Shown here: one piece after another, positions 1-64,000 of the stretch
Position numbering within the stretch: position 1 is the stretch's first letter
Layout of the letters: each line of letters opens with the position of its first letter
Assembly (NCBI GenBank): GCA_000434675.1
Contig: HF988646.1
Coordinates: 9,712-73,711 of the forward strand
DNA from: Faecalibacterium sp. CAG:1138
Lineage (GTDB): Bacteria > Bacillota > Clostridia > Christensenellales > CAG-917
Direction of reading: 5' to 3'
DNA: 64,000 nucleotides
Program-made: the position numbers and the translations under genes
Notes under the pieces: generated by a model
What the model saw: only the letters and a program-made list of their open reading frames with translations
What the model was told of the DNA's origin: nothing
The model's database searches: none

Positions 1-585
1 GGTTGTGGAAATGGTGCCTTCAATTCCCGCGCCGCCCGGCACGCACAGGCACACCGCCGGAACCACGACGTACGGCGCCGCCTGACCGATAGATTTGAGG
101 GTGCCGGAAAAACCGATAAGATTGTTTCTTTCCGTCGGATTCGGGGTGATGACCGCCGACATACCTTGCGACGGCACGTCGCCCAAAGTCATGGCGACCG
201 ACCACAAAGTGGTGGTGACGAATATGTAGGCGTAAAGAGCAAACCCCGTGAGGTTGACTTTGCAGAAAATGAGAACCGTCAGAATGGACAAAGGAATGGT
301 GGAAATGACGATAAACGGCTTAAGTTTGCCGTGTTTTCCGCCTTTTTTGCTGTCGATAAGGTTGCCGATAAGCGGATCGAAAACGGCGCTGACGAGTTTT
401 GCGGCCAGAATGATAAAGGTTACGATAACCATTTTGGACGCTTCGATCATGCCGGAGCCGCTGTAGAATTCTACCTGATAACTGTTGATGTAGAAAATGA
501 TTGCTTGCAGGCCGAACAGCCCCAAAGAGTAAAAAATAAGTTCCTTAACGGTAAGGTATTTTTTGTTTTGCAGATTTTCTTCCAT
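1..585 (-). CDS. GPH/MFS-type sugar:cation symporter, N-terminal part (gene runs off the left edge)
   Basis: Hand translation of the minus strand from ATG 585-583 gives MEENLQNKKYLTVKELIFYSLGLFGLQAIIFYINSYQVEFY...AAKLVSAVFDPLIGNLIDSKKGGKHGKLKPF. A GGAGGAGG SD lies just upstream. The DPxxG...K/R-PF loop is typical of MelB/YicJ-like carriers. The ORF is absent from the track because it is open to the window edge. Confidence 0.7.
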   Translation of the reverse strand, partial: MEENLQNKKYLTVKELIFYSLGLFGLQAIIFYINSYQVEFYSGSGMIEASKMVIVTFIILAAKLVSAVFDPLIGNLIDSKKGGKHGKLKPFIVISTIPLSILTVLIFCKVNLTGFALYAYIFVTTTLWSVAMTLGDVPSQGMSAVITPNPTERNNLIGFSGTLKSIGQAAPYVVVPAVCLCVPGGAGIEGTISTT

Positions 586-736
586 AAGCCTCCTCCCTAA
601 GTTGCGTATAATACCTTCATTGTAACAGACCTGAGACGCCAAAGTCAATATAAAATTTCAAAATATACCGCTGTGGGCGAAACTATAATTGACTTTGATT
701 CGAAATGTGTGCTAAAATATAAAAAAAGGAGACGAT

Positions 737-1240
737 ATGAAAGCGATAGTTGCAGTAGACAAAAAATGGGGAATCGGCAAAAACAACGGTTTATTGTTTC
801 AAATTGCAGAGGATATGCGCTTTTTCAGGCAACAAACCCTCGGGAAAACCGTCGTCATGGGCAGAAAGACGCTGGAATCTTTCCCAAACGGAAAGCCGCT
901 TAAAAATCGCAAAAACGTCGTTCTCGGAAATCCGAAAAATCTTGAGGGCATAGTCTCCGTGAAAAATTTTGAGGAACTAAAAACCGCGCTTTCGGGCGAA
1001 AACCAAAGCGACGTGTACGTCATCGGCGGCGGAAGCGTCTATAATCTTCTGCTTCCGTATTGCGACAGCGTTCTGGTAACCAAGGTCAAAGCAGACGGCG
1101 ACGCGGAAGTGTTTTTCCCAAATCTCGACGAGGACGAAAACTTCTTCGTCTCCTCCGACAGCGGCGACGTGGCCACGGAAAGCGGCTACACCATCAGGTT
1201 CGTCACCTACGAAAACAAAAATCCGAAGACCTGGGGTTGA
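737..1240 (+). CDS. folA: Dihydrofolate reductase
   Basis: 167 aa. MKAIVAVDKKWGIGKNNGLLFQIAEDMRFFRQQTLGKTVVMGRKTLESFP is the classic DHFR N-terminal signature. Confidence 0.9.
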   Translation: MKAIVAVDKKWGIGKNNGLLFQIAEDMRFFRQQTLGKTVVMGRKTLESFPNGKPLKNRKNVVLGNPKNLEGIVSVKNFEELKTALSGENQSDVYVIGGGSVYNLLLPYCDSVLVTKVKADGDAEVFFPNLDEDENFFVSSDSGDVATESGYTIRFVTYENKNPKTWG

Positions 1241-2406
1241 AAGTGAGCATATTTTACGACAAAAATTTAAGTCTGTCCGTGACTGCCGCAAGCGGCGTCG
1301 AGGCGGTAACAAAAAGGGAGCTTCAGGACTTGGGCTACCTTCCTTCCGCGGCGGTGAACGGCCGAATTTGCTTTTCGGGCGATTTTTCGGACGTGGCGAA
1401 GTGCAACGTCAATCTGCGTACCGCGGACAGAGTGTACGTAAATCTCGGGACGTTTTCCGCCACCACTTTCGACGAACTTTTCGACTGCGTCAAAACGATA
1501 GCATGGGAAAACGTCATCGAACCCTGCGGGAAAATAACCGTCAACGCAAAAAGCGCGGCGTCAAAACTCTTCGCGTTGTCCGCAATCCAGAGCATAACCA
1601 AAAAAGCTGTTTGCGAAAGGCTTAAGCAAAAAGGCTTTTCTTCGATTTCGGAAACGGGCGCGGACTACAGAATAAACATGAATTTTTTCAGGGACGTTTG
1701 CACGGTCAGTCTGGACACCAGCGGAGCAGGGCTTCACAAGCGCGGCTACCGAATGGAAACGGGCGAGGCGCCGATAAGGGAAACCTTGGCCGCGGCGATA
1801 TTGATGCTGAGCTACTGGAACAAAAACCGCGTGCTGGTCGATCCGTTTACGGGCAGCGGCACCATACCCATCGAAGCCGCCCTCATCGCCAACGACACGG
1901 CTCCCGGGCTGAAAAGAGAATTTCTTTTCGACACGTGGCCGAACGCGCCGAAGGTGCTTTCCGCGGCAAAAGAGGAGGCGCAAGCAAAGGTCAAAGACGA
2001 AACCGACCTCAGAATCAGCGGTTTCGACATCGACGGCAAGGCCCTGAAGCTCGCCGTCAGACACGCCAAGCTTGCCGGCGTGGACAAATACGTGCATTTT
2101 CAAACCGAAGACATGCGCAACATTTCCTCAAGGTTTTCGCATGGAGTGATGGTGGCAAATCCGCCGTACGGCGAACGACTTATGACGGAAAACGAAGTCG
2201 CGGCGTTATATAAGGATTTCGGAAAACTGTTCTTTTCGCTGGACGAATGGAGCCTTTACGCCATAACCGCATACGGAAATTTTGAAAGAGCCTTCGGAAA
2301 GCGCGCTGACAAAACACGCAAACTCTATAACGGCGGACTGGAATGCCGGTTGTTCGAATACTTCGGCACGCCGCCGAAAAAAATCGTCAGGGAGGATCGA
2401 GAATAA
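1237..2406 (+). CDS. THUMP domain-containing class I SAM-dependent RNA methyltransferase
   Basis: Has a THUMP-like N-terminus (LSVTAASGVEAVTKRELQDLGY), the SAM motif DPFTGSGTIPIEAA and NPPYGERL. The track start at 1060 overlaps folA, so TTG 1237 or GTG 1243 at the folA stop is more plausible. Confidence 0.8.
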   Translation: MKVSIFYDKNLSLSVTAASGVEAVTKRELQDLGYLPSAAVNGRICFSGDFSDVAKCNVNLRTADRVYVNLGTFSATTFDELFDCVKTIAWENVIEPCGKITVNAKSAASKLFALSAIQSITKKAVCERLKQKGFSSISETGADYRINMNFFRDVCTVSLDTSGAGLHKRGYRMETGEAPIRETLAAAILMLSYWNKNRVLVDPFTGSGTIPIEAALIANDTAPGLKREFLFDTWPNAPKVLSAAKEEAQAKVKDETDLRISGFDIDGKALKLAVRHAKLAGVDKYVHFQTEDMRNISSRFSHGVMVANPPYGERLMTENEVAALYKDFGKLFFSLDEWSLYAITAYGNFERAFGKRADKTRKLYNGGLECRLFEYFGTPPKKIVREDRE

Positions 2407-2589
2407 ATGGACGAAAAAGAAAAACAACGCCTCATCGCCAAGCTGAAACGCGGCGAAAACGGCGACACCGCCCGCGACGACGACGATTTATACAAATCGG
2501 AATCGCTGATGAAAAAAGCGGACAAATTCAAAAGCAACTACAAGGATTATTACGACGACGTCAAGCTTCACATAAAAGAAGACTGGTGA
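2407..2589 (+). CDS. Small charged hypothetical protein (60 aa)
   Basis: The ATG abuts the stop of the upstream gene (TAAATG), and a terminator hairpin follows. No recognisable domain. Confidence 0.35.
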   Translation: MDEKEKQRLIAKLKRGENGDTARDDDDLYKSESLMKKADKFKSNYKDYYDDVKLHIKEDW

Positions 2590-2599
2590 AAAACGATAA

Positions 2600-2636
2600 A
2601 AAAAAGCGGAAGGCATCTCCCGCTTTTTCTTTTTTA
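2600..2636. terminator. Bidirectional intrinsic terminator between convergent genes
   Basis: Hairpin AAGCGGAAGGCATCTCCCGCTT flanked by an A-run and a T-run. Confidence 0.55.
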
Positions 2637-2642
2637 TTTTGC

Positions 2643-3437
2643 CTATTTCAGATCTTTTTTGTTGATCATAAATATGCCGAGGTCGGCGAAAAGCCCCACG
2701 CAAAACACGCCCGTCAAAAGATACAGCCACCATTCTTTTGTGGAAGGGCCGATGCCTGCAGCAACCGTGGACTGCGCGGCAGTTAGCAGATAAGGGCTGA
2801 TTTTGGACAGCCATTCGGTGCTTTCCTTCAAAGAACCGAGGGATAGAAGCGAACCCAGCCCCGACACGACGAGATCGACGACCACCAGACAGAATATCAA
2901 CGTTCCGCCCGTCCCGCGGATGAAGGTTGCGACGAACATATAGCATTGTGCAAGCGCCGTCGTAAGCAAGCCGTTCATCAGCCACGCGCGCAGGAAATAC
3001 CATATTTCCACCGCGCCGCTGCCGCCGTACGTCCCGAAGCATATAAGACCAAGAAGAAGCTTGAACACCATCATCAGCAGAATTGTGCCGAAAATCGCCG
3101 CCGAAATCACGATGCTTTTGGAAAGATAAAGCTGCGTGCGGCTTGCGCCCGAGGACACGGCGTTTCTCAGCGCTCCGTTCTGGAATTCGGAAGCGAACAT
3201 CAGCGCCACCCATATCGCAAGATAAATGGTGAGGTCGACGCTCAGCGCAACGTCTTTTGCCGTCGAAATGTCGAAGCTGTCGCCGAGGAAAACTTTGCCT
3301 CCGTCCGAATCTTCTCCCACCGGTATTTTCATTGTAACCACGGTCAGAAGAGTCGCAATGGCAAGGATTATGAGGCAAACCTTAAAGGTTTTTTGCCGGT
3401 ATAGTTTGTAAAAGTCGGCACGTAACAAATTTTTCAT
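2643..3437 (-). CDS. ABC-2 type transporter permease
   Basis: 264 aa, polytopic and hydrophobic, with the MKNLLRADFYKLYRQKTFKV start typical of ABC-2/lantibiotic-immunity-type permeases. Overlaps the upstream ATPase gene by 4 nt. Confidence 0.75.
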   Translation of the reverse strand: MKNLLRADFYKLYRQKTFKVCLIILAIATLLTVVTMKIPVGEDSDGGKVFLGDSFDISTAKDVALSVDLTIYLAIWVALMFASEFQNGALRNAVSSGASRTQLYLSKSIVISAAIFGTILLMMVFKLLLGLICFGTYGGSGAVEIWYFLRAWLMNGLLTTALAQCYMFVATFIRGTGGTLIFCLVVVDLVVSGLGSLLSLGSLKESTEWLSKISPYLLTAAQSTVAAGIGPSTKEWWLYLLTGVFCVGLFADLGIFMINKKDLK

Positions 3438-4348
3438 TTTTCGCCTCCTTCCATAAGCTTCAGGAAGTAGCTTTCCGGATCGTCCTCCGTAAGCGACAGT
3501 TCCGTCGGAATGACGTTGTTGTCCACCAACGATTTCATCACAAACGGGACGTTATCGGTGAAATCGTAAAGATAAACATAGCCGTTTGTCATTTTATAAT
3601 TTTTAGTGCCAAGCACGTTTTCGAGCACGCGTATCACGCCCAAGCTGTCGGCGCAGCCGATTTTGACGGCTTTGGTCAGGCGAGTCTGAAGCTGCGAAAC
3701 GGTGAACTGATCCACCATTTTGCCGTTTGCGATGACGCCGTAAACCCCGGCAAGCTTGGTCAGCTCGCCTAAAATGTGGCTGCTTATAAATACAGTCACG
3801 CCTCTGCGGTTAAGCTCGAGCAAAAGATCTCTTATTTCCACGATTCCCGCAGGGTCCAGACCGTTTATCGGCTCGTCGAGCATCAGAAGCTTCGGTTCGC
3901 CGATAAGAGCCACGGCGATGCCGAGGCGCTGCTTCATGCCGAGAGAAAAGTTCTTTACTTTTTTATGATCTTTCGGATCGAGGCCCACTTTTATGAGCGC
4001 GTCTTCGGAAAGCTCTTTCGGCTCCAGTCCGAGTTGAAGCCTTCTGATTTCCATGTTTTCAAGAGCGGTCATATTGCCGTAGAAAGACGGCGATTCTATC
4101 AGGCATCCCATGTTCTTTCTGGCATTCACAAGTTCTTTTTTACCGCTACTTCCGAAAATCGCAATTTCGCCGGAATCGGGTGCGGCGAGGCCTCCGATAA
4201 GGCGCATTACGGTGGTTTTGCCCGCGCCGTTTTTGCCGATGAAGCCGTAAATTTCACCTTCTTTTATGGCAAGGCTGACGTTTTTGACAACGGCCTTGTC
4301 CTTATAAACCTTGGTAAGATTTGAGGCTTGTATCGCGTATTTTGCCAT
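3434..4348 (-). CDS. ABC transporter ATP-binding protein
   Basis: Walker A GKNGAGKTT, ABC signature LGMKQRL, Walker B LLMLDEP. Confidence 0.9.
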   Translation of the reverse strand: MAKYAIQASNLTKVYKDKAVVKNVSLAIKEGEIYGFIGKNGAGKTTVMRLIGGLAAPDSGEIAIFGSSGKKELVNARKNMGCLIESPSFYGNMTALENMEIRRLQLGLEPKELSEDALIKVGLDPKDHKKVKNFSLGMKQRLGIAVALIGEPKLLMLDEPINGLDPAGIVEIRDLLLELNRRGVTVFISSHILGELTKLAGVYGVIANGKMVDQFTVSQLQTRLTKAVKIGCADSLGVIRVLENVLGTKNYKMTNGYVYLYDFTDNVPFVMKSLVDNNVIPTELSLTEDDPESYFLKLMEGGEK

Positions 4349-4376
4349 TTTTAAGTTACCTCCCGTTATGGAGCCT

Positions 4377-4880
4377 TCAGCTCCAGAAACTGTTTCGTTT
4401 TTTCCCGTGATTGCATTCGTCGAAAACGATTGCGAGCGCCACCGAAAGAAGCGCCGTTTTCGGATCCTGAACGTCCAGCACGTAAGCGTCCCTTATTGCC
4501 AGCACTTTTTTGTTAGTCTGGGCAACGACCGTTCCGTCTTCGGCAAGCAGGCGATAGCTGTATGAGAAAAGGCTGCCGTCGATCGAAAGGTTTCCGAATT
4601 CTACGGTTTGTATGTTGAATTTCGGCTTGATCAGACTGAACTTGGCGTTGACTTTCGCAATCACGTCGCCTTCCGGAGTTTCGACGTCGTAGTGAGCAAA
4701 GAAGTGCCAAAGTTTGTGCCTGACAATCAGAAGATCGTTTCCGTTGACGTCTTTTATCGCAAAGCGTTTCGGAATTTTGACGAGAGATCCCTTAACTTCC
4801 AGAACTCTGTTTCCGGAAACGTCGGTGATAAAGAAGCTGTCGCGAATGGCGAGCATTCGTTGTTTTATGACAAATTGCAT
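4377..4880 (-). CDS. LURP-one-related (DUF567, tubby-like fold) family protein
   Basis: MQFVIKQRMLAIRDSFFITDVSGN...KVLAIRDAYVLDV shows the repeated LAIRD pattern typical of the family. The start was moved to ATG 4880, which has an AGGAGGA SD. Confidence 0.55.
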   Translation of the reverse strand: MQFVIKQRMLAIRDSFFITDVSGNRVLEVKGSLVKIPKRFAIKDVNGNDLLIVRHKLWHFFAHYDVETPEGDVIAKVNAKFSLIKPKFNIQTVEFGNLSIDGSLFSYSYRLLAEDGTVVAQTNKKVLAIRDAYVLDVQDPKTALLSVALAIVFDECNHGKKRNSFWS

Positions 4881-4982
4881 GCGGTATCCTCCTTGTTCGT
4901 TAGCTACCATTATATCAAACTCTGCAAAATATTGCAACTACAATTTTATTTTGCCTTATTTCCTGCCTGCAATTTCAATCGG

Positions 4983-5011
4983 TTGACTGAGCGACGAAAA
5001 ATATATATAAT
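4983..5011 (+). promoter_or_regulatory. Sigma-A type promoter upstream of purA
   Basis: TTGACT, a 17-nt spacer, then TATAAT. Confidence 0.55.
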
Positions 5012-5058
5012 ATTTTCCGTAAATGGGCGCAAGCTCAAAAAGTTTCGGAGGATAAAAT

Positions 5059-6330
5059 ATGTTAACAAGTATCGTCGGTATCAACTGGGGCGATGAAGGC
5101 AAAGGCCGCATGGTCGATTTGCTCAGCTCGGATTATGACGTCGTTTGCAGGTATCAGGGCGGCAACAACGCCGGCCACACCGTGGTCAACCACCTTGGGA
5201 AATTCGTTTTGAATTTATTGCCTAGCGGCATACTTCGTCCGGAGGTCGTCAACGTTATGGGCAACGGCATGGTCATAGACCTCGAGCACCTCTCAAAAGA
5301 GGTCGGCAGGCTCAGGGCGGCGGGCGTCAGCATCACTCCCGACAACCTGAAAATCAGCGAAAGAGCCGTCATCTGCATGCCTTATCACGTTTTGCAGGAC
5401 TGCTTGGAGGAAGATCGTCTGGGCGACGCAAAATACGGCAGCACCAAACGCGGTATAGCTCCGGTTTACGGCGACAAATACTTGAAAAAAGTCATCAGAA
5501 TGGGCGATTTGAGGTATCCTGAATTTCTGGAAAGACGGGTTAAAGAAATCGTTGACTGGAAAAACCTCTTCATCAGAGACGCCTACAAAGCCGACGCCGT
5601 CAGCGCGGACGAAATGGTCGCGTGGCTCAAAAAATTCGGCGGAGAATTTCTGGACTACGTCTCGGACGTGGGCAGCTATCTGAACGACGCCGCAAAGGCC
5701 GGCAAAAACATTATGTTCGAAGCGCAGCTCGGCGCGCTCAGGGACATTGATTTCGGCATCAATCCGTACACCTCCAGCTCCAACACCGTTGCGGCATACG
5801 CGCCTGTCGGCGCAGGCGTTCCGAATTTGAAGCTCGACAAAGTCGTGGGCATCATGAAGGCTTACAGCAGCTGCGTGGGCGAAGGTCCTTACACGGTCGA
5901 GGCTTTCGGCGAATTTGCGCACGAACTCAGGGAAGCGGGCGGCGAATACGGCGCGGCAACCGGCAGACCTAGAAGAGTCGGCGGCTTCGACGTCGTTGCT
6001 TCCAGATACGGTTGCAGAATGCAGGGCGCAGACGAAATCGCTTTGACGAAACTGGACGTTCTGTCCGTGTTTGACGAAATTCCTGTCTGCGTCGCCTACG
6101 ACGTAAACGGCACCCTGGTTTCCGAGTTCCCGTTCGGCGAAGACCTTACCGTCGCAAAACCCGTATTCGAATATCTCAAGGGTTGGAAATCCGACATTTC
6201 CTCCGTCAGAAAATTCGAGGATCTTCCGAAAGAAGCGCAGGACTACGTTACTTTCATCGAAAAATCCGTCGGCTGCAACATCAGATACGTATCCGTCGGC
6301 GCGGAAAGAGACGCATACATCGAAAAATAA
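5059..6330 (+). CDS. purA: Adenylosuccinate synthase
   Basis: N-terminal [16 protein letters not shown]...[11 protein letters not shown] and 423 aa overall are canonical for PurA. Confidence 0.95.
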
Positions 6331-6344
6331 CGAACCGAATAAAG

Positions 6345-6375
6345 ACTGCGACACCGTTTCGGTGTCGCTTTTTCG
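6345..6375 (+). terminator. Intrinsic terminator after purA
   Basis: Hairpin GCGACACCGTTTCGGTGTCGC followed by TTTTTC. Confidence 0.7.
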
Positions 6376-6421
6376 TGGTCTAATCGCGCCTGCCGGCGAA
6401 TAAATTATGCGGGAGGTGCTT

Positions 6422-7267
6422 ATGCAGATAAGATTCAGAAAAATTCAGGCGGCAGGAAACGACTACGTTTATATATCAAATTTCGACAGACGAATTCTTA
6501 ACAAATCGGAGCTTGCAAAAATTTTGTCCGACAGACATTTCGGAGTGGGCGGCGACGGAGTGGTTTTCGTCGAGGACAGCCCGACGTTCGACGGCAAAAT
6601 GGTTATGTTCAACGCCGACGGAACAGAGGGAAATATGTGCGGGAACGCCATACGCGCGGTTGCCAAAATTTTGTCGGAAAACGGCCGAATAACGGGCGAT
6701 TTGGCCGTTATAGACACAAAAAGCGGCCCCAAAGAGGTTCGTATTTTGAAGAGAGATCCGTTCGTTGCGAAAGTGGATATGGGACACGTAAGTTTTTCGG
6801 GAGCGGACTTGCCCGTAAACTTTAAGGGCGATTGCACGGAAATCCCGTTTACTAATCGCGGCAGAAAACGCATTTTCTCGGCGGTTTCGACGGGCAATTT
6901 CCATGCGGTTACCACCGTCAACTCGGTGGCCGGCCTTGACCTTTCGAAAATGAAAAAGGCTATCTTGTCAAGCGGCTTTTTCCAAGGTGACGTAAACGTC
7001 GAAGTTTGCGAGATATTGTCAGAATCTGCAGTTAAAGTGCGCGTTTTTGAGCGTGGAACAGGCGAAACGCTCGCTTGCGGCACGGGGGCAACTGCGGCCG
7101 TCGCCGCGCTCAGGCGCCGAAATCTGCTTTTTTCAAAAACCGTCGACGTCTATATGAAAGGCGGCAAATTGCAGGTGGAAGAAGACGGCGGGCGTTTCTT
7201 TCTGACGGGCGAGGCCGAGGACGTTTTCGAAGGAACGGCGTATGCGGAGGTCGTCTATGATAAATAA
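6422..7267 (+). CDS. dapF: Diaminopimelate epimerase
   Basis: QAAGNDYVYI and the second active-site region ETLACGTGATAA are present. Start chosen at ATG 6422, after a GGGAGG SD. Confidence 0.9.
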   Translation: MQIRFRKIQAAGNDYVYISNFDRRILNKSELAKILSDRHFGVGGDGVVFVEDSPTFDGKMVMFNADGTEGNMCGNAIRAVAKILSENGRITGDLAVIDTKSGPKEVRILKRDPFVAKVDMGHVSFSGADLPVNFKGDCTEIPFTNRGRKRIFSAVSTGNFHAVTTVNSVAGLDLSKMKKAILSSGFFQGDVNVEVCEILSESAVKVRVFERGTGETLACGTGATAAVAALRRRNLLFSKTVDVYMKGGKLQVEEDGGRFFLTGEAEDVFEGTAYAEVVYDK

Positions 7268-8378
7268 CAATTTTTTCGATTTAAGGGCAAACTACGTCTT
7301 TTCGGAGGTTGCGCAGAAAGTTAAAGAATTTAAGGAGCAAAATCCCGATGTAAACCTTACCTCGTACGGCATAGGCGACGTTTGTTTTCCGCTGTCGAAA
7401 ACCGTCGTAACCGCGCTTGAAAATGCTGCGGCCGGTCTTGGCACCGACGACGGATTTTTGGGTTATCAGGACGAAGGCGGCATAAAAGCGCTGAAAGCCG
7501 CCGTTTCGAATTTCTACAAAAACCGCCGAAAAGTTTCCGTTTCCGAAAACGAAATTTTCGTTTCCGACGGTGCAAAAAGCGACATAGGCGGACTTCTGGA
7601 GCTGTTTTCGACAAGTTCCGTCGTGCTGGTTTCCGATCCCGTTTATCCCGCCTACGTCGATGCGGCCACCATTCGCGGCTTAGCCGTACAAACCGTTTCG
7701 GCGACTCCCGAAAATCGGTTTTTGCCGGAGCCTCCGGATTTTTCCGCCGACGTGATTTTTTTATGCTCGCCGTCAAATCCCACGGGTGCGACGTATGATT
7801 ATGCGGGGCTCGAAAAATGGGTGAGATATGCAAAAAAAGTCGGCGCGGTTATTCTTTTCGACGCGGCTTATGCCGAATTTTCGCCCGACGGTTTCCCTAA
7901 AAGCATCTACGAAATCGACGGTGCAAAAGAAGTTGCAATCGAAATTTCAAGCCTCAGCAAATCGCACGGCTTTACGGGCCTCAGATGCGGATGGAGCGTC
8001 GTTCCCGATGAGCTCGAAACGTCGGGCGTCAGACTCAACAAGTTCTGGCGGCGCAGACAGGCGGCAAGGTTCAACGGAGCCTCCGTTCTGGCACAGGCAG
8101 GTGCGGTGGCGGCGCTTTCCGAGGAAGGCTTGTCGGAAGCTTCCGTCTATATAAACCACTATAAGCGCAACGCCGAAGCACTGAAAAACCGACTTATAGA
8201 AGAAGGCTTGCAGGTTTTCGGCAGCGCGCCGTATCTTTGGGTGAAATGCCCAAGCGGGTTTACCGACGAAAGCTATTTCGATTATTGCCTGAGCCAAAAG
8301 CACGAAATCGTAACTCCGGGCAGCGGATTCGGAAGCTCGGGCAAAGAATTCGTCAGATACAGCTGTTTTTTCAGATAA
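7257..8378 (+). CDS. dapL: LL-diaminopimelate aminotransferase (class I aminotransferase)
   Basis: MINNNFFDLRANYVFSEVAQKV...YGIGDVCFPL is a DapL-type N-terminus, and SLSKSHGFTGLRCGW is the PLP-lysine motif. The gene lies adjacent to dapF. Confidence 0.75.
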   Translation: MINNNFFDLRANYVFSEVAQKVKEFKEQNPDVNLTSYGIGDVCFPLSKTVVTALENAAAGLGTDDGFLGYQDEGGIKALKAAVSNFYKNRRKVSVSENEIFVSDGAKSDIGGLLELFSTSSVVLVSDPVYPAYVDAATIRGLAVQTVSATPENRFLPEPPDFSADVIFLCSPSNPTGATYDYAGLEKWVRYAKKVGAVILFDAAYAEFSPDGFPKSIYEIDGAKEVAIEISSLSKSHGFTGLRCGWSVVPDELETSGVRLNKFWRRRQAARFNGASVLAQAGAVAALSEEGLSEASVYINHYKRNAEALKNRLIEEGLQVFGSAPYLWVKCPSGFTDESYFDYCLSQKHEIVTPGSGFGSSGKEFVRYSCFFR

Positions 8379-8441
8379 CATACTTTACACACGCGGAAAA
8401 ATATATTAAACTTATTATAGAAACACATACGGAGGGGACCT

Positions 8442-10133
8442 ATGCTGTCTAACTATAAATTCAAGCTATATTATAACGTCGGCTCGGTCGGCAAAATTTC
8501 ATCCGAAAATCCGGACGATTTCGACGTTTCGATTTTCGACGACGGCGTGCGCCTCAAAATTACCTTGCTTCCAAAGAAACCTTTGGAGCTTGTTTGGGCG
8601 GAAATCAAATGCAAATATAACTATCAGGACGATTGCCGTGTTTTCGTCAACGGCTATCAGAGCTGGTCGGAAAGCAGGGAATACCTTAAGGGCGAAAAGC
8701 TTGTCGGGCTTCCGGGCATCGGCAAATGGAAAATCGCCCGCAAATACACCACTATAAGCGGCGACTATCACATAAAGGATTATCCTAACCTCGCCAATCG
8801 TTTTCACGGCTACACCTTCGGCTACGTCCGCAACGGCTCGCAGGTCGATTTTGTGGGCAGCTTGTCAGAAAGAGAAGGCTACACCGTCATAAACTACAAT
8901 CTGAACGAAAACAGCCTCGTCGTCGAAAAGGACGTAGAGGGCAAAACCGTGTCCGAAAGCTACGTTTTGTTTGATATTATCCGCATTTCTGACACTTATG
9001 ACCGTGTTTTTGACACATATTTTGAAAAAATGGGTATAACGCCGCCGAAAATGCAAAGGATGTGCGGTTACACCACTTGGTACAACTATTACAACAAAAT
9101 CACCGAAAAAATCGTTATGAGGGATCTCGAGGCTTTCGACGCAGTAAAAGAAAAGGTGGACGTTTTCCAGATAGACGACGGCTATCAGACGGCCGTTGGC
9201 GACTGGCTGTCGGTTGACAAGGTCAAGTTCCCTTCCGGAATGAAAGCGGTTGCGGGCGCAATTCATCAAAAAGGCTACAAAGCGGGCATCTGGCTGGCTC
9301 CTCTGAACGCGCAGAAAAATTCCGTCGTAGCAAAAACCCATCCCGACTGGCTCATCAAGGGCGACAATGGCAAACCTATTCTGACTTGCGTCGGCTGGGG
9401 CGGCGCGTACGCCCTGGACATCGAAAACGAAGAGTGCAGGGCATATATCCGTCATTTCTTCGACGTCATACTCAACGAATGGGGCTTCGACATGGTGAAG
9501 CTTGACTTTTTGTATTCCGCGGCGCGTATGGCCAGAAACAACAAAACGCACGGCCAGCTTATGTGCGAGGCCATGGACTTTTTGAGGGAGTGCGTGGGCG
9601 ATAAGCTGATTTTGGGTTGCGGAGTTCCGCTTGGCCCGTCATTTGGAAAAGTGGACATGTGCCGAATCGGCTCCGACGCCGAAATTCAGTTTAAGGACAG
9701 GTTCTATGTGCACTTCACCAATCGTGAAATCATCAGCACCAAAACCGCGCTCAAAAACACCATGTTCAGGCGTTGTCTGAATCATCGGGTATTTTTGAAC
9801 GATCCCGACGTGTTCTTCTTCAGAAACACCAAGCGCGCTCCTATCGGCGGCGAAAAAGCAAAGCGCCTCAAATACACCGAACAGCAGAAACAACTTCTGG
9901 CAGAGGTTTGCAGCATGTTCGGAAGTGTGCTTTTCACCAGCGATTCGGTTGCCGAATACGACGAAAATCAAATAAAAAGTCTTTTGAACACCTACGCCGA
10001 AAAAGACAGAACGGACGTTTCTGTCGACTACGTAGGCGACGACGTTGCGGTTGTGGTTTACAGTGAGGACGGAAAGAGAATCGAGTGGACGATCGATATG
10101 TCCACCGGCGAAAACAGCAAGCGTCAAATCTGA
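8442..10133 (+). CDS. Glycoside hydrolase family 36-like alpha-galactosidase
   Basis: TWYNYY, FQIDDGYQTAVGDW, KAGIWLAPL and VKLDFLY are motifs typical of the GH36 catalytic barrel. Confidence 0.75.
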   Translation: MLSNYKFKLYYNVGSVGKISSENPDDFDVSIFDDGVRLKITLLPKKPLELVWAEIKCKYNYQDDCRVFVNGYQSWSESREYLKGEKLVGLPGIGKWKIARKYTTISGDYHIKDYPNLANRFHGYTFGYVRNGSQVDFVGSLSEREGYTVINYNLNENSLVVEKDVEGKTVSESYVLFDIIRISDTYDRVFDTYFEKMGITPPKMQRMCGYTTWYNYYNKITEKIVMRDLEAFDAVKEKVDVFQIDDGYQTAVGDWLSVDKVKFPSGMKAVAGAIHQKGYKAGIWLAPLNAQKNSVVAKTHPDWLIKGDNGKPILTCVGWGGAYALDIENEECRAYIRHFFDVILNEWGFDMVKLDFLYSAARMARNNKTHGQLMCEAMDFLRECVGDKLILGCGVPLGPSFGKVDMCRIGSDAEIQFKDRFYVHFTNREIISTKTALKNTMFRRCLNHRVFLNDPDVFFFRNTKRAPIGGEKAKRLKYTEQQKQLLAEVCSMFGSVLFTSDSVAEYDENQIKSLLNTYAEKDRTDVSVDYVGDDVAVVVYSEDGKRIEWTIDMSTGENSKRQI

Positions 10134-10191
10134 CGTAAAAAAGTGTTTATACGTCGATTTATGACGATAAAATGTTTTTAGGGAGAAACAA

Positions 10192-11070
10192 ATGATTTAT
10201 ATTGCCGGTGAAATTCTGGCCGACAGATTCGTTTTCGGCAACGATTGCACCACAAAAGTGGGTGGCGCGCCGTTCAACGCTGCCGCTTGGGCGGCAGACG
10301 GCGGCGCAAAAACGGTTTTCTACGGCGCAGTCGGTGGCGACGACGTCGGAAAAAAGGTTCTGGCCGATGCGTCAAAAACGAAAGTTCGGCTCTCGGTGGA
10401 CGTTTTGAAAGGTCATCGAACCACGGTTGCGCTTGTTTCGCTCTCCGCCGGCGGCGAGCGAAATTTCCGATTTTTGCGCGACGACACGGCCGAATTTAAG
10501 CTTTCCGTGCAAAAAATAAACATGTGCGCATTCGAAAAATGCAAAATTGCGCACTTGGGCAGTCTTATGCTCACAGAGATTGAAGGCAGGAAGTTTGCCG
10601 CCGATTTCGTCGCTTCTTCAAAAGAAAAACACAAAATCCTGTCTTTCGACTACAATTTCCGTGACGATCTGTATCCTTCGTTCGAAGCCTCGAAAGAGGT
10701 TTGCAAAAACGTCGTGGAATCGGCAGACGTTTTGAAATTTTCGGAAGATGAAATTTTGGCCTACACAAAAGCGGCCGACGTTTCGGGCGCACTGAAAGCA
10801 CTTTCCCAAAAGGACAGACTGGTGGTTGTAACCTTGGGCAAAAAGGGCAGCGCATATTCGTTCGGCGGCGAGCTCGGCTTTGTCGAAGCCGTTCCCGTTT
10901 CGGCGGTTGACACCACCGGTGCCGGCGACGCGTATATGGGGACTATGCTTGCGGGGCTTGACAAAACTGATTTCCCGGACGTGTCGATAAATGAAATTCA
11001 ATCGGTCCTCGAAGCCGCGTCCCGAAAGGGCGCCGAAGCCACCACATTTTACGGCGCGATAAAAATATGA
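10192..11070 (+). CDS. PfkB-family carbohydrate kinase (fructokinase-like)
   Basis: C-terminal DTTGAGDAYMG is the PfkB signature 2. 292 aa. Confidence 0.85.
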   Translation: MIYIAGEILADRFVFGNDCTTKVGGAPFNAAAWAADGGAKTVFYGAVGGDDVGKKVLADASKTKVRLSVDVLKGHRTTVALVSLSAGGERNFRFLRDDTAEFKLSVQKINMCAFEKCKIAHLGSLMLTEIEGRKFAADFVASSKEKHKILSFDYNFRDDLYPSFEASKEVCKNVVESADVLKFSEDEILAYTKAADVSGALKALSQKDRLVVVTLGKKGSAYSFGGELGFVEAVPVSAVDTTGAGDAYMGTMLAGLDKTDFPDVSINEIQSVLEAASRKGAEATTFYGAIKI

Positions 11071-11080
11071 AACTTTATAT

Positions 11081-11696
11081 TTTGAAAACAAAAAACGACG
11101 GATTTTTCCGTTTTATGTTGTTTGAGCAGGCAGGTGATAACAAGCAAAGCCGAGGAAGCGCTTGCATTTGTGAGGCGCGCGCAGGTATCCTTGCTCCAAA
11201 AACGGTGGCAAAGCCACGTGTTTCAAAGAAACAAAAAACGACGGAGCATTACGTTCTATGTTGTTTGAGCAGGCAGGTGATAACAAGCAAAGCCGAGGAA
11301 GCGCTTGCATTTGCGAGGCGCGCGCAGGTATCCTTGCTCCAAAAACGGTGGCGGAGCCACGAGTTTTGAAGAAATAGAAAAACGACGGAGATATCCGTTC
11401 TAGGTTGTTAGAGCAGGCAGGTGATAACAAGCAAAGCCGAGGAAGCGCTTGCATTTGCGAGGCGCGCGCAGGTATCCTTGCTCCAAAAACGGTGGCAAAG
11501 CCACGTGTTTCAAAGAAACAAAAAACGACGGAGCATTACGTTCTATGTTGTTTGAGCAGGCAGGTGATAACAAGCAAAGCCGAGGAAGCGCTTGCATTTG
11601 CGAGGCGCGCGCAGGTATCCTTGCTCCAAAAACGGTGGCGTAGCCGCGTGTTTTGAAGAAACAAAAAAACGACGGATTTTTCCGTCGTTTTGTTTT
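11081..11696. repeat. Tandem array: one partial plus four full copies of a 143/144-bp unit
   Basis: Unit starts (GAGCAGGCAGGTGATAACAAGC...) fall at 11124, 11267, 11411 and 11554. The copies are near-identical. Each unit holds a GC-rich segment, a GTGGC-AAA-GCCAC hairpin and a degenerate copy of the tRNA-Gly terminator hairpin. Confidence 0.95.
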
Positions 11697-11770
11697 TGGA
11701 GCAGGTGATGGGAATCGAACCCACAAATTCAGCTTGGGAAGCTGATGTTATGCCACTTAACTACACCTGC
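11697..11770 (-). tRNA. tRNA-Gly (anticodon CCC)
   Basis: Minus-strand sequence GCAGGTGTAGTTAAGTGGCATAACATCAGCTTCCCAAGCTGAATTTGTGGGTTCGATTCCCATCACCTGCTCCA folds by hand into a cloverleaf. The anticodon loop is TTCCCAA, the T-loop is TTCGATT, and CCA is encoded. Confidence 0.9.
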
Positions 11771-11909
11771 AAACGCAGTACTTATATTATACAATGTTTT
11801 TCAAAAAAAGCAAGCGGATTGCCGCATGGAAAAAAGCAGGACAAATGTTTTTTTAAAAATCACATGACATAATGAAATTAAACGGCGAAATAACCGCTTC
11901 GCTTTTCTG

Positions 11910-11938
11910 TTGCAAAAACGGCTCCTCGGTGGTATAAT
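11910..11938 (+). promoter_or_regulatory. Sigma-A type promoter for the membrane-protein gene
   Basis: TTGCAA, a 17-nt spacer, then TATAAT. Confidence 0.5.
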
Positions 11939-11960
11939 CGACATAGGAGCATCTGCGCAT

Positions 11961-12161
11961 ATGAACAAAATTTCAAAAACAATCTTATTTTCGTTGGCGT
12001 TTTTTCTGATGTCAAGCTTGACGGCATACGTCCTGAAATTTCTCCCCGAGCAGTCGTTTTGGTGCTATTTCGGCTCGGCAACCGCCGTTTTGGCCGGGGG
12101 GGGGGTGCTTTTATGGCCGCAAAAAACTGGCCGTGGGAGCCGTCCTTTTATGGCCGCTTAA
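11961..12161 (+). CDS. Membrane protein, 5' fragment ending shortly after a poly-G tract
   Basis: MNKISKTILFSLAFFLMSSLTAYVL is a signal/TM-like start with an AGGAG SD. The frame stops 54 nt after the G10 run. Confidence 0.4.
   Translation: MNKISKTILFSLAFFLMSSLTAYVLKFLPEQSFWCYFGSATAVLAGGGVLLWPQKTGRGSRPFMAA
12096..12105. repeat. Homopolymeric G(10) tract inside the coding sequence
   Basis: Counted directly: ggccGGGGGGGGGGtgc. Confidence 0.95.
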
Positions 12162-12669
12162 GGGCAAAGGGAAAGCCAAGCTTTCGGTGTTTTTCATAAA
12201 CGCCGTGGCAATGGGAGTGTATCTCCGTTCTTGGTATAAGCTGAGGGGGCTGGAAAATTCGCTTTGGGTACTTTTGTTGGTGGCCGTCGCCGCCGCGGCA
12301 GTTTTGACGGGGTACGCTTTGCTCATAAAAATCTGCGTTCTGCGCTTGCATTACAAGTGGTTTTTGTTGACGTTTTGCGTTTTGGGGCTTGCAGGGTACG
12401 TTACGCTTCTTATTCTTACCAAAACCGCATGGCTCTCCACCTTCGGATTTTACGGAATTTTGGTGATTGCCTTCATTTTGTCGCTTTCTGAGAAGGAAAC
12501 GAACGCCGATTCTTATTTCAATCACTTGGTTCTGGCGTCTTACAGCATAATCGTTTGCGCGGTCATAATTTTGATTATAGCCTTGGAGGGCGACTTTGAC
12601 GTGGCAGATTTCGACTTCGCGGTTGAGGCTCCCGACGCTGCCAAAAAAGAAAAGAAGCCTAAAGCGTAA
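12133..12669 (+). CDS. Polytopic membrane protein, 3' portion (GTG start or continuation of the upstream fragment)
   Basis: 178 aa with several hydrophobic spans and an acidic/lysine-rich tail. Its frame stays open back through the G tract. Confidence 0.55.
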   Translation: MGAVLLWPLKGKGKAKLSVFFINAVAMGVYLRSWYKLRGLENSLWVLLLVAVAAAAVLTGYALLIKICVLRLHYKWFLLTFCVLGLAGYVTLLILTKTAWLSTFGFYGILVIAFILSLSEKETNADSYFNHLVLASYSIIVCAVIILIIALEGDFDVADFDFAVEAPDAAKKEKKPKA

Positions 12670-12829
12670 CGACGAAATACGGCGTTTACGATTAAATTAA
12701 CGACCTTAAAAGCTGTTTTGTGTCAACAATAGCAGTCTGTTTCCCTGCCGAAAAACGGTGCGGCAATAGGTTGCTATTTTTTTTAAGCTGTGTTATAATT
12801 GAAATAAACTTTATACTATGGAGGAAATT

Positions 12830-13852
12830 ATGGAACAACGAATGAGTCTGAAAACCAAAACCGTTTTGGCCGTATGCCTGTTCTTGCTTGTGTTCGGCTC
12901 GCTTGCCGTCTGGACGGCGGTTACAGACGTCGATCTCGAAATCAGCAAAATTCTCACTAAAGACGCATTGCCGAAGGGCAAATATTTTGCAACGGCCGAC
13001 AATTTTGCCGGAAGCTTCGGTCTGTTTTTCGAAGCAGTCGGCAGCAGTCCTATCTATATGATGATAACCTTAGCCGCAACGATAATGTTCTGGTTCGTTC
13101 TGCGGCTGGAAAACGGCAAGGACACTCTCAACAAAATTCTGGCAGTCGTGCTTGCTTTCGGCGCGTTTGCGGGATTGTTCCTTTACATAAGCGACATTAT
13201 GAAATATCTCGGCGATGCGGCAAACACCGAATTCACCGATCATCTTTACGTCAAAGCGATGTCCGCGTCGGTTGCGGCGCTCATGACTGTGTGCCTGCTG
13301 TTTGCATGGAAAAACGTCAAACCTGAAAACAACAAGCAGCTTGCAAAAATGTCTGCGGTCATCGTATGCTGCGTGTTCTGCTATCTTTTGGTCAGCCTCA
13401 TAAAGACTCCTGTCGGCAGAGCCAGGTTCAGAGCCATGAACTATCTTTTTGGTGGCGACGATTTCTCGCTGTTCACCAGATGGATTAAAGCCAACGGAGC
13501 AAGGGATCTTCTCACCGAAGCGCAGGGCGTTGCCGTTCACGACAGCTGCAAGAGCTTCCCGAGCGGACATACCTACAGCGCGGCGACCGTTTACGTGTTG
13601 CTCGGTCTTCCGCACCTGTTCCCGTTCTGGAACAAAAAATTGCCGAAAACTCTTCTTTGGGTTTGCACGATAGGCTACACGGCGCTGGTTGCGATAAGCC
13701 GCATTATGGTTGGCGCGCACTATTTTTCCGACGTTCTTTTCGGCGGAACTTTCTGCTTCATCTTCGCCATCGTGTTCCGTGAGATATTCGTCTGCAAGGG
13801 CTCGCATTTCTATGCGGTGTTCCCGAAGCTGAAAAAAGCAAAAGCCGAATAA
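12830..13852 (+). CDS. PAP2-family phosphatase (membrane)
   Basis: KSFPSGHTYSAATV and SRIMVGAHYFSDVLFGG are PAP2 motifs C2 and C3. Start chosen at ATG 12830 after a GGAGG SD. TGTTATAAT at 12791-12799 is an extended -10 element. Confidence 0.85.
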   Translation: MEQRMSLKTKTVLAVCLFLLVFGSLAVWTAVTDVDLEISKILTKDALPKGKYFATADNFAGSFGLFFEAVGSSPIYMMITLAATIMFWFVLRLENGKDTLNKILAVVLAFGAFAGLFLYISDIMKYLGDAANTEFTDHLYVKAMSASVAALMTVCLLFAWKNVKPENNKQLAKMSAVIVCCVFCYLLVSLIKTPVGRARFRAMNYLFGGDDFSLFTRWIKANGARDLLTEAQGVAVHDSCKSFPSGHTYSAATVYVLLGLPHLFPFWNKKLPKTLLWVCTIGYTALVAISRIMVGAHYFSDVLFGGTFCFIFAIVFREIFVCKGSHFYAVFPKLKKAKAE

Positions 13853-13871
13853 GCTTAAACTATTTACCGAC

Positions 13872-13907
13872 AAAAAAACCACCGAATAATTTCGGTGGTT
13901 TTTTTAT
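13872..13907. terminator. Bidirectional terminator between the PAP2 gene and spoVG
   Basis: AAAAAAACCACCGAAATAATTTCGGTGGTTTTTTT. Confidence 0.75.
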
Positions 13908-13946
13908 GGGGATTATTAAAACAATGAAATTTGCTGATTTGTAATT

Positions 13947-14219
13947 TTACTCCTGCGGCGCGGCAAGCGCTTCTTTGTAGGCTGCGAGGATTTTGTTTTT
14001 CAATTCTTCGCGAATTTCCGAATTGATCGGATGCGCAATATCCTTAAATTCGCCGTCCGGAGTTTTTCGGGAAGGCATTGCGATGAAGTCGCCGTCTTGG
14101 CCTGAGATAATCTTGATGTCGTGCACTGCAAAGCAGTCGTCAATTATGATGGACGCAACGGCTTTGAGCTTGGTGTCGTCCTTTTTGATAAGTCTAATTC
14201 TGATGTCGGAAATCTTCAT
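13947..14219 (-). CDS. spoVG: Septation protein SpoVG
   Basis: MKISDIRIRLIKKDDTKLKAVASIIIDDCFAVHDIKIISGQDGDFIAMPSRKTPDGEFKDIAHPI is the canonical SpoVG sequence. Confidence 0.95.
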   Translation of the reverse strand: MKISDIRIRLIKKDDTKLKAVASIIIDDCFAVHDIKIISGQDGDFIAMPSRKTPDGEFKDIAHPINSEIREELKNKILAAYKEALAAPQE

Positions 14220-14374
14220 ACGTTAAACTCCTTTCATTTTTTAACATCTACATTTTAGCACCAAAAAATACCTCTTGCATTAAAATATTCTTAAAAACAA
14301 GACAAATCTCCCGTAAGTGTAGAAAATCGGAAGACTTTCCGCACCTACCATGCGTGCGCACAATATAATAGAGC

Positions 14375-15709
14375 ATGGCAAGGATACATTTCGTAGGCGC
14401 CGGCGGCGCAAGCATGAGCGTTTTGATGCAAATAGAAAGCGAGCTCGGACATTTGGTTACCGGGAGCGACAGAAAGGACGGCGAAAGGCTTCAAAAACTT
14501 AAAGCCGCGGGCTACGACGTTTACGTCGGGCATAATCCGGAATACGCGCGCCGCGCAGACGAAGTGGTCTTTACCGGCGCGGCAAAAATCACCGATCCCG
14601 AAATTTCGGCCGCGGCCTGGGCAAACGTAAAAACGGTCGAGCGCGGCGAGTTTCTGGCGGACGTCTGCGACAATTTCAAAAAAACCGTGGCCGTTTCCGG
14701 AACGCACGGCAAAACCACCGTAACCGCGCTTCTTTCGGAATGTTTCAAAAACGCAGGCAAAAAATTCTGCGCGCACGTCGGCGGCGAAGTGAACGGCTTT
14801 TCCGGAGGTTTTTTCTTTTCGGGCACCGACTATATGCTGACGGAAGCCTGCGAATACCGAAAAAGTTTTTTGCATCTTAAGCCTTTGGTCGCAGTCGTTT
14901 TGAACGTCGAACCCGACCACTCCGACACCTACAAAACGAAGCGTGAGCTTGAGGACGCGTTTTTTGATTTTGCAAACAAAACCTTGGCCGCGGGCGGCAC
15001 GCTGGTCGTTTCGGACGAAGTGAAAATTTCTCGTATGCAAGCTTGCGCAAGTGAAAAAGTGATGACGTACGGCTTTGAAAAAACGTCAAGCGTGTACGCC
15101 GAAAACGTCTGCGAAAAAGGCGGCTTCACCGAATTTGACGTGTGGTTCTACGGCAGGTTTTACGGCCGCGTCAAAAGCTGTCTGCACGGATTGCACAACG
15201 TTATGAATGCGCTTGCGCTGATATGTGTATGTGCGCACGAACAGATAGATAAACGTGCCGTTATGCACACTTTAACATATTTTTCAGGCGTCAAGTGCAG
15301 ATATGAACATATATGCGAAGTGCGTGGAAATATGGTCGTATCGGACTATGCGCATCACCCCACTGAAATAAGATCGGTGATTTCGGTTGCAAAAGAAACG
15401 GGGAAAAAGATAGCCGTATATTTTCAGCCGCACACCTACTCCAGAACCGCCGCGCTTTTTGACGAATTCGTTGCCGCGCTTTGTATGGCCGACGAGGTGA
15501 ATCTGGTGAAAACTTATTCGGCGAGGGAAACGGAAAGCGACGGCAAAAACGAAACCGATCTTTATCTTGCGCTTCCCGAGGGCAAACGCCGCAAGCGCTT
15601 CGACAGCGTAGAGGAGGCGGCCGAGGACATAAAAAATCTGCCCGCTTCAAGCCGTCTGGTGCTGACGGTTGGCGCGGGCGACATAACCGAAATAAAAAAA
15701 TATCTATAA
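14375..15709 (+). CDS. murC: UDP-N-acetylmuramate--L-alanine ligase
   Basis: IHFVGAGGASMS Rossmann N-terminus, P-loop VSGTHGKTT, and Mur ligase length (444 aa). Confidence 0.9.
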   Translation: MARIHFVGAGGASMSVLMQIESELGHLVTGSDRKDGERLQKLKAAGYDVYVGHNPEYARRADEVVFTGAAKITDPEISAAAWANVKTVERGEFLADVCDNFKKTVAVSGTHGKTTVTALLSECFKNAGKKFCAHVGGEVNGFSGGFFFSGTDYMLTEACEYRKSFLHLKPLVAVVLNVEPDHSDTYKTKRELEDAFFDFANKTLAAGGTLVVSDEVKISRMQACASEKVMTYGFEKTSSVYAENVCEKGGFTEFDVWFYGRFYGRVKSCLHGLHNVMNALALICVCAHEQIDKRAVMHTLTYFSGVKCRYEHICEVRGNMVVSDYAHHPTEIRSVISVAKETGKKIAVYFQPHTYSRTAALFDEFVAALCMADEVNLVKTYSARETESDGKNETDLYLALPEGKRRKRFDSVEEAAEDIKNLPASSRLVLTVGAGDITEIKKYL

Positions 15710-15739
15710 AAAATCCACCGCTTTTTGCGGTGGACAGTT

Positions 15740-16750
15740 TCAGCATTTGACGACCACTTTTTGATACGGAATTCTCGTTTCCACTTCCGCAAGCTCCTGA
15801 AACTTTCTCGGAACGTCCTCGAATTCTATTTCGACGTCCACGAGTCCGTCGGTCTTTATTGCGCGGTTTGCCAGAAGGTTGATGGCGGAATAAAACTCGC
15901 CGTAGCCGTTTTTGACGCCGATGACGGAAAGCTGTTTTTCCAGAATGTCGCAAAGGTTGAAATTGACGGTTTCGTTTTCGAGGTGATGCCCCACCACCAC
16001 GACGGTGCCCGTTTCCTTGGTTATGGCGGTGGCGTAGTTAGGGCTCATGCCGCCGCGGATTTCGTAAACGCAGTATTCGGCCATTTCGCCGCCGGTGATT
16101 TCCTTGATTCTGTCGCCGACGTTGGCGCTTGTCGGGTTGACGGTGTAGTAAACGCCGTAGCTTTGCGCAAGGTCGAGCTTGGACTGATCGGTGTCGATGA
16201 GCACTGGAACTATCTGATAATACAAAGCCAGCTGCGCAATGATGTTGCCGATTGTGTTCGCGCCCAAAATGGTGATATATTGCCCTTTTTCGACGTGCAG
16301 CGCTTCGATGACCTTGATGCCGAGGGCAATGTATTCGGTGAAAAGAGCGGCGCTGTCGGAAACGCCTTCGGGAAGAATGTAGGCCTTTTCGTGCGGAACG
16401 GTTACGAAATCGCACAGAAAACCGTCGGTGTCCAGCCCCATGATTTTGACGTCCGGAGCAAGCACTCTCTTTTTGTTATAGGTTGTGTCGGGATCCATTT
16501 CGTACGGATACAAAACGACGCGTTCGCCTTTTTGCAGGCCGGCAAGCTCGCTGCCTTCGCTGATTTGTCCCACCGCGCTCATCACGGGGACAATCGGAAA
16601 CATAGCGTTGCCCTGACCTTTGTAAAGTTCGAGATCGGTGCAGGCGAGAGCCGCCTTGTTGACCTTGACTTTAACTTCGCCCGAGTCAACCGTGCCGTCC
16701 TTTTCCACCAGACGAAATTCACCTTTTGAAACAATTTGCCAAGCTTTCAT
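15740..16750 (-). CDS. Zinc-dependent medium-chain alcohol/polyol dehydrogenase family protein
   Basis: MKAWQIVSKGEFRLVEKD...ACTDLELYKG is a GroES-like N-terminal domain, followed by the Rossmann segment ILGANTIGNI. The start was moved to ATG 16750. Confidence 0.8.
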   Translation of the reverse strand: MKAWQIVSKGEFRLVEKDGTVDSGEVKVKVNKAALACTDLELYKGQGNAMFPIVPVMSAVGQISEGSELAGLQKGERVVLYPYEMDPDTTYNKKRVLAPDVKIMGLDTDGFLCDFVTVPHEKAYILPEGVSDSAALFTEYIALGIKVIEALHVEKGQYITILGANTIGNIIAQLALYYQIVPVLIDTDQSKLDLAQSYGVYYTVNPTSANVGDRIKEITGGEMAEYCVYEIRGGMSPNYATAITKETGTVVVVGHHLENETVNFNLCDILEKQLSVIGVKNGYGEFYSAINLLANRAIKTDGLVDVEIEFEDVPRKFQELAEVETRIPYQKVVVKC

Positions 16751-16881
16751 ATAAATCCCCTTCGGCTTAAATTTCGGAACCAGTTTATTATAACACACCT
16801 TCCGCGCTTTGTAAACGGATAAACGGAAGTTCTTAAAAAAAATAAATTTGCAAAAATTTTCGGAAAACGGGGCGTTTTTTG

Positions 16882-16910
16882 TTGACTAATAGTTTATTTA
16901 TTCCTATAAT
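16882..16910 (+). promoter_or_regulatory. Sigma-A type promoter upstream of rpmE
   Basis: TTGACT, a 17-nt spacer, then TATAAT. Confidence 0.6.
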
Positions 16911-16967
16911 TAATAAGCAAAATTGTGTAACTAAGCGCGGCCTAGGGCGGCGCAAACGGAGGTAAAA

Positions 16968-17177
16968 ATGCAAGAGAAAATTCATCCGGATTATCATGAG
17001 GTTACCGTGCAATGCGCATGCGGTGCTACGTTCAAAACCGGTACCACCAAAAAAACCGACGTGATCAAAGTTGAAATCTGCAGCAACTGTCACCCGTACT
17101 TCACCGGCAAGCAGAAACTGGTTGATACCGGCGGTCGTGTTGACAAGTTCAAGAAACGTTATAATCTTGACAAATAA
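16968..17177 (+). CDS. rpmE: 50S ribosomal protein L31
   Basis: [19 protein letters not shown]...[13 protein letters not shown] is canonical L31 with a CxxC zinc motif. Confidence 0.95.
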
Positions 17178-17193
17178 CTAAAAAACAACGAAG

Positions 17194-17227
17194 TGCAGAG
17201 TTTTACGCTATAACTCTGCATTTTTTG
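17194..17227 (+). terminator. Intrinsic terminator after rpmE
   Basis: Hairpin TGCAGAGTTTTACGCTATAACTCTGCA followed by TTTTTTG. Confidence 0.7.
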
Positions 17228-17248
17228 TGTTCAGAAACGGAGTAAACT

Positions 17249-19039
17249 TTGAAAAAAAACGTTGTTTCCAAAATCGGCGGGCAGGCGGTTATGGAAGGCG
17301 TCATGATGCGCGGCGAGCGTAGCATGGCAACGGCAGTCCGTAACGCTGCGGGCGAAATCACCGTCGAAAGCAAAAGGTTCAAAGATACCAAGCAAAAAAG
17401 GCTTTTTTCAAAAATACCGGTCGTGCGCGGAGTTATCAACTTCGTGCAGATGATGTACGTGGGCGTTGGCATAACCCTTCGTTCGGCGGAGGTTGCCGGC
17501 GAGGACTACGAGCCGTCCGCGTTCGAAAAAAAGCTTTCCGAAAAAACCGGCGTCGACATCATGAAGGTGGCGATGGGTTTTTCCGTGGTTTTGGGCATAC
17601 TTCTGGCGGTTGCGCTGTTCGTGGTGCTTCCGGAATTTCTGGTGGGGCTTCTTTTTAAAATCCCGGCGCTTGCCTCGTGGCCGGTGTGGGTTATGAACCT
17701 TCTGACCGGATTCGTGAGGATAGGCATTTTCGTGGCGTATATCGCAGGCTGCGCAAAGGTTCCGGAAGTTAAAAGGCTGTTTATGTATCACGGGGCGGAG
17801 CACAAAACCATCAACTGCTTCGAGCACGGCGAGGAGCTGACGGTGGAGAACGTGCAAAAGTATTCCACCAAGCACAAACGTTGCGGCACCACTTTTTTGT
17901 TTTTGGTTATGCTTGTCAGCATACTGGTTTTCAGCGTCGCAACCTACGTTCTCGGCGAAATCGGACTGGACGCAACCAAGATATGGCTCAGAACCTTGTG
18001 CAAAATCGCGCTGCTTCCGATAGTGGCGGGTTTAAGCTACGAACTTTTGAAAATTCTTGCAAAATTCGACAATCCGATATGCAACGCCATAAGGGCGCCG
18101 GGTATGTGGCTGCAAAAGCTCACCACCCGCCAGCCCGATGACGATATGGTCGAGGTTGCCATTGCGGCGTTCAGAACCGTTCAGAATATGGACGCCGACG
18201 AAACCTTCCCGACCGAAAAATTCACCATAAAGCTGCCGTACAAAACGGCGAGAGAAAAACTTGAAAAAATTCTGCCGGCGAGCGAGTTCGAAACCTCCGA
18301 CGTCGACTGGATTTTGTGCGACGTTCTGAAGGTGAAGCGCAGCGAATTGCCGCTTCAAAAATACGTTGACGAAGAACATCTGAAAAAAGCCGAAAAGCTT
18401 GCAAAGGAACGCGCGACGCATCGTCCGCTTCAGTACGTTTTGGGCTATCAGGATTTCTACGGTCAGAAAATAACCGTGTCCGAAGGCGTTCTGGTGCCTC
18501 GTCCCGAAACGGAGATTCTGGCCAAACTCACGGCCGAAATCGCCGAAAACAAGAAGGTTTTGGATCTTTGCACGGGCAGCGGAGCAATCGCCGTGGCTGT
18601 CAAAAAGCTGTGTCCTGCAGCAGACGTAACCGCGTCCGACGTAAGCGAAAAAGCTTTGGAAATTGCTTCCTACAACGCAAGCCTTAACGACGCCGAAGTC
18701 AAATTCGTGCTTTCCGACGTTTTCGCGAACGTCGTGGAAAAATACGACGTCATCGTTTCCAATCCGCCGTATATTCCGACTGCCGACATCGAAAAACTGG
18801 ACAAAGAAGTCAAGGATTTCGAGCCGAAAATCGCGCTTGACGGCGGCGCGGACGGCCTGGAATTTTATCGTGAAATCGCAAAAGGCGTCAAGGAGCATTT
18901 AACCGACGGCGGCACCTTGCTTCTGGAGTTCGGAATCGGGCAGGAAAACGCCCTCACGGACATATTCAAAGAGGTTTTTTCCGACGTTCGGACGGTCAGG
19001 GACTTTCAGGACGTTCCTCGCATACTCATCTTGAAATAG
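17249..19039 (+). CDS. prmC: Fusion protein: DUF1385 (YqhQ-like membrane domain) plus release-factor glutamine N5-methyltransferase PrmC
   Basis: The N-terminal ~310 aa carries IGGQAVMEGVMMRG and GAEHKTINCFE (DUF1385). The C-terminal ~280 aa carries LDLCTGSGAIAV and VSNPPYIP (HemK/PrmC). It is a single uninterrupted frame with a TTG start, followed by prfA. Confidence 0.85.
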   Translation: MKKNVVSKIGGQAVMEGVMMRGERSMATAVRNAAGEITVESKRFKDTKQKRLFSKIPVVRGVINFVQMMYVGVGITLRSAEVAGEDYEPSAFEKKLSEKTGVDIMKVAMGFSVVLGILLAVALFVVLPEFLVGLLFKIPALASWPVWVMNLLTGFVRIGIFVAYIAGCAKVPEVKRLFMYHGAEHKTINCFEHGEELTVENVQKYSTKHKRCGTTFLFLVMLVSILVFSVATYVLGEIGLDATKIWLRTLCKIALLPIVAGLSYELLKILAKFDNPICNAIRAPGMWLQKLTTRQPDDDMVEVAIAAFRTVQNMDADETFPTEKFTIKLPYKTAREKLEKILPASEFETSDVDWILCDVLKVKRSELPLQKYVDEEHLKKAEKLAKERATHRPLQYVLGYQDFYGQKITVSEGVLVPRPETEILAKLTAEIAENKKVLDLCTGSGAIAVAVKKLCPAADVTASDVSEKALEIASYNASLNDAEVKFVLSDVFANVVEKYDVIVSNPPYIPTADIEKLDKEVKDFEPKIALDGGADGLEFYREIAKGVKEHLTDGGTLLLEFGIGQENALTDIFKEVFSDVRTVRDFQDVPRILILK

Positions 19040-19048
19040 GAGAATTTT

Positions 19049-20116
19049 ATGTTTGAAAAACTGAAACTTATGAAAGAAAGGTTCGCCTATCTTACCGACG
19101 AAATTTCCAAGCCGGAGGTTATCGCCGACAGAGAGCTTTGGCAGAAACTCGTCAAGGAGCATTCGGACCTGGAAACGGTAATCGAAAAATACGACGAATA
19201 CCTTGCCGCGGAAAAGTCGTTTGAGGAAGCGAAGGAGCTTTTGTCCTCGGGCGACGACGAGCTTAAGGAGCTTGCCAAGGCGGAATTCGAGGAATACAAG
19301 GAAAAAATGGAGCAGCTCACCGGCGAACTCAAAATTTTGCTTTTGCCGAAGGATCCTAACGACGGCAAAAACGTCGTTATCGAAGTGAGAGCGGGTGCCG
19401 GCGGCGAAGAAGCGGGGCTTTTCGGCGCGGAGCTGGTCAGAATGTACAAGCGTTACGCCGAAAGACATCGCTGGGGAGTTGAGGACGTAACCACCAACGT
19501 CACGGATCTCGGCGGCGTAAAAGAAGTGTCTTTTTTGGTGAAAGGCAACGGCGCCTACAGCAAGCTTAAGTTTGAAAGCGGCGTTCACAGAGTTCAGAGA
19601 GTGCCGGAAACCGAAAGTCAGGGCAGGGTTCACACCTCAACCGCAACGGTGGCCGTGCTTCCGGAGGCAGAGGACGTTGAAGTTCAGATAGACGAAAAGG
19701 ATCTCAAAATCGACAGATTCCGTTCGGGCGGCGCAGGCGGTCAGCACGTCAACAAAACCGAGTCTGCCATAAGGATAACCCACCTTCCGACAGGCATCGT
19801 GGTCGTTTGCGAGGACGAAAGAAGCCAGATCAAAAACTACGAGAAGGCCATGAAAATCCTGAAGACTCGCCTTTACGATCACTTTCAGACCATGGCCACC
19901 AAGGCCATCACCGACAAAAGGTCGGCGCAGATCGGAACGGGCGACAGAAGCGAACGTATCCGCACCTACAATTTCCCTCAGGGGCGTGTTTCCGATCACC
20001 GCATAGGGCTTACGCTCTACAGTCTGGGGACGTTTATGGACGGAGATCTGGACGAGATGATCGAAGCGCTTCAAATCGCAAATCAGAATGCTCAACTCAC
20101 CTCAATCGACGAATAA
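19049..20116 (+). CDS. prfA: Peptide chain release factor 1
   Basis: The GGQ motif RSGGAGGQHVNKTESAIRITH is present, and the PET-type region (RVPETES) matches the RF1 type. Confidence 0.95.
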   Translation: MFEKLKLMKERFAYLTDEISKPEVIADRELWQKLVKEHSDLETVIEKYDEYLAAEKSFEEAKELLSSGDDELKELAKAEFEEYKEKMEQLTGELKILLLPKDPNDGKNVVIEVRAGAGGEEAGLFGAELVRMYKRYAERHRWGVEDVTTNVTDLGGVKEVSFLVKGNGAYSKLKFESGVHRVQRVPETESQGRVHTSTATVAVLPEAEDVEVQIDEKDLKIDRFRSGGAGGQHVNKTESAIRITHLPTGIVVVCEDERSQIKNYEKAMKILKTRLYDHFQTMATKAITDKRSAQIGTGDRSERIRTYNFPQGRVSDHRIGLTLYSLGTFMDGDLDEMIEALQIANQNAQLTSIDE

Positions 20117-20280
20117 ACCTCATATTTTGTCAACTAAAAGGCAAAACGGCTTGCAGCTTTGCGGCCGTTTTTTTCGTTCGGAAAATCTTTTTCGATAAGG
20201 CCGCGCGAAAAATTGCCGTTTGCACTTTTTCGGCAAAATGCGAAAGCTTCGGAAAAAGTCGAAAGTTTTTCGAAAACCTG

Positions 20281-20309
20281 TTGAAATATTGAAAAATAAC
20301 TGCTATAAT
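20281..20309 (+). promoter_or_regulatory. Sigma-A type promoter upstream of the P-loop gene/thrC
   Basis: TTGAAA, a 17-nt spacer, then TATAAT. Confidence 0.5.
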
Positions 20310-20345
20310 ATACGTAATAAACTTTAACATGGAGGTACGTTCACA

Positions 20346-20753
20346 ATGGTCAAAATTGTTTACGGTGCAAAAGGAAGCGGCAAAACCAAAAGGATAATCG
20401 ATATGGCAAACGAAAGTATCGAATCCGCTGCGGGAAATATCGTTTTCATCACCGACACGAACAGATATATGTTTGACGTGAAGTATCAGATTCGCGCGCT
20501 CAACGTAACCGAACACAAAATTTTCGACGAGGAAGCTCTCATCGGTTTCATAAAAGGTCTTATCGCGGGCAATCACGACATCAGCCTCATCTATATCGAC
20601 GGCGCGCATCGCATTGCCAAAAAGGACATTTCCGAAATGCAGTCTTTCTACGACGCACTGGAAGAAATTTCCCAAAATCAGAAGGTCGATTTCGTCGTAT
20701 GCGTAAGCTCCGATCTTCCTGAAATGCCTGAATTTTTGAAAAAATATCTCTGA
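20346..20753 (+). CDS. Small P-loop NTPase-like hypothetical protein
   Basis: Walker A GAKGSGKT at the N-terminus and a Walker B-like LIYIDGA. 135 aa, GGAGG SD. Confidence 0.5.
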   Translation: MVKIVYGAKGSGKTKRIIDMANESIESAAGNIVFITDTNRYMFDVKYQIRALNVTEHKIFDEEALIGFIKGLIAGNHDISLIYIDGAHRIAKKDISEMQSFYDALEEISQNQKVDFVVCVSSDLPEMPEFLKKYL

Positions 20754-20762
20754 TCGTTTAAC

Positions 20763-22229
20763 ATGAAATTCACCTCTACGAGAAAAACCGAATCCGTATC
20801 GGGGGGCGAAGCCGTTCTCAACGGAACGCCTGCGGGCGGCGGACTTTACGTCCCGTCCGAATTTCCCGTATTTTCCGAAAACGAAATCGCGGAATTTTGC
20901 AAAATGGCCTATCCTGAGAGGGTGGCCGTAGTTTTCAAAAAATTCTTCGACGATTTCAGCTATTACGAGCTTTTGGATTATGCCGAAAAAGCTTACGCTT
21001 CTTTTGAGGACTTTTGTCCCGTCGTGAAACTTGAGGACGAAAGCTACGTTGCGGAGCTTTGGCACGGCCCGACCGCAACCTGCAAGGATTTATCGCTTGC
21101 CATGATGCCTTACGTCATCGAAGCGGCGAAGAAAAAGCTCGGCCTGACCAAAAAGACGTTGGCGGTTTTCGCAACCACTGGAAACACCGGCAAGGCCGCG
21201 CTTGAAAGCTTCACGGGACACTCCGGAGCTAAGCTCGTCGTCGTTTATCCCGACGCCGTGATGGACTATCTCCAGAAATTACAGCTCGTTACGCACGTAG
21301 GGGACAACACCCACGTTTTCGGCGTGAAGGGCAGTTTTTCGGAGGCGAAGGAAAGCGTTTCCGCGTTTTTCTCAAACAAAGAAAACAAAATCGCATTGTC
21401 CGCTTCGGGATACGAGGCGGTGGACGTTTCCAGCGTGAACTGGTGCAGAATAACGGCGGAAATCGCGTGCGTGTTCTCGGTTTACGCCGATCTAATGGAA
21501 AGTGAAGAAATTTCGCCGTCCCAAAAGGTGAACCTTTGCATTCCGACTTCGTCGGGTTCGATGCTTGCCGCCGCTTATTACGCCAAAAAGATGGGGCTTC
21601 CGGTGGACAGGATCATCGTTGCCGTCAACGAAAACAATCATCTGGCAAAGTTCTTCGCCAGTGGCGAATATCAAAGGCCGAAAACCGTCGCCCTCACAAA
21701 TTCGCCGTCCTTAGACGCCGCAAGGTGCAGAAATCTGGAGCGTATTCTCTACGAAATCTCCGGCCGCAACGCCGCGTTCGTCAGCGAAAAAATGGAAGAG
21801 CTTGCCCTGAGCGGCAAGTTTAGAGTTGACAAAAAACTGCTTGACGATTGCGATATTGTCTGCGGATATGCCACAGAAGACGAGATTATTGACACAATCG
21901 AGGGTGAATTTGAAGAAAACGACTACGTTTGCGATCCGCACACCGCGGTGGCTGTCAGCGTTTGGCTGGATTATCTTACGCAGGCCGAGGACAAAACGCC
22001 TACCGTGCTGTTTTCCACGGCAAGTCCGTTCAGATATCCGATCGACGTGCTGTTCGCAATCACCGAGGATTTCGTCCGCGATCCCGTCAAAGCCATAAGA
22101 AAGCTTGAGGAAGCAACGGCTCTGGACGCTCCCGAGGCGCTCAAAAAACTTTCGAAATTGCAGGTAAAACACAACAAAATCGTCGAACTTTCGGACGTAT
22201 CCGAAACCATTTTCGATTTTATAAAGTAA
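20763..22229 (+). CDS. thrC: Threonine synthase (long form)
   Basis: MKFTSTR...GGLYVPSEFP N-terminus and the PLP-lysine region GPTATCKDLSLA. Confidence 0.9.
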   Translation: MKFTSTRKTESVSGGEAVLNGTPAGGGLYVPSEFPVFSENEIAEFCKMAYPERVAVVFKKFFDDFSYYELLDYAEKAYASFEDFCPVVKLEDESYVAELWHGPTATCKDLSLAMMPYVIEAAKKKLGLTKKTLAVFATTGNTGKAALESFTGHSGAKLVVVYPDAVMDYLQKLQLVTHVGDNTHVFGVKGSFSEAKESVSAFFSNKENKIALSASGYEAVDVSSVNWCRITAEIACVFSVYADLMESEEISPSQKVNLCIPTSSGSMLAAAYYAKKMGLPVDRIIVAVNENNHLAKFFASGEYQRPKTVALTNSPSLDAARCRNLERILYEISGRNAAFVSEKMEELALSGKFRVDKKLLDDCDIVCGYATEDEIIDTIEGEFEENDYVCDPHTAVAVSVWLDYLTQAEDKTPTVLFSTASPFRYPIDVLFAITEDFVRDPVKAIRKLEEATALDAPEALKKLSKLQVKHNKIVELSDVSETIFDFIK

Positions 22230-22251
22230 ATTTTAGGAGAACAATATATAT

Positions 22252-23250
22252 ATGGATAACAAAGTGGTTTACACCGCCTTCAAGCCGACCGGCGATTTGC
22301 AGCTCGGCAACTATGTCGGCGCGCTCAGGAACCTCGTTAATTTGCAGGACGAACACAGATGTGTCTATATGGTTGCGGACATGCACAGCATCACCGTCAA
22401 CAATCTGCCTGCCGATTTAAGGCGCAGAAGCTACGATTTTATGGCGCTCTTTCTCGCAATGGGGCTCGATCCCGAAAAGTGCATACTTGCGGTGCAGTCG
22501 CACGTGCCGGAGCATGCGGAGCTTGCGTGGGTTCTCAACTGCAACACACAGTTCGGCGAAGCAAGGCGCATGACTCAGTTCAAGGACAAAAGCGCCAAAA
22601 ATCCGGAAAACGTCAACGTGGGGCTTTTTGCCTATCCGACGCTTATGGCGGCGGACATTCTGCTTTATCAGACCGACTACGTTCCCGTCGGCAAGGATCA
22701 GATGCAGCACGTCGAGCTTGCAAGGACCATTGCCGAACGCTTCAACAACAAATACAGTCCGACTTTCGTCGTGCCGGAGGGCATAGTTCCTAAAACCGGC
22801 GCAAAAATTCAGAACCTTCTGGATCCGACTGCCAAAATGGGCAAAACCGACGACAACGCAAACGGCGTGGTTTTCCTTTTGGACGACGAGGACACCGTTA
22901 TGAGAAAGTTCAAACGCGCCGTCACCGACAGCGGCAACGAAATCGTCTCTCGCGCAGACAAACCGGGCATTTCCAACCTGCTGACGATTTACTCCGTCTT
23001 TAACGGCGTCACCGTGCACGAAGCCGAAAAGCAGTTTAACGGCGTAAGCTACGCCGAGTTCAAGCAAGCGGTCGGCGAAGCGGTCTGCGACCATTTAAGG
23101 CCGATAAAAGCGCGCTACAACGAGCTCATTGCCGACAAAACCTATCTTAACGGCGTCATAAAGCAGGGCGCAGAGAAGGCAAGGTACGTAGCAAACAAAA
23201 CCCTTTCCAAGGTCTATAGGAAAGTGGGCTTTCTGACCTTGGACAAATAA
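22252..23250 (+). CDS. trpS: Tryptophan--tRNA ligase
   Basis: The HIGH-like region TGDLQLGNYVGAL, a KMGKT (KMSKS) loop and the 332-aa class Ic size all fit TrpRS. Confidence 0.95.
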   Translation: MDNKVVYTAFKPTGDLQLGNYVGALRNLVNLQDEHRCVYMVADMHSITVNNLPADLRRRSYDFMALFLAMGLDPEKCILAVQSHVPEHAELAWVLNCNTQFGEARRMTQFKDKSAKNPENVNVGLFAYPTLMAADILLYQTDYVPVGKDQMQHVELARTIAERFNNKYSPTFVVPEGIVPKTGAKIQNLLDPTAKMGKTDDNANGVVFLLDDEDTVMRKFKRAVTDSGNEIVSRADKPGISNLLTIYSVFNGVTVHEAEKQFNGVSYAEFKQAVGEAVCDHLRPIKARYNELIADKTYLNGVIKQGAEKARYVANKTLSKVYRKVGFLTLDK

Positions 23251-24125
23251 TGTTCGGCTACGTCATACCCGACAAGCCGAATATGCTCGTCAAGGATCTT
23301 TCGGAGTATAGGGCGTACTACTGCGGCCTGTGCAAAGCTATAGGCAAAAGCTATTCGGAAAAAGCGAGGTTTCTAACTGGCTACGACTGCACGTTTCTTG
23401 CGGCGTTTTTGCACACTCTATACATTGAAACGCCGAAATTTAACGATGAAGTCTGTATTCTGAACCCTGTTAAGAAAAAAACCGTCTGTGTTTCAGACGA
23501 AATTTTCGAGGCGGTCGCCGCCGTTTCCGTGCTTTTGGGCTACTACAAGGCCGTAGACGACGTTAAGGACGAGGGCGGCATAAGGAAGAGGATTTTTGCC
23601 GCCTGCTTGCGTCGAGACTACAAAAAAGCAAAGCGTCGCTACCCAAGCGCCGACAAAGTGATAAAGGACGGCTACGAGCGTCTTTCGGCCATTGAAAAAG
23701 CCGCCGACAAAAGCGTTGACGAAACCGCCGACGCATTTGCGGTTCTGCTTAGGGATTTGATAGCGGTTCTTTCCGGGAAAAAGTGCAATTCGGCCGTGGA
23801 AAGGTTCTCCTACGCCTTGGGAAAATGGGTGTATCTTATGGACGCCGTCGACGACGTTTCGGAGGACAAGCAAAAAAAACGTTTCAATCCGTTTTTGGTT
23901 TCGTTTGGGGGCGACTTTTCTTCCAAAAAGGAATTTTTGGACAAGTTTAATGAAGATTTAAGTTTGCTGCTGTATAACTGTTATAATCAAATGGTTGCGG
24001 CATACAACAATATAGAGGTCAAAGTGGCCGAAGGCGTGCTTTCCAACGTCGTATATCTCGGCTTGAAGGCACAGACCGAAAAAATGCTCAAAGGAGAGAT
24101 CAAATGCAACAAGATCCGTTTGTGA
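23250..24125 (+). CDS. DUF5685-like protein
   Basis: MFGYVIPDKPNMLVKDLSEYRAYYCGLCKAIG is the N-terminus I associate with the clostridial DUF5685 family. Assigned from memory, not from a search. Confidence 0.55.
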   Translation: MFGYVIPDKPNMLVKDLSEYRAYYCGLCKAIGKSYSEKARFLTGYDCTFLAAFLHTLYIETPKFNDEVCILNPVKKKTVCVSDEIFEAVAAVSVLLGYYKAVDDVKDEGGIRKRIFAACLRRDYKKAKRRYPSADKVIKDGYERLSAIEKAADKSVDETADAFAVLLRDLIAVLSGKKCNSAVERFSYALGKWVYLMDAVDDVSEDKQKKRFNPFLVSFGGDFSSKKEFLDKFNEDLSLLLYNCYNQMVAAYNNIEVKVAEGVLSNVVYLGLKAQTEKMLKGEIKCNKIRL

Positions 24126-24733
24126 TTTTAGGCGTCGATAAGAACGCAACGCAAGCCGAAATCGACGAAAAATATCGCGAGTTACGCCATCGCTACGAAG
24201 ACGCTCGCTTTCTGGAAGGCGAAGCCGGCGCGGAAGCTGCGGAAAAAATCGAGGAGTTGGACAACGCCTATTCCGAAGCCATGAGGATAAAATCCGAGTC
24301 GGCGAACATCGGCGGCGGTTTTCAGGACGATTCCGATTTTAAGGGGCAGGATTTTTCCGAGGTCAAAGAGGCCATAAAAAACAAAAATTATCATTTGGCG
24401 CAAGGGCTTTTGGACGCCATGCAGGAGCGCAGCGCCGAGTGGCACTATATGCAGGCCAAGATATACTACGACAAAAAGTGGATTCTGGACGCCAAAAAGC
24501 AGCTTGAGCTTGCCATCGAAATGGATCCGACGAACGCAAAATACACCGCCACTTTGGACAGGCTCAAAAAAGAGAGCGGCAGAGGCTTCGTGTTTCCGAC
24601 GGCCGGCGACAGTGCGGGCGGCAGGTCGTATTCGCCTAATTCCACGCCGAGCTGCTGCAACGTTTGCTCAACGCTTCTTTGCGCGGATTGCTGTTGCGAA
24701 TGTATGGGCGGCGATCTCATTCCTTGCTGCTGA
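24104..24733 (+). CDS. J-domain protein with TPR-like middle region and a cysteine-rich tail
   Basis: DPFVILGVDKNATQAEIDEKYRELRHRY is a J-domain (the HPD loop appears degenerate). The C-terminus is CCNVCSTLLCADCCCECMGGDLIPCC. Confidence 0.7.
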   Translation: MQQDPFVILGVDKNATQAEIDEKYRELRHRYEDARFLEGEAGAEAAEKIEELDNAYSEAMRIKSESANIGGGFQDDSDFKGQDFSEVKEAIKNKNYHLAQGLLDAMQERSAEWHYMQAKIYYDKKWILDAKKQLELAIEMDPTNAKYTATLDRLKKESGRGFVFPTAGDSAGGRSYSPNSTPSCCNVCSTLLCADCCCECMGGDLIPCC

Positions 24734-25281
24734 TGAAAAGTAAAATTTCGACGAAAGATATAGCGACGGGTGGCATTTCTGCGGCCCTTTCGTTCTTGTT
24801 TGCGACGGGCGCAGTATATATCGACGCGCTGACGATAACCTTGTCGGTGCTTTCCGCCGCGGCTTTGATGCTGCCGCTTTCGAGGGGCAGATACGTCGGA
24901 GGTCTTTTGGCGTACGCGGCCACTTCGGGGCTTCTGATGCTGACGGCTTCGCCGCTTAAAAGCTTGCCGTACGTCGTGATATTTGGCGGCTACACTTTGT
25001 TTTGCTGCATTACCGAGGACAAAAAGTGGAACAAAATCGTCGTTTACGCCTTAAAAGTTTTGTGGATAAACGCCGCGCTCGCGCTTTTCTATTTCGGCAC
25101 CAAAACCCTCGTCATAAACTTCGACAAGCTTGGTTTCGAGCTGAAATACGGCTATTTGGCCGTGCTGACGACGGCCCTCGGCATTATCTACGATTTTGCG
25201 TTGAGATATCTGTATCGTATGGTGAAGTCGCTTAAGGAAAGGTATTTGGAAAAGAGCGCACCGTCCGATATGCAAAATTAG
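24733..25281 (+). CDS. Polytopic membrane protein (hypothetical)
   Basis: The ATG overlaps the upstream stop (TGATG). Five or six hydrophobic spans. Confidence 0.55.
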   Translation: MKSKISTKDIATGGISAALSFLFATGAVYIDALTITLSVLSAAALMLPLSRGRYVGGLLAYAATSGLLMLTASPLKSLPYVVIFGGYTLFCCITEDKKWNKIVVYALKVLWINAALALFYFGTKTLVINFDKLGFELKYGYLAVLTTALGIIYDFALRYLYRMVKSLKERYLEKSAPSDMQN

Positions 25282-25457
25282 GTTGTCGTCTGGTTACATG
25301 CGCAGCCGAAGAAGTTGCCAAGGTATCCGCCCTCGGACAGCAGCACCGCGCCTATCGTTGCGATGAGAACGGCCAGTTCCGTGCCCATTATGCCTCCGCC
25401 TCCGGAGAACAGAAGCACAATTATGAATATGTAAATCATCCAGTTGTTGTCGAACAT
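25278..25457 (-). CDS. Small hydrophobic Gly-rich protein (59 aa)
   Basis: MFDNNWMIYIFIIVLLFSGGGGIMG..., with a GAGGTGA SD 7 nt upstream of ATG 25457. Confidence 0.4.
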   Translation of the reverse strand: MFDNNWMIYIFIIVLLFSGGGGIMGTELAVLIATIGAVLLSEGGYLGNFFGCACNQTTT

Positions 25458-25597
25458 AATTTCACCTCGCACCATTTTATGCGGCATCAAGGAAAGCGGT
25501 GCAACAATAAAATGCAAAAACCGTGGCAAACCGAAAAGGTTTGCTTTTTTTTGCGCCGAAATATATGCGATAATCTTCATATATGGAGGATTTAGCT

Positions 25598-25933
25598 ATG
25601 AACAATTTATTGTTGGACACCAACACAACTCAGAAAGTGCGCAAATATATCCCGAAGAAGGAAGTGCTTTCGGGGCTTGCGGATTTTTTCAGCATATTTT
25701 CCGACGCCACCCGCATGAAAATCATTTCTGCGCTCACCATAACCGAAATGTGTGTGACGGACATATCCGAAATACTCGGCATCAATCAGACCACCGTTTC
25801 GCATCAGCTCAAAATCATGCGTCAGGCGGGAGTGGTTGGCTTCCGCCGCGAGGGGAAGATACTTTTTTATTTCGTAACCAGCCCGATCGTCGAAAACGTC
25901 ATGCTCAACGGCGTCGTTTACCTCGGATATTGA
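25598..25933 (+). CDS. ArsR/SmtB-family metalloregulator
   Basis: FSDATRMKIISALTITEMCVTDISEILGINQTTVSHQLKIMRQAGVV is a winged HTH with the ArsR signature. Confidence 0.85.
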   Translation: MNNLLLDTNTTQKVRKYIPKKEVLSGLADFFSIFSDATRMKIISALTITEMCVTDISEILGINQTTVSHQLKIMRQAGVVGFRREGKILFYFVTSPIVENVMLNGVVYLGY

Positions 25934-26015
25934 AAAAATGTTTTCAAAACTCTTTCAAACGAGGCCGAGGCGTGGTATAATAGAAGAAAACGTATATACG
26001 GGTTTAAGGTACGAT

Positions 26016-27902
26016 ATGGACGTAAAGCAAAAACTTTCCGAACTGCCTGCCAAAAGCGGCGTCTATCTGATGATGGACAAAGACGGCACGGTCATCTACG
26101 TCGGGAAGGCGAAAATTTTGAAAAACAGAGTCAAGCAATATTTTCAGGCAGGGACAAAGACGGACAAAACTTTGGCCCTCGTCGGCAATATTGCGGATTT
26201 TCGCTACATAATAACGCAGAACGAAGTGGACGCTCTGGTCCTCGAAAACAACCTTATCAAAAAATACAACCCGAAGTATAACATTCTCTTAAAGGACGAC
26301 AAGAACTATCCGTTCATAAGGATCGATCTAAAAAGCAAATTCCCGACGGTTGAGGTGGTCCGAAAGCTCAAAAACGACGGCGCGAAATATTTCGGACCGT
26401 ACATGGTGGGCATAAACGTTAAGGACATCACCGAGCTTATTTTCAGCGCGTTTCCGCTTAGGAGCTGCAACCTCAATTTCGACAAAATACCCTCGCATCA
26501 CAGGCCGTGTCTGAACAGCCATATCGGCCGTTGCCTCGCGCCTTGCGACGGCAGAGTGCCCAAAGAGGAGTACGCCAAAACCGTTTCTGAGGTTATTTCG
26601 TTTTTGAAAGGCAACGACGGCACCGTCAAAAAGGTGCTTGAAATGAAAATGCATAGGGCTGCAGACAAAGGCGATTTCGAAAACGCCATTTATTATCGCG
26701 ACCGCCTGAAAACCTTGGACAAACTGGTAAGAAGGCAGATAAGCGCTCTGCCGAAGGACTTCAATCTGGACGTTTTTTCCGTCATCGACAACGGCATCTA
26801 CGCCGCGGTTTCCGTGCTTGTGGTAAGGGGCGGCAAGCTTTTGGGCGGCGACAATTTCCCGCTGATCTCGGCCGCAAAATCCGTTTCGGAAGAAGAAACG
26901 TTGGGGCTTACTTCCGCAGATATCGGCACGCTTTTAACGCACGACGAAGCCGCCGAAATGCTTGAAAACTTCATTTATCAGTACTACGAGCAAAACCCTG
27001 TCTTTCCTGACGAAGTTGTCATAAACGTGGCTTTATCCGACGTTTCAGGTTTGGAAAACGTCTTTTTTGACAAAAGCGGCAAGCGCATAAATTTTGTGAA
27101 ACCTATTTCCGGCGTCAGAAAACAGCTTGTGGAAATGGCCGAAAACAACGCGGTGGATTATCTTTCCAATTTCGTCACCAAGCTCGTTCGGCGCGACAAC
27201 ATGACCAAGGGCGCAGTGGTGAAGCTTGCCGAGGAGCTGGGGCTTTCCGAACTTCCTCGTCGCATCGAGTGCTACGACATTTCCCACGTTTCCGGCACCA
27301 ACATGGTTGCCAGCATGGTGGTGTTCGAGGACGGCGAGCCTGCCAAAAAAATGTACAGAAGCTACAAGATAAAAACCGTTCCGGGAAACAACGACTTTGC
27401 GTGCATGAAGGAGGTTCTGACGCGCCGCCTGACCAGGCTTAAAAATTCCGATCCCGATCCGTCTTTCGGCAAACGCCCCGACCTCATCATAGTCGACGGC
27501 GGCAAAGGGCAGCTGTCTTACGCAATGGAGGCCTTGGAGGAAACGGGCATGACAGACGTGAATATAGTCAGCCTTGCAAAACGCGAAGAGGAGGTTTTCT
27601 TCCCCGATCGTCACGAGCCCGTCGTCATCGACCGCAACAGCGTTGCGTTGAAGCTCATTCAGCGCGTGCGCGACGAAGCGCATCGAAGCGCGATAACTCA
27701 TCACCGCAATCTTCGCACCGCCGGCCAGACGAAATCCGAGCTTAAGGACGTGGAGGGCATAGGCGACAAAAAGATTGCCGCGCTCTACTCCAAATTCAAA
27801 AACTTAAAGGCCATAAAGGCCGCCACCGTCGAGGAGCTTTCCGCCGTAAAGGGCGTCACCAAAAAGGACGCCGAGCGCATAAAGCAGCACTTTTCGGACT
27901 GA
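26016..27902 (+). CDS. uvrC: Excinuclease ABC subunit C
   Basis: GIY-YIG N-terminus SGVYLMMDKDGTVIYVGKAKILKNRVKQYF and a C-terminal (HhH)2 region. The start was moved to ATG 26016. Confidence 0.95.
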   Translation: MDVKQKLSELPAKSGVYLMMDKDGTVIYVGKAKILKNRVKQYFQAGTKTDKTLALVGNIADFRYIITQNEVDALVLENNLIKKYNPKYNILLKDDKNYPFIRIDLKSKFPTVEVVRKLKNDGAKYFGPYMVGINVKDITELIFSAFPLRSCNLNFDKIPSHHRPCLNSHIGRCLAPCDGRVPKEEYAKTVSEVISFLKGNDGTVKKVLEMKMHRAADKGDFENAIYYRDRLKTLDKLVRRQISALPKDFNLDVFSVIDNGIYAAVSVLVVRGGKLLGGDNFPLISAAKSVSEEETLGLTSADIGTLLTHDEAAEMLENFIYQYYEQNPVFPDEVVINVALSDVSGLENVFFDKSGKRINFVKPISGVRKQLVEMAENNAVDYLSNFVTKLVRRDNMTKGAVVKLAEELGLSELPRRIECYDISHVSGTNMVASMVVFEDGEPAKKMYRSYKIKTVPGNNDFACMKEVLTRRLTRLKNSDPDPSFGKRPDLIIVDGGKGQLSYAMEALEETGMTDVNIVSLAKREEEVFFPDRHEPVVIDRNSVALKLIQRVRDEAHRSAITHHRNLRTAGQTKSELKDVEGIGDKKIAALYSKFKNLKAIKAATVEELSAVKGVTKKDAERIKQHFSD

Positions 27903-27923
27903 AACCAAAAAAACGCAATTTAA

Positions 27924-27955
27924 CCCCCGAAAACGCTTTATATTTCGGGGGTTTT
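27924..27955 (+). terminator. Intrinsic terminator after uvrC
   Basis: Hairpin CCCCCGAAAACGCTTTATATTTCGGGGG followed by TTTT. Confidence 0.7.
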
Positions 27956-27992
27956 ATTATATAATAAAAAAAACGATTTTTTCGAGGGCATT

Positions 27993-28814
27993 ATGCGATA
28001 CGATTTGGTTGCAACCGATTTTGACGACACGCTCTATTCCATGAAGGGCGGCGGCATCGACGATTTCACGCTCGGCGTAATAGGCGAATACAAGCGCCGC
28101 GGCGGCAAATTCGTCATAGTTACGGGCAGGATGTTTTCCGCCATAAAGCCGCAGGCCGAAAAACTGGGGCTGAGCGGTCTTATCATAAGTTATCAGGGCG
28201 CGATGATAAGCGACATTTCAAGCGGCAAAACCTTGAAATGCTTCGAACTTGACAGGGATTTGTGTCTGGAATATCTCGAATTTTTGAAGGATTTCGACCT
28301 GAAGGCCGTTCAGCTTTACGCCGACGACCGCCTGACGGTTGAGGAGGACAACGAATACGTCAAAAACTATCGCACCTACTGCGGCGTGGACGTCGACGTG
28401 GTGGGGGATCTCGCCTCGTTTATAAAGGCGCACCCCGAAAAAACCTTGAATAAGGTTTACGTCGCCGCCTATCCGGAGGAAGCTACCAGGCTGCGTATAG
28501 CCGCGGAAAAAGCGTTTTCGGGCAGGCTGAACGTAACCAGCAGCAAGGAATACAACGTCGAAGTCGTCAATCCGCTTGCCTCCAAGGGCAACGCTCTCAA
28601 ATATCTTATGGACGTTTTCGGCGTGGAAAAAGCAAAGGTTATGTGCTTTGGCGATCAGCTCAACGACGTGTCGCTTCTTACCGAGGCGGGCATGGGGGTG
28701 GCGGTGGCCAACGCAAATCCAGAGCTTAAAAAAATCGCCGACTACGTTTCGGAAGCGTGCGAAGACGACGGCGTGGCAAAAACGATAACCAGATTCTGTT
28801 TGGAGGAAAACTGA
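27993..28814 (+). CDS. Cof-type HAD-IIB hydrolase
   Basis: DLVATDFDDTL (HAD motif I) and FGDQLNDVSLL (motif IV). 273 aa. Confidence 0.85.
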   Translation: MRYDLVATDFDDTLYSMKGGGIDDFTLGVIGEYKRRGGKFVIVTGRMFSAIKPQAEKLGLSGLIISYQGAMISDISSGKTLKCFELDRDLCLEYLEFLKDFDLKAVQLYADDRLTVEEDNEYVKNYRTYCGVDVDVVGDLASFIKAHPEKTLNKVYVAAYPEEATRLRIAAEKAFSGRLNVTSSKEYNVEVVNPLASKGNALKYLMDVFGVEKAKVMCFGDQLNDVSLLTEAGMGVAVANANPELKKIADYVSEACEDDGVAKTITRFCLEEN

Positions 28815-29752
28815 TGGAAATCAACATGGGCAGGGAATATATCGACGGCAAGGTCGTCGGCATCGAGGATTTTGCCCGGGATTGCAATCTCGAAATACTT
28901 TGGAGCGAAAAAGGTTACAAGCTTCCGCTTTCCACCGTAAGCGTAAACAGGCCGGGTTTGGTGCTGTCGGGCTTTGACGACTATTTTGCCGGCAAACGCC
29001 TGCAGGTTATGGGCAACGCCGAAATGTACTTTTTGTACAAAATGGACACGGAAGCTTGCGACAAAGCGTTGCGCGCTTTGTTCAAGCACAAAATTCCGTG
29101 CCTCATAATAAGCCGTCGCTTGCAACCGACGGAGCACATGATCGACATTGCGAAGGAATATAATTGTCCGATTTTAAGAAGCGACGAAATCACCTCAAAC
29201 GTCGTCAACGACTTGGTGAATTATCTCAACGATCAGCTTGCTCCCGAAACCACCGTGCACGGCGAGCTTCTGGACGTGGACGGCATAGGCGTTCTGATAA
29301 CGGGCAACAGCGGCATCGGCAAAAGCGAAGTGGCGCTGGAGCTGGTGCATCGCGGCCACATGCTGGTTGCCGACGACAACGTGGTCGTAAAGCGGGTTAA
29401 GGACAGGCTTCTCGGCAGACCTGCCGAGGCCATAAGAGATTTTCTGGAAGTAAGGGGCGTCGGGATAATCAACGTCAAAAACATGTACGGCGTCGCAGGC
29501 GTTTTGCCGGAGAGCAAAATCGACGTCTGCATACACCTCGACAAATGGGACGAAACAAAATCCTACGATCGTTTCGGCGACGAACAGCTAACCATGGAAA
29601 TGCTTGGCGTCGAGGTGCCGAAAACCGTGATTCCGGTTATGCCCGGGCGCAACATCGCAATCGTCGTCGAAGTCGTGGCAAAAAATCTTCGCTTAAAGCA
29701 CATGGGATACGACGCGCTCGAGGAAATCAAAAACCGCAACAACATAGGCTAA
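28814..29752 (+). CDS. hprK: HPr kinase/phosphorylase
   Basis: GVLITGNSGIGKSEVALELVHRGHMLVADD is the P-loop signature. The start ATG overlaps the upstream stop. Confidence 0.9.
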   Translation: MEINMGREYIDGKVVGIEDFARDCNLEILWSEKGYKLPLSTVSVNRPGLVLSGFDDYFAGKRLQVMGNAEMYFLYKMDTEACDKALRALFKHKIPCLIISRRLQPTEHMIDIAKEYNCPILRSDEITSNVVNDLVNYLNDQLAPETTVHGELLDVDGIGVLITGNSGIGKSEVALELVHRGHMLVADDNVVVKRVKDRLLGRPAEAIRDFLEVRGVGIINVKNMYGVAGVLPESKIDVCIHLDKWDETKSYDRFGDEQLTMEMLGVEVPKTVIPVMPGRNIAIVVEVVAKNLRLKHMGYDALEEIKNRNNIG

Positions 29753-29779
29753 AAGACAGGCGGTTTCATATAATAGAGT

Positions 29780-30628
29780 ATGAATCCGCTTTTGAAACAT
29801 ATCACTCTGACTTCCGCGTCGGTTTTAACCACGGCCAAAATCGGCGGCTCGGTGTGGACGTTGAGGCCAAGTTCCGCCAGCGAGCTTGCATTTTTCGTTT
29901 CGGAGCTTGATAGGGCAGGCGTAAAATATATGCCCGTCGGCGGCGGAAGCAATCTTATCGTCTCCGACCGCCCGAGAACCGTTGCCGTTTCCACTTCCGC
30001 CTTCGATCTCGTGGAAGCAAACGGCCGCAAAATATACGCGGGCGCAGGCGCGCGACTTTCGGAAATCATGCGGACGGCCGAAAAAAACGGATTGTCCGGC
30101 GTCGAATTCTGGGCGGGCATACCCGCAACGTTCGGCGGCGCAGTAAAGATGAACGCAGGGGCGTTTTCGTCCGAAACGATGGATAAAGTGCTTTATATCG
30201 ACGTTTTAACGGGCGGAAAAGTCAAAAGACTTTGGAAAAGCGGCATAAATTACGGCTACAGGCACACGGAAACAGACGGCATAATTTTGGGCGGGGCGAT
30301 TGCTCTGGAACCGTCCTCTCCGGATGCCGTACGACAAAAAACGCGGGAGTATCTCGAAAAACGGCGGCAAACGCAACCTGCGGGGAAAAGCGCGGGCAGC
30401 GTTTTCAAAAAAGTGGGCGGAGTGGGCGCCGGCAAATATCTGGACCTTGCGGGGCTTAAGGGCAAACGCTTCGGCGGCGCCGTCGTCAGCGAAAAACATG
30501 CGGGTTTCTTTTTGAACGACGGAGGCGCGACCTTTGAAGATTTCAGGCGTCTTGCCGATTACGCGGCCGACAAAGTTTGGCAGAAATTCGGCGTAAAACT
30601 AGAGAAGGAAGTTGTTTATTTTGAATAA
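29780..30628 (+). CDS. murB: UDP-N-acetylenolpyruvoylglucosamine reductase
   Basis: FAD-binding GGGSNLIV, GIPATFGGAVKMNAGA, and C-terminal AGSVFK. Confidence 0.9.
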   Translation: MNPLLKHITLTSASVLTTAKIGGSVWTLRPSSASELAFFVSELDRAGVKYMPVGGGSNLIVSDRPRTVAVSTSAFDLVEANGRKIYAGAGARLSEIMRTAEKNGLSGVEFWAGIPATFGGAVKMNAGAFSSETMDKVLYIDVLTGGKVKRLWKSGINYGYRHTETDGIILGGAIALEPSSPDAVRQKTREYLEKRRQTQPAGKSAGSVFKKVGGVGAGKYLDLAGLKGKRFGGAVVSEKHAGFFLNDGGATFEDFRRLADYAADKVWQKFGVKLEKEVVYFE

Positions 30629-31397
30629 ATTTTTCGGCGATTATCATACTCACACAACCATGTCGGACGGCAAAAACAGCGTGTCCGACCTCGTGCGGTA
30701 TGCCGAAAAAAACGGTTTTTCGGAGCTTGCGATCACCGATCACGGCTACGGCAACGTTGCTTGCGCGATGACCGACGACAAGCTGAAAACTTTAAGGTGC
30801 GAGGCGGACAAGCATAACGCCCAAAATACGGATTTGAAAATTCTGATAGGCGTCGAGGCCGATTTCGTAAGTTACGACGGAAGCATCGACCTCACGGAGG
30901 ACAGATTTCAGGCGTTCGACGTGGTTACGGTAGGTTTTCATCGGTTCGTCAAAACCAAAAAGTTTTCGGAGTGGTTCGGTCTGGAGTTCTACAACGGCTT
31001 TCTGGCAAAACGTTTCGGAGCGAGCGAGAAGCGGCGCAGGAAGAACACCGATATGGTCGTTTCCGCTCTCGAAAGATACGACATCGACATTCTCGCACAT
31101 ATAAATCACTACTTGAAGGTGGACGCAAAACGCGTCGGCGAGGTCTGCGCAAAGCGCGGCACCTACGTCGAAATGAATCAGAAGCACCTGGACGTTCTGG
31201 AAGAGGTGATAGACGAGCTTTTAGAAACGGACTGTCTGTTCATTGCAAACAGCGACAATCACGACGTTAAAAAATGTGATAATCTGGACAAGGTGGCCGA
31301 GTTCGTCGAGCGGCACAATATACCCGAAAGCCGCGTCGTAAACCTCGGAAAAACCCCGACTTTCAAGAACCACGGAGGGCAAAATGGAAAAAGTTAA
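30612..31397 (+). CDS. PHP-domain phosphoesterase (histidinol-phosphatase-like)
   Basis: DYHTHTTMSDG...LAITDHG are PHP motifs. The TTG start is uncertain. Confidence 0.75.
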   Translation: MFILNKFFGDYHTHTTMSDGKNSVSDLVRYAEKNGFSELAITDHGYGNVACAMTDDKLKTLRCEADKHNAQNTDLKILIGVEADFVSYDGSIDLTEDRFQAFDVVTVGFHRFVKTKKFSEWFGLEFYNGFLAKRFGASEKRRRKNTDMVVSALERYDIDILAHINHYLKVDAKRVGEVCAKRGTYVEMNQKHLDVLEEVIDELLETDCLFIANSDNHDVKKCDNLDKVAEFVERHNIPESRVVNLGKTPTFKNHGGQNGKS

Positions 31398-32373
31398 GTT
31401 TACCGTCTGCGCCAAAAACGAAATGCTCAAAAATCAGCCGACCGAAGTCTGCTGCGCAAAGGCGTGGCTTGCGGCGGCGGTGAAGGCGACGGGCAGTCTG
31501 AACATAACCAAAACGGGAATGAACGTGGTTTTCGAAAGCGACGACTACGACTATATGATGAGCGTGGTGCATGCCATAAAACTGTTGTATTCGCTTCCGG
31601 TGGAGCTTATTTCACAGCGCGGAAAAGGCGCCAAAAAGAGCGCGGCGTTCATGGTGAAGCTGGGGAAAAGCCAGTCCGAAACCCTGCTTTTCGACGTCGG
31701 AATCTGGGAAAAGGGCGAAGACGATATGCCGTGTTTTGCTCGCGGAGTGAGGAAGGAAATAGTCAGGAAGGAGTGCTGCGCCAAGGCTTTTCTGCGTTCC
31801 GTATTCGTTGCCACGGGAAGCGCCAACGTTCCGCCTAAGCTCATCGGCGAATCGGACAGCGTGGAGTCGTCCGGCGGCGGTTATTATCTGGAATTCGTGC
31901 TTTCGGACGAAATTCTGGCCGAGGTCGTAGCGGGGCTTCTGAAAAGCTTGGGCGTTCCCGCAAAAACCACCGAGCGGAAAGAAAAGTTCGTGGTGTACCA
32001 AAAAGACAGCGAAATCATTTCCAACACCTTCGCGCTTTTAGGGGCGCACGAAGCGGTTATGTATATGCAGGAAATCATGGTGGAGCGCACGCTTTCCGCC
32101 AACCTCAACCGCCAGAGCAACATTGCCGCGGCAAACGCGGACAAAACGGTGATTGCCGCCACAAAACAGGTTTTAGCCATTCAAACCATCGACAAAACCT
32201 CGGGTTTGGACAAGCTTCCGGACACGCTTAAAGAAATTGCCGTCCTGCGCCTTGAAAATCCGACGGCAGGGCTTGACTTTTTTGCGGGCAGGCTCGGCAT
32301 AACCAAAAGCGGCGTGAACCACCGCTTCAGAAAGCTCGTGCAAATGGCAGAAGAAATCGAAAACAAACGATAA
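31384..32373 (+). CDS. whiA: DNA-binding protein WhiA
   Basis: Typical WhiA length and context (hprK-murB-PHP-whiA) with a C-terminal HTH (GITKSGVNHRFRKL). Confidence 0.85.
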   Translation: MEKVKFTVCAKNEMLKNQPTEVCCAKAWLAAAVKATGSLNITKTGMNVVFESDDYDYMMSVVHAIKLLYSLPVELISQRGKGAKKSAAFMVKLGKSQSETLLFDVGIWEKGEDDMPCFARGVRKEIVRKECCAKAFLRSVFVATGSANVPPKLIGESDSVESSGGGYYLEFVLSDEILAEVVAGLLKSLGVPAKTTERKEKFVVYQKDSEIISNTFALLGAHEAVMYMQEIMVERTLSANLNRQSNIAAANADKTVIAATKQVLAIQTIDKTSGLDKLPDTLKEIAVLRLENPTAGLDFFAGRLGITKSGVNHRFRKLVQMAEEIENKR

Positions 32374-32389
32374 ACGAAAAGAAACGCTT

Positions 32390-35300
32390 ATGAAAGAATT
32401 TGTGCATTTACATCTACACACCGAATACAGTCTTCTCGACGGCATGGCCCGCATCAAAAAGGGCAAAAAAGGCACGCCGCTTTTGGACGCGTTGAAAGCC
32501 AAGGGCATGAAGGCCTGCGCCATCACCGATCACGGCAACATGTACGGCGTTTATCCTTTCGTCGAAACCTTCAATTCCGTCCGCAAAAAAGCGGTGGACA
32601 AATATAAGGAGCAGCTTGAAGCCGAGGGCAAAACCAAGGACGAAATCAAAGCTGCCGTCAAAGAGAACGCCGACAACTTAGACAGCATGAAGCCTATCAT
32701 CGGCAGCGAGTTTTACGTGGTTGACAATCACAAGGTATTCGAGCACGGCGAAACGCGCAACCACCTTATATTGCTTGCCAAAAATCAGACAGGCTACAAA
32801 AATCTGATGAAGCTGTCGAGCATATCTTTTATCGACGGATTCTATTACAAGCCGCGCATCGACATGCAGCTTCTTAAGGAGCACAGCGAGGGGCTTATCT
32901 GTCTTTCCGCGTGCATACAGGGCAAAATTCCGCAGCTTCTCTTAAACGACGACTACGAAGGCGCCAAAAAGCTGGCTCTGGAATTCAAGAGCATGTTTGC
33001 GCCGGGCGATTTTTATCTAGAATTGCAGTTTCACGGCACGCCGGAGCAGGCGAAAATGCCGTACGTCTATAGGGGCGAGGACAAACGCGATATGCCGCTC
33101 TGGCAGCGTCAGCGTTATATAAATCCGCTTCTCAAAAAGCTTGCGGACGAAATCGGTGTAAAAGTGGTTGCCACCAACGACGTGCACTATCTCACCAAAG
33201 AGGACGCCGAGGTTCAGGACGTTATGCTTTGCGTCAACATGCAGCGAAAAGTGGGCGATCCCGACCGTATGCGTATGGATCCGCACGAGTTTTATCTCAA
33301 AACCTACGACGAAATGCTCCTTATGCTGCCGGAATATCCGGAGGCTTTGGACACCACAGTCGAAATTGCCGACAAATGCAACGTCACGGTTGAAATCCGC
33401 GCGCCGGAAGGGCACTACGAAATTCCTAACTATGTTCCTGAGGGTGACGACGGCAAACCGCTGGGGATAACCGCGGAGGAATATCTTTCCCAAATGAGCT
33501 GGGCGGGGCTTAAAAAACGCTATTCGGTCATAACCAAAGAGCTTGAAGACAGAATGAGGATGGAGCTCGACGTCATCATAAAGATGGGTTTTGCGGGCTA
33601 CTATCTCATCGTTTGGGACTACATCAACTGGGCCAAAAAGCACGGGATACCGATAGGGCCGGGGCGCGGAAGCGGCGTCGGCAGCATAGTGGCCTATTGC
33701 GTGGGCATAACCAACGTCGATCCTATCCGCTACAATCTTCTCTTCGAGCGTTTTCTGAACGTGGAAAGGATAAGCATGCCGGACTTTGACGTGGACATCT
33801 GCATCGAAGGCCGCGGCAAGGTTATCGAATACGTATCTCACAAATATCACCCTGAAAACGTCACGCAGATCATCGCATTCGGCACGATGAGTGCGCGCTC
33901 GTCCTTAAAGGACGTGGCAAGGGCGTACGACATACCTTACGCCGACGCGGACAAGTGGTCCAAAGCCATACCTATGGAGGCGGGCAAGTGCAGCTTCGAC
34001 AAGGCTTTGGGGCTTTACAAAAACGACGAAGGCAAGGTTGAAGGCGCGTCGCCTGACTTTATAGAGTTCTATGAAACCGACGCCACCGCACACAGCATAA
34101 TCGACATCGCAAGAAAACTCGAGGGCATGCCTCGCCAGACTTCCATGCACGCATGCGGCGTTTTGATATGCCCGAAAAAGGTTGTGGAATATCTGCCGCT
34201 TCAGCGAAAGGAAGACAGCATCACCACCCAGTTCGACAAGGATCAGGTGGAAGCGATGGGGCTTGTCAAGATGGACTTTTTGGGTTTAAGAACCCTAACA
34301 GACATCAACCTCGCTTGTCAGTACGCCAAGGAAGACTACGGCGTCGACATCGACTTCGACAAAGCGGGCGTCGACGATCCGGAGGTTTACGCCGAAATTT
34401 ACAGCGGCGACACCGTCGGCATATTCCAGCTGGAAAGCGCGGGCATGTGCAAATTTATGCAGCGCCTGAAGCCTGACAAACTGGAGGACGTCATCGCAGG
34501 CGTTTCGCTCTACAGGCCGGGCCCTATGCAGTTTATCGACTCCTACATTAAGGGTAAGCATAACCCCGAAAGCGTTCGCTACGTCGACGAAAAACTCAAA
34601 AAAATTCTCGACGTAACCTACGGTTGCATAGTCTATCAGGAACAGGTTATGCAGATTGCCCGCGAAGTGGCGGGCTACAGCCTCGGCGGCGCAGACCTTT
34701 TGCGCCGAGCCATGGGCAAGAAAAAAGTTGACATTATGAAGCACAACAAAGAAGTCTTCATAAACGGCGGCAAGCCTGACGAAAACAGGGCGGCGGTCAT
34801 TCCGGGCGCAGTCAAGCTGGGCATGAAGGCGGAAGTGGCCAACTCGCTTTTCGATCAGATTTTGCAATTTGCGTCCTACGCGTTCAACAAATCCCACGCG
34901 GCGGCGTACAGCGTCATCACCTATCAGACAGCCTATCTCAAGCGCTACTACAGGGCGCAGTTCATGACGGCGATTCTCAACAACCGCATCACCGACGCCA
35001 AGGAAATCGGCAAATATGTCAACTATCTCACGTCGGTCGACATCAAGGTTCTGCCGCCTGACATAAACCGCAGCAAGCAGAAGTTTGCCACCGAGGGCAA
35101 AGCCGTCCGTTTCGGTCTTATGGCCATAAAGGGCGTCGGCGAGCAGGCCGTCGCGGAAATCGTTAAGGAAAGAGAGCAAAACGGCGTCTATTCCGACCTT
35201 GAAGACGTAATCAGGCGAAACGCGGGCGTCGGCCTCAACAAACGCATGGTGGAGAACATGATAAAGGGCGGCGTTTTCGACTGTTTCGGCCGTACCAGAA

Positions 35301-36184
35301 GCACGCTTATGTCCTCTTACGAACAAATTATGGACATCGTCGCTCACGACAAAAAGAACAGCGAATCCGGCCAGCTTTCTCTCTTCGACAATCTGTTTGG
35401 CGAGGAAGACGAAGCGTTGCAATCCTTCACCTACGTCAATCTGCCGGAGTACAGCGAAGTGGAAAAACTGGGCTACGAAAAGGAAGTTCTGGGTATGTAT
35501 TCCACGGGACATCCGCTCAACAGCTTCAAAAACGCTCTCAAAAAATTCGGTTTCAACACCTCGATGCTCGTTGCCGAAGCCGACGACGACGCATCAGACG
35601 ACGTGGAAGAAGAAACCGTATCTCTCGACGAAAACGGCGAAATGAGGGAAACCGTTCGCTACGATCTGTCCCTCAACAATCAGCGAGTCAGCATGGGCGG
35701 CGTTCTGACGGAGATGACCAAAAAAATCAGCAAAAAGACGGGCAAAAACATGGGTTACGGCACGCTGGAGGATTTGTTCGGCACCATCGAAGTGGTTTTC
35801 TTCACGGACGCGTTTGAAAAATATCGTCACCTTCTGAAGGAAAACAGCTTCATAAGCGTAACGGGCACGCTCAGCGTACAGGCCGAGGACAGGCCGAAGA
35901 TAACCGTCAGGGAAGTTAAGGAGCTTTCCGCCGACGGCATTGAAGAAAAAGCTTCCGAACCCGAAAAGCACGGCATAATTTATCTCAGAATGTCGCCTCG
36001 CTCCGACGTCGTAACCGCGGTGCAGAGGATACTTGCAAGATACAAGGGTGACAACGTCGTCCGAGTCAAGTTCCGCGACAACGACGTGAGGGAATTTCCT
36101 CAGAAAGTGGCAATCACCGACGCGCTTATGTTCGATCTCGGAATGACGGTCGGGCAAGAAAACGTCAAAGTCATTTACAAATAA
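32390..36184 (+). CDS. dnaE: DNA polymerase III subunit alpha
   Basis: PHP N-terminus FVHLHLHTEYSLLDG, catalytic region PDFDVDI, 1264 aa. Confidence 0.95.
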   Translation: MKEFVHLHLHTEYSLLDGMARIKKGKKGTPLLDALKAKGMKACAITDHGNMYGVYPFVETFNSVRKKAVDKYKEQLEAEGKTKDEIKAAVKENADNLDSMKPIIGSEFYVVDNHKVFEHGETRNHLILLAKNQTGYKNLMKLSSISFIDGFYYKPRIDMQLLKEHSEGLICLSACIQGKIPQLLLNDDYEGAKKLALEFKSMFAPGDFYLELQFHGTPEQAKMPYVYRGEDKRDMPLWQRQRYINPLLKKLADEIGVKVVATNDVHYLTKEDAEVQDVMLCVNMQRKVGDPDRMRMDPHEFYLKTYDEMLLMLPEYPEALDTTVEIADKCNVTVEIRAPEGHYEIPNYVPEGDDGKPLGITAEEYLSQMSWAGLKKRYSVITKELEDRMRMELDVIIKMGFAGYYLIVWDYINWAKKHGIPIGPGRGSGVGSIVAYCVGITNVDPIRYNLLFERFLNVERISMPDFDVDICIEGRGKVIEYVSHKYHPENVTQIIAFGTMSARSSLKDVARAYDIPYADADKWSKAIPMEAGKCSFDKALGLYKNDEGKVEGASPDFIEFYETDATAHSIIDIARKLEGMPRQTSMHACGVLICPKKVVEYLPLQRKEDSITTQFDKDQVEAMGLVKMDFLGLRTLTDINLACQYAKEDYGVDIDFDKAGVDDPEVYAEIYSGDTVGIFQLESAGMCKFMQRLKPDKLEDVIAGVSLYRPGPMQFIDSYIKGKHNPESVRYVDEKLKKILDVTYGCIVYQEQVMQIAREVAGYSLGGADLLRRAMGKKKVDIMKHNKEVFINGGKPDENRAAVIPGAVKLGMKAEVANSLFDQILQFASYAFNKSHAAAYSVITYQTAYLKRYYRAQFMTAILNNRITDAKEIGKYVNYLTSVDIKVLPPDINRSKQKFATEGKAVRFGLMAIKGVGEQAVAEIVKEREQNGVYSDLEDVIRRNAGVGLNKRMVENMIKGGVFDCFGRTRSTLMSSYEQIMDIVAHDKKNSESGQLSLFDNLFGEEDEALQSFTYVNLPEYSEVEKLGYEKEVLGMYSTGHPLNSFKNALKKFGFNTSMLVAEADDDASDDVEEETVSLDENGEMRETVRYDLSLNNQRVSMGGVLTEMTKKISKKTGKNMGYGTLEDLFGTIEVVFFTDAFEKYRHLLKENSFISVTGTLSVQAEDRPKITVREVKELSADGIEEKASEPEKHGIIYLRMSPRSDVVTAVQRILARYKGDNVVRVKFRDNDVREFPQKVAITDALMFDLGMTVGQENVKVIYK

Positions 36185-36252
36185 TTTGTAAACGCTTGAT
36201 TTTGACGCAAAATTTGATATAATTGAAACGAATAACACAAGGATTTTTGCTT

Positions 36253-37215
36253 ATGAAAAGAATTGCAATTTTGACTTCAGGCGGCGACGCTCCGGGCATG
36301 AACGCATGCATCAGGGCGGCCACCAGATACGCGCTCAGCAAAGGCTTCGACGTTTACGGCGTCGAAAGAGGCTATCAGGGCCTTATCGAAGGCGAACTTT
36401 TCCGTATGGGTTCCAGAAACGTTTCGGGCATCATTCACAAGGGCGGCACCTTCCTTAAAACCGCAAGATGTCCCGAATTCAAAACGCTCGACGGCCAGCG
36501 GCACGCGGCCGAAACCTTGGGAGCGTTCGGCATCGACGGGCTTATCTGCATCGGCGGCGACGGAACGTTCAGGGGAGCAAAGGATTTGTCCGACAACTTC
36601 GGCGTGAACGTAATCGGCATACCGGGCACCATCGACAACGATCTGGCTTACACGGATTATACTTTGGGCTTCGACACTGCCGTCAACACCTGTATCTGGG
36701 CCATCAACTGTCTGCGCGACACCATGGGCAGTCACGACCGCGTGAGCCTTCTGGAGGTTATGGGCAGACGTTGCGGCGACATCGCGTTGTATGCGGGCAT
36801 CGCCGGCGGTGCCGAATATATTCTGGTTCCGGAGGTTCCGTACGATCTCGACGCCATTTGCAAAAGCATTTCCATGAGCCAGAAGAGGGGCAAAACGTCC
36901 AACATGATCATCCTTGCCGAGGGCGCGGGCAATCAGGCCGACGTCTGCAAATATATTCTGGAAAAAACGGGCATCGAAGTCAAAACAACCACGCTCGGTC
37001 ATATTCAGCGCGGCGGCAGTCCGACGGTTTCCGACCGCGTGCTTGCGGCGAAACTTGCTGTCAAATCGGTCGATTTGCTGCTTGAGGGCAAAACCAATCG
37101 CGTTGTCGGCATACGCCACAACGAAATCATCGACGAAGACATCACCGAGGCTCTTAACATGCCTCGCACCTTCGACAAAGATCTTTACGATATCACACTA
37201 ACAATCGGTTTATAA
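36253..37215 (+). CDS. pfkA: ATP-dependent 6-phosphofructokinase
   Basis: MKRIAILTSGGDAPGMNA...IGGDGTFRGA...GIPGTIDND are canonical. Confidence 0.95.
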   Translation: MKRIAILTSGGDAPGMNACIRAATRYALSKGFDVYGVERGYQGLIEGELFRMGSRNVSGIIHKGGTFLKTARCPEFKTLDGQRHAAETLGAFGIDGLICIGGDGTFRGAKDLSDNFGVNVIGIPGTIDNDLAYTDYTLGFDTAVNTCIWAINCLRDTMGSHDRVSLLEVMGRRCGDIALYAGIAGGAEYILVPEVPYDLDAICKSISMSQKRGKTSNMIILAEGAGNQADVCKYILEKTGIEVKTTTLGHIQRGGSPTVSDRVLAAKLAVKSVDLLLEGKTNRVVGIRHNEIIDEDITEALNMPRTFDKDLYDITLTIGL

Positions 37216-37263
37216 GCCGAAAATCAACACATAAAACACATTTTACAAAATTTGGAGGTTACT

Positions 37264-38511
37264 ATGAAAAATCTTAAAGGCGCTTGTATGTTTGCGCAGT
37301 CCGGCGGTCCTACGTCGGTTATCAACAGCTCCGCGGCAGGCGTGTTTCTGGAGGCATTGAAGAGCCCTGAAATCACCAAGGTTTATGGCGCGGCTCACGG
37401 CATCAAGGGCGTTTTGGACGAGCAGTTCTACGACATCGGTCTTGAAGACAAAAAGGAGCTTGAACTTTTGAAATACACCCCAAGCTCCGCTTTGGGTTCG
37501 GTTCGCTACAAACTCAAAGACGTTTCCGTCGACGACACCGACTACAAACGCATTTTGGAAGTTTTCAAAAAATACGACATTCGCTATTTCTTCTACAACG
37601 GCGGCAACGACAGCATGGACACCTGCAACAAAATCAGCAAGTTCCTCAACGGTTCCGGCTGGGATTGCAACGTAATCGGCGTGCCTAAAACCATCGATAA
37701 CGATCTGTTCGGCACCGATCACTGCCCGGGTTTTGCTTCCGCCGCAAAATATATCGCCACCACTTTGATGGAAATCAATCTGGACGCAAAGGTTTACAAC
37801 ACCGGCATGGTGTGCGTCATCGAAGTTATGGGCAGAAATGCCGGCTGGCTGACCGCGGCCGCAAGCCTTGCGGGCTATAAGGGCCTCGGCGCAGACCTTA
37901 TCTATCTTCCGGAAGTTGCGTTCGACGTTGACAAATTCGTATCCGACGTTGAGGGCGTTCTCGCCAAAAACGACAACAAGTGCATCGCAGTCGTTTCCGA
38001 AGGCATCAAGCTTGCCGACGGCAGATACGTAGGCGAATTCACCGCTTCCAAAACCGACCTCTTCGGTCACGCTCAGCTCGGCGGCGTAGGCCAGATGCTC
38101 GCAAACGTCATCAAAGAAAAAACCGGCATCAAAACCCGCGCAATCGAACTCAGCCTTATGCAGCGTTGCGGCGCGCACCTCGCTTCCAAAGTGGACGTAG
38201 AGGAAGCTTTCGGCGCAGGCGCGGAAGCAGTCAAAGCGGCGGTTTCCGGCGAAACCGACAAAATGGTTTGCTTCGAAAGGGATATGTCCACCGGCCATTA
38301 CGTCTGCAAATACAAGCTTCTGCCCCTGGAACTTGCGGCCAACACCGAAAAAACCGTTCCTTTGGATTGGATAACAAACAACGGCACCGCACTTTCCGAC
38401 AAATTCGTCGAATACGCTCTGCCTCTCATTCAGGGCGACGCAAAAGCTCCGCTCGAAGACGGACTTCCGCGTTTTGCAAAACTTAAAAAAGTTTTGGTAG
38501 AAAAACTTTAA
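37264..38511 (+). CDS. pfp: Phosphofructokinase-family protein, long (~415 aa) type, probably PPi-dependent
   Basis: SGGPTSVINSS, NGGNDSMDT (not GGDG) and VPKTIDND. The phosphoryl-donor specificity is inferred, not demonstrated. Confidence 0.7.
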   Translation: MKNLKGACMFAQSGGPTSVINSSAAGVFLEALKSPEITKVYGAAHGIKGVLDEQFYDIGLEDKKELELLKYTPSSALGSVRYKLKDVSVDDTDYKRILEVFKKYDIRYFFYNGGNDSMDTCNKISKFLNGSGWDCNVIGVPKTIDNDLFGTDHCPGFASAAKYIATTLMEINLDAKVYNTGMVCVIEVMGRNAGWLTAAASLAGYKGLGADLIYLPEVAFDVDKFVSDVEGVLAKNDNKCIAVVSEGIKLADGRYVGEFTASKTDLFGHAQLGGVGQMLANVIKEKTGIKTRAIELSLMQRCGAHLASKVDVEEAFGAGAEAVKAAVSGETDKMVCFERDMSTGHYVCKYKLLPLELAANTEKTVPLDWITNNGTALSDKFVEYALPLIQGDAKAPLEDGLPRFAKLKKVLVEKL

Positions 38512-38576
38512 TCGAAAATAATCAAATCGGTTTTCCGCAGCGGCTTCCGCTGCGGAAAATTTAGCAAAGAGGATTT

Positions 38577-40271
38577 ATGAAAGTTTCCGACGTTCTCACC
38601 GTCGAAATCGTCGACAGCGGAATGGAAGGCGAGGGCATAGCCAAGGTTGACGGCTACGTTCTTTTCGTTCCTATGGCGCTGAAGGGCGAAACGGTGCAAA
38701 TAAGAATAGACCACCTAAAAAAGAATTTCGGCTACGCAACGCTGAAAAAAGTTGAGATTCCGTCCGACAAAAGGGTTCGGCCGGCGTGTCCCGTTTACGG
38801 CGTTTGCGGCGGATGCGACATGCAGCACGTTGCCTACGACGAGCAAAAGGAGCAAAAGCGCAGGCAAATCGAAACTTGTCTGAGGAAAAACGCCGGCATC
38901 GAATTTTCGGTTCCGGAGGTTTACGGCGGATCAAATCGGTTCGCCTACCGCAACAAGCTTCAGATGCCGTTCGGACAAAAGGACGGCAAAGCCGTGCTGG
39001 GCTTTTTCAAGGAAGGGACGCATACGGTCGTTCCGACCGCGCGATGCGTTTTGCACGGCAAGTGGGCAGAAGATCTGATGAAAGCCGTTTTGTCGTGGGC
39101 AAACGAAAACAAGGTTTCCGTTTACGACGAAAGGTCCCAAAAGGGGATTCTCAGACATCTCGTGGCCCGAAACGTAGGCGGCCAAACGGTGATCGTCATC
39201 GTCGGAAACGGCAACAAACTGCCTGCTGCGGACAATCTTATCTCCGCCCTAAAAAGCGTTTTCGGCGACGGCTTCAAGCTCTATTTTTCTCCTAACCGCA
39301 AAAACACCAACGTCATTCTGGGCGAAAGCGTGACGGAAATTTACGGCAAAAACGTCAAAGCAAACGTCGGAGGAGTCAGGGTGGACGTAAGCCCTTACAC
39401 TTTTTTGCAGGTGAACGACGAAGTGCGCGATACGATATATTCGGCCGTAGCGGCCGAGGTGGAAAACGGCGTTGACGTCGTCATCGACGCCTACTCCGGC
39501 ATGGGCATAATGACCGCGCTTCTGTCCTCGAAAGCGAAGGAAGTTTACGGCGTCGAAATCGTTCCCGAGGCAGTTTCGGACGCCGACAAACTGATGGCCG
39601 AAAACGGCATCAAAAACGTCAAAAACATCGCGGGCGACGCCGCAGAAGTGCTGCCGAAGCTTGCAAAAAGCCTCTCGGAAACGAAAGCGGATTACGTTTA
39701 TCATTTGGCACAATCGCCATTTGAAGCAATAAAAAGCGGCCGAAAAACCTTTGAATTGCGTCTTTACGACGAAAAACGCCGCAGTCTTAAAGTCGGCGAC
39801 GTCATCGAATTCTACACGGACGGCACCGACGAGAGGCTACTGAAAAAAGTCAAAAATCTTTTCGTATTCGACGATTTTTCCGCGCTTTTCAAAACGCTCG
39901 GCACGGGTGAAAACACCTGCGGCGCCGTTATGACCGAGGACGCAGCCATTTTAGGTATGGGCAAGTATTATTCCGAGGAACGCCAACAGAGAAACAAAGT
40001 CGTCGCCATAGAGCTTGCGCCCGCAGAAAAATCAATAACCGTCGTTTTGGATCCGCCACGGAAGGGTTGCGATCAAAAGACGCTTGCCGCGGTAAAGGAA
40101 GCCCGCCCCGAAAAGGTTATATACGTCAGCTGCAATCCCGCAACTCTTGCCCGCGACCTTGCGCTTTTGAAAACCGATTTCGATCTCGTTTCCGTCAGAG
40201 CCTACGACATGTTCCCTCAAACCAAGCACGTCGAAACCCTCGCCGTCCTTACGAAAAAAGGTAATACATGA
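38577..40271 (+). CDS. rlmD: TRAM/RumA-type 23S rRNA (uracil-C5)-methyltransferase with an inserted ASCH-like domain
   Basis: TRAM N-terminus, 4Fe-4S cysteines CPVYGVCGGCDMQH, SAM motif IDAYSGMGI, DPPRKG, and catalytic VSCNPATLARD. A ~115-aa SPFEAIKSGRKTFELRLYDEKRRSLKVGDVIEF segment is inserted before DPPRKG. Confidence 0.85.
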   Translation: MKVSDVLTVEIVDSGMEGEGIAKVDGYVLFVPMALKGETVQIRIDHLKKNFGYATLKKVEIPSDKRVRPACPVYGVCGGCDMQHVAYDEQKEQKRRQIETCLRKNAGIEFSVPEVYGGSNRFAYRNKLQMPFGQKDGKAVLGFFKEGTHTVVPTARCVLHGKWAEDLMKAVLSWANENKVSVYDERSQKGILRHLVARNVGGQTVIVIVGNGNKLPAADNLISALKSVFGDGFKLYFSPNRKNTNVILGESVTEIYGKNVKANVGGVRVDVSPYTFLQVNDEVRDTIYSAVAAEVENGVDVVIDAYSGMGIMTALLSSKAKEVYGVEIVPEAVSDADKLMAENGIKNVKNIAGDAAEVLPKLAKSLSETKADYVYHLAQSPFEAIKSGRKTFELRLYDEKRRSLKVGDVIEFYTDGTDERLLKKVKNLFVFDDFSALFKTLGTGENTCGAVMTEDAAILGMGKYYSEERQQRNKVVAIELAPAEKSITVVLDPPRKGCDQKTLAAVKEARPEKVIYVSCNPATLARDLALLKTDFDLVSVRAYDMFPQTKHVETLAVLTKKGNT

Positions 40272-40349
40272 AATGTTGAACGGAAATTTTATAAAAGGTC
40301 TTTTAACCGAGAACAAACTGCTCGGCGCGGAAGCGGCATCGAAAACGGC

Positions 40350-40778
40350 ATGAAAGCGGCCGTGGAACTTGCGAACGTCATTCTTAAAACCAAATCGTCC
40401 AAAAAAGAAGACCTTTGGGCGTACGAGGTAACTTACTATAAAAAGCGCGGAGCCGATCACGTCGGCATCGACGTTCTGAAACGCTGGCTGCTGGCGGCAA
40501 AACCGTCGGATCTGGACTGGCTTTTCGAAAAGGGCGTCGTGGACGAAAAGAACATGGCGGACGCGGCCACCGGCCACCTCATAGTTTTAAGTTTTCCCGA
40601 GCTTTTGCAAAAGGTAAAAAGAGGCTTCACGAGATTGCCGCTTCTCCTCAGAATGAACGACATGCTTATGCGCGCAAAACGCGCCGCCGCGCTCGGCCGG
40701 AAAATACCTTCTTCCTACAACGAAGACAAAATTTCTTCCTGGCGCGCAAAAATCGAAAAAACCGTTTACGGCAAATAA
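40350..40778 (+). CDS. Hypothetical protein (142 aa)
   Basis: ORF only; no domain recognised. A 26-codon ORF ends on its ATG (GCATGA). Confidence 0.35.
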   Translation: MKAAVELANVILKTKSSKKEDLWAYEVTYYKKRGADHVGIDVLKRWLLAAKPSDLDWLFEKGVVDEKNMADAATGHLIVLSFPELLQKVKRGFTRLPLLLRMNDMLMRAKRAAALGRKIPSSYNEDKISSWRAKIEKTVYGK

Positions 40779-41009
40779 TTTTCGGATTTTATTGTTTATT
40801 ATGTAAGCATTTATATTGATAGAAAAAGATAGGCGCCGCAGTCCCTTATAAAGCGGCAGCGCAAAAAATTTCTGCGCCGAAAAAAATTTGCGGTTTGCAA
40901 AAATTATGCAAACAACAAGTTTTTATAAAAAATTTAGATAATATTCGAAAATTCGACAAAAAACGGACAATGCACCGTCCGTTTTTGTATTGCGCCAAAA
41001 ACGACTACA

Positions 41010-41057
41010 CCACAACATATTGTGTCTCGCAAAAAAAGTGCATACAATATGATGTAT
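41010..41057. promoter_or_regulatory. Two NrdR-box-like palindromes upstream of nrdD
   Basis: CCACAACATATTGTGT (41010-41025) and ATACAATATGATGTAT (41042-41057). The centres are 32 bp apart, and both resemble the acaCwAtATaTwGtgt consensus. Confidence 0.6.
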
Positions 41058-41062
41058 TTCGA

Positions 41063-41091
41063 TTGACATTGAACGGGGCGTTTGCTATAAT
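41063..41091 (+). promoter_or_regulatory. Sigma-A type promoter for nrdD
   Basis: TTGACA, a 17-nt spacer, then TATAAT, immediately downstream of the NrdR boxes. Confidence 0.6.
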
Positions 41092-41126
41092 CAAAAACGT
41101 ACATTTCACAAAAGGAGGAAGCAACA

Positions 41127-43511
41127 ATGCTTCAAGTTAAAAAAAGGGATAACAACGTAGTACCGTTTGATCTTTCCAAGATCGAAAACGCCATTGAAAA
41201 GGCGTTTATTGCCGTTGGCAAATGCTACACCAAGGATATTATCGAGCTTTTAAGTCTGAAGGTTACCGCGGCGGTTTCCGACAAAGTGTCGGACGGAGTG
41301 GTTTCCGTCGAAGACGTGCAGGACAGCGTCGAAGTGGTGCTCATTCAGGCCAGCTACGTGGACGTTGCGAAAGCGTACATTCTGTATCGTAAGAATCACG
41401 AAAAAATGCGCAACATGTCCTCCACCGTGCTTGACTACAAGGCCACGGTCGGCAACTATCTTAAAATCAACGACTGGCGCGTGAAGGAGAACTCCACCGT
41501 TACCTATTCTGTCGGCGGACTTATCCTTTCCAACAGCGGCGCGATCACCGCCAACTACTGGCTTTCCGAAATCTACGACGAAGAAATCGAAAAGGCTCAT
41601 CGCAACGCGGATATCCATATCCACGACCTCAGCATGCTCACGGGTTATTGTGCCGGTTGGTCCTTGAAACAGCTTATTATGGAAGGTCTGGGCGGCGTGC
41701 CGGGCAAAATCACCAGCTCTCCTGCCGGCCACCTCAGCACTCTCTGCAATCAGATGGTCAACTTCCTCGGCATCATGCAGAACGAATGGGCAGGCGCGCA
41801 GGCGTTCAGCTCCTTCGACACCTATCTTGCGCCGTTCGTCAAGGTTGACAACCTCTCCTACAAAGAGGTCAAGCAGTGCATCCAGAGCTTCATTTACGGT
41901 GTAAACACTCCGTCCAGATGGGGCACGCAGGCGCCGTTCACCAACATCACTTTGGACTGGGTAGTTCCAAACGATTTGGCCGAGCTTAACGCCATTGTCG
42001 GCGGCAAAGAACTTGATTTCAAGTACAAGGATTGCCAAAAAGAAATGGCCATGGTCAACAAGGCGTTCATCGAAATTATGATCGAAGGCGACGCCAACGG
42101 CCGCGGCTTCCAGTATCCTATCCCGACCTATTCCATCACCAGGGATTTCGACTGGTCAGAAACCGAAAACAACAAACTTCTCTTCGAAATGACCGCAAAA
42201 TACGGCACCCCGTATTTCAGCAATTACATCAACAGCGATATGGAGCCGTCGGACGTCAGGTCCATGTGCTGCAGATTGCGTCTGGATCTTAGGGAACTGA
42301 GGAAAAAATCGGGCGGCTTCTTCGGAAGCGGCGAAAGCACGGGTTCCGTGGGCGTCGTAACCATAAATATGCCGAGGATCGCGTATCTTTCCAAGGACGA
42401 AAACGAATTTTTCGAGCGCCTTGAAAAGCTGATGAATTTGTCCGCAAGAAGCCTGAAAATCAAACGTAACGTCATTTCCAAGCTTTTGGAAGAAGGCTTG
42501 TATCCGTACACCAAACGTTATCTCGGCACCTTCAACAATCACTTTTCCACCATCGGCCTTGTGGGCATGAACGAAGCGTGCCTCAACGCAAAATGGCTGG
42601 GCGTCGATCTCACGCACAAAGAAGCGCAGGAATTCACCAAAAAGACGCTCAACTTCATGCGTAACAAGCTCAGCGACTATCAGGAAGAGTACGGCGACCT
42701 CTACAACCTCGAGGCCACCCCTGCCGAAAGCACTTCCTACCGTCTGGCGAAACACGACAGAAAGTACTATCCGGACATCATCACCGCCACCAACAGTAAG
42801 GATCAGGCTCCGTACTACACCAACAGCTCGCACCTGCCTGTAGGCTACACCGCAGACATCTTCGAGGCCCTGGACATTCAGGACGAACTTCAGACTCTCT
42901 ACACCTCCGGCACCGTTTTCCATGCGTTCTTGGGGCAAAAGCTCTCCGACTGGAAAGCCGCGGCAAACCTGGTCAGGAAGATTGCCGAAAACTACAAGCT
43001 TCCTTATTACACCATGAGCCCTACCTATTCCGTATGTCAGGAACACGGTTATCTCGAAGGCGAAGTTTACAAATGCCCGAAATGCGGCCGCACCACCGAG
43101 GTTTACAGCCGTATCACCGGCTACTATCGTCCGGTTCAGAACTGGAACGACGGCAAGCTTGAAGAGTTCCACGCCAGAAAGACCTACGACATCGCCAACA
43201 GCCACCTCAAATCCGAGTGCCGCGTAAAGGCGGAAGACGTCAAAAAACCGGAAAAAGCGCAAGTTAAAGAGCTTCTGCTTTTCACCACCAAAACTTGCCC
43301 TAACTGCAAGATGGCCAAAGCAATGCTTCAAAAAGCAGGAATAACCTACACGTCCGTCGACGCGCAGGACGAAAAGGAAGTAACGTTGAGCTACGGCGTC
43401 AAAAAGGCTCCGACGCTGCTCGTTCCTAACGGCGACGGCTTCGACGTCTACGACAACGCCAGCGAAATCAAAAAATTCATCGAAAAACAAGGAGCGACCG
43501 TAAATGCATGA
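41127..43511 (+). CDS. nrdD: Anaerobic (class III) ribonucleoside-triphosphate reductase with a C-terminal glutaredoxin/NrdH-like domain
   Basis: ATP-cone N-terminus, zinc ribbon CPKCG, and glycyl-radical motif SRITGYYRPV. An extra ~100 aa ends in a thioredoxin-fold segment LLLFTTKTCPNCKMAKAMLQKAGITYTSVD (CPNC at 43296-43307). Confidence 0.9.
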   Translation: MLQVKKRDNNVVPFDLSKIENAIEKAFIAVGKCYTKDIIELLSLKVTAAVSDKVSDGVVSVEDVQDSVEVVLIQASYVDVAKAYILYRKNHEKMRNMSSTVLDYKATVGNYLKINDWRVKENSTVTYSVGGLILSNSGAITANYWLSEIYDEEIEKAHRNADIHIHDLSMLTGYCAGWSLKQLIMEGLGGVPGKITSSPAGHLSTLCNQMVNFLGIMQNEWAGAQAFSSFDTYLAPFVKVDNLSYKEVKQCIQSFIYGVNTPSRWGTQAPFTNITLDWVVPNDLAELNAIVGGKELDFKYKDCQKEMAMVNKAFIEIMIEGDANGRGFQYPIPTYSITRDFDWSETENNKLLFEMTAKYGTPYFSNYINSDMEPSDVRSMCCRLRLDLRELRKKSGGFFGSGESTGSVGVVTINMPRIAYLSKDENEFFERLEKLMNLSARSLKIKRNVISKLLEEGLYPYTKRYLGTFNNHFSTIGLVGMNEACLNAKWLGVDLTHKEAQEFTKKTLNFMRNKLSDYQEEYGDLYNLEATPAESTSYRLAKHDRKYYPDIITATNSKDQAPYYTNSSHLPVGYTADIFEALDIQDELQTLYTSGTVFHAFLGQKLSDWKAAANLVRKIAENYKLPYYTMSPTYSVCQEHGYLEGEVYKCPKCGRTTEVYSRITGYYRPVQNWNDGKLEEFHARKTYDIANSHLKSECRVKAEDVKKPEKAQVKELLLFTTKTCPNCKMAKAMLQKAGITYTSVDAQDEKEVTLSYGVKKAPTLLVPNGDGFDVYDNASEIKKFIEKQGATVNA

Positions 43512-44445
43512 CGTCATAGTTATCGGCGCAGGCGTGGCAGGCATGACTGCCGCGCTCAACGTCCTCAGGGGCGGGAAAAGCGTTTTGGTTTTGGAATCCG
43601 AAAGCTTCGGCGGGCAGGTAAGCTTTTCGCCGAGGGTGGAGAACGTACCTTCCATAAAACAAATTTCCGGTTCGGAATTTGCCGACAATCTTTTTGAACA
43701 GATCACCGACCTCGGCGCCGACGTAGAGCTGGAAAAGGTGCTTAAAGTGGAAAAACAGGAAGATAAAACCTTCGTTGTGACAACCGACTACGGCACCCAC
43801 ACCGCAAAAGCCGTCATCTTGGCAACCGGCGTGAAGCATCGTCACATCGGGGTAGAGAGGGAACTCGACCTCGTCGGGCACGGCGTAAGCTATTGCGCTG
43901 TTTGCGACGGAGCGTTTTACGAGGGCGAAGAAGTGGCGCTCATCGGCGACGCAAACCCCGCTCTTCAGTACAGCCTTCTTCTTTCCAACTATTGCAAAAA
44001 GGTTTATGTTCTGACTCTGTTCGACAAGTTCTTTGCGGACAAAATTCTGGTGGACAGGCTTCGTGAGCGCGACAACGTCGAAATTCATCACAACCTCTCT
44101 TTGCAGGAGTTTTTGGGCGAAGAGGAGCTCACCGGCATACGCCTTAAAAACACCAAGGACGGCACGGACTTTATGGTTCGTTGCAAAGGTTGCTTCATCT
44201 GCATAGGGCAGGTACCGGACAACAAGGCGTTTGAAAACATAGTGGATTTGGACAGGGCAGGCTACATCGTTTCCGACGAAAGCTGCACCACCAAAACCGA
44301 CGGCGTGTTCGTTGCGGGCGACTGCCGCACCAAAAAAATGCGTCAGATCACCACTGCCGCGGCCGACGGCGCAACGGCGGGGGTTTTTGTGCCCGACGGC
44401 GCAACGGCGGCGTTTCTGGCCAATGGCTACATCGACACTTTGTAA
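43504..44445 (+). CDS. Thioredoxin-reductase-like flavoprotein lacking canonical NADPH motifs
   Basis: FAD motif VIVIGAGVAGMTAA and redox-active CAVCDG are present. The second dinucleotide motif reads LIGDANPALQ instead of GGGNSA, and HRRDxxRA is replaced by TLFDKFFAD. Overlaps the nrdD stop by 8 nt. Confidence 0.8.
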   Translation: MHDVIVIGAGVAGMTAALNVLRGGKSVLVLESESFGGQVSFSPRVENVPSIKQISGSEFADNLFEQITDLGADVELEKVLKVEKQEDKTFVVTTDYGTHTAKAVILATGVKHRHIGVERELDLVGHGVSYCAVCDGAFYEGEEVALIGDANPALQYSLLLSNYCKKVYVLTLFDKFFADKILVDRLRERDNVEIHHNLSLQEFLGEEELTGIRLKNTKDGTDFMVRCKGCFICIGQVPDNKAFENIVDLDRAGYIVSDESCTTKTDGVFVAGDCRTKKMRQITTAAADGATAGVFVPDGATAAFLANGYIDTL

Positions 44446-44453
44446 AAGTATAA

Positions 44454-44480
44454 GTCAGACAGCGTTTTGCTGTCTGATTT
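44454..44480 (+). terminator. Intrinsic terminator after the TrxR-like gene
   Basis: Hairpin TCAGACAGCGTTTTGCTGTCTGA followed by TTTT. Confidence 0.7.
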
Positions 44481-44567
44481 TATATTATCCCCAAAATTCC
44501 CCCTCTCGGATTGACTTTTCGCCCCCGCCGTGTTAATCTATAACTATCAATTTTTTCGAGGCGCAAA

Positions 44568-45434
44568 ATGAAGTGCTGGCTTGTTGTAAACGGCTTTTTG
44601 AATTCCAAAAAGTTTGAAGAAATATACGGTTTTTTATGCCGCAGCGGCAAAAAACTGGGCATAGACGTTGAGGTGAAAACGGGCGCCGATATTTTTTGCG
44701 GCGTAAACGAAGGCTTTTCGTCGTTTTCGCTTCCCGATTTCGTGCTTTTCTGGGACAAGGACGCGTACACCGCAAAGCGACTGGAAGAGGCGGGTTTACG
44801 CCTTTTCAATTCGGCCGCAAGCGTTGAGCTTTGCGACAACAAGTGCCTGACGGCTATGGCGCTTCGCGGCAAAGTGAAAACGCCCGAAACCTTTATAGCT
44901 CCGAAAACCTTCGAGGGCGTCGGCTTTAGCAATCTGACTTTTTTGGATAAAGCCGCCAAAAAGCTCGGCTATCCGATGGTTGTGAAGGAAGCGTACGGCT
45001 CGTTCGGCAAACAGGTTTATCTCGTCCGAAACCGCGCCGAGGCGGAAACGCTGGTGAAGAGCTTTGGCGCAAAGGATTTTCTGATGCAAAAGTTCGTCGA
45101 AACCAGCTGCGGCCGCGACGTAAGGATAAACGTCGTAGGGGAAAAGGTGGTTTCCGCGATGTATCGCCACAACGAAAACGATTTCCGCTCCAACGTAACA
45201 AACGGCGGCAAGGCCGAAAACTACCTGCCGACCGAGGAGCAAAAGACTGCGGCCATTGCCGCGGCAAAGGCTCTGGGGCTTGACTTTTGCGGCGTGGACG
45301 TGCTTTTCGGCGAGGGCGGCGAACCCGTGATTGCGGAGGTCAATTCCAACCCGCATTTCAAGTCCACGTTCGACTGCACGGGCATAGATATGAGCGAGCA
45401 GATTCTGTCTTACGTCAAGGAGCAACTAAAGTGA
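44568..45434 (+). CDS. RimK-family ATP-grasp ligase
   Basis: 288 aa with an ATP-grasp core (PMVVKEAYGSFGKQVYLV, RINVVG, FRSNVTNGG, CGVDVLF...EVNSNP). Confidence 0.8.
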   Translation: MKCWLVVNGFLNSKKFEEIYGFLCRSGKKLGIDVEVKTGADIFCGVNEGFSSFSLPDFVLFWDKDAYTAKRLEEAGLRLFNSAASVELCDNKCLTAMALRGKVKTPETFIAPKTFEGVGFSNLTFLDKAAKKLGYPMVVKEAYGSFGKQVYLVRNRAEAETLVKSFGAKDFLMQKFVETSCGRDVRINVVGEKVVSAMYRHNENDFRSNVTNGGKAENYLPTEEQKTAAIAAAKALGLDFCGVDVLFGEGGEPVIAEVNSNPHFKSTFDCTGIDMSEQILSYVKEQLK

Positions 45435-46225
45435 AAGGACTTTTGATATACGACGCCGTGGGTTTTGCGCGCAATTCCTGGTTTGCCAAAAGACTTGAAC
45501 AAGCCTGCAAAAAACAGGGTTTAGATTTAAATTTGTGCGTTTTAACGTCCGAAACAGTGCATTTGCCGCTTGTTCCCGATTTCGCGGCAGTGCGGGTGGC
45601 AAACCCCGCTCTTACTAAAAAACTTGAGGACGCAGGCGTCAGAACCTTCAACAATTATAAAACCTCTTTCGTCGCCAACGACAAGTGGAAGACCTATCTT
45701 TTCTTGAAGGAAAACGGTTTTCGCGTTATGGAAACAGAGGAGGGTTTTTCCGAAAAATTGCCGTTCCCGTACGTTTTGAAAAGCGTGGACGGCCACGGCG
45801 GAAGCGAAGTGTTTCTCGTCAAAACGAAAGAGGAGAAAAACAAGCTTAAGGCGGAATATTCTTCGGGCAGACGGTTTGTGAGTCAAAAGCTTTGCTCAAG
45901 CCCCGGCCGCGACCTCAGGGTTTACGTTTTGGGCGGCAAGGTGCTTGCCGGCGCGATGAGAAGTTCTGCTTCCGATTTTCGGAGCAACTATTCTTTGGGC
46001 GGCACGGCCGAAATCGTTCAGGTTCCGCAAAATATCGCATTCTCTGCCGAGCGGATAGCCGCCAAGCTTCAAAGCGATTTCGTGGGCGTCGATTTTATAT
46101 TTGACGGCGACGATGCCGTAGTCAACGAAGTTGAGGACGTAGTCGGCACCCGAATGCTTTACGCCCTTACCGACCTTGACGCCGCGGAAGAATACGCAAA
46201 ATATATTGCCAAAAATCTGAAATAG
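45431..46225 (+). CDS. RimK-family ATP-grasp ligase, second divergent paralog
   Basis: The GTG start overlaps the upstream stop (GTGA). PYVLKSVDGHGGSEVFLV, RVYVLGG, FRSNYSLGG, VGVDFIF...EVED. Confidence 0.75.
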   Translation: MKGLLIYDAVGFARNSWFAKRLEQACKKQGLDLNLCVLTSETVHLPLVPDFAAVRVANPALTKKLEDAGVRTFNNYKTSFVANDKWKTYLFLKENGFRVMETEEGFSEKLPFPYVLKSVDGHGGSEVFLVKTKEEKNKLKAEYSSGRRFVSQKLCSSPGRDLRVYVLGGKVLAGAMRSSASDFRSNYSLGGTAEIVQVPQNIAFSAERIAAKLQSDFVGVDFIFDGDDAVVNEVEDVVGTRMLYALTDLDAAEEYAKYIAKNLK

Positions 46226-46242
46226 GATTTATAAGGAGAAAT

Positions 46243-46326
46243 ATGAAACGCTGCATTGCATTTGCCGATGCAGCCGCAAAATCCGAAGTGATGGGACCTA
46301 CCGAAACTTTGCTTTTTGGAAAATAG
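46243..46326 (+). CDS. 27-codon ORF with a strong SD, directly after the ATP-grasp pair
   Basis: TAAGGAGAAATATG, encoding MKRCIAFADAAAKSEVMGPTETLLFGK. Coding status is unproven. Confidence 0.25.
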   Translation: MKRCIAFADAAAKSEVMGPTETLLFGK

Positions 46327-46478
46327 CTCCCACAAAACGGCCGACAACCTCAAAACATTGCAAACGATGTTCATCGTTTCCACAAGTTTGCTGTCACTTT
46401 TCGTCATTGCGCTTGCCGTAGTTCTCATCGTCCGGAAACGCCGCGGTCATCTCGCCGCCTAACCCAACCAACCCAAAA

Positions 46479-46505
46479 AGCGAACCCTCCGGTTCGCTTT
46501 TTTAT
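46479..46505 (+). terminator. Intrinsic terminator marking the end of core DNA
   Basis: AGCGAACCCTCCGGTTCGCT followed by a T-run. Base composition changes visibly right after it. Confidence 0.7.
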
Positions 46506-46652
46506 TTTGTCTTTGTTTTGTTTCAAGTCCGTTGCCTACAAAAAAAGACAATGCTGTCGCATTGTCTTTATTTTGTAAACAAACAACAAAAAGGAGCGTC
46601 TTTTTATGCCGAAAAGGGGGCAGGCGTCCACGGGGAATTGAACTTGAATATG

Positions 46653-46681
46653 TTGATTTTTGACGAATAATTTGGTATAAT
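46653..46681 (+). promoter_or_regulatory. Sigma-A type promoter for the Abi2/NTase pair
   Basis: TTGATT, a 17-nt spacer, then TATAAT. Confidence 0.5.
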
Positions 46682-46708
46682 AATAAAAAATGCGAAGAGG
46701 TAAAAATA

Positions 46709-47485
46709 TTGTTTAACGATTTAGATTTCAAAAAAATATTTCCTCTAATGACTTTTGAAAGCGGCGAAGAAGAAACGTGCAGAAAGTATATGGAAACGAG
46801 AGGAATATATCTTTATAAGCAAGTTTATGATGCGTTAGCTACTTGGATGCCTAATGTTAAAGAAATCAAATATAAACAATTTTCAAATTTGATTCGATAC
46901 GATAAGGGAATAAGGGATAAACTATATATTTATCTTGCTGCGGCGGAAGAATATCTGCGCAATATTATATTTGAAGAATTAGAAATAGATAATCGTCCCC
47001 AAGACAGTACTAAAATTAAACTTAATATTAGTGATTTAAGGACAAGAACTGTAGAGGAGCGAAATGAAGAATCGAATTTATATTATTACTCTTACGCAAA
47101 GAATTTTGATTTTGGACTGATTGAGAAAGTCTTTCAAAAGTTCAAACTTGCCGAAAAGTATGGCTTGATTCAATCGGATATTAAAGAAGTTCGGAAATTA
47201 TTGAGAAACAAAGTAATGCATCATAGCATGTTACTGTTATCTTGTTTTACGGATCGACAAGACATAGAAAAAGAAATAAAAACACTTGAAAAAGGCGTAG
47301 AAGCGTTGTATAGATTATTGCCAACATTAGAGCTTCGTGAAGGTTCGTCAGTTGATGGTCGCATTAGCGGCGGTTTAACGCAGGCAATTAACAAAAGCAA
47401 TTATCCTGATGGAGATATTATGAAAAAGCCGTATGATAACATAATTTGTTTACACAAGTTCAAAGACGGGAGATTTATATTATAA
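46709..47485 (+). CDS. Abi2 (AbiD/AbiF)-like HEPN-domain protein
   Basis: LIRYDKGIRDKLYIYLAAAEEYLRNIIF and the Rx4H motif RNKVMH (47204-47221) match the Abi_2/HEPN pattern. TTG start with an AGAGGT SD; ATG 46748 is an alternative start. Confidence 0.65.
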   Translation: MFNDLDFKKIFPLMTFESGEEETCRKYMETRGIYLYKQVYDALATWMPNVKEIKYKQFSNLIRYDKGIRDKLYIYLAAAEEYLRNIIFEELEIDNRPQDSTKIKLNISDLRTRTVEERNEESNLYYYSYAKNFDFGLIEKVFQKFKLAEKYGLIQSDIKEVRKLLRNKVMHHSMLLLSCFTDRQDIEKEIKTLEKGVEALYRLLPTLELREGSSVDGRISGGLTQAINKSNYPDGDIMKKPYDNIICLHKFKDGRFIL

Positions 47486-48144
47486 TGGAATATTTACATA
47501 GGAAAGACAAAAAGAAAACTTCAGCGCGAGAAGATTTTGAGAAAAGATTATTGCCGAAAGTGAGAGAATATTTGCGGAAAGATTTCGGTAAAAAGAAATG
47601 GGTGTTTAATGAATCCCTTGTCGGTAGTACAAAACGCAATTTAGTCTTGGTTGGGAACGAAGGCTTTGATATGGATTACCAATTACGGTTCGATTGTATT
47701 CCAGATAAATACTTAAAAGATGCCAAAGCTATGAAAGAATTGTTTCGAAATTATTTAAATAAAGCAAAGAAAGAACTCGGAATAGCCTTGACAGATTGCG
47801 AAGATTCTACACATGTGCTTACGATGAAGAAAATAGTTAATACAAAAGTTGATTATTCGTATGATATAGCAATTTTACGATTAAATGAATGCGGACAATA
47901 TGTAATTTTGAAGAATGAAAAGCAAGGCAGACAAGATGATTATCATTATGTACCGTTACCTGATTGTGGAGATTTTAACGAACGGTATAAAAAAGTGAAA
48001 ACTCAAGAAGCGTGGGCGTTGTTACGTGATAAATATAAAGTTAAAAAAGGAAAATATCAATACACAAATCAAGATGATAGACCTGCTTCATTTTCATTAC
48101 TGGGACAGGCGGTAAATGAAGTTATACAGAAATTAGAACTGTGA
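47485..48144 (+). CDS. Minimal Pol-beta-superfamily nucleotidyltransferase (MNT-like)
   Basis: G-S (47623-47628), 13 residues, then D-M-D (47668-47676), with a later YSYDIAIL strand carrying the third Asp. The ATG overlaps the upstream TAA (TAATG). Confidence 0.6.
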   Translation: MEYLHRKDKKKTSAREDFEKRLLPKVREYLRKDFGKKKWVFNESLVGSTKRNLVLVGNEGFDMDYQLRFDCIPDKYLKDAKAMKELFRNYLNKAKKELGIALTDCEDSTHVLTMKKIVNTKVDYSYDIAILRLNECGQYVILKNEKQGRQDDYHYVPLPDCGDFNERYKKVKTQEAWALLRDKYKVKKGKYQYTNQDDRPASFSLLGQAVNEVIQKLEL

Positions 48145-48235
48145 GAAGTTAAACAAAGGAGATTATCGTGCAAAAATCCTTTTTGTGCAATCGTTAAAGG
48201 CTTGCGACTTTTCAAAGCGAGTGAAGAACAAATCC

Positions 48236-49891
48236 CTACGGCGATGAGCGAAGAAACGACAAAAAGGGTAAACTGCCATAAAAACGGCAATTTACCCCTG
48301 TTTTGCATAGAAAAAGACACACGCGTCGGAGTTTTATACGCTCCTTTTGCGTGTGTCTTGATGGTGCCGTGTGGCATAATTTGTACGAACCTGTGTTAGA
48401 AGAAATAGCGGTTTTATCCGCCGTTTCTATTTCGCTTTCCGTTTTTGTGACGTGTTCTTTTGTTAATTTCAAGTGTTCGGGGCAGTCTGTAAAGTTGTAT
48501 GTAATCACTATCTCATCGTCATAAAGTATTACTTCCCGTATAAACGCATTAACAATTAGTTTCCGCACTTTTATATCGTCCGTGTTATCAAACACAAATT
48601 TACTCAAATACATTTCTATATCGTCCGCAGTTAAGTATGTGTAACTGCGGGCTTTTTCTTTAAGGATTTCCACGTCGTATTGCGATATTAGATTTTCAAG
48701 TTCGGTCAGACGGCTTTTCGTCGTTTCGGTGATTATGCCTTGCTCGATTGCCTTTACGATATTATTCTGTGCCTTTACCGCCTCGGCGCGTTTCTTTTCA
48801 ATAAATTTCAAAGCCGTGTTGTCTGCGGTTTCTTTTTTATGTACGTTGTATATGCTTTGCGCAATCTTCTTGATATTGTTCACGCTCGATAACATTTGAG
48901 TCGTTGCGTTTATCACCGTATCTTCGATAAACTGTTTTTGCACTCTGCCCATATTACATTTAGCACGCTTGCGACGTTTTGAAAGGCAAATATAGTAGTA
49001 ATGAATTGCACCCGTATGAGAAGTTCCGCTTTCACCGCCCATTCTGTGCTTACAATCTCCGCATATAAGTTTTCCCGAAAGGATATAGTCGAAAATCTCT
49101 TTTTTACGGCTCGGCGCAAGTTTGTTTTCTTCGTTTATTGCATTTACCTTGTTCCAAAGTTCGTCGGATATAATCCTCGGAAAGATGTTATCGTATGATT
49201 CCCCTTGGTGTTCGACAACGCCGGTATATCTCTTGTTGTGCAGAATGAAATACAAGTATTTGTGGTCTACGAGTTTTCCGTTCTTTCTGCGACAACCGCA
49301 TTCCTTGAATTTATCCGCAATGGCAACTGCTTTGTAGCCCTGCGAATACATCAAAAACGCATCTTCCACGATTTTGCTTTCGTATTCGTTCACAACGTAT
49401 TTTTTGTCAACGACGTCATAGCCGAAAATGTCTTGTCCACCCGTGGCTTTGCCTTTGCGCCAACTCTCTTTCAGTCCGCGATTGACTTTTTGCGTAAGTT
49501 CTTCCGAAAAGTATTGATTAAAACCTTCCAAAACGGTTTCCATCATACGACCTTCGGGGCTGTCCGTAAGGTTTTCCATTGCAGAGAGAATTGTTACGCC
49601 GTTATCTCGGAGCGTCTTCTTGTGTATTATCGATTCAAACTTGTTACGAGAAAATCGATCAAGTTTGTAAACGATAAGGTACTGCCACTCTTTGCGGCTG
49701 CTGTCTTTCAGCATTTTTTGAAATGCGACACGGTTGTCGTTCGTTCCCGTCATAGCGCGGTCGATATAGGTATCGACTATGAGTATATCGTTGTTTTGAG
49801 CATACTCTCGACACACACGAAGTTGTCCTTCAATAGATTGTTCGGTTTGGCTATCGCTAGAATAACGGGCATAAATAATTGCTTTTTTCAT
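48236..49891 (-). CDS. Large serine recombinase
   Basis: Resolvase domain AIIYARYSSDSQ...YKLDRFSRN, followed by recombinase and zinc-ribbon regions (CGDCKHRM...C). The last ~40 codons lie beyond a terminator-like hairpin, so the 3' end is uncertain. Confidence 0.9.
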   Translation of the reverse strand: MKKAIIYARYSSDSQTEQSIEGQLRVCREYAQNNDILIVDTYIDRAMTGTNDNRVAFQKMLKDSSRKEWQYLIVYKLDRFSRNKFESIIHKKTLRDNGVTILSAMENLTDSPEGRMMETVLEGFNQYFSEELTQKVNRGLKESWRKGKATGGQDIFGYDVVDKKYVVNEYESKIVEDAFLMYSQGYKAVAIADKFKECGCRRKNGKLVDHKYLYFILHNKRYTGVVEHQGESYDNIFPRIISDELWNKVNAINEENKLAPSRKKEIFDYILSGKLICGDCKHRMGGESGTSHTGAIHYYYICLSKRRKRAKCNMGRVQKQFIEDTVINATTQMLSSVNNIKKIAQSIYNVHKKETADNTALKFIEKKRAEAVKAQNNIVKAIEQGIITETTKSRLTELENLISQYDVEILKEKARSYTYLTADDIEMYLSKFVFDNTDDIKVRKLIVNAFIREVILYDDEIVITYNFTDCPEHLKLTKEHVTKTESEIETADKTAISSNTGSYKLCHTAPSRHTQKERIKLRRVCLFLCKTGVNCRFYGSLPFLSFLRSSP

Positions 49892-50150
49892 TTTGGTTAT
49901 TAACTCCTTTTAATTTTTTTGTCTTTCGACGGAAACCGAACAATCCGATTTTGGCGAACACAGCAAGGAAACAGTAAAAAATATAGGGAAATTTTTTGTG
50001 TCTTTATAGTTCTCACTATATTTTTTACCCTTGCGGTGGCTCGATTTGTGTTTGCATACATAAAAGTTTTCAGACCGAAATCGGATAGGCTTTCCGCGAG
50101 AAAGAAAAAACGTCTTGTTTCTTCCTTGTCCACAAGACTACAAGCCAAAG

Positions 50151-50167
50151 TCGCAAGTTTTTTGCGA
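50151..50167. promoter_or_regulatory. Palindromic operator-like site TCGCAA-N5-TTGCGA (copy 1)
   Basis: Exact 6-bp inverted arms with a 5-bp spacer, followed by GTTCGA. Confidence 0.5.
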
Positions 50168-50211
50168 GTTCGACTGAAATTTTCCAAAAAAATGAAAAAA
50201 ATTATTCAAAG

Positions 50212-50228
50212 TCGCAAGAAAGTTGCGA
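50212..50228. promoter_or_regulatory. Palindromic operator-like site TCGCAA-N5-TTGCGA (copy 2)
   Basis: Same arms and spacing, 61 bp after copy 1, followed by GTTTGA. Confidence 0.5.
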
Positions 50229-50267
50229 GTTTGACCGCTATCCTTTGGGCAAAAAGGAGAAACGGCT

Positions 50268-50456
50268 ATGAACAAGCAATATAAAATAACCACAATCGGC
50301 ACTCCGAACATTGAAAAGATGTCAACGGCGGAACAAAAATCGTTTTACAGCACTCTACTGTCTTTAATGACGGAATACTTCCGCAATGATGCCGAAGCAA
50401 AAAGCACAAACGCCCCCGACTGCTCCGAAAATGCAAACGACATAAACTCGGGGTAA
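50268..50456 (+). CDS. Small hypothetical protein (62 aa) of the island
   Basis: AAAGGAGA SD 7 nt upstream of the ATG. No recognisable domain. Confidence 0.4.
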   Translation: MNKQYKITTIGTPNIEKMSTAEQKSFYSTLLSLMTEYFRNDAEAKSTNAPDCSENANDINSG

Positions 50457-50632
50457 AATGAAAGTCCACGCACGGCGGAGAAAAAGGCGAAAGATCGCCA
50501 AGCGGGTTAGCGGCGACTTCGCCTTCCGCCCGTGCTTTCATTGTCCGATTTAGGTTTGTTTGTTCGGACAGAGGCGTGGCTTGTCTTCGGCGAGGCGCAG
50601 CCGAGCCGACTTGTATCAAGACAAACCACGCC
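50457..50632. ncRNA. Candidate structured RNA or DNA element: three consecutive GC-rich hairpins (family unknown)
   Basis: Hairpin 1 spans 50457-50542 with nested stems AATGAAAG/CTTTCATT, GCACGGCGGA/TCCGCCCGTGC, AGGCGAA/TTCGCCT and TCGCC/GGCGA. Hairpin 2 is TGTCCGA/TCGGACA (50542-50570). Hairpin 3 is GGCGTGGCTTGTCTT/AAGACAAACCACGCC (50573-50632). The strand is unresolved. Confidence 0.35.
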
Positions 50633-50644
50633 TAATTGCCAACG

Positions 50645-50661
50645 TCGCAAAAACCTTGCGA
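50645..50661. promoter_or_regulatory. Palindromic operator-like site TCGCAA-N5-TTGCGA (copy 3)
   Basis: Same arms and spacing, 47 bp upstream of the integrase ATG. Confidence 0.5.
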
Positions 50662-50707
50662 GTTTGAAAATTTGAAAAATCAATTAAAAATCATAGGAGA
50701 ATAAAAA

Positions 50708-51634
50708 ATGAAATATATAGAATGGCTGAATATTTGGCTTAACAATTACATAAAGCCAAGCGCAAAAGGACGCACATACATTCGTTATGAGCAACTAATA
50801 CGAACCCACATTGCCCCGAAAATCGGTGGTAACGACATAAACGACCTTACGCCTATCGTTTTGCAATCGTTTGTTACGGAATTATTGAATAGCGGTAATC
50901 TGAAAACCGGCAAAGAGTTATCGGCAAACTTTGTAAATATGGTCATATCTGTTATTCAGAACTCATTGAAAACGGCGCATTTAGTAGGTATCGCAAACGA
51001 ATATGTGGCAAACAAAATAAAACGCCCCAAGACAAAGGAAAAGCAAGTCGAATGTTTTTCCTGCCAGGAGCAGAAGAAAATTGAAAATTATGTATTGAAT
51101 AATGGCAAAGATAAATTATTCGGTGTTGTTTTATGCCTTTACACGGGTTTACGCATCGGCGAACTGCTCGCTTTAACGTGGGGCGATATTGATTTCGGCA
51201 ATGGTTTGCTTTTCGTTTCAAAAACGTGCCACGACGGAAACGACGGTATAAATCATATCCGCATCATCGACAGCCCGAAAACCGTTCATTCCCGCAGGGT
51301 AATACCGTTGCCGAAACAAATATTGTCCTTGCTTAAAGGCGTAAAAAAGCGTTCCAAATGCGAATATATCATAGCCGATAGCGATAAGCCCGTGTTCGTG
51401 CGCTCGTATCAACGAACTTTTGAACTACTATTGAAAAAACTAAACATTCCACATAAAGGCTTTCACTCCTTACGCCATACGTTCGCTACCCGTGCAATGG
51501 AATGTGGAATGGACGTTAAAACTCTTTCGGAACTGTTAGGACATAAAAATGCAACGATTACGCTTAACCGATATGCTCATTCCTTGCTTGAACACAAGGT
51601 AGATATGATGAATAGATTAGGAAAGTTGTTATAA
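50708..51634 (+). CDS. Tyrosine-type site-specific recombinase/integrase
   Basis: SAM-like N-terminal domain plus the catalytic residues: R in GLRIGELLAL, HSLRHTFAT, and Y in LNRYAH. Confidence 0.9.
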   Translation: MKYIEWLNIWLNNYIKPSAKGRTYIRYEQLIRTHIAPKIGGNDINDLTPIVLQSFVTELLNSGNLKTGKELSANFVNMVISVIQNSLKTAHLVGIANEYVANKIKRPKTKEKQVECFSCQEQKKIENYVLNNGKDKLFGVVLCLYTGLRIGELLALTWGDIDFGNGLLFVSKTCHDGNDGINHIRIIDSPKTVHSRRVIPLPKQILSLLKGVKKRSKCEYIIADSDKPVFVRSYQRTFELLLKKLNIPHKGFHSLRHTFATRAMECGMDVKTLSELLGHKNATITLNRYAHSLLEHKVDMMNRLGKLL

Positions 51635-51643
51635 ATCATAAAC

Positions 51644-51841
51644 AAAAAGTGTGCATCAAACAAAATAATTGATGCACACTTTTTAATTATTATAGCAAAT
51701 TTTTCTGCAAAAATCAAGGCGTATTGACTGCTTGTGCATGAATTGTTGTGATATTGCCGTTTTTTTTGATGCACGTTCAAGCCAAATGCGTACACGGAAT
51801 ATTTTGATTGATGCACTATCAGTGGCTGAAAAGTGCATCAA
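51644..51841. repeat. Five copies of a TTGATGCAC motif in both orientations between the integrase gene and the downstream operon
   Basis: GTGCATCAA at 51651-51659 and 51833-51841. TTGATGCAC at 51669-51677, 51766-51774 and 51808-51816. The first pair also forms the integrase terminator hairpin (51644-51684). Confidence 0.6.
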
Positions 51842-51935
51842 AAACAATGCGGCATTTAGTTTTTTATTTTAATTGCCTTCTATGTTTTATCGCTTAAACA
51901 GCCATGCTTTACTACTTTTGGCAAAGGATGAAGCA

Positions 51936-52934
51936 ATGAAGGTAGACTTCTCGAAGATAGAAATAAATTCCAAATATATCTATGCGTTGGATTCTCGGGT
52001 ACTGAAAATTCTTCTCAAAGATAAAACGACCAAGAAAAATATCATTTGGGCTACCGATGAATATTCAAATTTCGGTATTGGATATTCTGCTGATGACGAA
52101 ATTTATCCTACAGATATCGAAGGTATCACATCAATTATTACTCCGCGAGTGGCAAAAAGCAAAGAATCTCAAACGACGCGTATCCGCGGTATGGCAGAAG
52201 TTTTTACTCCGTCTTGGGTTTGCAATAAGCAAAACAACCTAATCGATTGCGCATGGTTCGGCAGAAACGACGTATTCAATGCAGAAATAGCAAACGGATG
52301 GCAAACGATTGACGCGAAAATCGACTTCCCCGATGCAAAAGGCAAATCGTGGCAGGATTACGTTAAGGCAAATCGCCTTGAAATTTCTTGCGGCGAAGCC
52401 CCTTATCTTACAAGCCGATACGACGCCGTTTCCGGCGAGATGATTCCCGTAAAAAACAGAATCGGATTTTTAGACAGAAAGTTGCGTGTTGTGTCCGAAA
52501 ACGCAGACTCCGAAAAGGAATGGTATTCATGGGCAAAAAAGGCTGTTCAGAGCGTTTACGGGTACGATTTGCAGGGCGACAACGTTTTGCTTGCCAGAGA
52601 AAATTTATTATTTACGTTTATCGAGCATTACGAAGATAAGTTTGACGTTCCCCCGATACCGGAATACTTAATCGAAATCGCAAAGATTTTGGCTTGGAAC
52701 ATTTTTCAGATGGACGGTATCAAATTTGTTGTTCCGGGCAGTTGCCGAAATAAAACCGTTAAAACCGAAACGCTGTTCGGCGTTGAAACCACTGAAGAAC
52801 GGTGTATCGGCTGCCGAACGAACGATAACGGAAAGCACAACGGCATTTATTGCAGAACTTACGATTGGGCTGCAAACGAATCCGTAGAGTTTTATTCGAG
52901 TTTTATAAGGGGGAAGCAAAATGGCAAAGTATGA
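51936..52934 (+). CDS. Methyltransferase-fold protein with a degenerate SAM loop and no NPPY motif (332 aa)
   Basis: Motif X-like AEVFTP (52194-52211) is present. LEISCGEAPYL (52377-52409) sits where LEPxCGxGxFL is expected. YGYDLQGDNVLLARENL is motif II-like. The C-terminus has a CIGC...H...C cluster. Start chosen at ATG 51936 (AAGGA SD). Confidence 0.6.
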   Translation: MKVDFSKIEINSKYIYALDSRVLKILLKDKTTKKNIIWATDEYSNFGIGYSADDEIYPTDIEGITSIITPRVAKSKESQTTRIRGMAEVFTPSWVCNKQNNLIDCAWFGRNDVFNAEIANGWQTIDAKIDFPDAKGKSWQDYVKANRLEISCGEAPYLTSRYDAVSGEMIPVKNRIGFLDRKLRVVSENADSEKEWYSWAKKAVQSVYGYDLQGDNVLLARENLLFTFIEHYEDKFDVPPIPEYLIEIAKILAWNIFQMDGIKFVVPGSCRNKTVKTETLFGVETTEERCIGCRTNDNGKHNGIYCRTYDWAANESVEFYSSFIRGKQNGKV

Positions 52935-55900
52935 CGTTGCAAGTTACAACTTGATCTACATATATGCTATCAACGATGAAACGCATAAAGGCTTGTTGAA
53001 AATCGGTCAGACTTCGTTTTCGTCCAAATACAGCATTGCACAGTTGCCACCGAATTGTTCTGCGCTGAACCAAAATGCACATGCACGAATACAGCAACAG
53101 ACAAAAACCGCTCTTGTTTCATACGATTTGCTCTATACGGAACTTGCCACAAGAACAATCACCATGGCGGATGGTTCAAAACAAATTCAGTCTTTCCAAG
53201 ACTATGACGTCCACGACGTGATTTTGCAGTCGGGCTACTCGGCTGTAAAATTTGTTGAAAGCGGCAAGCAAAGCGAATGGTTCAAAATCGATTTATCGTC
53301 TGCAAAAGCCGCTATTTCGGCGGTAAAAGAAGGTAAAGCGGTTCTTCCCGACGCAAAAACTTCCGTAGTCGTTGCACAAAAGCAAAAAATCACGCTCCGG
53401 AACGAACAGAAAGAAAACGTTGAAAAAACGATAGATATTTTCAAGCGTTACGACACAATGCTATGGAACTGCAAAATGCGTTACGGCAAGACGGTTACCG
53501 CTTACGAACTTATCAAACGTCAGCATTATCAAAAAGTAATCGTCATTACTCACCGCCCCGCAGTAGAGGACGGTTGGGGAACAGACCATGATTTGATGTT
53601 TGCAGGCACAAATCATCTTTTCATCGACAAAACAAATGGTTCTGTCGATTACGACAGCGCAATAGATGCTGATAACGATTTCAAATTAAAACAAACGGTT
53701 CAATCTCAAACGCCGTTTGTCTATTTTGCATCTATTCAAGATTTGAGAGGTTCCAAACGAGTCGGTGGAAAATACAACAAAAACAATGCCGTTTTCGATA
53801 TGGACTGGGATTTGCTTATCATTGACGAAGCCCATGAAGGAACGTCAACCGATTTAGGCGATGCCGTTATAAAAACGTTACGAAAGCCAAACACAAAGGT
53901 ATTGCTATTGTCTGGTACGCCGTACAACATAATGAGCGAGTTTGACGAAAACAAGTACACGTGGACTTACGTCGACGAACAAAAAGCCAAGGCGGAATGG
54001 GAAGAAAATCATCCAAACGAGCGAAATCCTTACGAAGAACTCCCGAAGATGAACATTTTTACCTTCGACTTGTCCGAGCAAATGCCGACGTCCTATCGTT
54101 TCGTTACCGAAGATTCGGCATTCAATTTCCGTGAATTTTTCCGCACATGGACGGGCGACGTAGAAAAAGATTTCAGAATTATTCCCGAAGGTAAATCCGT
54201 CGGCGATTTCGTATACGAAGATGACGTATACAACTTTTTGTCGCTCATTTCAAGCGATAGTCAAGACAGCAACTATCCGTTTTCGACGGAAGAATACAGA
54301 GATATGTTTGCGCACACATTCTGGATTGTTCCCGGTGTAAAAGAAGCAAAAGCATTAAGCGCATTGATTCAGCGTCATCCGAATTTCAAGGATTTTGAAG
54401 TTGTTAATATTGCGGGTGACGGCGACGAAGAAAAACCTTACAGCGAAGCACTTGCCTTGGTTCGCAGTTCAATCAAATCATTTGCGAAAACAATCACGAT
54501 TTCTTGCGGAAAACTCACAACCGGTGTTACCGTTCGAGAATGGTCTGCCGTAATGATGCTTTCGGGTTCGTCGTCAACTTCCGCATCGGGATATATGCAA
54601 GCCATTTTCCGTGTTCAATCTCCGGGATATATCAACGGCAGGCAAAAGAAAAACTGTTATGTTTTCGATTTTGCTCCAGATAGAACGCTCAAAGTCATTG
54701 CCGAAGTACACAGAGTTACCAACAAGGGCTTAAAAGACGACGAAAAGGCAAAGAAGGCTCTTGGCGAGTTTATCAATTTCTGCCCGATCATTTCCGTTGA
54801 AGGCACGGTTATGCGCTCTTACAACGTGGACGAAATGATGCGTCAAATCAAACGCATATCCGTTGACGCGGCAATCAATAGCGGTTTTGACGACGATACG
54901 ATTTATCTTTCCGATGCAGGAATGAAAATAAGCCAATTTGATCAGGACATCTTGCGCAAACTTGCCGACGTGGTAACACCTCAAAAGAAAGGCAAAAAAC
55001 AAACTGACGTTGTAATTTCTGACAGCGGTATGACCGATGAACAGCATAAGTTGGCAGACAAAGCAAAGCGTAAGCCGAAAAAAGAGCTTACCGAAGAAGA
55101 AAAGGCTGCACTTGAACTTTATAAAAAGCAAAAAGAAGAACAAAAGAAAATGTTCAATCTCTTGCGTGCTGTTTCGATACGTTTGCCGCTCTTGTTCTAT
55201 GGTGCGGACGCCGACATTACCGAAATCATTCACCTGAAAGACTTCGTGCAAATCGTCGACGACGAATCTTGGGGCGAATTTATGCCAAAAGGTTTACGCA
55301 AGGATCTGTTCCTCGACATTTTGAGGTATTACGATGAAGACGTTGTAATCGGCGCGGGACTTCGTATCAGAAAAATGGCAAAAGCCGCCGACGAATTGCC
55401 GCCTACTTACAGAGCAAAGCGTATTGTCGAAATAATGTCAAAATTCAAAAATCCCGACAAGGAAACCGTCCTTACGCCTTGGCGCGTCGTCAATATGCAC
55501 ATGGGCAATACATTGGGCGGATACAACTTCTTTGACGAAGATTTTCAAAAGGAATTGGACGAACCGCGAGTAATAGACAACGGCGAAATCACTTCGGATA
55601 TTTTCCTAAATACCGATGCGAAAGTGCTTGAAATGAACTCAAAGTCGGGCTTATATCCGCTTTATCTGGCGTACTCGTTCTATATGCTCAACGTTTCAGG
55701 CAAAGAAAAAGATTTGCCGCTCGAAACGATGCAAAAAATATGGTTCGACACCTTGGACAAGCATATTTTCGTGCTTTGCAAAACAAAAATGGCTCGTATG
55801 ATTACCATTCGTACACTTGCGGGCTATTCAAATAAAACTGTTCATGCGATATATTTGACAAAACTTGTTGAAGAACGCATGAAGGACTTGGATCGTCTTT

Positions 55901-56904
55901 CCAAAAAACTGACGAACCCCGACACTTGGAATATCGGAGGCGATAGAATGAAATTTGACGCTGTTGTCGGCAACCCGCCGTATCAACTTACAAAAAACGG
56001 GAACAATGAGCAAATCCACTTTGCTTTTCTTGAACTTGCTTATAATACGACAGCCCATTATGTTTCTTTGATCCAACCGTTAAATTGGCTCAATAATGGT
56101 AAATTGCTCAATAAAGTTGTCGATCACGTTGTTTCATTGTTCAGATATTCGGATAGTAAGAGTGTGTTCTTAACGGTACAAATTCCGTCGGGCGTAGGCT
56201 ATTCTTTGATTGATAAACAAAATCAATACAGCGGAACTCAAATTGTCGAAGGCAATAAAAAGTACTACGGAAAATTAACCGGAAATTATAATTCCGACGA
56301 TTTGCGTATCGTTGATGAAGTCCATTTTACAAAATCAATTTATGATAGAATTTCAGATTATGTAGGTCATAGTAATGAGGATAAATCATTGCCGATTAAT
56401 CCCAACGGAGAGATTAAAATTTGGTATAAGAAAGAAAACGGGAAAGCCGGGAAAAGCGAATGGTATTCCGTTGATCGAAAATCAATCCCCGATGGTTCGA
56501 TTATCGATGAATGGAAGGTGATGATTAGCAATGACGGACACGCAGAAGCGACAGATACAAAGCCGCAAAATATTTTTAACAACTCGGCTATCGCTCTGCC
56601 CCCAAAATACATAACAACGAATAGACCAATATTGTTAAAAGCAAAAGACAAGTCTGAAGCGGAATTTATTGCGAAATATGCAAATACAAAATTTTTTAGA
56701 CGGTTATTGCATGTTGAAGCAAAGTCAAATTCCATTGCAAAAGGCACCTATAAGTTGGTTCCTGATATAACCGAATTTATCGATAAATATGACGGCATAG
56801 AAGATTTGGACACATTTTTGGCAAAGTTCTTCAATTTGAGTGAAGAAACTATAAATGATATTAACAAAAGAATTTTGCCCAAAACAACAAATAACGGATT
56901 GTGA
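52921..56904 (+). CDS. 1327-aa fusion: T5orf172/GIY-YIG-like N-terminus, SF2 (ResIII/DEAH) helicase, Eco57I-like N6-adenine methylase module and a C-terminal putative specificity region
   Basis: YIYAINDETHKGLLKIGQT...SEWFKI; Walker A MRYGKT (GKT at 53485-53493); DEAH (53824-53835); LLLSGTPYN; QAIFRVQSP; VLEMNSKSGLYPLY; FDAVVGNPPYQ (NPPY at 55972-55983). Overlaps the upstream gene by 14 nt. Confidence 0.85.
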   Translation: MAKYDVASYNLIYIYAINDETHKGLLKIGQTSFSSKYSIAQLPPNCSALNQNAHARIQQQTKTALVSYDLLYTELATRTITMADGSKQIQSFQDYDVHDVILQSGYSAVKFVESGKQSEWFKIDLSSAKAAISAVKEGKAVLPDAKTSVVVAQKQKITLRNEQKENVEKTIDIFKRYDTMLWNCKMRYGKTVTAYELIKRQHYQKVIVITHRPAVEDGWGTDHDLMFAGTNHLFIDKTNGSVDYDSAIDADNDFKLKQTVQSQTPFVYFASIQDLRGSKRVGGKYNKNNAVFDMDWDLLIIDEAHEGTSTDLGDAVIKTLRKPNTKVLLLSGTPYNIMSEFDENKYTWTYVDEQKAKAEWEENHPNERNPYEELPKMNIFTFDLSEQMPTSYRFVTEDSAFNFREFFRTWTGDVEKDFRIIPEGKSVGDFVYEDDVYNFLSLISSDSQDSNYPFSTEEYRDMFAHTFWIVPGVKEAKALSALIQRHPNFKDFEVVNIAGDGDEEKPYSEALALVRSSIKSFAKTITISCGKLTTGVTVREWSAVMMLSGSSSTSASGYMQAIFRVQSPGYINGRQKKNCYVFDFAPDRTLKVIAEVHRVTNKGLKDDEKAKKALGEFINFCPIISVEGTVMRSYNVDEMMRQIKRISVDAAINSGFDDDTIYLSDAGMKISQFDQDILRKLADVVTPQKKGKKQTDVVISDSGMTDEQHKLADKAKRKPKKELTEEEKAALELYKKQKEEQKKMFNLLRAVSIRLPLLFYGADADITEIIHLKDFVQIVDDESWGEFMPKGLRKDLFLDILRYYDEDVVIGAGLRIRKMAKAADELPPTYRAKRIVEIMSKFKNPDKETVLTPWRVVNMHMGNTLGGYNFFDEDFQKELDEPRVIDNGEITSDIFLNTDAKVLEMNSKSGLYPLYLAYSFYMLNVSGKEKDLPLETMQKIWFDTLDKHIFVLCKTKMARMITIRTLAGYSNKTVHAIYLTKLVEERMKDLDRLSKKLTNPDTWNIGGDRMKFDAVVGNPPYQLTKNGNNEQIHFAFLELAYNTTAHYVSLIQPLNWLNNGKLLNKVVDHVVSLFRYSDSKSVFLTVQIPSGVGYSLIDKQNQYSGTQIVEGNKKYYGKLTGNYNSDDLRIVDEVHFTKSIYDRISDYVGHSNEDKSLPINPNGEIKIWYKKENGKAGKSEWYSVDRKSIPDGSIIDEWKVMISNDGHAEATDTKPQNIFNNSAIALPPKYITTNRPILLKAKDKSEAEFIAKYANTKFFRRLLHVEAKSNSIAKGTYKLVPDITEFIDKYDGIEDLDTFLAKFFNLSEETINDINKRILPKTTNNGL

Positions 56905-56933
56905 TTATACAGACACCACACTTCTAAAGCATA

Positions 56934-56962
56934 TTGACTTGTAATCTTTATTGTTGTATAAT
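56934..56962 (+). promoter_or_regulatory. Consensus sigma-A promoter for the OLD/PARIS-like gene
   Basis: TTGACT, a 17-nt spacer, then TATAAT. Confidence 0.65.
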
Positions 56963-56985
56963 TATACTAAACAATGGGGAGATAA

Positions 56986-58725
56986 ATGATGTCAAAAGTA
57001 CTCTTAGAAAAAGTTAAATTAGAATATTTCAAGTGTTATCAAGAAACAACGGTATTATTTAAAGATTTAACAATTGTTGTGGGCGAAAACAATGCTGGTA
57101 AATCTTGTTTAATTGAAGCTCTCAGATTGGTGTCAAATGCGGCGCAAAATGCTTATAGAAAAAATTATCGAGAACCGCCCAAAGAGTTAGAGCTTATGGC
57201 TTCACTGAGAGGATTTGTAATTGATACGAAAAAACTGAGAATTGATTTGGAAAGTGTTGTCTACTTTTATGACAAAAATAGAAATGCCAAGATAACAGCC
57301 TTTTTTAATGATAAATCAAGAATTGAAATTTATTTGAACGAATATTGTGCTTTCGCTGTAATATTTGATAAACAAAGAAAAATGATTACTAGCAATAAGA
57401 AAGCAAAAGAATTGGGAGTTGATAAAATGCTACGTATTATGCCACAAATCGGCACAATACGAGAACAAGAAAAATATCTATCAAAAGAAACAGTGTTTGA
57501 TGATAAAGATACTTATCTATCATCTTTACACTTTAGAAATGAGATTTATCTATGGAAAGATTTGTATTATTCAGATTTCAAGCAATTAGCAGAAAGCACA
57601 TGGGACAGTTTGGAGATATCAGATCCTGAGTTCAATCAAACAGATAACATTATGAGCCTTGTTGTAAGTGATAATCGTTTTTCTGCGGAGATTGGTAAGA
57701 TGGGAAGCGGTTTACAACTTTGGCTTCAAATTATGTGGTTCCTTTCACGTTCTAAAGATTGTGAAGTTATTATCTTAGATGAACCGGATATTTACATGCA
57801 TTCCGAAATGCAACGCAAAATTCTTGAAATAGTTAGAGAAAAGTTTCCACAAGTAATTATTGCAACACATTCGTTAGAAATTATCTCACGAGTTGATCCC
57901 GAGTATATTCTTGAAATAAATAAGAAAGACAAAAAACTAAAATTTGCAAGCGATGTTTCTTCTGTTCAAAAAATTATAGATGATATCGGTGGCGTTTCAA
58001 ATTTAGCTCTTATAAATTTGGGGCGTCAGCGTAAATGTTTATTTGTAGAGGGATGCGATGTCGAAATACTAAATAGATTTAATGAAATTCTGTATGGAAA
58101 ACAAATATGCTTGCCAACATTTTCTTTTGGGGGTTTTAGCAAGATATCCAACTTATACGGAGCGGCTGACTTGTTTTATAATGAAACGAGTAATCAAATT
58201 AAATGTTTCGCAATTGCGGATAAAGACTATAGGGATGAAATTGTCGTAGAGAAGATCCAGAAACAAGCTGTTGATAAACATCTGGCATTGTACATTTGGG
58301 CTAAAAAAGAAATTGAAAATTATCTGATCGATCCTCAAATCCTATTTGAGCTAATCCCTAATACATTTCAAATTCAATATCTAGATTTTTTGACTGAATT
58401 TGAAGCATTGGTAGAAGCGGAAAAAGATGACGTGTTTGATTCATATGCAACCCAATATAGAATTGATTGTGGTTATTTTAGTGACGAAAAGCAATGGGAT
58501 ATTGCTACATGCAATCAAAAAGCACGCGATTATATGTCAAAACACTGGATTTCGTTAGACACCAAACTTGCTTTAATCGGAGGTAAAAAATTTTTAGGAA
58601 CAATTAGGCGGTATTTTCAAGATAACTACAAAATTTCATTATCAAACAAAAAAATTATTGATCAATACACTGTTGATAAAATTCCAAAAGAAATAAAGGA
58701 TGTTTTAACAGCTCTTAACCAATAA
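56986..58725 (+). CDS. OLD-family/PARIS-like fusion: ABC-type ATPase (AAA_15/21-like) plus a Toprim/DUF4435-like C-terminal domain
   Basis: Walker A GENNAGKS, signature MGSGLQ, Walker B IILDEPD, and H-loop IATHS. These are followed by CLFVEGCDVEIL...FAIADKDYRD...KKEIENYLI, a Toprim-like acidic pattern. Confidence 0.7.
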   Translation: MMSKVLLEKVKLEYFKCYQETTVLFKDLTIVVGENNAGKSCLIEALRLVSNAAQNAYRKNYREPPKELELMASLRGFVIDTKKLRIDLESVVYFYDKNRNAKITAFFNDKSRIEIYLNEYCAFAVIFDKQRKMITSNKKAKELGVDKMLRIMPQIGTIREQEKYLSKETVFDDKDTYLSSLHFRNEIYLWKDLYYSDFKQLAESTWDSLEISDPEFNQTDNIMSLVVSDNRFSAEIGKMGSGLQLWLQIMWFLSRSKDCEVIILDEPDIYMHSEMQRKILEIVREKFPQVIIATHSLEIISRVDPEYILEINKKDKKLKFASDVSSVQKIIDDIGGVSNLALINLGRQRKCLFVEGCDVEILNRFNEILYGKQICLPTFSFGGFSKISNLYGAADLFYNETSNQIKCFAIADKDYRDEIVVEKIQKQAVDKHLALYIWAKKEIENYLIDPQILFELIPNTFQIQYLDFLTEFEALVEAEKDDVFDSYATQYRIDCGYFSDEKQWDIATCNQKARDYMSKHWISLDTKLALIGGKKFLGTIRRYFQDNYKISLSNKKIIDQYTVDKIPKEIKDVLTALNQ

Positions 58726-58782
58726 TCAACTATGTATAAAAATAGGCGGATAGATTTTCAAATTTATCCGTCTGTTTTATTG

Positions 58783-59406
58783 TTAAAAGCGATTTGTTGC
58801 AAGCAAATATTTTTTACGAATACTGTTTTGTCTGCGCCAGATTGTAGTGCGGTTGACGTTTAATATTCTGCCGATTTGTAGCATTGTAAACCCTGCCATA
58901 AGAATGGAAAGCGTTTCGTATTCAGCGGCGGTGAGTTTCATCTTTGATATAAGCCCGTCAACGGCTATATAATCGTTTTTCTGCTCGTCATCGAGTATTG
59001 TTTCAGACTCACTCGTAATTCGCTCGTCAAGGCTTATTGTGTTTGCCATATAGCGTGTGTATTGCTTTTGCAAATAATTATCGGCGCAACGATAACAAGC
59101 ACTTTTAATTGTAACAACCTTTCCGTATTTCGTAGTATAGTTATCACCGAGTTTCTCACCTATATGTTGGCAAAGAAACAGCATTGCCTCTTGCGCAATG
59201 TCGTATGCGTTTGAAAACGGCGAATAATCGTCTTTTGAGCGATTCATATCTCTAAATAGCCCTTTGTATAGATAATGCAAATCCTTGCCTGAACGGACGA
59301 TTACTGTTTTAATACAGGTCAAGGCGATAACTTCGCCCATTTTCTGTACGTTTTCTGCCGAGATAACCATATCGTTATCCAAAATGCCTTTGTTTACTTC
59401 TTTCAT
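58783..59406 (-). CDS. Sigma-70 region-4/LuxR-type HTH regulator typical of integrative elements
   Basis: C-terminal LTAAEYETLSILMAGFTMLQIGRILNVNRTTIWRRQNSIRKK. GGAGG SD. Confidence 0.6.
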   Translation of the reverse strand: MKEVNKGILDNDMVISAENVQKMGEVIALTCIKTVIVRSGKDLHYLYKGLFRDMNRSKDDYSPFSNAYDIAQEAMLFLCQHIGEKLGDNYTTKYGKVVTIKSACYRCADNYLQKQYTRYMANTISLDERITSESETILDDEQKNDYIAVDGLISKMKLTAAEYETLSILMAGFTMLQIGRILNVNRTTIWRRQNSIRKKYLLATNRF

Positions 59407-59772
59407 TGTATTTTACCTCCGATTTAATTCGCCTTTCGGCAAAAACGGAAGTAGCACCGGGGAAAGATAGAAGTTTTTTACCTTATAGTTGGTTAGACGG
59501 AAGTCAACGAACAGCAAAAAATATTACGTTATAATCGACAATTTCAAAGTTTTCGGTAAAAATTTTTGCCGTTGACTTGCGCTTTTCACTGTGCTACAAA
59601 CGTAAACGAAAGGCGATAAATCGGACGGCAAAACGGTATAGAAAAACCGAGCGTTTAGAACACTCGGTTAAAGGTTGTAATGTATTTATAGTTTGATTTT
59701 AAGTCCGAAATAATCTCTTGTAAAAAACAAAACGAACTCAAGATTTTTTCTCGGGTTCGTTTTATTCTTGTT

Positions 59773-59859
59773 TGGTGCGGGCAACAGGACTTGAACCTGC
59801 ACAGCCTTGCGACCATAAGAACCTGAATCTTACGCGTCTGCCAATTCCGCCATGCCCGC
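59773..59859 (-). tRNA. tRNA-Leu (anticodon CAG), class II with a long variable arm
   Basis: Minus-strand sequence GCGGGCATGGCGGAATTGGCAGACGCGTAAGATTCAGGTTCTTATGGTCGCAAGGCTGTGCAGGTTCAAGTCCTGTTGCCCGCACCA was folded by hand. The anticodon loop is TTCAGGT. Confidence 0.9.
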
Positions 59860-59874
59860 TTAAACTGTTACCGA

Positions 59875-59902
59875 TTATATCACTTTTGCAAGTTCTTGTC
59901 AA
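59875..59902 (-). promoter_or_regulatory. Consensus sigma-A promoter for tRNA-Leu
   Basis: On the minus strand: TTGACA, a 17-nt spacer, then TATAAT, ending 15 nt before the tRNA 5' end. Confidence 0.65.
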
Positions 59903-60035
59903 ACTTATTTTGCCACTATTTTTCCGAATATTAAAACAGGTTGTTTTTCTTAGTCGGGAAGCCGCGGTTATCTGCGCCGGAACCTGCGAGGGAAGAAAGC
60001 GTGTCATAAAAATCCGGAAGTGTCAACCGATCTTT

Positions 60036-60359
60036 CTACATTCTTTCGGCATATTCCACGTTGGTGACGAACACGACGGCGCCGCCAACAGGCACTTCGG
60101 CGACCTGGCAGTTCATAGAGCCGGCGTTGGCGTGGATGAAAGTCGGAGTCGGCTCCATGCGCTTAGCCGAGTGCTCCTTAATGATATCCAGCACTTTTCG
60201 GACCTCGTCATCCTCGACGCCGATGAGGAGGGTGACGTTGCCCGTCCTTAAAAACCCTCCGTAGGTAGCGATTTTTGTGAATCGGATGCCGCTCTCCGCG
60301 AGGGCTTTCGCCGTATTTCCGCCGTCTTTTTTGTTGATGATTGCAGTAATAAGTTTCAT
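60036..60359 (-). CDS. darA: PII-like cyclic-di-AMP receptor (DarA/YaaQ family)
   Basis: MKLITAIINKKDGGNTAKALAESGIRFTKIATYGGFLRTGNVTLLIGVED closely parallels B. subtilis YaaQ. The start was moved to ATG 60359 (AAGGAGG SD). Confidence 0.8.
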   Translation of the reverse strand: MKLITAIINKKDGGNTAKALAESGIRFTKIATYGGFLRTGNVTLLIGVEDDEVRKVLDIIKEHSAKRMEPTPTFIHANAGSMNCQVAEVPVGGAVVFVTNVEYAERM

Positions 60360-60506
60360 AAACGAACCTCCTTGCTTTTCTATATTATAACCTCGCGCGC
60401 TCGCGTTTGTCAACCCTGAAAAATTTTTCGGATTGCAACTTACGGTTGCTTGAAAAGGTGCGAAAAATGTTTTAATATGGACTTATCCGAAAACGAGGAG
60501 GCAAAG

Positions 60507-60971
60507 ATGCTGGATTTCAAGGCAATAGGAAACGGAATAAGGGAGCGGCGCCAAAGGCTCGGCTACAGTCAGGACGCTTTGGCCGAAACGTTAGGCGTGA
60601 CGCATCAGGCGATATCGCGGTGGGAGCAGGGCGAGGCGATGCCGACGGTTGAAAATTTGGCGGAGCTATGCAGTCTGTTCGACATCGGTTTCGAGGAGCT
60701 TTTGCTTTTAGGCAGGCCCGTCGATCCGACCGCCAAAAACATATTCGACGGCCACAGCCGAACGTACGTCGTAAAGGAGATAATATCCGGTCGCTGTCCG
60801 TACGATTTTGTGGGCAATTTCAACGTATTTATGCCGCAGGAGCGGATTATGCTCCTTCGCGCCGTCAAGGAAGGGAAGCTTACTGCGGATCTTTTAAGTC
60901 TTAGGCAAAAGCTCACGCAGGAAGAACTTATTTTCCTTTTCGGCAAAAAACAAATTCACCGCATGTGGTGA
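60507..60971 (+). CDS. XRE-family HTH transcriptional regulator
   Basis: IRERRQRLGYSQDALAETLGVTHQAISRWEQGEAMPTVENLAELCSLF. Start chosen at ATG 60507 (GAGGAGG SD). Confidence 0.75.
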   Translation: MLDFKAIGNGIRERRQRLGYSQDALAETLGVTHQAISRWEQGEAMPTVENLAELCSLFDIGFEELLLLGRPVDPTAKNIFDGHSRTYVVKEIISGRCPYDFVGNFNVFMPQERIMLLRAVKEGKLTADLLSLRQKLTQEELIFLFGKKQIHRMW

Positions 60972-61011
60972 CGAAAAACAAACTTTAACAAAAATTTTTG
61001 AGAGGTGAACT

Positions 61012-61443
61012 ATGAATATTGAAAACATGCTGCCGTTTTTGAACAAACAGGCTCTTGACGAATTGGTCGATTCGATTATCGCCGGCGAGGTGGATTTCGA
61101 CATCAGAAAAGCGTTGCCGTTCCTTGATGACGACGCGCTCAAAAAGCTTATGGAATACGCCGCCGAAAACCCGGGCAAAATCAACTTTGACGGCGCGCAA
61201 TGCTATCCGTTCCTGTCCGAAAAGATTATGGACGAAGTGTTCCTGAAAAAACTCGACGGCGGAGTTCTGGACGAATCCTGCCTGCCGTTCGTGTCGTCGG
61301 AGTGTCTGAAAAAAGTGGTCGAAAAGTACTGCGAAAACAGCGACTTGGACGTCAACATCGACGCGCTCTACTATTTTATGGACGAGGACGACGTTTCCGA
61401 AATCTTCCGTGCCTATCTTAAACGCCACAAAAAAACAAACTGA
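61012..61443 (+). CDS. Hypothetical protein with repeated LPFL-x-ALxxL units
   Basis: 143 aa with about four ~35-aa repeats (LPFLNKQALDELV, LPFLDDDALKKLM, YPFLSEKIMDEVF, LPFVSSECLKKVV). Confidence 0.45.
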   Translation: MNIENMLPFLNKQALDELVDSIIAGEVDFDIRKALPFLDDDALKKLMEYAAENPGKINFDGAQCYPFLSEKIMDEVFLKKLDGGVLDESCLPFVSSECLKKVVEKYCENSDLDVNIDALYYFMDEDDVSEIFRAYLKRHKKTN

Positions 61444-61475
61444 AAGCAGGCCTTCGGGCCTGTTTTTTCGTTTTG

Positions 61476-63668
61476 CTAAAACATATTATCCAACAATTTC
61501 CAACTGTCGGAAGTTATATCGTCGCTGTAATTATCTGTGCAAATGCAGAGTTCGTCGCTGTTTTTGTCAAAACGGACAAAACCGCCTTTCAAACCGTATT
61601 TTTCAAGATATGCTTTTAGCACTTCAAACTTTTTCGGCGAGAAACTATCAATATCTTCGCTTTTGCCTGCTTTATCAAATTCGCCTTTGGTTTCTATTAT
61701 CCACGTTTCGCCGTTCACGGATACGATATAATCGGGGTAAAACAGTTTTTGGTGGCCGCTGTTGTCGAGATAAACGATAGACAAATAATCGTCGCCTTTA
61801 TCGCCGTTTTTATAAATCCAATCTACGGCAGAGCATTTTTCGCAAAACTTTTCAAACTTTTTCTCGGCAGTCGAACGTGGTTCGGCGGACATCAAATATC
61901 CTTGATATACATTTTTCACGCTTTCCGTTTGCACCTTACTTGCGCTGTCGTATGTAAACTTGCAAACACGCGGCAAAACAAACTCTTTCTTGGAAACCAT
62001 ATCTGGAGAAAGAGCAAGTTGCAAGAGTGGCACTGCCATTGCTTCGCGGAAATTGCGACGCAACAAATCGACGTTGTTTATGATAAACGCATACAATTCT
62101 CTCGTCGAGAGTGCAAGCAACTTGCCCGAATAATCGAATTTATCACCAAACAACTTGCCGATAATTGTCTGCATATACTTGTATTCCATACCGATTTCAC
62201 GCCCGATAACGCCTATTGAGTGGTGACGGTCGCGCCCGAGTTTATGTGTGTTTACCGTTTCTTTTACGGTAATGGTGTTGAGATTGTCGCTTTCGCCCAA
62301 ATCGGAAAGAGTAGCAACACTGCCAGATTGAGTATATGTATTTATAGAGTCGGAGAAAACAAAACCCGCCGTTTCAAGCCTTGTTTTATTTTCCTTTTTG
62401 TTGCCCGTAAGTTCGAATGTATCTTTGAAGTAACTTGCGATAGAGGATAACGCCTTGCGCGGATCTCTTAAATCCGTAATCATAGTGCGTTGTTCCTTAG
62501 TAAGTGTAAACGACTTGTATTCGTTTTTCAGAAAAATATCTTTGCCGTCAAGTGCTCCTTTACTAAGTGCCTGTTTCACGCCCGCCGTGAACTTTTGGTC
62601 AAACGTATAAAGATAGCAACAATCCAAAACGTCGTTGTCGTAATGTTTTGCTTCGGGCATACGGCGAATACGTCCTATCGTCTGAATTTCAAACGTTTCG
62701 TCCATATTTTCGCGCAGTTTTACAAGTATTTGTGCTCGCGGACAATCCCAGCCTATAGCGACTGCTTGTTTTATAACGACGGCAATTTGTTTGCCGTCAT
62801 TATCTGATATGTTCTCGACATTTTCGTGTCTGCCCGAAAGCCATATCGCAAGAGTATCGTTTTCGATATTGATGCCTTGTGCAGAAAAGTATTCTTCAAC
62901 GCTGTCGCACAATGCGTCGCTATTATTTGGAAGTTGAACGACTATAAGCGGATTTACGTCAATACCTTTATTCAAAAATATTGATTTTATTTCACGTTGC
63001 TTATTTAATGCACGCTCCAACAAATACCAAGTCTGATTATCGGTTTCGATTGTTTGCGGAAAGTTTTCATTTATGACGAGCAACTTTTTTATCAACCCTT
63101 CCGCAATAACGTCTTCTTCGGCAATTTCTATAAGTTTTGCCTTTTTGTCCACAATAGGCGTAGCAGAGCAGCGGATAATTTTATCCGTTTTGAAAAGTTG
63201 CACGATAGCGTCGGCTTTATCTGTAAAATTCTGGTGGCTTTCGTCGATAATTATTTTGAAAGATAGTTCTGCGTTCAACGCTTTTTCTATCCACTCCAAA
63301 AAGTTGGTGCGCTCGCTGTCCTTCAAGGCGTTATTGCCTTTTTTCGTAAGTTTTTCCCAGTTGATAAAACATGCGTCGTTTTCTTCAAAACCGCAGGTCA
63401 TAACGTCGGCAAGTAGTTTTGTTTGTGCGTTGTGGATATACTTGTCCATTTTATCCTTGCTTTGTATTTCAAGGTCGCCCTTGCCGGGAGTAAGCCATAC
63501 AAACACGGTTTTTGCGTGTTCTTTGGTATATTCGTCCATAAAATGCGTGAGCATTATGGTTTTACCGCTACCGGTAGGGCTTTTCAAAACGATTTCGCGG
63601 ACGGAATCGTCTTCCATACATTCAAGCAGACTTTTTATTGCTTTCAACTGAAAATTCATTAAATTCAT
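61476..63668 (-). CDS. Type III restriction Res-like protein: SF2 DExH helicase with a C-terminal PD-(D/E)xK-like nuclease
   Basis: SPTGSGKT, IIIDESHQNF, CSATP and QTIGRIRR are present. The C-terminal YPDYIV...WIIETKG has a D...ExK pattern. The ATG lies 3 nt after the upstream gene's stop. Confidence 0.75.
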   Translation of the reverse strand: MNLMNFQLKAIKSLLECMEDDSVREIVLKSPTGSGKTIMLTHFMDEYTKEHAKTVFVWLTPGKGDLEIQSKDKMDKYIHNAQTKLLADVMTCGFEENDACFINWEKLTKKGNNALKDSERTNFLEWIEKALNAELSFKIIIDESHQNFTDKADAIVQLFKTDKIIRCSATPIVDKKAKLIEIAEEDVIAEGLIKKLLVINENFPQTIETDNQTWYLLERALNKQREIKSIFLNKGIDVNPLIVVQLPNNSDALCDSVEEYFSAQGINIENDTLAIWLSGRHENVENISDNDGKQIAVVIKQAVAIGWDCPRAQILVKLRENMDETFEIQTIGRIRRMPEAKHYDNDVLDCCYLYTFDQKFTAGVKQALSKGALDGKDIFLKNEYKSFTLTKEQRTMITDLRDPRKALSSIASYFKDTFELTGNKKENKTRLETAGFVFSDSINTYTQSGSVATLSDLGESDNLNTITVKETVNTHKLGRDRHHSIGVIGREIGMEYKYMQTIIGKLFGDKFDYSGKLLALSTRELYAFIINNVDLLRRNFREAMAVPLLQLALSPDMVSKKEFVLPRVCKFTYDSASKVQTESVKNVYQGYLMSAEPRSTAEKKFEKFCEKCSAVDWIYKNGDKGDDYLSIVYLDNSGHQKLFYPDYIVSVNGETWIIETKGEFDKAGKSEDIDSFSPKKFEVLKAYLEKYGLKGGFVRFDKNSDELCICTDNYSDDITSDSWKLLDNMF

Positions 63669-63671
63669 CTT

Positions 63672-64000
63672 TTAGCCCTCCAAATCGCGGTAGTAGTATT
63701 CCGGGATAACTTTGATCTTGATTTTTCTTTTTGCAAATATCTTTTCTTGTTCCTCGGTGGGGAGAACGTCGTGTCCAACGTAAATCGCCTTGCACGTTTC
63801 GGGAATGTTTTGAGTAAAATCGTCGAGTTCTTTTTCCGTCAGAACGATTGCGATTTCTGCATTGCCGTTGAAATTGATACCGTTTTCAAGCTCCACGAGT
63901 TCGCGGATATGCAAAAGCAGTTCGTCCGCATACTCGTAATATAACTTATCCGAAATGGGCAAATACTCCACTTTGAAGTATTTAAGGCTTGCTTTGTAAT
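63672..64000 (-). CDS. 3' end of a gene running off the right edge (possibly the cognate Mod methyltransferase)
   Basis: The frame stays open upstream of the track's GTG start, to the window edge (…YKASLKYFKVEYLPIS…). It is tightly coupled to the Res-like gene. The Mod assignment rests on gene order only. Confidence 0.35.
   Translation of the reverse strand, partial: YKASLKYFKVEYLPISDKLYYEYADELLLHIRELVELENGINFNGNAEIAIVLTEKELDDFTQNIPETCKAIYVGHDVLPTEEQEKIFAKRKIKIKVIPEYYYRDLEG

What the first reader, a model, noticed from the sequence alone, without database searches (positions are those of the whole stretch)
11081..11770. 143-bp tandem repeat array in exact register with tRNA-Gly(CCC)
Four full copies start at 11124, 11267, 11411 and 11554, and are preceded by a partial copy from about 11081. 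The next unit would begin at 11697, which is precisely the 3' end of the tRNA-Gly gene. Each unit begins with TGAGCAGGCAGGTGAT, echoing the tRNA 3' end on this strand (TGGAGCAGGTGAT). Each unit ends with a decayed copy of the tRNA's terminator hairpin (ACGACGGA-TTTTT-TCCGTCGT). Read on the tRNA strand, each unit has a 5' GGAGCAAGG that can pair with its 3' CCTGCTC. It also has a TTCCTCG 7-nt loop and two terminator-like hairpins, but no T-loop or D-arm. It is therefore neither a tRNA nor a CRISPR array. It may be an sRNA gene array, a tRNA-derived satellite, or scars of repeated recombination at the tRNA 3' end.
Basis: seen in the sequence. Interest (0 to 1): 0.6.

Follow-up and report, generated by a model that had tools for sequence, protein, structure and literature searches.

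The report
tRNA-linked repeat array behind tRNA-Gly
A 143-bp unit repeated four times directly behind a glycine tRNA gene of a human-gut Clostridia species is real, and it has the same build as the little-understood "tRNA-linked repeats" described in E. coli in 1978, which makes it a new example of a known oddity and not a new kind of element.

Summary
There are four 143/144-bp units plus a 38-bp partial unit at 11086-11696, and the next period would start at 11697, the last base of tRNA-Gly(CCC) (11697-11770, minus strand).

Read on the tRNA strand, each unit has three parts:
- a spacer with terminator-like hairpins, copied from the tRNA's own terminator;
- a ~60-nt segment with no detectable homology to anything;
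- a degenerate copy of the tRNA 3' end, ATCACCTGC[CTGC]TCA against ATCACCTGCTCCA.

The 74-nt "core" (segment plus 3' copy) is almost invariant: 1 difference among the 4 copies and 5 variable sites in 19 distinct units from about 15 strains. The spacers differ by about 20%. Independent assemblies of the same species (Faecalibacterium sp. CAG:1138) show 1, 2, at least 3, at least 3.7 and 4 units, always at this locus.

The unit matches no Rfam family. It is not a tRNA, not a CRISPR array and not a dispersed repeat, and it has no match in the phage or plasmid collections or the viral contigs.

The architecture matches E. coli tRNA-linked repeats (TLRs; tyrT/tyrV 178 bp x 3.1; rrn T1-rrB-T2). I found similar units behind 6 of 292 tRNA genes in other Clostridia.

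The most likely reading is a lineage-specific TLR-type array that expands and contracts by unequal recombination. Its conserved core would be made at low level by read-through from the tRNA promoter. Its function is unknown, as it is for TLRs in general.

The parts
11697..11770 (-). tRNA-Gly(CCC) gene with encoded CCA. Its last 13 nt (ATCACCTGCTCCA) are the template of the 3' tag carried by every repeat unit.
   Evidence: ARAGORN; Rfam tRNA 69.4 bits, E = 1.4e-14.
11786..11793 (-). Probable extended -10 box (TGTATAAT) of the tRNA-Gly promoter. It is the only promoter-like element upstream of the array on the tRNA strand. Inferred from the sequence.
   Evidence: Read. The consensus scan, which requires a -35 box, found no promoter inside the array on either strand.
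11628..11696 (-). Spacer S1, next to the tRNA. It holds the intact bidirectional intrinsic terminator T1 (11666-11691), a small hairpin H3 (11650-11662) and hairpin H2 (11635-11647).
   Evidence: Terminator scan. The intact arm TCCGTCGTTTTGTTTTT is present in the tRNA-proximal spacer of every strain.
11554..11627 (-). Core 1 (74 nt). Its 5' GGAGCAAGG (11619-11627) is complementary to its 3' tRNA-like tag ATCACCTGCCTGCTC (11554-11568).
   Evidence: Exact pattern match; fold with a closing helix.
11485..11553 (-). Spacer S2. The T1 copy is decayed, while hairpin H2 with its CGTTTTT tail is kept.
   Evidence: Alignments; terminator-like site 11504-11492.
11411..11484 (-). Core 2
   Evidence: 0 mismatches.
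11341..11410 (-). Spacer S3, with two terminator-like hairpins (11398-11385 and 11360-11348).
   Evidence: alignment.
11267..11340 (-). Core 3
   Evidence: 0 mismatches.
11198..11266 (-). Spacer S4, identical to S2; the whole unit it belongs to is 99.3% identical to unit 2 (the single difference is in the core). This is the 287-bp higher-order repeat.
   Evidence: unit 143/143 with 1 mismatch.
11124..11197 (-). Core 4, next to the kinase gene. It carries the single difference among the four cores: on the plus strand TTTGTGAGG where the other three have TTTGCGAGG (minus strand, A for G in CCTCGCAAA). The same variant is in the kinase-proximal unit of most (11 of 14) strains whose kinase-proximal unit could be read.
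   Evidence: 1 mismatch.
11086..11123 (-). Partial spacer S5, a copy of the terminator module only. On the plus strand it probably serves as the terminator of the PfkB kinase gene.
   Evidence: nhmmer match to unit positions 106-143; terminator-like sites on both strands at 11097-11112.
10192..11070 (+). PfkB-family sugar kinase gene, last gene of a convergent operon that includes an alpha-galactosidase. It marks the far boundary of the array.
   Evidence: Pfam PF00294, E = 3.6e-44. The exact protein is CCY04711.1, putative fructokinase, of Faecalibacterium sp. CAG:1138.

Best explanation
This is a lineage-specific array of the tRNA-linked-repeat (TLR) type.

**Layout (shown).** On the tRNA strand the locus reads: tRNA-Gly(CCC), then [terminator module, then a 74-nt core that ends in a degenerate copy of the tRNA 3' end] four times, then one more terminator module. 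This is the build of the E. coli TLRs: tyrT/tyrV, 178 bp x 3.1, overlapping the tRNA 3' end by 19 nt; and rrnB, 5S-T1-rrB-T2.

**Origin and dynamics (inferred).** The first unit arose from a duplication whose left breakpoint lay inside the tRNA 3' end. That accounts for the exact register. Unequal homologous recombination or slippage between units then expands and contracts the array. This fits the 1 to at least 4 units seen among strains and the 287-bp higher-order repeat.

**Expression (inferred, by analogy with E. coli RrA/B/F and the tyrT TLR RNA RttR).**
- The cores have no promoter of their own.
- They would be transcribed at low level by read-through of the tRNA terminator.
- The 5' end of each core pairs with its tRNA-like 3' tag to form a closing helix.
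- The tag would direct 3' trimming by the enzymes that mature the tRNA 3' end, and the next hairpin would stop transcription.

**Constraint (shown) and function (not known).** The near-invariance of the core next to about 20% divergent spacers argues that the core sequence is under constraint. That is consistent with a small RNA of still unknown function. No function is known for most TLRs either.
For: **Anatomy and register:**

**Link to the tRNA:** the 9-nt block ATCACCTGC sits directly 5' of the spacer homology both in the tRNA and in every unit.

**Core against spacer:**
- In the window there is 1 difference in the 74-nt core, against about 14-20 per 69-nt spacer.
- Across 19 distinct units from about 15 assemblies, 5 of 75 core columns vary against about 25 of 70 spacer columns.
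- Diversity among strains is 0.020 for the core, 0.045 at kinase third codon positions and 0.066-0.099 for the spacers.

**Age of the array:** positional orthology is largely kept, since the kinase-proximal unit carries T at TTTG[T]GAGG in most strains (11 of 14). The array is therefore older than the strain split.

**Copy number:** 1, 2, at least 3, at least 3.7 and 4 units in independent assemblies.

**Strand:** terminator-like hairpins with T-runs lie mostly on the tRNA strand, 6 against 3 inside the array. The two variable sites in the closing helix stay paired as G-U on the tRNA strand, so 100% of cells are paired.

**The known class:**
- TLR definition and features come from PMC8144298.
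- The E. coli tyrV array, 178 bp x 3.1, reaches 19 nt into the tRNA.
- Its unit folds with GGGGAAGGAU paired to the 3' copy AUCCUUCCCC.

**Same architecture elsewhere in Clostridia:** 6 of 292 tRNA genes have a copy of their last 12 nt within 300 nt downstream on the same strand, against 1 upstream and 1 in reverse complement.
- L050 has 174 bp x 2.1 behind tRNA-Pro, with conserved cores and replaced terminators.
- L024, L085 and L095 share a core that shows compensatory pairs.
Against: - The 3' tag is shorter and less exact than the TLR hallmark: 9 contiguous nt, or 12 of 13 with a 4-nt insertion, against 18-19 identical nt.
- No expression data exist for this locus.
- T1 is a strong terminator (11 pairs followed by a T-run), so read-through may be rare.
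- No promoter-like site lies in the array.
- The core folds no better than shuffled sequence on either strand (z = +0.88 and +0.45).
- There is no compensatory change in 9 distinct cores, and one predicted inner helix is broken in 6 of 9.
- Some G-U against A-C evidence favours the plus strand: helix 2 and the decayed terminator arms.
- The family is confined to one species-level lineage. It is absent from the 185,579 species-representative genomes and from relatives with 70% and 59% kinase identity.
- Core conservation could also come from biased gene conversion instead of selection.
Confidence: 0.55

Rival explanations
1. It is a neutral minisatellite. A tandem duplication in the non-coding gap between two convergent genes happened to have one breakpoint inside the tRNA 3' end. 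Copy number drifts by slippage or unequal crossover, and there is no RNA product or function. The uniform cores reflect gene conversion or recent amplification.
For: - It is restricted to one species.
- There is no promoter.
- There is no fold stability and no covariation.
- Many strains seem to manage with one unit.
- TLRs in E. coli still have no demonstrated function.
- Core diversity among strains (0.020) is similar to that of the neighbouring promoter-containing intergenic region (0.017).
Against: - Paralogous units differ by about 20% in the spacers but by no more than about 1% in the cores. Spacer types and the kinase-proximal core variant are shared between strains, so amplification is not recent, and homogenisation would have to spare the spacers.
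- The same architecture (terminator, conserved core, tRNA 3' copy, terminator) recurs independently behind other tRNAs in Clostridia and in E. coli, in some cases with compensatory changes.
Confidence: 0.25
2. The units are scars or miniature cis-mobilisable remnants of integrative elements that use the 3' end of tRNA-Gly as their attachment site. Each integration restores the tRNA and leaves a displaced partial 3' end, and the remnants have accreted in tandem.
For: - tRNA 3' ends are classic attachment sites (established knowledge; Williams 2002, recalled from memory).
- One strain (L135, GCA_034181895.1) carries a 1.2-kb AT-rich insert with iterons at both ends, placed exactly at the CCA end of this tRNA, between the tRNA and the array.
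- In L009 the duplicated block is exactly the last 18 nt of the tRNA, starting in the T-loop.
Against: - All units are copies of one another, so they come from amplification and not from independent integrations.
- The tRNA-like block is only 9 nt contiguous, with a 4-nt insertion.
- No integrase lies within about 5 kb on either side.
- The core is absent from the phage, plasmid and viral-contig collections.
- The L135 insert duplicates only CCA/TGG, not the tRNA 3' block, and has no similarity to the units.
Confidence: 0.1
3. The functional strand is the plus strand. The array would be the 3' untranslated region of the alpha-galactosidase / PfkB kinase operon, acting as an mRNA-stabilising hairpin array or as a source of 3'-UTR-derived small RNAs. 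The resemblance to the antisense tRNA end would be incidental.
For: - The array starts 16 nt after the kinase stop codon, and its first hairpin is only a weak terminator on the plus strand.
- Several substitutions keep pairing as G-U only on the plus strand: the decayed terminator arms, H3, and the TGCG/CGCA helix.
- The plus-strand unit fold is slightly better than shuffled sequence (z = -1.10).
Against: - T-runs follow the hairpins on the minus strand, not the plus strand.
- The closing-helix variants are compatible only with the minus strand.
- All analogous units in other taxa and in E. coli are oriented with the tRNA and carry their terminators on the tRNA strand.
- z = -1.10 is not significant.
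Confidence: 0.07
4. It is an assembly artefact: a single unit wrongly expanded by the assembler.
For: - The window comes from a short-read metagenomic species assembly.
- Units 2 and 4 are 99.3% identical.
- A suspicious 37-nt insertion with a G10 run lies 400 bp away.
- Many assemblies show one unit, and several contigs break inside the array.
Against: Independent assemblies from other samples contain 2 units (L004, L135), at least 2 (L005), at least 3 (L130) and at least 3.7 (L133), each with distinct spacer variants that a collapsed or looped assembly would not produce. Even the one-unit state already has the TLR layout: tRNA, T1, core with 3' tag, second terminator.
Confidence: 0.03

Closest known systems
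E. coli tRNA-linked repeats (TLRs), type case tyrT/tyrV 178-bp repeats with the RttR (rtT) RNA and the tpr ORF
   Same: - Both lie directly downstream of a tRNA gene on the same strand.
- Both are tandem units of about 150-180 bp, 1-5 per locus.
- Each unit ends in a copy of the tRNA 3' end, so the array is in register with the gene. TRF gives 178 bp x 3.1, reaching 19 nt into tyrV.
- An upstream segment of the unit pairs with the 3' copy (compare).
- Function is unknown.
   Different: - There is no sequence similarity, and Rfam rtT was not hit even at E <= 10.
- The tag here is 9 contiguous nt, or 12 of 13 with a 4-nt insertion, and has lost CCA. In E. coli it is 18-19 identical nt.
- Every unit here carries intrinsic-terminator-like hairpins.
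- The host is a gut Clostridia species, and the family is confined to it.
rrA/rrB/rrF small RNAs between terminators T1 and T2 of E. coli rrnA/B/D (TLR family members; Stenum et al. 2021, PMC8144298)
   Same: A conserved core is sandwiched between two terminators. Its 3' end repeats the 3' end of the upstream stable RNA at a spacing of 150 bp. It has no promoter of its own. [quoted passage not shown]
   Different: Those units follow 5S rRNA, are single units and not arrays, are conserved across Enterobacterales, and bind Hfq and CsrA in vitro. None of this was tested here.
3'ETS-leuZ, a small RNA from a tRNA 3' external transcribed spacer
   Same: It is a regulatory RNA released from the trailer of a tRNA transcript by the tRNA-processing machinery (as summarised).
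   Different: It lies before the operon terminator, has no repeated tRNA 3' end and is not tandem.
Partial tRNA 3' ends left at attL/attR by integrative elements, including tandem accretion of cis-mobilisable elements
   Same: There is a direct repeat of a tRNA 3' segment downstream of an intact tRNA gene, and this same site is used by a 1.2-kb insert in one strain.
   Different: There is no integrase, the units are only 143 bp, all units are paralogues of each other, the identity block is short and interrupted, and there is no phage or plasmid match.
CRISPR arrays
   Same: Conserved repeats alternate with more variable intervening segments.
   Different: The 'repeat' is 74 nt and the 'spacers' are homologous to each other (about 80% identical) and are terminator hairpins. 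No cas genes were seen among the genes identified around it.

Membership tests
tRNA-linked repeats (TLR; Egan & Landy 1978, Rudd 1999, as described in PMC8144298) | Located in a tRNA or rRNA operon, immediately downstream of the stable-RNA gene and in the same orientation. | tested here: met
   The array begins at the last base of tRNA-Gly(CCC), and the tRNA-like tag is on the tRNA strand.
tRNA-linked repeats (TLR) | 18-19 bp at the 3' end of each repeat are identical to the 3' end of the upstream tRNA or rRNA. | tested here: not met
   The strict criterion fails. Only 9 contiguous nt (ATCACCTGC) are identical. With a 4-nt insertion (CTGC), 12 of the last 13 tRNA nt align, and CCA has become CAA. 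The principle of a 3' tag copied from the tRNA, in register, is met.
tRNA-linked repeats (TLR) | One to five units per locus, with a period of about 150-180 bp. | tested here: met
   Period 143-145 bp. Independent assemblies show 1, 2, at least 3, at least 3.7 and 4 units.
tRNA-linked repeats (TLR) | Transcribed as part of the tRNA/rRNA primary transcript and released by processing. | not testable with these tools
   No expression data are available. The only indirect pointers are the lack of an internal promoter and hairpins with T-runs on the tRNA strand.
Rfam rtT RNA / E. coli TLR sequence family | Sequence and structure homology to the enterobacterial TLR units. | tested here: not met
   Rfam 15 scan of 10500-12500 at E <= 10 gave only the tRNA and chance-level hits.
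tRNA or tRNA pseudogene | Cloverleaf with D and T arms, or detectable homology to a tRNA over its length. | tested here: not met
   ARAGORN finds nothing consistent in the cores, even at -ps70/-ps80. Alignment to tRNA-Gly outside the 3' block is at shuffle level: 928 of 2000 shuffles score as well.
CRISPR array | Short (about 24-48 nt) identical repeats separated by unrelated spacers of similar length. | tested here: not met
   The conserved block is 74 nt, and the intervening 69 nt are homologous between units.
Dispersed repeat / MITE / REP-type element | Multiple copies at unrelated genomic sites. | tested here: not met
   There is no other copy in the 64-kb window. The metagenome scan found only this locus, including a single site on a 303-kb contig of the same species. 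There is none in the 120 tRNA-Gly loci of other species.
Integrative-element attachment-site scar | A direct repeat of the attachment core flanking DNA of mobile origin, usually with an integrase. | tested here: inconclusive
   No integrase lies nearby and there is no phage, plasmid or viral match. However, the site is used by a 1.2-kb insert in L135.

The most novel reading that the evidence does not exclude
TLR-type modules may be a general class of small RNAs embedded in tRNA operons, present across phyla (Enterobacteria and Clostridia at least). The module is a conserved core closed by pairing between its 5' end and a copy of the upstream tRNA's 3' end, placed between two terminators. The tRNA-like 3' tag would recruit the tRNA 3'-maturation machinery. 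The tag and its complement could also compete with the tRNA's own acceptor stem in read-through transcripts. Output of the module would then follow tRNA-operon transcription, and so growth rate. The CAG:1138 array would be an amplified case, varying in copy number between strains.
Probability: 0.2. Interest if true: 0.6.

Novelty: new member of a known kind. Interest (0 to 1): 0.38.

Why it matters
tRNA-linked repeats have been known in E. coli since 1978. They are still without a function, apart from in-vitro Hfq/CsrA binding by three rRNA-linked members.

This array has the same architecture in an uncultured gut Clostridia species, with a constrained core, fast-evolving terminators and strain-level variation in copy number. 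Analogous single or double units also sit behind about 2% of sampled Clostridial tRNA genes.

Together these suggest the phenomenon is not an enterobacterial curiosity. It looks like a recurrent outcome, or a recurrent use, of tRNA 3'-end duplication. That would give comparative material, namely independent families with covariation, for finally testing whether TLRs are functional RNAs.

For this window alone the finding is modest. It is a locus-specific repeat that breaks short-read assemblies and should not be annotated as coding sequence, as happened in one public MAG (a genome binned from metagenome reads), where ORFs were called inside the array region of L135.

Tried and rejected
- **Rfam.** All 4227 families at E <= 10 over 10500-12500 gave only the tRNA. 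Five TLR-like loci from other species gave tRNAs and one FMN riboswitch.
- **tRNA detection.** ARAGORN with relaxed thresholds, and in intron, tmRNA and mitochondrial modes, found nothing consistent in the cores.
- **Homology of the core to tRNA-Gly beyond the 3' block.** At shuffle level on both strands.
- **Dispersed copies.** nhmmer and blastn-short over the window found none.
- **Core pattern in the 185,579 species-representative genomes.** 0 hits.
- **Metagenome scan.** 2 true hits, both at this locus, and 1 chance hit in a high-GC contig, L003.
- **Viral contigs, phages, plasmids.** No match to the unit, to other TLR-like cores or to the L135 insert. The tRNA 3' end occurs in viral contigs only inside complete tRNA genes.
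- **Promoters.** None inside the array on either strand.
- **Fold stability.** Not significant for the unit or the core on either strand.
- **Covariation.** None among 9 distinct cores.
- **Strand assignment from G-U against A-C.** The evidence conflicts between helices.
- **Coding potential.** ORFs run through the units, but the period is not a multiple of 3, I saw no Shine-Dalgarno sequence on reading the region, and the core is conserved at all positions. Coding was rejected by inspection.
- **Synteny in more distant relatives.** At 70% and 59% kinase identity there is no tRNA or array after the kinase gene.
- **Proteins of the L135 insert.** No Pfam, PADLOC or PHROG family.
Full report
**Observation**

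The tandem array is real. TRF reports one array at 11086-11676 with period 143, 4.1 copies, 92% matches and score 1008, plus a 287-bp higher-order period at 95%. ARAGORN and Rfam place tRNA-Gly(CCC) at 11697-11770 on the minus strand.

A 74-nt block occurs four times, at 11124-11197, 11267-11340, 11411-11484 and 11554-11627, with at most one mismatch. None is expected by chance. [quoted passage not shown] A fifth, partial unit covering the terminator module only lies at 11086-11122.

**Anatomy**

Read on the tRNA strand, the locus is tRNA-Gly, S1, C1, S2, C2, S3, C3, S4, C4, S5(partial). It is followed 16 nt later by the stop codon of a convergent PfkB sugar-kinase gene (10192-11070).

S is a roughly 69-nt spacer. 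In S1 it holds:
- the tRNA's strong bidirectional intrinsic terminator (11666-11691, 11 pairs);
- a small A/T hairpin;
- a 5-bp GTGGC/GCCAC hairpin followed by CGTTTTT.

C is the 74-nt core GGAGCAAGG...GCTTGTT-ATCACCTGCCTGCTC.
- Its last 15-17 nt are a degenerate copy of the tRNA 3' end: ATCACCTGC[CTGC]TCA against ATCACCTGCTCCA.
- Its first 9 nt are complementary to that tag. The predicted fold is therefore a closing helix, GAGCA(A)GG / CC-UGCUC, around two weak inner hairpins.
- Outside the 3' block the core has no similarity to the tRNA beyond chance.
- Relaxed ARAGORN runs find no tRNA-like fold.

**Pattern of variation**

Within the window the four cores differ at one position, whereas the spacers differ at about 20% of positions.

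The window's proteins are identical to those of Faecalibacterium sp. CAG:1138 (taxid 1262896). I recovered the same locus from about 20 further assemblies of this species.

Among 19 distinct units, 5 of 75 core columns vary, against about 25 of 70 spacer columns. Nucleotide diversity among strains is:

| Region | Diversity |
|---|---|
| Core | 0.020 |
| Kinase third codon positions | 0.045 |
| tRNA-side intergenic region | 0.017 |
| Spacers | 0.066-0.099 |

Spacer variation is concentrated in hairpin loops and in one arm of the internal terminator copies. The tRNA-proximal spacer keeps the intact terminator in every strain.

Spacer types recur in different strains, and the kinase-proximal core variant (T in TTTG[T]GAGG) recurs in most of them (11 of 14). 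The array therefore predates strain divergence and has not simply been homogenised unit by unit.

The copy number seen is:
- 1 in many short-read contigs, which may be collapsed;
- 2 in L004 and L135;
- at least 2 in L005;
- at least 3 in L130, which has a scaffold gap;
- at least 3.7 in L133, which ends at a contig end;
- 4 in the window.

Several contigs end inside the array. The tandem arrangement is thus not an artefact, although the exact count of four rests on one short-read assembly. That assembly also has a suspicious 37-nt insertion with a G10 run 400 bp away.

**What it is not**

- There is no Rfam family at E <= 10.
- It is not a tRNA.
- It is not a CRISPR array, because the intervening segments are homologous to each other.
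- It is not dispersed. There is no other copy in the window. The metagenome scan found only this locus, including a single site on a 303-kb contig of the species. There is none in 120 tRNA-Gly loci of other species, and the core is absent from the species-representative genome collection.
- There is no phage, plasmid or viral-contig match.
- There is no internal promoter-like site on either strand.
- The fold is no more stable than shuffled sequence.
- There is no compensatory substitution among nine distinct cores.
- Relatives with 70% and 59% kinase identity lack both the tRNA and the array at this position.

**Closest known class**

The build is that of the tRNA-linked repeats (TLRs) of E. 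coli. According to Stenum et al. 2021 (PMC8144298), TLRs were first described by Egan and Landy in 1978 and catalogued by Rudd in 1999.
- There are 22 TLRs at ten loci in K-12, with one to five per locus.
- They always lie in tRNA or rRNA operons.
- In every case 18-19 bp of the 3' end is identical to the 3' end of the upstream stable-RNA gene.
- They have no known function, except that rrA/B/F are made by read-through of T1, are processed, and bind Hfq and CsrA in vitro. rrA/B/F lie between T1 and T2 of three rrn operons, where the repeated 3' end recurs at a spacing of 150 bp.
- The authors suggest the repeated 3' end is recognised by the RNase that cuts the upstream RNA.

I checked the type case directly. 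Downstream of tyrV in MG1655, TRF finds 178 bp x 3.1 ending 19 nt inside the tRNA, with rttR and tpr annotated in the first unit. The unit folds with GGGGAAGGAU paired to the 3' copy AUCCUUCCCC. This is the same feature as here: the 5' part of the unit pairs with the tRNA-like tag.

The present array differs in four ways:
- its sequence is unrelated;
- the tag is shorter and interrupted (9 contiguous nt, or 12 of 13 with a 4-nt insertion);
- every unit contains intrinsic-terminator-like hairpins;
- the host is different.

It is therefore not a member of the E. coli sequence family, and it fails the strict 18-19-bp criterion. It is the same kind of object.

**The architecture recurs in Clostridia**

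I fetched 120 loci by the tRNA-Gly 3' half. Among the 292 tRNA genes they contain, six have a copy of their own last 12 nt (at most 1 mismatch) within 300 nt downstream on the same strand and outside any tRNA gene. One has such a copy upstream and one in reverse complement. The cases are:
- **L009:** 115 bp x 1.9, with an exact 18-nt copy plus a terminator copy.
- **L026:** a core homologous to that of L009.
- **L024 and L085, plus L095:** L095 was found in the earlier tRNA-Gly-only scan. All three lie behind tRNA-Gly(TCC) and share a core of about 100 nt with compensatory pairs.
- **L050:** behind tRNA-Pro, 174 bp x 2.1. The cores are about 90% identical, while the two terminators are entirely different sequences that both still form hairpins with T-runs.
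- **L058:** a long hairpin closed by the tRNA 3' copy, z = -3.25.

None matches Rfam. In all of them the terminators sit on the tRNA strand. That, together with the terminator-site count and the G-U-compatible closing-helix variants, is my reason for taking the minus strand as the sense strand in the window. The evidence from single substitutions is mixed.

**Most likely mechanism**

Shown:
- the layout and the register;
- the tag copied from the tRNA;
- the constrained core against free-running spacers;
- copy-number polymorphism;
- restriction to this locus.

Inferred:
1. The founding event was a duplication with one breakpoint in the tRNA 3' end.
2. Unequal recombination between units changes copy number, and the 287-bp higher-order repeat is a trace of this.
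3. The cores are transcribed by read-through of T1 from the tRNA promoter. A TGTATAAT box lies at 11786-11793 on the minus strand.
4. The transcripts are closed by the 5'/3' helix, trimmed at the tRNA-like tag and stopped at the next hairpin.
5. Core conservation reflects selection on an RNA whose function is unknown.

A fold of tRNA + S1 + C1 has z = -5.31. Much of that stability comes from the tRNA and the terminator, but the fold also shows two alternative pairings. The tRNA 3' end plus trailer (CCUGCUCCAAAAAC) pairs with the 5' edge of the core (GUUUUUGGAGCAAGG). The tRNA 5' strand pairs with the core's CACCUGC. Read-through transcripts could therefore interfere with, or sense, tRNA maturation. 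This is speculation.

**Rival explanations**

- **Neutral minisatellite (0.25).** This fits the lack of promoter, fold stability and covariation, and the species restriction. It does not explain why paralogues keep identical cores while their spacers diverge, or why the architecture recurs elsewhere.
- **Integrative-element scars (0.10).** In L135 a 1.2-kb AT-rich insert with four iterons of about 20 bp at each end and two ORFs of unknown family sits exactly at the CCA end of this tRNA. The site is therefore recombinogenic. However, the units are paralogues of each other, no integrase is nearby, and nothing matches mobile-element collections.
- **Plus-strand 3'-UTR element of the sugar operon (0.07).** It is supported by some G-U patterns only.
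- **Assembly artefact (0.03).**

**Verdict**

The object is a new, species-restricted member of a known but poorly understood kind, tRNA-linked repeats. Interest is moderate (0.38). The window itself adds one more example without function. The wider pattern seen in passing in Clostridia could make the old TLR question testable by comparative analysis.

Noticed in passing
window 12091-12127: A 37-nt insertion (a G10 run plus an imperfect copy of the following ~27 nt) is absent from other strains (L004, L129). It frameshifts a membrane-protein gene of 221-223 aa that is intact elsewhere, splitting it into ORFs 11961-12161 and 12133-12669. It is probably a local assembly or sequencing error, or a strain-specific pseudogene.
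   Followed up: partly
L135 3724-4936 (GCA_034181895.1, JAXFMN010000003.1): A 1.2-kb AT-rich insert sits exactly at the CCA end of the same tRNA-Gly, between the tRNA and the repeat array. Only CCA/TGG is duplicated. One end has four TGCACACCCCT iterons and the other has four CTATCGTTTTTTTATAG iterons, with about 20-22 bp between successive copies. It carries two ORFs (158 and 64 aa) with no significant Pfam, PADLOC or PHROG match, and it supplies a new terminator for the tRNA. There is no phage match.
   Followed up: partly
L009 1332-1544; L026 about 1214-1370; L024, L085, L095 (100-135 nt downstream of tRNA-Gly); L050 3453-3818; L058 about 120-250: TLR-like units lie behind other Clostridial tRNA genes: a terminator, then a core of about 60-110 nt, then a 12-22-nt copy of that tRNA's 3' end, often followed by a second terminator. 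Six of 292 tRNA genes have one, against 1 and 1 in the controls. L024, L085 and L095 share a core with compensatory pairs. L050 keeps its cores but has replaced its terminators. None is in Rfam.
   Followed up: partly
L015, downstream of tRNA-Gly (locus end near 8000): After the tRNA terminator there is an inverted copy of the tRNA T-arm/3' end (GATGGGAATCGAAC). The locus is cut off before a possible direct copy.
   Followed up: no
window 11554-11770 (minus strand transcript model): In a fold of tRNA + spacer 1 + core 1, the tRNA 3' end and trailer pair with the 5' edge of the core, and the tRNA 5' acceptor strand pairs with the core's CACCUGC (z = -5.31, though much of the stability comes from the tRNA and terminator). 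The tRNA acceptor stem may therefore face competing pairings in read-through transcripts.
   Followed up: no
window 4094-4138 and 20229-20265: There are two short tandem repeats (periods 20 and 19, about 2 copies, low TRF scores of 55 and 53). I did not examine them.
   Followed up: no
window 59773-59859: The second tRNA gene of the window, tRNA-Leu(CAG) on the minus strand, has no copy of its 3' end within 300 nt downstream.
   Followed up: yes
L135 3376-3741 and neighbouring calls: In a public MAG (a genome binned from metagenome reads), a 121-aa protein-coding gene was called across the repeat units. Such ORFs are almost certainly spurious.
   Followed up: no

Follow-up and report, generated by a model that had tools for sequence, protein, structure and literature searches.

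The window, a 64-kb stretch of DNA from Faecalibacterium sp. CAG:1138, encodes a putative NrdR-controlled two-gene operon with its own predicted promoter and terminator, comprising an nrdD gene fused to a redoxin domain and a gene for a TrxR-like flavoprotein (Table 1). Taken as a whole, the operon probably provides a thiol-dependent class III RNR with its own reducing system, for which NADPH would not be the electron donor.

From N- to C-terminus, NrdD consists of an ATP-cone, the catalytic core, a glycyl-radical domain, a disordered linker and a thioredoxin-fold domain with a CPNC motif. Residues C637, H640, C650 and C653 of the glycyl-radical domain presumably have a role in zinc binding, as in the family generally. 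The linker varies greatly in length and sequence across relatives, and residues 668-710 have pLDDT values below 50 in the full-length AlphaFold model, which is of low confidence overall (pLDDT 65) and uninformative on the docking of the redoxin domain. Upstream of nrdD, the tandem NrdR boxes described in the earlier note are both present, the second one being weak. Among relatives, the boxes preceding nrdD are most often 32 bp apart, as they are here, and box 1 is also found in L001 and many relatives. The predicted sigma-70 promoter is placed just downstream of the two boxes. The genes for NrdD and the reductase overlap by 8 nt (ATGCATGA), with a GGAG located 9 nt upstream of the reductase ATG, and the terminator sequence at the end of the operon is kept in L001, where loop changes fit the hairpin.

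Table 1. Features of the nrdD-reductase operon and their positions in the window
Feature	Position	Strand	Evidence and remarks
NrdR box 1, CCACAACATATTGTGT	41010..41025	+	2 mismatches to ACACWATATWTWGTGT; only site that good in the window
NrdR box 2 (weak), ATACAATATGATGTAT	41042..41057	+	4 mismatches to consensus ACACWATATWTWGTGT; weak alone; identical in L001
Predicted sigma-70 promoter, TTGACA, 17 nt, TATAAT, TG before -10	41063..41091	+	12/12 consensus positions
GGAGG upstream of nrdD	41114..41118	+	
nrdD-redoxin fusion gene, 794 aa	41127..43511	+	Pfam NRDD E 4e-194 (aa 121-687); NCBIfam NF006126 1136 bits vs cut-off 548
ATP-cone, allosteric activity domain, aa 3-92	41133..41402	+	PF03477, E 3e-23
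Cys175, bottom-face (beta-A) cysteine, = T. maritima NrdD C125	41649..41651	+	Alignment to PDB 4coi; 83/83 relatives
Finger-loop motif M380-C381-C382-R383	42264..42275	+	Aligned with T. maritima NrdD S328-C329-C330-R331; MCCR in 82/83 relatives
Glu529 (in NLEATPAE), = T. maritima E495	42711..42713	+	Alignment; 83/83 relatives
Zinc-ribbon residues C637, H640, C650, C653	43035..43085	+	Cysteines kept in 82/83 relatives
Glycyl-radical motif SRITGYYRPV, aa 661-670 (Gly665 = 43119-43121)	43107..43136	+	
Lys/Glu-rich flexible linker, aa 688-713, about 25 residues	43188..43265	+	
Thioredoxin-fold redoxin domain, aa 714-790	43266..43496	+	Pfam, AlphaFold, Foldseek
Redoxin active site C724-P-N-C727	43296..43307	+	CPNC in 82/83 relatives
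TrxR-like flavoprotein gene, 313 aa	43504..44445	+	Pyr_redox_2 E 7.5e-41
FAD-binding GxGxxG, G8-A-G-V-A-G13	43525..43542	+	Kept in 71/71 NrdD-linked homologues
Redox-active disulfide C131-A-V-C134	43894..43905	+	CxxC in 71/71 homologues
Degenerate pyrophosphate motif GDANPA, aa 148-153, replacing GGGxxA	43945..43962	+	Aligned to GGGDSA/GGGNTA
Degenerate 2'-phosphate motif TLFDKFFAD, aa 171-179, replacing HRRDxFRAx	44014..44040	+	Aligned to HRRDEFRAS (M. tuberculosis reductase) and the E. coli reductase
Intrinsic terminator, 13-bp stem and T run, end of two-gene operon	44452..44480	+	

The predicted active site of NrdD is of the thiol type, with a double cysteine and a glutamate: a comparison of the Cys/Glu with the Cys/Met pattern, suggested in the earlier note, identified C175, MCCR and E529, together with the formate-linked methionine M380. 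The combination of a bottom-face cysteine, a double-Cys finger loop and a glutamate is tied to redoxin-dependent turnover (PMC4493059, PMC9669993), with the glutamate corresponding to T. maritima E495 being proposed to donate the proton in formate-independent enzymes (PMC9669993). The earlier proposal that thiols act instead of formate goes too far, since M380 is retained as in 83% of double-Cys NrdDs, which [quoted passage not shown] (PMC9669993). Accordingly, formate could be the turnover reductant via M380/C175 thiosulfuranyl chemistry, with the tethered redoxin and reductase in an auxiliary function, either keeping the NrdD cysteines of the active site or zinc ribbon reduced for activation by NrdG or serving in repair after oxidant exposure. 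Conservation of this methionine among the relatives would fit such a role, as would the activating effect that thioredoxin is reported to have on class III RNR of E. coli (cited in PMC4390871). We nevertheless regard this as improbable, because E529 and the second finger-loop cysteine are invariant here and absent from formate-only NrdD1 enzymes (PMC4493059), and because a stoichiometric, tethered redoxin with a translationally coupled, dedicated reductase would be a heavy cost for occasional repair.

Thiol-dependent turnover would be served by the C-terminal domain, for which the earlier note had given a thioredoxin fold and the exact position of CPNC. Both assignments agree with AlphaFold and Foldseek results: the modelled domain (pLDDT 84, core >90) has the topology beta-alpha-beta-alpha-beta-beta-alpha, and its structural matches include thioredoxins, PDI a domains and NrdH (4fiw). 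Furthermore, residues 712-785 match the Pfam families Glutaredoxin (31.6 bits, cut-off 22.9) and Thioredoxin (26.9 bits, cut-off 23.5), and the cis-Pro loop is A761-P762-T763, of which the cis-Pro is invariant among relatives. Membership in the NrdH family, implied by the earlier description as NrdH-like, is ruled out by TIGR02194, with a score of 18 bits where the cut-off is 85.75. The redoxin domain is fast-evolving and follows the class of the reductase described below, with 58% identity within the TLF class versus 44% to the QNL class, whereas identity of the NrdD core stays at ~81%.

CCY04740.1 of Faecalibacterium sp. CAG:1138 has the same sequence as the reductase, whose earlier description as an overlapping TrxR-like gene with an FAD motif and CAVC was accurate. 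NrdD-linked reductases constitute a single group, within which the cofactor site defines three classes: canonical NADPH (HRR), QNL and TLF, the last of which includes the window enzyme. In agreement with the earlier reading, the alignment places GDANPA and TLFDKFFAD at the GGGxxA and HRRxxxR positions, and a class-specific loss of the predicted NADPH-binding residues is seen across the TLF reductases: the second position of GGG is Asp in 100% of the 29 members, and 90-100% have L, F and F where the three arginines that bind the NADPH phosphate would be. As these replacements are conserved across 29 species in about 15 clusters at 50% identity, they indicate selection rather than decay. The reductase scores below the cut-off of the TrxB equivalog family (299.8 versus 343.45 bits, TIGR01292), and this assembly contains a 30-nt duplication, both of which could be taken as signs of a decaying, non-functional paralogue; this is scarcely credible given that the FAD motif, CxxC and replacement residues are conserved over the 29 species, 167 cluster members have an uninterrupted reading frame and translational coupling to nrdD is maintained. 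Because the NADPH site is dismantled in the TLF class, NADPH is presumably not its electron source.

The missing NADPH motifs make the ferredoxin-dependent clostridial reductases (FFTRs), to which the earlier note likened this enzyme, a valid analogy but not its kin. The window reductase aligns with 155-192 bits to ordinary NADPH reductases, with 86-96 bits to the clostridial FFTRs (structures 6gna, 6gnc and 6gnd) and with 112 bits to the cyanobacterial enzyme. It clusters with reductases that are linked to NrdD and have kept canonical NADPH motifs, and being far closer to ordinary NADPH reductases, the TLF class would represent an independent loss of the NADPH site outside the clostridial and cyanobacterial ferredoxin-dependent families. 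Membership in the FFTR family, which the absence of both motifs and an anaerobic Firmicute host with plentiful reduced ferredoxin (PMC10880999) might otherwise suggest, is thus very unlikely: the disulfide domain alone yields 21-35 bits with FFTRs versus 73-86 with NADPH reductases, alignments to FFTR chains contain some 20 residues fewer across the same region, and the NrdD-linked reductases that are its nearest relatives have GGGxxA and HRRxxFR intact.

Our favoured guess for the electron donor is a low-potential carrier of the ferredoxin or flavodoxin type, although nothing points specifically to ferredoxin. The reductase is acidic (mean pI 5.0, net charge about -11), no gain of positive charge suggesting docking of an acidic ferredoxin was seen in it, and no conserved ferredoxin or flavodoxin gene was found in the neighbourhoods of fused nrdD in relatives. 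The main alternative is that the same thiol relay is fed by a reductase that is still a pyridine-nucleotide enzyme, accepting NADH, or NADPH with poor efficiency, at a remodelled site without 2'-phosphate recognition. All members of the TLF class retain the first Gly and the Ala of GxGxxA, and since the motif is intact (GDGNxA) in about one third of them, the site might accommodate a dinucleotide such as NADH. The sister QNL class likewise keeps GGGNSA while its arginines are lost, and the module encodes no protein donor. Conversely, the invariant Asp lies inside the pyrophosphate loop, two thirds of members have Ala instead of the central Gly, and beta-2 does not end in an acidic residue like the one employed by NADH-specific relatives such as AhpF. 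NADH-preferring low-Mr reductases are known, for example from T. maritima and D. vulgaris (TR3), while D. vulgaris TRi, with a comparable GEG/TQGK site, used neither NADH nor NADPH in biochemical tests (PMC5627308). On these grounds we consider a pyridine-nucleotide donor unlikely, albeit less so than the other alternatives above.

The fusion together with the reductase is a common arrangement in uncultured gut Firmicutes. A survey of its frequency, as the earlier note had advised, identified the NrdD-redoxin fusion in at least 80 species-level gut Bacillota genomes, and a TrxR-like gene is located directly downstream of the fused nrdD in 70 of 80, separated by ≤15 nt in 43 of the 74 measured cases. 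As ~70 of 80 species keep this pairing, a dedicated thiol relay to NrdD is well supported, and the self-contained thiol-based pathway put forward earlier is likewise in line with the thiol-type site, the thioredoxin-fold domain and the coupled reductase. For its direction and partners, we infer that in each turnover C175 and one of C381/C382 would form a disulfide, with E529 as proton donor. The CPNC domain, tethered by its disordered ~25-residue linker, would swing in to reduce this disulfide, and the oxidised redoxin would in turn receive electrons from the CAVC pair of the co-translated FAD enzyme, a member of the NrdD-dedicated lineage that, in the TLF class, would draw on a donor other than NADPH. 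The activase NrdG would be encoded elsewhere in the genome, although a search for nrdG gave no match there. NrdD, the TrxR-like protein and NrdG are the only conserved proteins in the neighbourhoods of fused nrdD. The earlier statement that no nrdG is nearby holds for the window, in which tblastn with two NrdG proteins from relatives gave no match and the radical-SAM motif CxxxCxxC occurred, among ORFs ≥90 aa, only in an HTH protein and two non-coding frames. It fails as a general trait, with nrdG adjacent to the fused nrdD in about 60 of 80 relatives, and the missing neighbour is a peculiarity of this lineage.

Among known systems, Methanosarcina barkeri NrdD3 (reportedly described by Wei et al. 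in Biochemistry in 2015) is said to be encoded in an operon that also specifies an NrdH-like redoxin and a ferredoxin:disulfide reductase, through which a low-potential donor is linked to dNTP synthesis. As in the window, a class III RNR operon would thus encode both a small redoxin and a disulfide reductase of the non-NADPH type. The M. barkeri enzyme reportedly has QCCR/A with neither Glu nor Met, a separate redoxin and an iron-sulfur reductase of the FTR type, whereas the window system has Glu and Met, a fused redoxin and a flavin-containing TrxR homologue. NrdD2-type enzymes of Neisseria bacilliformis and Thermotoga maritima share with the window protein the glycyl-radical NrdD, bottom-face Cys, double-Cys finger loop and active-site Glu, and turnover oxidises a cysteine pair that is re-reduced by a thioredoxin-type protein (Wei et al. 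2014 PNAS; PMC4493059, PMC9669993). Compared with that description, the window NrdD differs in its covalently fused C-terminal redoxin, a dedicated reductase gene in the operon that does not encode a standard NADPH enzyme, and MCCR instead of SCCR in the finger loop. A small CxxC redoxin is also fused to an RNR polypeptide in Facklamia ignava Grx::ATP-cone::NrdB, a class I protein with an N-terminal, glutathione-dependent Grx as built-in reductant, and a RefSeq survey listed one Glutaredoxin:NrdD fusion, from Lachnospiraceae bacterium TWA4 (PMC6187632). Unlike the F. ignava fusion, the window redoxin follows the glycyl-radical domain, is found in the many species noted above and is paired with a TrxR-type reductase rather than glutathione. 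With FFTR/DTR enzymes (PDB 6gna-6gnd, 5j60; PMC8154056, PMC10880999) the window reductase shares the low-Mr TrxR fold, FAD, CxxC and the lack of a GxGxxA/HRRxxxR NADPH site; it differs in its low similarity to them (86-112 bits versus up to 192 for NADPH reductases), in its probable origin within the NrdD-linked lineage and in lacking the aromatic tail with which the cyanobacterial enzymes end. Desulfovibrio vulgaris TRi, likewise a TrxR homologue of an anaerobe, has GEGxxAxN and TQGK at the NADPH-motif positions, resembling the window class in the acidic residue of the pyrophosphate loop (GEG versus GDA/GDG) and in a Thr-initiated replacement of HRRD, although the motifs differ (TQ/NGK versus TLFDKFF) (PMC5627308). 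Furthermore, the gene for TRi is monocistronic and the substrate of TRi is a general thioredoxin (PMC5627308), whereas the window reductase is operon-coupled to an RNR-tethered redoxin.

The class III ribonucleotide reductase (RNR) locus of the window consists of a gene for an NrdD with a C-terminal redoxin domain, followed by a gene for a thioredoxin reductase (TrxR)-like flavoprotein, which overlaps nrdD in ATGCATGA and carries a GGAG 9 nt 5' of its ATG. As is clear from the promoter, the two NrdR boxes and the terminator that enclose them (see table), both genes form a two-gene operon with NrdR-type regulation. The reading frames, the CPNC site, the cofactor motifs and the spacing of the NrdR boxes were all found as described in the earlier note. 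The reductase matches CCY04740.1 from the human-gut metagenome species 'Faecalibacterium sp. CAG:1138' over its entire sequence without differences, and the same operon is also present on a 927-kb contig of this species (L001). Near its 3' end, the reductase gene of the window contains a 30-nt in-frame imperfect tandem duplication, which adds 10 aa in the last-helix region of the protein (313 vs 303 aa). This duplication is missing from the 927-kb contig and the other members listed (14) of the 167-member 90% cluster are all 303 aa long, which suggests either a strain-specific variant or an assembly artefact.

Features of the nrdD-reductase locus and of the flanking regions (nucleotide positions in the window, unless marked aa)
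Feature	Position	Strand	Remarks
RNA uracil-5-methyltransferase-like gene	38577-40271		TRAM and methyltransferase domains; ASCH domain inserted mid-protein, aa 377-481
NrdR box, good	41010-41025		just 5' of promoter
NrdR box, weak	41042-41057		just 5' of promoter; 32 bp from good box
Sigma-70 promoter	41063-41091		perfect match
nrdD-redoxin fusion gene	41127-43511	+	794 aa
ATP-cone	NrdD aa 3-92		PF03477, E 3e-23
Class III RNR core	NrdD aa 121-687		Pfam NRDD, E 4e-194
C175	NrdD aa 175		T. maritima C125; bottom-face cysteine
M380-C381-C382-R383	NrdD aa 380-383		T. maritima S328-C329-C330-R331; finger loop
E529	NrdD aa 529		T. maritima E495; proposed proton donor
Glycyl-radical motif SRITGYYRPV	NrdD aa 661-670		RxxGY type, C-terminal
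Glutaredoxin/thioredoxin-type domain	NrdD aa 712-785		PF00462, 31.6 vs threshold 22.9; PF00085, 26.9 vs threshold 23.5
CPNC active site	NrdD aa 724-727; 43296-43307		start of helix 1 (helix 725-736 in model)
Reductase gene	43504-44445	+	313 aa; low-molecular-weight thioredoxin reductase homologue
Imperfect tandem duplication	44363-44392		30 nt, in frame
Terminator, strong	44452-44480		3' of reductase gene
Tandem RimK-family genes	44568-46225		directly 3' of operon terminator
Eco57I-type methylase/ResIII fusion	52921-56904		
AAA_21/AAA_15 ATPase	56986-58725		
tRNA-Leu(CAG)	59773-59859	-	
ORF with CxxxCxxC	60450-60971		HTH (XRE-type) protein
ResIII helicase	61476-63668	-	

The window NrdD scores above the curated thresholds for the NRDD catalytic domain (PF13597, 646.8 bits), NF006126 (1136 bits, cut-off 548) and TIGR02487 (535 bits, cut-off 326), and a Cys-rich zinc ribbon with conserved C637, H640, C650 and C653 precedes its glycyl-radical motif. 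The residues aligned to the active site of the T. maritima structure, namely C175, the finger loop and E529, are invariant or nearly so among 83 related NrdDs, with E529 present in all 83. Redoxin-dependent enzymes (NrdD2) are characterized by a third cysteine, which adjoins the thiyl cysteine in the finger loop, and by an active-site glutamate (E495 in T. maritima, E438 in N. bacilliformis); formate-only enzymes (NrdD1) lack both, and NrdD3 contains the extra cysteine without the glutamate (PMC4493059). As C381-C382 align to T. maritima C329-C330 and E529 to E495, the active-site residues indicate that the window NrdD is a putative redoxin-dependent NrdD2. It has only the Met in common with NrdD1, which contains a single-Cys MGCR instead of MCCR and no Glu, and the presence of both M380 and E529 separates it from NrdD3 of the M. 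barkeri type (QCCR/A, no Met or Glu). The thiol-type active site anticipated in the earlier note was thus recovered in the alignment, which did not reveal a formate-type active site. However, the Met of the formate-linked thiosulfuranyl chemistry is also kept. The proposal of a thiol pathway instead of formate therefore stands for the Cys/Glu pattern but not for the exclusion of formate, which the window NrdD may use as well.

A linker of ~25 residues, predicted to be disordered and hypervariable in length and sequence among relatives, connects the glycyl-radical domain to the redoxin domain. Modelled alone by AlphaFold with 110 homologous sequences, the latter reached a pLDDT of 84 (core >90) and showed a beta-alpha-beta-alpha-beta-beta-alpha topology, with an invariant Ala-Pro-Thr before strand 3 and, in the model, the cis-Pro P762 followed by strand 763-767. 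Foldseek searches against the PDB retrieved thioredoxins, PDI a domains, NrdH (4fiw; TM 0.71 normalised on the target) and an 86-residue chain in an entry of the B. subtilis RNR complex. In agreement with the thioredoxin fold previously proposed for the C-terminus, the model and the Pfam matches above thresholds identify the domain as a CxxC redoxin of thioredoxin fold and glutaredoxin/NrdH size. Assignment to the NrdH-redoxins was rejected based on the low score to TIGR02194 (18.1 bits, cut-off 85.75) and on CPNC in place of a CVQC-type site, and no equivalog model was reached by the domain, the best being the YruB family (TIGR02196, 29 bits vs 88.55). The TrxR-type gene adjoining nrdD argues for reduction of this redoxin by the reductase and not by glutathione. 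The AlphaFold model of full-length NrdD (pLDDT 65, with linker and finger loop <50) was of too low confidence to guide docking of the redoxin.

Many fused NrdDs of related species (L004-L083) contain a CxC pair in the linker (e.g., KCECEENK, ACECKKDD and SCDCQQ, aligned to window aa 688-713), reminiscent of the cysteine pairs that act as shuttles in the C-terminal tail of class I/II RNRs. The window linker contains a single Cys698, which is not conserved. In two relatives, L002 and L003, nrdD and the redoxin appear as split genes. These were rejected as evidence of modularity, as a frameshift within or close to the A-rich linker or the region of the glycyl-radical domain places the redoxin in another frame (L002, ~7640-8231; L003, ~1400-1681). 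Errors of sequencing or assembly, or else recent pseudogenisation, are the probable cause. Most short matches to a seemingly stand-alone redoxin were contig fragments.

Scanning of a single genome for each species yielded at least 597 loci that encode relatives, of which the best 80 (74-83% identical) all reach through the redoxin domain. These 80 originate almost exclusively from metagenome-assembled genomes (MAGs) of uncultured gut Bacillota from humans and livestock. The best 120 clusters in the protein database are 786-850 aa long (nearly all 786-800), with the exception of one of 950 aa, and nearly all carry a Grx annotation. A TrxR-like gene is located immediately 3' of the fused nrdD in 70 of the 80 loci, with a gap of at most 15 nt or an overlap in 43 of 74 measured cases. 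The fusion, whose frequency the earlier note had left to a survey, is thus widespread and mostly accompanied by the reductase. Three of the ten loci without a TrxR-like neighbour are truncated contigs, and no alternative reductase was found in the other seven, where the downstream genes (pyrimidine biosynthesis, tRNA synthetase and others) are unrelated. In three loci labelled Lachnospiraceae without a reductase gene (L060, L077 and L083, ~10400-12800), the genes 3' of the fused nrdD belong to pyrimidine biosynthesis and encode a dihydroorotase-like protein, OMP decarboxylase and a phosphoribosyltransferase. MAGs whose labels place them in many families (L004-L083), including Christensenellaceae, Oscillospiraceae, Lachnospiraceae, Erysipelotrichaceae and even Bacteroidaceae or Acidiphilium, share an NrdD core of 74-83% identity, compared to only 44-58% in the fused redoxin. 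This suggests that nrdD is under very strong constraint or has been transferred horizontally, in addition to unreliable MAG labels.

All-against-all clustering of the ORFs in these neighbourhoods yielded no more than three conserved families: NrdD in 83 loci, the TrxR-like protein in 71 and a radical-SAM protein in 63. The latter is a bona fide NrdG (TIGR02495, 201.7 bits, cut-off 131) and its gene adjoins the fused nrdD in ~60 of 80 relatives; the module therefore consists of nrdG, nrdD-redoxin and the reductase gene. The earlier note had reported no nrdG nearby, and neither an ORF motif scan nor a homology search identified one within the 64-kb window. This absence is, however, not a property of the system but a local rearrangement, common to a few relatives (e.g., L005, L006 and L036). 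Among NrdG homologues, a comparison of contig sizes gave no hit on a contig as large as those with nrdD of this species. One ORF containing CxxxCxxC was dismissed as nrdG, as it encodes an HTH protein. Two tandem RimK-family ATP-grasp genes downstream of the operon, classified by NCBIfam as alpha-L-glutamate ligases, were likewise rejected as part of the system (e.g., for low-molecular-weight thiol synthesis), since the strong terminator precedes them. They are not found beside nrdD in 78 of 80 other species, and occur elsewhere only in L001 and, at another place in the locus, in L068.

The window reductase contains the FAD motif GAGVAG (aa 8-13) and a redox-active CAVC (aa 131-134). In comparison with M. 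tuberculosis thioredoxin reductase, GDANPA replaces GGGDSA and TLFDKFFAD replaces HRRDEFRAS. With GDANPALQ and TLFDKFF instead of GGGxxAxE and HRRDxxR, and a score to the TrxB equivalog TIGR01292 below the cut-off (299.8 vs 343.45 bits), it does not qualify as an NADPH-dependent TrxB. With the E. coli and M. tuberculosis enzymes as reference, the 71 NrdD-linked reductases form one group and show different pyrophosphate and 2'-phosphate motifs, which are canonical in the HRR class (11 loci; GGGxxA and HRRxxFR), GGGNSA and [VI]QNLxxxTGE in the QNL class (26 loci), G-D-[A/G]-N-x-A and TLFDKFF[A/G]D in the TLF class that includes the window reductase (29 loci), and varied in five other loci. When the motif columns were masked, the classes still roughly corresponded to clades in bootstrapped neighbour-joining trees, which included two outgroups only and fall short of a rigorous phylogeny. 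When the classes were compared column by column, TLF-specific changes were found to concentrate at NADPH contacts: the middle Gly of GGG is Asp in 100% of members and the three 2'-phosphate-binding Arg are Leu, Phe and Phe in 90-100%, with the FAD site and CxxC unchanged. The substituted residues are in turn conserved, among the 29 species as well as among ~15 clusters represented at 50% identity, which indicates that the TLF cofactor site is a selected new state and not the outcome of decay.

[quoted passage not shown] Ordinary NADPH enzymes in the PDB are closer (155-192 bits for the whole protein, 73-86 bits for the disulfide domain alone) than clostridial FFTRs (6gna, 6gnc and 6gnd; 86-96 and 21-35 bits), and the cyanobacterial FFTR/DTR (5j60) reached only 112 and 44 bits. 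Furthermore, the window reductase can be aligned as far as the last helix with the E. coli and M. tuberculosis enzymes and ends where NADPH reductases end, without the aromatic tail at the C-terminus by which the cyanobacterial enzymes are defined (PMC8154056). TRi, the NAD(P)H-independent TrxR homologue of Desulfovibrio vulgaris, contains TQ/NGK for HRRD as well as GEGxxAxN; the window reductase has an acidic residue inside the pyrophosphate loop in common with TRi, but differs in TLFD, GDAxxAxQ and the lack of TQ/NGK (PMC5627308). Thus, the TLF class would function like FFTR and TRi only in NADPH being an unlikely donor and is a member of neither family. The scores, the missing aromatic tail and the missing TQ/NGK together suggest that the NADPH site has been lost once more and independently, which is best read as having taken place within the NrdD-dedicated reductase lineage. 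The literature describes several TrxR lineages that are independent of NAD(P)H (PMC5627308, PMC8154056, PMC10880999), and the window reductase seems to represent this known theme of an NADPH-site-deficient TrxR in a new form.

We hypothesize that electrons would pass from a donor to the FAD of the reductase, from there to the CAVC disulfide, further to CPNC of the tethered domain and finally to the C175-C381/C382 disulfide of NrdD, which would then reduce the NTP, E529 serving as proton donor and G665/NrdG as source of the radical. The module provides the parts, residues, fold, co-transcription signals and conserved linkage for such a relay; the order of thiol exchange would follow that of TrxR-NrdH/Trx-RNR systems and the N. 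bacilliformis enzyme. Redoxin domains are 58% identical within the reductase class and 44% identical to those of the QNL class, compared to ~81% in the NrdD core, and this divergence in step with the reductase class supports a putative direct interaction of redoxin and reductase.

The NADPH site dismantled in the TLF class and the precedent of TRi are consistent with a protein electron donor (ferredoxin or flavodoxin), of which ferredoxin, as put forward in the earlier note, is a reasonable guess and not a result. TRi and the Thermoplasma enzyme are among several NAD(P)H-independent members of the TrxR family without a known donor. In one species (L084-L089, 2423-7240), nrdD-redoxin, a TLF-class reductase gene, nrdG and a flavodoxin gene (NF005501, 210.8 bits, cut-off 198) follow each other on one strand, which also favours a protein donor; this flavodoxin could donate electrons to NrdG, the reductase or both, but is seen in that species only. 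However, no ferredoxin or flavodoxin gene is conserved in the module neighbourhoods, no ferredoxin is encoded in the window, where no ORF with CxxCxxCxxxCP was found in 64 kb, and about one third of the TLF class keeps GxGxxA. The TLF class is also as acidic as the NADPH class, with no gain of positive charge and no electrostatic signature of ferredoxin docking. For these reasons, NADH stays a live alternative as donor of the TLF reductase. We therefore only tentatively consider, as somewhat less probable than its opposite, that the TLF class is a further independently evolved pyridine-nucleotide-independent lineage, which solely feeds a class III RNR via a tethered redoxin and wires DNA-precursor synthesis to ferredoxin/flavodoxin instead of NADPH or formate. 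If true, this would extend to hundreds of uncultured gut Bacillota species and their low-potential ferredoxin/flavodoxin pool, and the HRR, QNL and TLF classes on nearly identical NrdDs would constitute a natural series of donor change in the reductase.

Strict anaerobes cannot synthesize DNA without class III RNRs, and of the chemistry of these enzymes, re-reduction is the part that is least settled. Class III RNRs dependent on thioredoxin have reportedly been known since 2014, and M. barkeri NrdD3 is said to be served by an operon-encoded NrdH-like redoxin and a non-NADPH (iron-sulfur) reductase; to our knowledge, formate, thioredoxin and NrdH-like redoxin are the three reductant routes known so far. 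The finding is real and biologically coherent: the redoxin-dependent class III RNR, a known type, occurs here in fused form and packaged in an operon. The module represents a natural self-contained thiol route, for which a single operon supplies the RNR, its tethered redoxin and the reductase dedicated to it, and is widespread among gut Firmicutes that are abundant but uncultured. A survey of Grx fusions to RNR subunits lists one Glutaredoxin:NrdD case in RefSeq (PMC6187632). In full-text searches of the literature accessible to us, we found no account of an NrdD with a redoxin fused to its C-terminus and a TrxR paralogue linked to it, nor of the TLF and QNL classes, with prior mention in Wei et al. 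2014/2015 being possible. The module is suited to address how a redoxin gets to the buried active site of a glycyl-radical RNR, if MCCR enzymes accept formate as well as thiols, and which donor replaces NADPH; the three cofactor-site classes on ~80%-identical NrdD cores additionally allow a controlled comparison of donor switching in the TrxR family.

Downstream of the RimK-family genes (~46300-64000), the GC content falls from ~0.50 to 0.33-0.43 and the region contains the methylase/ResIII fusion, ATPase, ResIII helicase and tRNA genes listed in the table as well as several ORFs without Pfam match. It looks like a defence or mobile island; three serine recombinases occupy the same position in L001. 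Upstream of the operon, the window contains a gene for an RNA uracil-5-methyltransferase-like protein of 564 aa, the L001 orthologue of which is annotated with 666 aa.

Follow-up and report, generated by a model that had tools for sequence, protein, structure and literature searches.

The segment 46576-59772 of the window (the whole stretch of DNA that was analysed, 64,000 nucleotides) is a mobile island composed of two elements in tandem, E_S and Y. In the reading considered best, to which a probability of about four in five is given, both elements are stacked at tRNA-Leu(CAG), a large serine recombinase (LSR) integrates E_S, and a tyrosine recombinase flips the promoter of its cargo genes.

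46576-59772: the island (Y and E_S), low in GC, on the 3' side of tRNA-Leu(CAG)
46576-48361: element Y, 1.8 kb, without a recombinase
48362-59772: element E_S, 11.4 kb, with the CCA end of tRNA-Leu on one side and Y on the other
59773-59859, minus strand: tRNA-Leu(CAG), found by ARAGORN
59773-59778, minus strand: proximal GCACCA copy, the last six bases of tRNA-Leu(CAG)
46515-46575: ancestral trailer of tRNA-Leu (the "61-bp unit"), core DNA outside the island
46544-46569: terminator hairpin in the trailer, -17.3 kcal/mol, z = -5.4

The GC content is 0.50 in the core DNA at 40000-46575, 0.338 in Y and 0.392 in E_S. Comparison of strain contigs identified conspecific strains that lack the island, in which the tRNA joins 46575-46515 directly. 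The trailer follows the tRNA CCA end immediately in L002, L005, L009 and L010, and several strains have it duplicated. The proposal of a genuine island at tRNA-Leu, made in an earlier note, is thus borne out, as the compositional shift persists when computed and the segment, missing from related strains, is not conserved core DNA. Its start had been placed at 46506, while the real border is 46575/46576 and the DNA at 46506-46575 belongs to the core. The gene content had been described correctly: both recombinases carry the expected domains, a sigma/HTH gene is present with every match under the curated cut-offs, and the cargo is defence-like, comprising a methyltransferase, a ResIII and Eco57I protein and an OLD/PtuA/AriA-like ATPase, together with a sub-cut-off Abi_2 match. 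In a scan of the nine main genes and a 78-aa ORF, capsid, tail, replication and conjugation families gave no match, also as had been stated. The tRNA-Leu(CAG) gene is preceded by a promoter with a 12/12 match at 59902-59874. In other conspecific strains the DNA from tRNA-Leu to the ATP-grasp genes holds a FokI-like gene, acetyltransferase islets or triple recombinases, and the tRNA-Leu site holds decayed elements.

The ends of E_S are defined by the following features.

48362-48367, minus strand (TGGTGC on the plus strand): distal GCACCA copy, within the serine recombinase ORF at its 3' end
59712-59772, minus strand: tRNA-proximal end of E_S, AACAAGAATAAAACGAACC..., a hairpin with a U-run, -20.5 kcal/mol, z = -6.4
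48236-49891, minus strand: LSR ORF, 551 aa

On either side of E_S stands GCACCA, a direct repeat of 6 bp; the tRNA 3' end provides one copy and the LSR gene, at its 3' end, the other. Homology among conspecific and cross-species copies ends exactly at the distal GCACCA, and on this comparison of sequences the hexamer at 48362-48367 is the att core of E_S. The earlier note, which reported an inverted fragment in place of the direct repeat expected for simple tRNA-targeted integration, needs amending, since a direct repeat exists, with its second copy at 48362-48367 and not at the far border of the island. E_S is missing from L001, L002 and L004-L010, and the L006 junction tRNA-GCACCA/TCAAGACAC (slashes mark junctions) is an unoccupied E_S site beside a Y-type element. 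The junctions of E_S-type elements are identical between sites, reading ...GCACCA/AACAAGAATAAAACGAACC next to the tRNA and, at the far end, ...CACACGGCACCA/host hairpin. In metagenomes, 33 contigs show no fewer than 20 different flanks beyond the distal GCACCA. Among these flanks there is little conservation in the right half of the target site; this is not what is usually seen with large serine recombinases, and it counts against the best explanation.

The proximal-end motif occurs 26 times in the fetched loci. Of the 26 copies, 20 directly adjoin the 3' end of a predicted tRNA, GCACCA precedes 21, and for 21 a serine recombinase lies 1.7-10.6 kb downstream. In other species E_S-type elements follow tRNA-Lys(CTT), tRNA-Leu (GAG, CAA, TAA, CAG, TAG and AAG) and tRNA-Arg. 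Many uncultured Clostridia of the gut, Christensenellales-type MAGs among them, carry relatives at CCA-ending tRNAs, mostly tRNA-Leu, and these relatives may be transferred between cells. Islands of this family would insert exactly between a GCACCA-ending tRNA and the terminator of that tRNA, and the proximal hairpin of E_S would replace the displaced terminator; replacement terminator hairpins are predicted at the tRNA-facing end of both Y and E_S. A search for an excised circle or an attP junction of E_S found neither, which weighs against the best explanation; the predicted attP reads ...TTATGCCACACGGCACCAAACAAGAATAAAACGAACC....

The LSR contains Resolvase, Recombinase and Zn_ribbon_recom domains and matches the PHROG 95 integrase at 1.7e-101. 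Its best NCBIfam matches are CcrB and CcrA; assignment as a Ccr was rejected, with a score of 105 against the equivalog cut-off of 900. The conserved part comprises residues 1-508 (48368-49891), the following two codons are the GCACCA repeat, and the last 41 codons and the stop (48236-48361) come from element Y. Among the 120 homologues listed, which are about 350-654 aa long (mainly 506-654), most cover 89-97% of the query, typically about 93%, and similarity stops at one common codon. The C-terminal tail therefore varies with the insertion site, as the att core sits in the last codons of the gene. Most likely it was this recombinase, lying at the far end of E_S, that inserted E_S at the tRNA CCA end and would act as its integrase.

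The second recombinase is adjoined by an invertible promoter.

50708-51634, plus strand: tyrosine recombinase, 308 aa, Phage_integrase and SAM_3 domains
51651-51816: inverton adjoining the tyrosine recombinase gene
51651-51667: left inverted repeat IRL, GTGCATCAAACAAAATA, 17 bp
51668-51799: invertible core, 132 bp
51717-51689, minus strand: TG-extended promoter TTGATT-17-TATAAT inside the invertible core
51800-51816: right inverted repeat IRR, TATTTTGATTGATGCAC, 17 bp
51833-51841: extra GTGCATCAA site

All five copies of GTGCATCAA in the window (5/5) are at the switch, against 0.53 expected. The promoter points to the minus strand, and the switch in the window is therefore OFF for the cargo. 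Natural contigs display both orientations, OFF in the window, L011, L013 and L017-L020, and ON in L012 and L015; the L014 contig terminates precisely at IRL, and that of L016 is a chimera that folds back on itself. A tyrosine recombinase homologue of 79% identity is found at a non-mobile core locus of another species, where the switch occurs in both orientations and recombinase, inverton and methylase together form the same module. The switch of a third species has a degenerate appearance, with 5/5 contigs in one orientation, which counts against the proposed role. Most likely the tyrosine recombinase flips the adjacent promoter and makes the cargo phase-variable. The 308-aa enzyme would invert the 132-bp segment, which appears to bear the only obvious cargo promoter, and thereby turn the complete operon ON or OFF in part of the cell population.

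Alternatively, the tyrosine recombinase could be the integrase of the island. The serine recombinase would then be carried as a passenger, serve as a resolvase or integrate only a nested element. Integration at tRNA genes is usually performed by tyrosine integrases, the 6-7-bp core GCACCA(A) suits the overlap region of a tyrosine recombinase, and the protein matches the PHROG 1 integrase at 3.7e-62. The combination of a 6-7-bp identical core with a tRNA target, commoner with tyrosine integrases, counts against the LSR as integrase. However, 12 of the 21 relatives with the same ends, target and serine recombinase have no tyrosine recombinase homologue at all, the serine recombinase gene contains the att core at the very position where the similarity of homologues stops, and the tyrosine recombinase family occurs in the absence of any island, between core genes and beside invertons found in both orientations. 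In addition, Pfam and NCBIfam detected no arm-binding domain in the protein. This alternative is thus improbable, and the earlier view of two integrases gives way to a division of roles: on the comparative evidence, integration falls to the serine and promoter inversion to the tyrosine recombinase.

Behind the switch lies a cargo slot, occupied in the window by a methylase-led operon of putative defence function.

51873-58725, plus strand: cargo slot with the methylase-led defence operon
51873/51936-52934, plus strand: methyltransferase, MTase_II match at 1e-117
52921-56904, plus strand: 1327-aa fusion of a possible T5orf172 domain, a ResIII helicase and an Eco57I-type methylase
56986-58725, plus strand: 579-aa OLD/PtuA/AriA-like ABC ATPase
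58740-58780: hairpin separating the cargo from the sigma-like gene, distal edge of the slot

At least five different methylase-led restriction/defence operons use this slot, the others being those of L003, L012/L015, L036, L037/L039/L089 and L038. The boundaries of the swap are IRR (51816/51817) and a common terminator near 58740; the hairpin at 58740-58780 is common to the window, L003 and L012 despite their differing cargo. The cargo of E_S has probably been exchanged via these conserved flanks. This exchange, together with the many unrelated contents of the tRNA-Leu/ATP-grasp interval among conspecific strains, would also be in line with a hotspot that swaps defence genes homologously through its flanks, the recombinases being irrelevant and no site-specific mobility being involved. 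Such an origin is very improbable, as homologous exchange cannot yield the base-identical ends that E_S-type elements possess across species, behind different tRNA genes and at no fewer than 20 unrelated flanks.

Element Y and the trailer make up the distal side of the island and its surroundings.

46520-46536: inverted tRNA-like 17-mer within the trailer
46653-46681, plus strand: promoter-like site of Y
46709-47485, plus strand: Abi_2-like gene, 21.7 bits, below the cut-off of 25.6
47446/47485-48144, plus strand: gene of 219/232 aa, family unknown
48290-48361, minus strand: hairpin at the tRNA-facing end of Y, -22.9 kcal/mol

The ends of Y (48163-48367 and 46576-46643) are 91-93% identical to those of the L006 element, which is 5.5 kb long, carries a triple serine recombinase and occupies the same tRNA site; 'CA' is the only sequence shared by the Y junctions. 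Y would be the older element, displaced away from the tRNA by the arrival of E_S, and the history that may connect it to the L006 element is drawn from only about 270 bp of shared ends. Of the nested or decayed elements or inversion suggested in the earlier note, the former stand, as two tandem elements here and decayed ones in other strains, and an inversion is not needed.

The tRNA-like 17-mer noted at 46520-46536 does exist, matching the tRNA at 15/16 aligned positions with one gap. Its score was equalled or bettered by 29/5000 shuffles and 23/1817 window tiles (p ~0.006-0.013), and allowing up to three mismatches gave no ungapped match. It lies 36-52 nt downstream of the tRNA CCA in unoccupied strains and recurs in both copies of the duplicated trailer. 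Since it occupies the trailer in unoccupied strains, it is target-site DNA rather than a border repeat, and as a relic of an att site it was rejected, being a weak match in a conserved host trailer. Least probable of all is a single composite island reaching from the core terminator to the tRNA, with the 17-mer as a relic att left by inversion or opposite-orientation integration: the 17-mer resembles the T-arm/acceptor part of the tRNA and is less than 60 bp from the compositional boundary, but its position with respect to the tRNA is unchanged in the island-free L002, L005, L009 and L010, the real junction is 46575/46576, and the proper repeat of E_S is located elsewhere.

The stacked arrangement of E_S and Y is similar to that of Islander/TIGER-type tRNA islands, which rely on tyrosine integrases, also insert at a tRNA 3' end while keeping the tRNA intact, form tandem arrays with decayed remnants at one tRNA, carry defence cargo and vary in presence between strains. 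In E_S, by contrast, the repeat is 6 bp instead of a tRNA fragment of 15-50 nt, insertion is at the very CCA end, and integration is assigned to a large serine recombinase by comparative evidence. In 2015 such recombinases were stated as not known to target tRNA genes (PMC4383910). Elements of Firmicutes that use them (streptococcal ICEs with a single or triplet integrase, SCC/Ccr) share with E_S a Resolvase, Recombinase and Zn-ribbon integrase at the element edge and very short repeats of 2-8 bp. Composite SCC islands are stacked in tandem with recombinase-less partners, comparable to Y and E_S. In rumA-targeting ICEs the att site is located within the integrase gene, as in E_S (PMC4701971). 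Unlike these elements, E_S targets a tRNA end and not a protein-coding gene, has no conjugation module, and the right half of its target is hardly conserved.

The switch resembles known invertons (fimS with FimB/FimE, the Bacteroides capsule promoters and the RecV switches of Clostridioides difficile) in its short inverted repeats around a promoter, the adjacent tyrosine recombinase and the presence of both orientations in natural populations. It differs from them in governing whole methylase-led restriction/defence operons, in being the cargo of a mobile element with a conserved slot for operon exchange, and in its repeat motif, GTGCATCAA; no description of an inverton-controlled methylase-led defence module was found in the literature searched. 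Recombinase-driven or stochastic ON/OFF variation of restriction-modification, which would be the outcome here too, is known from hsdS shufflons ("epigenetic invertons") and phasevarions (PMC7672463, PMC9881135). Those systems shuffle specificity genes or depend on repeat slippage, whereas the E_S switch would invert a promoter and leave coding sequences untouched. Prochlorococcus tycheposons are likewise small cargo elements in tandem arrays at tRNA genes, a minority of which (27/937) have a large serine recombinase (10.1101/2020.12.28.424599). Compared by description, they differ in their unrelated hosts, in the replication genes that many of them carry, and in having no inverton-controlled cargo slot.

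Several smaller features of E_S accompany the recombinases.

50048-50284, plus strand: 78-aa ORF, no family match
50268-50456, plus strand: 62-aa ORF, no family match
50146-50173, 50207-50234 and 50640-50667: three operator-like palindromes, AAGTCGCAA-N5-TTGCGAGTT, from the repeat search
50573-50587 / 50618-50632: 15-bp inverted repeat, from the repeat search
58783-59406, minus strand: sigma-70/HTH-like protein, 207 aa

The 62-aa gene was called in L003, L011, L012, L014, L016, L021-L025, L034 and L035, and by tblastn L036-L042 and L089 also contain it, with 79-92% identity. Its association with the serine recombinase makes this gene a candidate for a regulator or a directionality factor. The sigma-like protein matches TIGR02937 at 21 bits, below the cut-off, and the PHROG 1740 sigma factor at 4e-7. 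In relatives its homologues are 30-36% identical and adjoin serine recombinases of 54-68% identity, and judged from these alignments the gene is a conserved companion of the LSR throughout the E_S family. In L001, L007 and L003 a palindrome segment of 57-61 bp reappears, there upstream of other cargo genes; the palindrome region (50146-50667) is also where many contigs terminate.

Comparison among strains and across species resolves, base by base, what seemed a single defence island into stacked elements beside tRNA-Leu. The features concerned are:

46576-48361, element Y, without a recombinase
48362-59772, element E_S, 11.4 kb
48236-49891, minus strand, serine recombinase of 551 amino acids
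50708-51634, plus strand, tyrosine recombinase of 308 amino acids
59773-59859, minus strand, tRNA-Leu(CAG), predicted by ARAGORN

The earlier note had placed an island at 46506-59772. Its right end stands, as the intact tRNA gene has its 3' end at 59773 and the island ends at 59772, directly abutting it. The left border does not. Ten long same-species contigs were recovered through an exact-sequence look-up of the neighbouring core c-di-AMP receptor protein, and four of the comparison loci (L002, L005, L009 and L010) have window 46575-46515, in reverse complement, immediately after the CCA end of the tRNA, so that the island is absent there. This 61-bp trailer consists of a terminator hairpin and then GGCAA(C/A)GGACTTGAAAC. 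Its presence at the empty sites places the left junction at 46575/46576, not at 46506, and thereby makes the 17-nt stretch at 46520-46536, earlier taken for an inverted tRNA fragment marking the border, a part of the target site and not of the island: it is core DNA found in strains without the island. Its resemblance to the tRNA is also statistically weak, the local alignment score of 13 being equalled in 29 of 5000 segment shuffles and in 23 of 1817 window tiles, and the inverted fragment carries no meaning. The compositional shift is borne out by computation, with GC passing from about 0.50 in the left core to 0.32-0.44 between 46 and 60 kb, or 0.338 (46576-48361) and 0.392 (48362-59772) on the final borders. 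Domain and family searches likewise agree broadly with the gene list first proposed.

The interval beside tRNA-Leu is a hotspot, and its content differs among conspecific strains.

Content of the interval beside tRNA-Leu in other strains
L005: FokI-like gene
L001, L007: acetyltransferase islets
L006: 5.5-kb element with three serine recombinases
L003: the backbone seen in the window, with other cargo

Most of the "empty" strains are not pristine: they contain remnants of 106-175 bp whose last part repeats the tRNA 3' end in direct orientation (CAAGTCCTGCC(T)CCCGCACCA), and beyond it the trailer occurs a second time. The window has no direct tRNA 3'-end copy of this type. No copy of the tRNA 3' fragment with up to three mismatches occurs in the window as a distal direct repeat, and in an ungapped search the tRNA 3' 18-mer and the 21-nt tRNA-like repeat of other strains matched the tRNA only. 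The one tRNA-end sequence present as a direct repeat is GCACCA, at 48362-48367. Just outside the island, a small ORF (approximately 46243-46446, plus strand) between an ATP-grasp gene and the core terminator contains a polymorphic indel of about 185 bp (46250-46434), deleted in L001, L002, L005, L006 and L009 and present in L004, L008 and L010.

The division into two elements is based on L006, in which the tRNA junction reads tRNA...GCACCA|TCAAGACACAC..., corresponding to window 48361 and leftward, while the far end of the element matches window 46643-46576. Both ends of Y are thus those of the L006 element, with an Abi_2-like and a 219/232-aa gene between them where L006 has its recombinases. 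E_S as a whole has been inserted between the tRNA and Y. GCACCA borders it on both sides, as the end of the tRNA (59773-59778) and again at 48362-48367; the junctions of Y share "CA" only. Both sets of junctions are thus precise, with a very short core, and are accompanied by presence/absence polymorphism, empty and alternative sites both being observed. The distal GCACCA lies within the last codons of the serine recombinase ORF, of which the final 41 codons are read from Y. Most of the 120 homologues listed align over 89-97% of the query (mostly about 93%) and range from about 350 to 654 amino acids, mostly 506-654, which is consistent with a recombinase tail read from flanking DNA. At the tRNA-facing side of each element a U-run accompanies a strong predicted hairpin (-20.5 and -22.9 kcal/mol, versus -17.3 for the native trailer), which would take over for the displaced tRNA terminator.

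The Abi_2-like protein matched its family below threshold, and the 219/232-aa protein (gene 47446-48144) had no match in Pfam, NCBIfam or PHROGs, nor its 232-aa form in PADLOC. The latter contains a G-x-x-G...D-x-D-like stretch, VGNEGFDMDYQL, which recalls small nucleotidyltransferases; if our reading of this stretch holds, Y would carry a toxin-antitoxin pair of the HEPN/nucleotidyltransferase type.

The serine recombinase of E_S has the domain set of a large serine recombinase (LSR), with Pfam matches to Resolvase (1.9e-29), Recombinase (1.3e-14) and Zn_ribbon_recom (5.6e-11), and the catalytic-serine motif at its N-terminus, YARYSSDSQ, is intact. In another species (L034) a 97%-identical enzyme is inserted after tRNA-Lys(CTT), in a unit made of a truncated sigma-like gene, a tyrosine recombinase, a 62-aa gene and the serine recombinase, with the junctions ...GTGCACCA|AACAAGAATAAAACGAACC and ...CACACGGCACCA|terminator hairpin. 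Residues 1-508 matched 77 loci in species-representative genomes, the hosts being nearly all uncultured Clostridia, Christensenellales or Christensenellaceae MAGs. In all fetched loci together there are 26 copies of the proximal-end motif; 20 of them abut a predicted tRNA 3' end (18 tRNA-Leu with six anticodons, one Lys and one Arg), GCACCA precedes 21 of the 26, and 21 have a serine recombinase in the same orientation 1.7-10.6 kb downstream. The tyrosine recombinase is missing from 12 of the 21 relatives bearing the serine recombinase. A metagenome scan for the distal end gave 33 copies with at least 20 unrelated flanks, mostly hairpins typical of tRNA trailers. Because junctions, family distribution, relatives lacking the tyrosine recombinase and varied flanks together point the same way, integration is assigned to the serine recombinase as the probable integrase. 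The sigma-like gene accompanies it even in relatives of 54-68% identity; the sigma-70/HTH-like protein of E_S itself gave a weak, sub-threshold match, and the 62-aa and 78-aa proteins belong to no family in Pfam, NCBIfam or PHROGs.

The predicted junction of an E_S circle reads ...AAATTATGCCACACGGCACCAAACAAGAATAAAACGAACCCGAG..., and the site predicted to be restored by excision ...GTTGCCCGCACCATCAAGACACACGC.... Two scans with the exact pattern of the predicted attP, of metagenome and viral collections, did not find it, and in none of the 33 metagenome copies does a proximal end adjoin the distal end. Circles are rarely captured in assemblies, which makes this a weak negative. Several other copies were encountered: a miniature that lies behind a tRNA 3' fragment and measures about 1.7 kb between its proximal and recombinase ends (L130/L134), one of 3.7 kb in an IMG/VR contig, at tRNA-Leu(CAG) (L151), and two copies whose proximal end follows non-tRNA sequence (L131/L150, ...ACACACGCA|), possibly insertions at secondary sites.

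The alternative of a tRNA-targeting tyrosine-integrase island shares with E_S the abutment on an intact tRNA 3' end. Such islands typically displace a fragment of at least 15 nt, whereas the repeat here is GCACCA only, and the tyrosine recombinase does not co-vary with the E_S ends. It adjoins a switch that shares with invertons the flanking inverted repeats, the occurrence of both orientations in natural sequence and the nearby recombinase:

51651-51667, left inverted repeat (IRL), GTGCATCAAACAAAATA
51668-51799, invertible core, 132 bp
51800-51816, right inverted repeat (IRR), TATTTTGATTGATGCAC

The repeats are identical at 16 of 17 positions, and the stop codon of the recombinase ends 16 nt before IRL, an adjacency kept in all relatives examined. 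The sequence GTGCATCAA has five copies in the 64-kb window, all within 51651-51841, with 0.53 expected. A TG-extended promoter predicted in the core (TTGATT-17-TATAAT) points away from the cargo in the window (OFF). Among contigs with an identical recombinase, the core lies as in the window in L011, L013 and L017-L020, and is inverted, with the promoter towards the methylase (ON), in L012 and L015; L014 stops exactly at IRL, and L016, a chimera, folds back through the switch. In another species a 79%-identical homologue has core genes as neighbours, LysR and YhbY on its two sides, with no tRNA or serine recombinase nearby; a similar switch follows it, then an operon of an EcoRI-type methylase and GmrSD, and both orientations occur. 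In a third species (context P0063) the tyrosine recombinase is found beside a methylase/SMODS/S_4TM operon, with a degenerate switch that has one orientation in five of five contigs and is uninformative on inversion. Given both natural orientations and a homologue with a similar switch at an island-free locus, the tyrosine recombinase is best read as a dedicated invertase that would phase-vary the cargo, and not as an integrase.

In species-representative genomes, N runs fall exactly on the invertible core (L044, 8143-8319), beside the tyrosine recombinase (L050, 7170-7458) and just past the serine recombinase end (L074, 1336-1474); they are either scaffold gaps from heterogeneity or masking in the collection. 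The fixed promoter upstream of the Abi_2-like gene in Y (46653-46690) and the invertible promoter of E_S (51680-51717) have 87% identity over 38 nt, in inverted orientation in the window, which suggests a promoter family common to both elements. Readings of this inverted repeat as transposon ends or as the ends of a 5-kb invertible segment were rejected, since the same promoter is simply present twice, the second time in fixed form, and an inverted 5-kb segment was seen in no contig.

The cargo occupies a slot from IRR (51816/51817) to a conserved hairpin near 58740, within which methylase-led operons differ among relatives.

Content of the cargo slot
Window, L011, L013: methylase, 1327-aa helicase-methylase and ABC ATPase
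L042, L044: methylase and ~1327-aa protein, with no ATPase match
L012, L015: methylase, 1352-aa protein and DUF3644
L003, L038: EcoRI-type methylase, GmrSD/HNH and 640-669-aa protein
L036: C5 methylase, an unknown gene and GmrSD
L037, L039, L089: C5 methylase, NgoFVII-type nuclease and Z1-domain protein

Cargo would most likely be exchanged through the conserved flanks. The methyltransferase of the window matches the PADLOC MTase_II model (1e-117). The ABC ATPase is OLD/PtuA/AriA-like, with matches of 1e-14 to 1e-24 to the models for NsnB, AriA, PtuA, GajA and Old, and no partner gene accompanies it. The 1327-aa protein, a ResIII-helicase/Eco57I-methylase fusion, matches at the domain level only, and a PDB sequence search gave no match.

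We give a probability of roughly 0.45 to the reading that E_S represents an undescribed LSR lineage specialised on tRNA CCA ends (core GCACCA), the tRNA half-site dominating recognition, and a mobile platform that spreads inverton-switched, phase-variable defence operons among uncultured human-gut Clostridia, where the tyrosine recombinase might also help cassette exchange at IRR. Like LSR integrative elements, E_S has precise junctions and a core within 2-8 bp, and very short repeats with an att site inside the integrase gene are known in serine-integrase elements of Firmicutes (PMC4701971). For serine integrases a tRNA target is atypical, tRNA ends having long been regarded as targets of tyrosine integrases only (PMC4383910). 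The resemblance to SCC is an analogy only, with a CcrB score of 105.6 bits versus an equivalog cut-off of 900 and a tRNA target, not rlmH. Of the genes typical of an ICE, IME or phage satellite, none was matched by Pfam, NCBIfam or PHROGs among the nine main genes and the 78-aa ORF: no capsid, tail, replication or conjugation gene, in line with the earlier note, and no relaxase or packaging gene either.

Each component is known: tRNA-associated islands, short-repeat large serine integrases, invertible promoters, phase-variable restriction-modification and tandem accretion. The apparent combination of a serine-integrase lineage at tRNA CCA ends with a standard slot for defence operons controlled by promoter inversion is unusual, and no description of the E_S family or of the recombinase-inverton-methylase module was found in the literature searched. 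A serine-integrase family on tRNA ends, with its seemingly relaxed right half-site, may interest integrase engineers. In abundant uncultured gut Clostridia, whole restriction/defence operons would be both mobile and reversibly switched via promoter inversion, and such operons bear on phage-host dynamics, methylome heterogeneity and the breaking of metagenome assemblies at these loci.

Upstream of the small ORFs and of the tyrosine recombinase there are three palindromes resembling operators, AAGTCGCAA-N5-TTGCGAGTT (50146-50173, 50207-50234 and 50640-50667), and the same 57-61-bp promoter/operator segment is found ahead of unrelated cargo genes in L001, L007 and L003. At 50573-50632 two 15-bp arms, GGCGTGGCTTGTCTT / AAGACAAACCACGCC, form a near-perfect inverted repeat around a 30-nt spacer; homology to the L001/L007 islets begins inside the spacer, and many metagenome contigs end in this region. 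A second inversion, suspected from contig ends near 50,600, was rejected, since no contig spanning 50573-50632 is inverted and all are collinear; the breaks arise from repetition of the 57-61-bp segment.

Another variable locus of low GC (0.41) lies on the right side of the tRNA (61476-64000 and past the right end). It contains a Type III restriction-modification pair, res (730 aa) and part of mod, replaced in some conspecific strains by ABC-transporter genes. An invertible promoter of its own, with repeats of the GTGCATCAA type, belongs to mod (L003, L004, L008, L009 and L010; locus positions ~4700-5060); L003 and L008 have it ON, and L004, L009 and L010 have it OFF. Since L008 lacks the island, a further invertase paralogue would have to exist in its genome.
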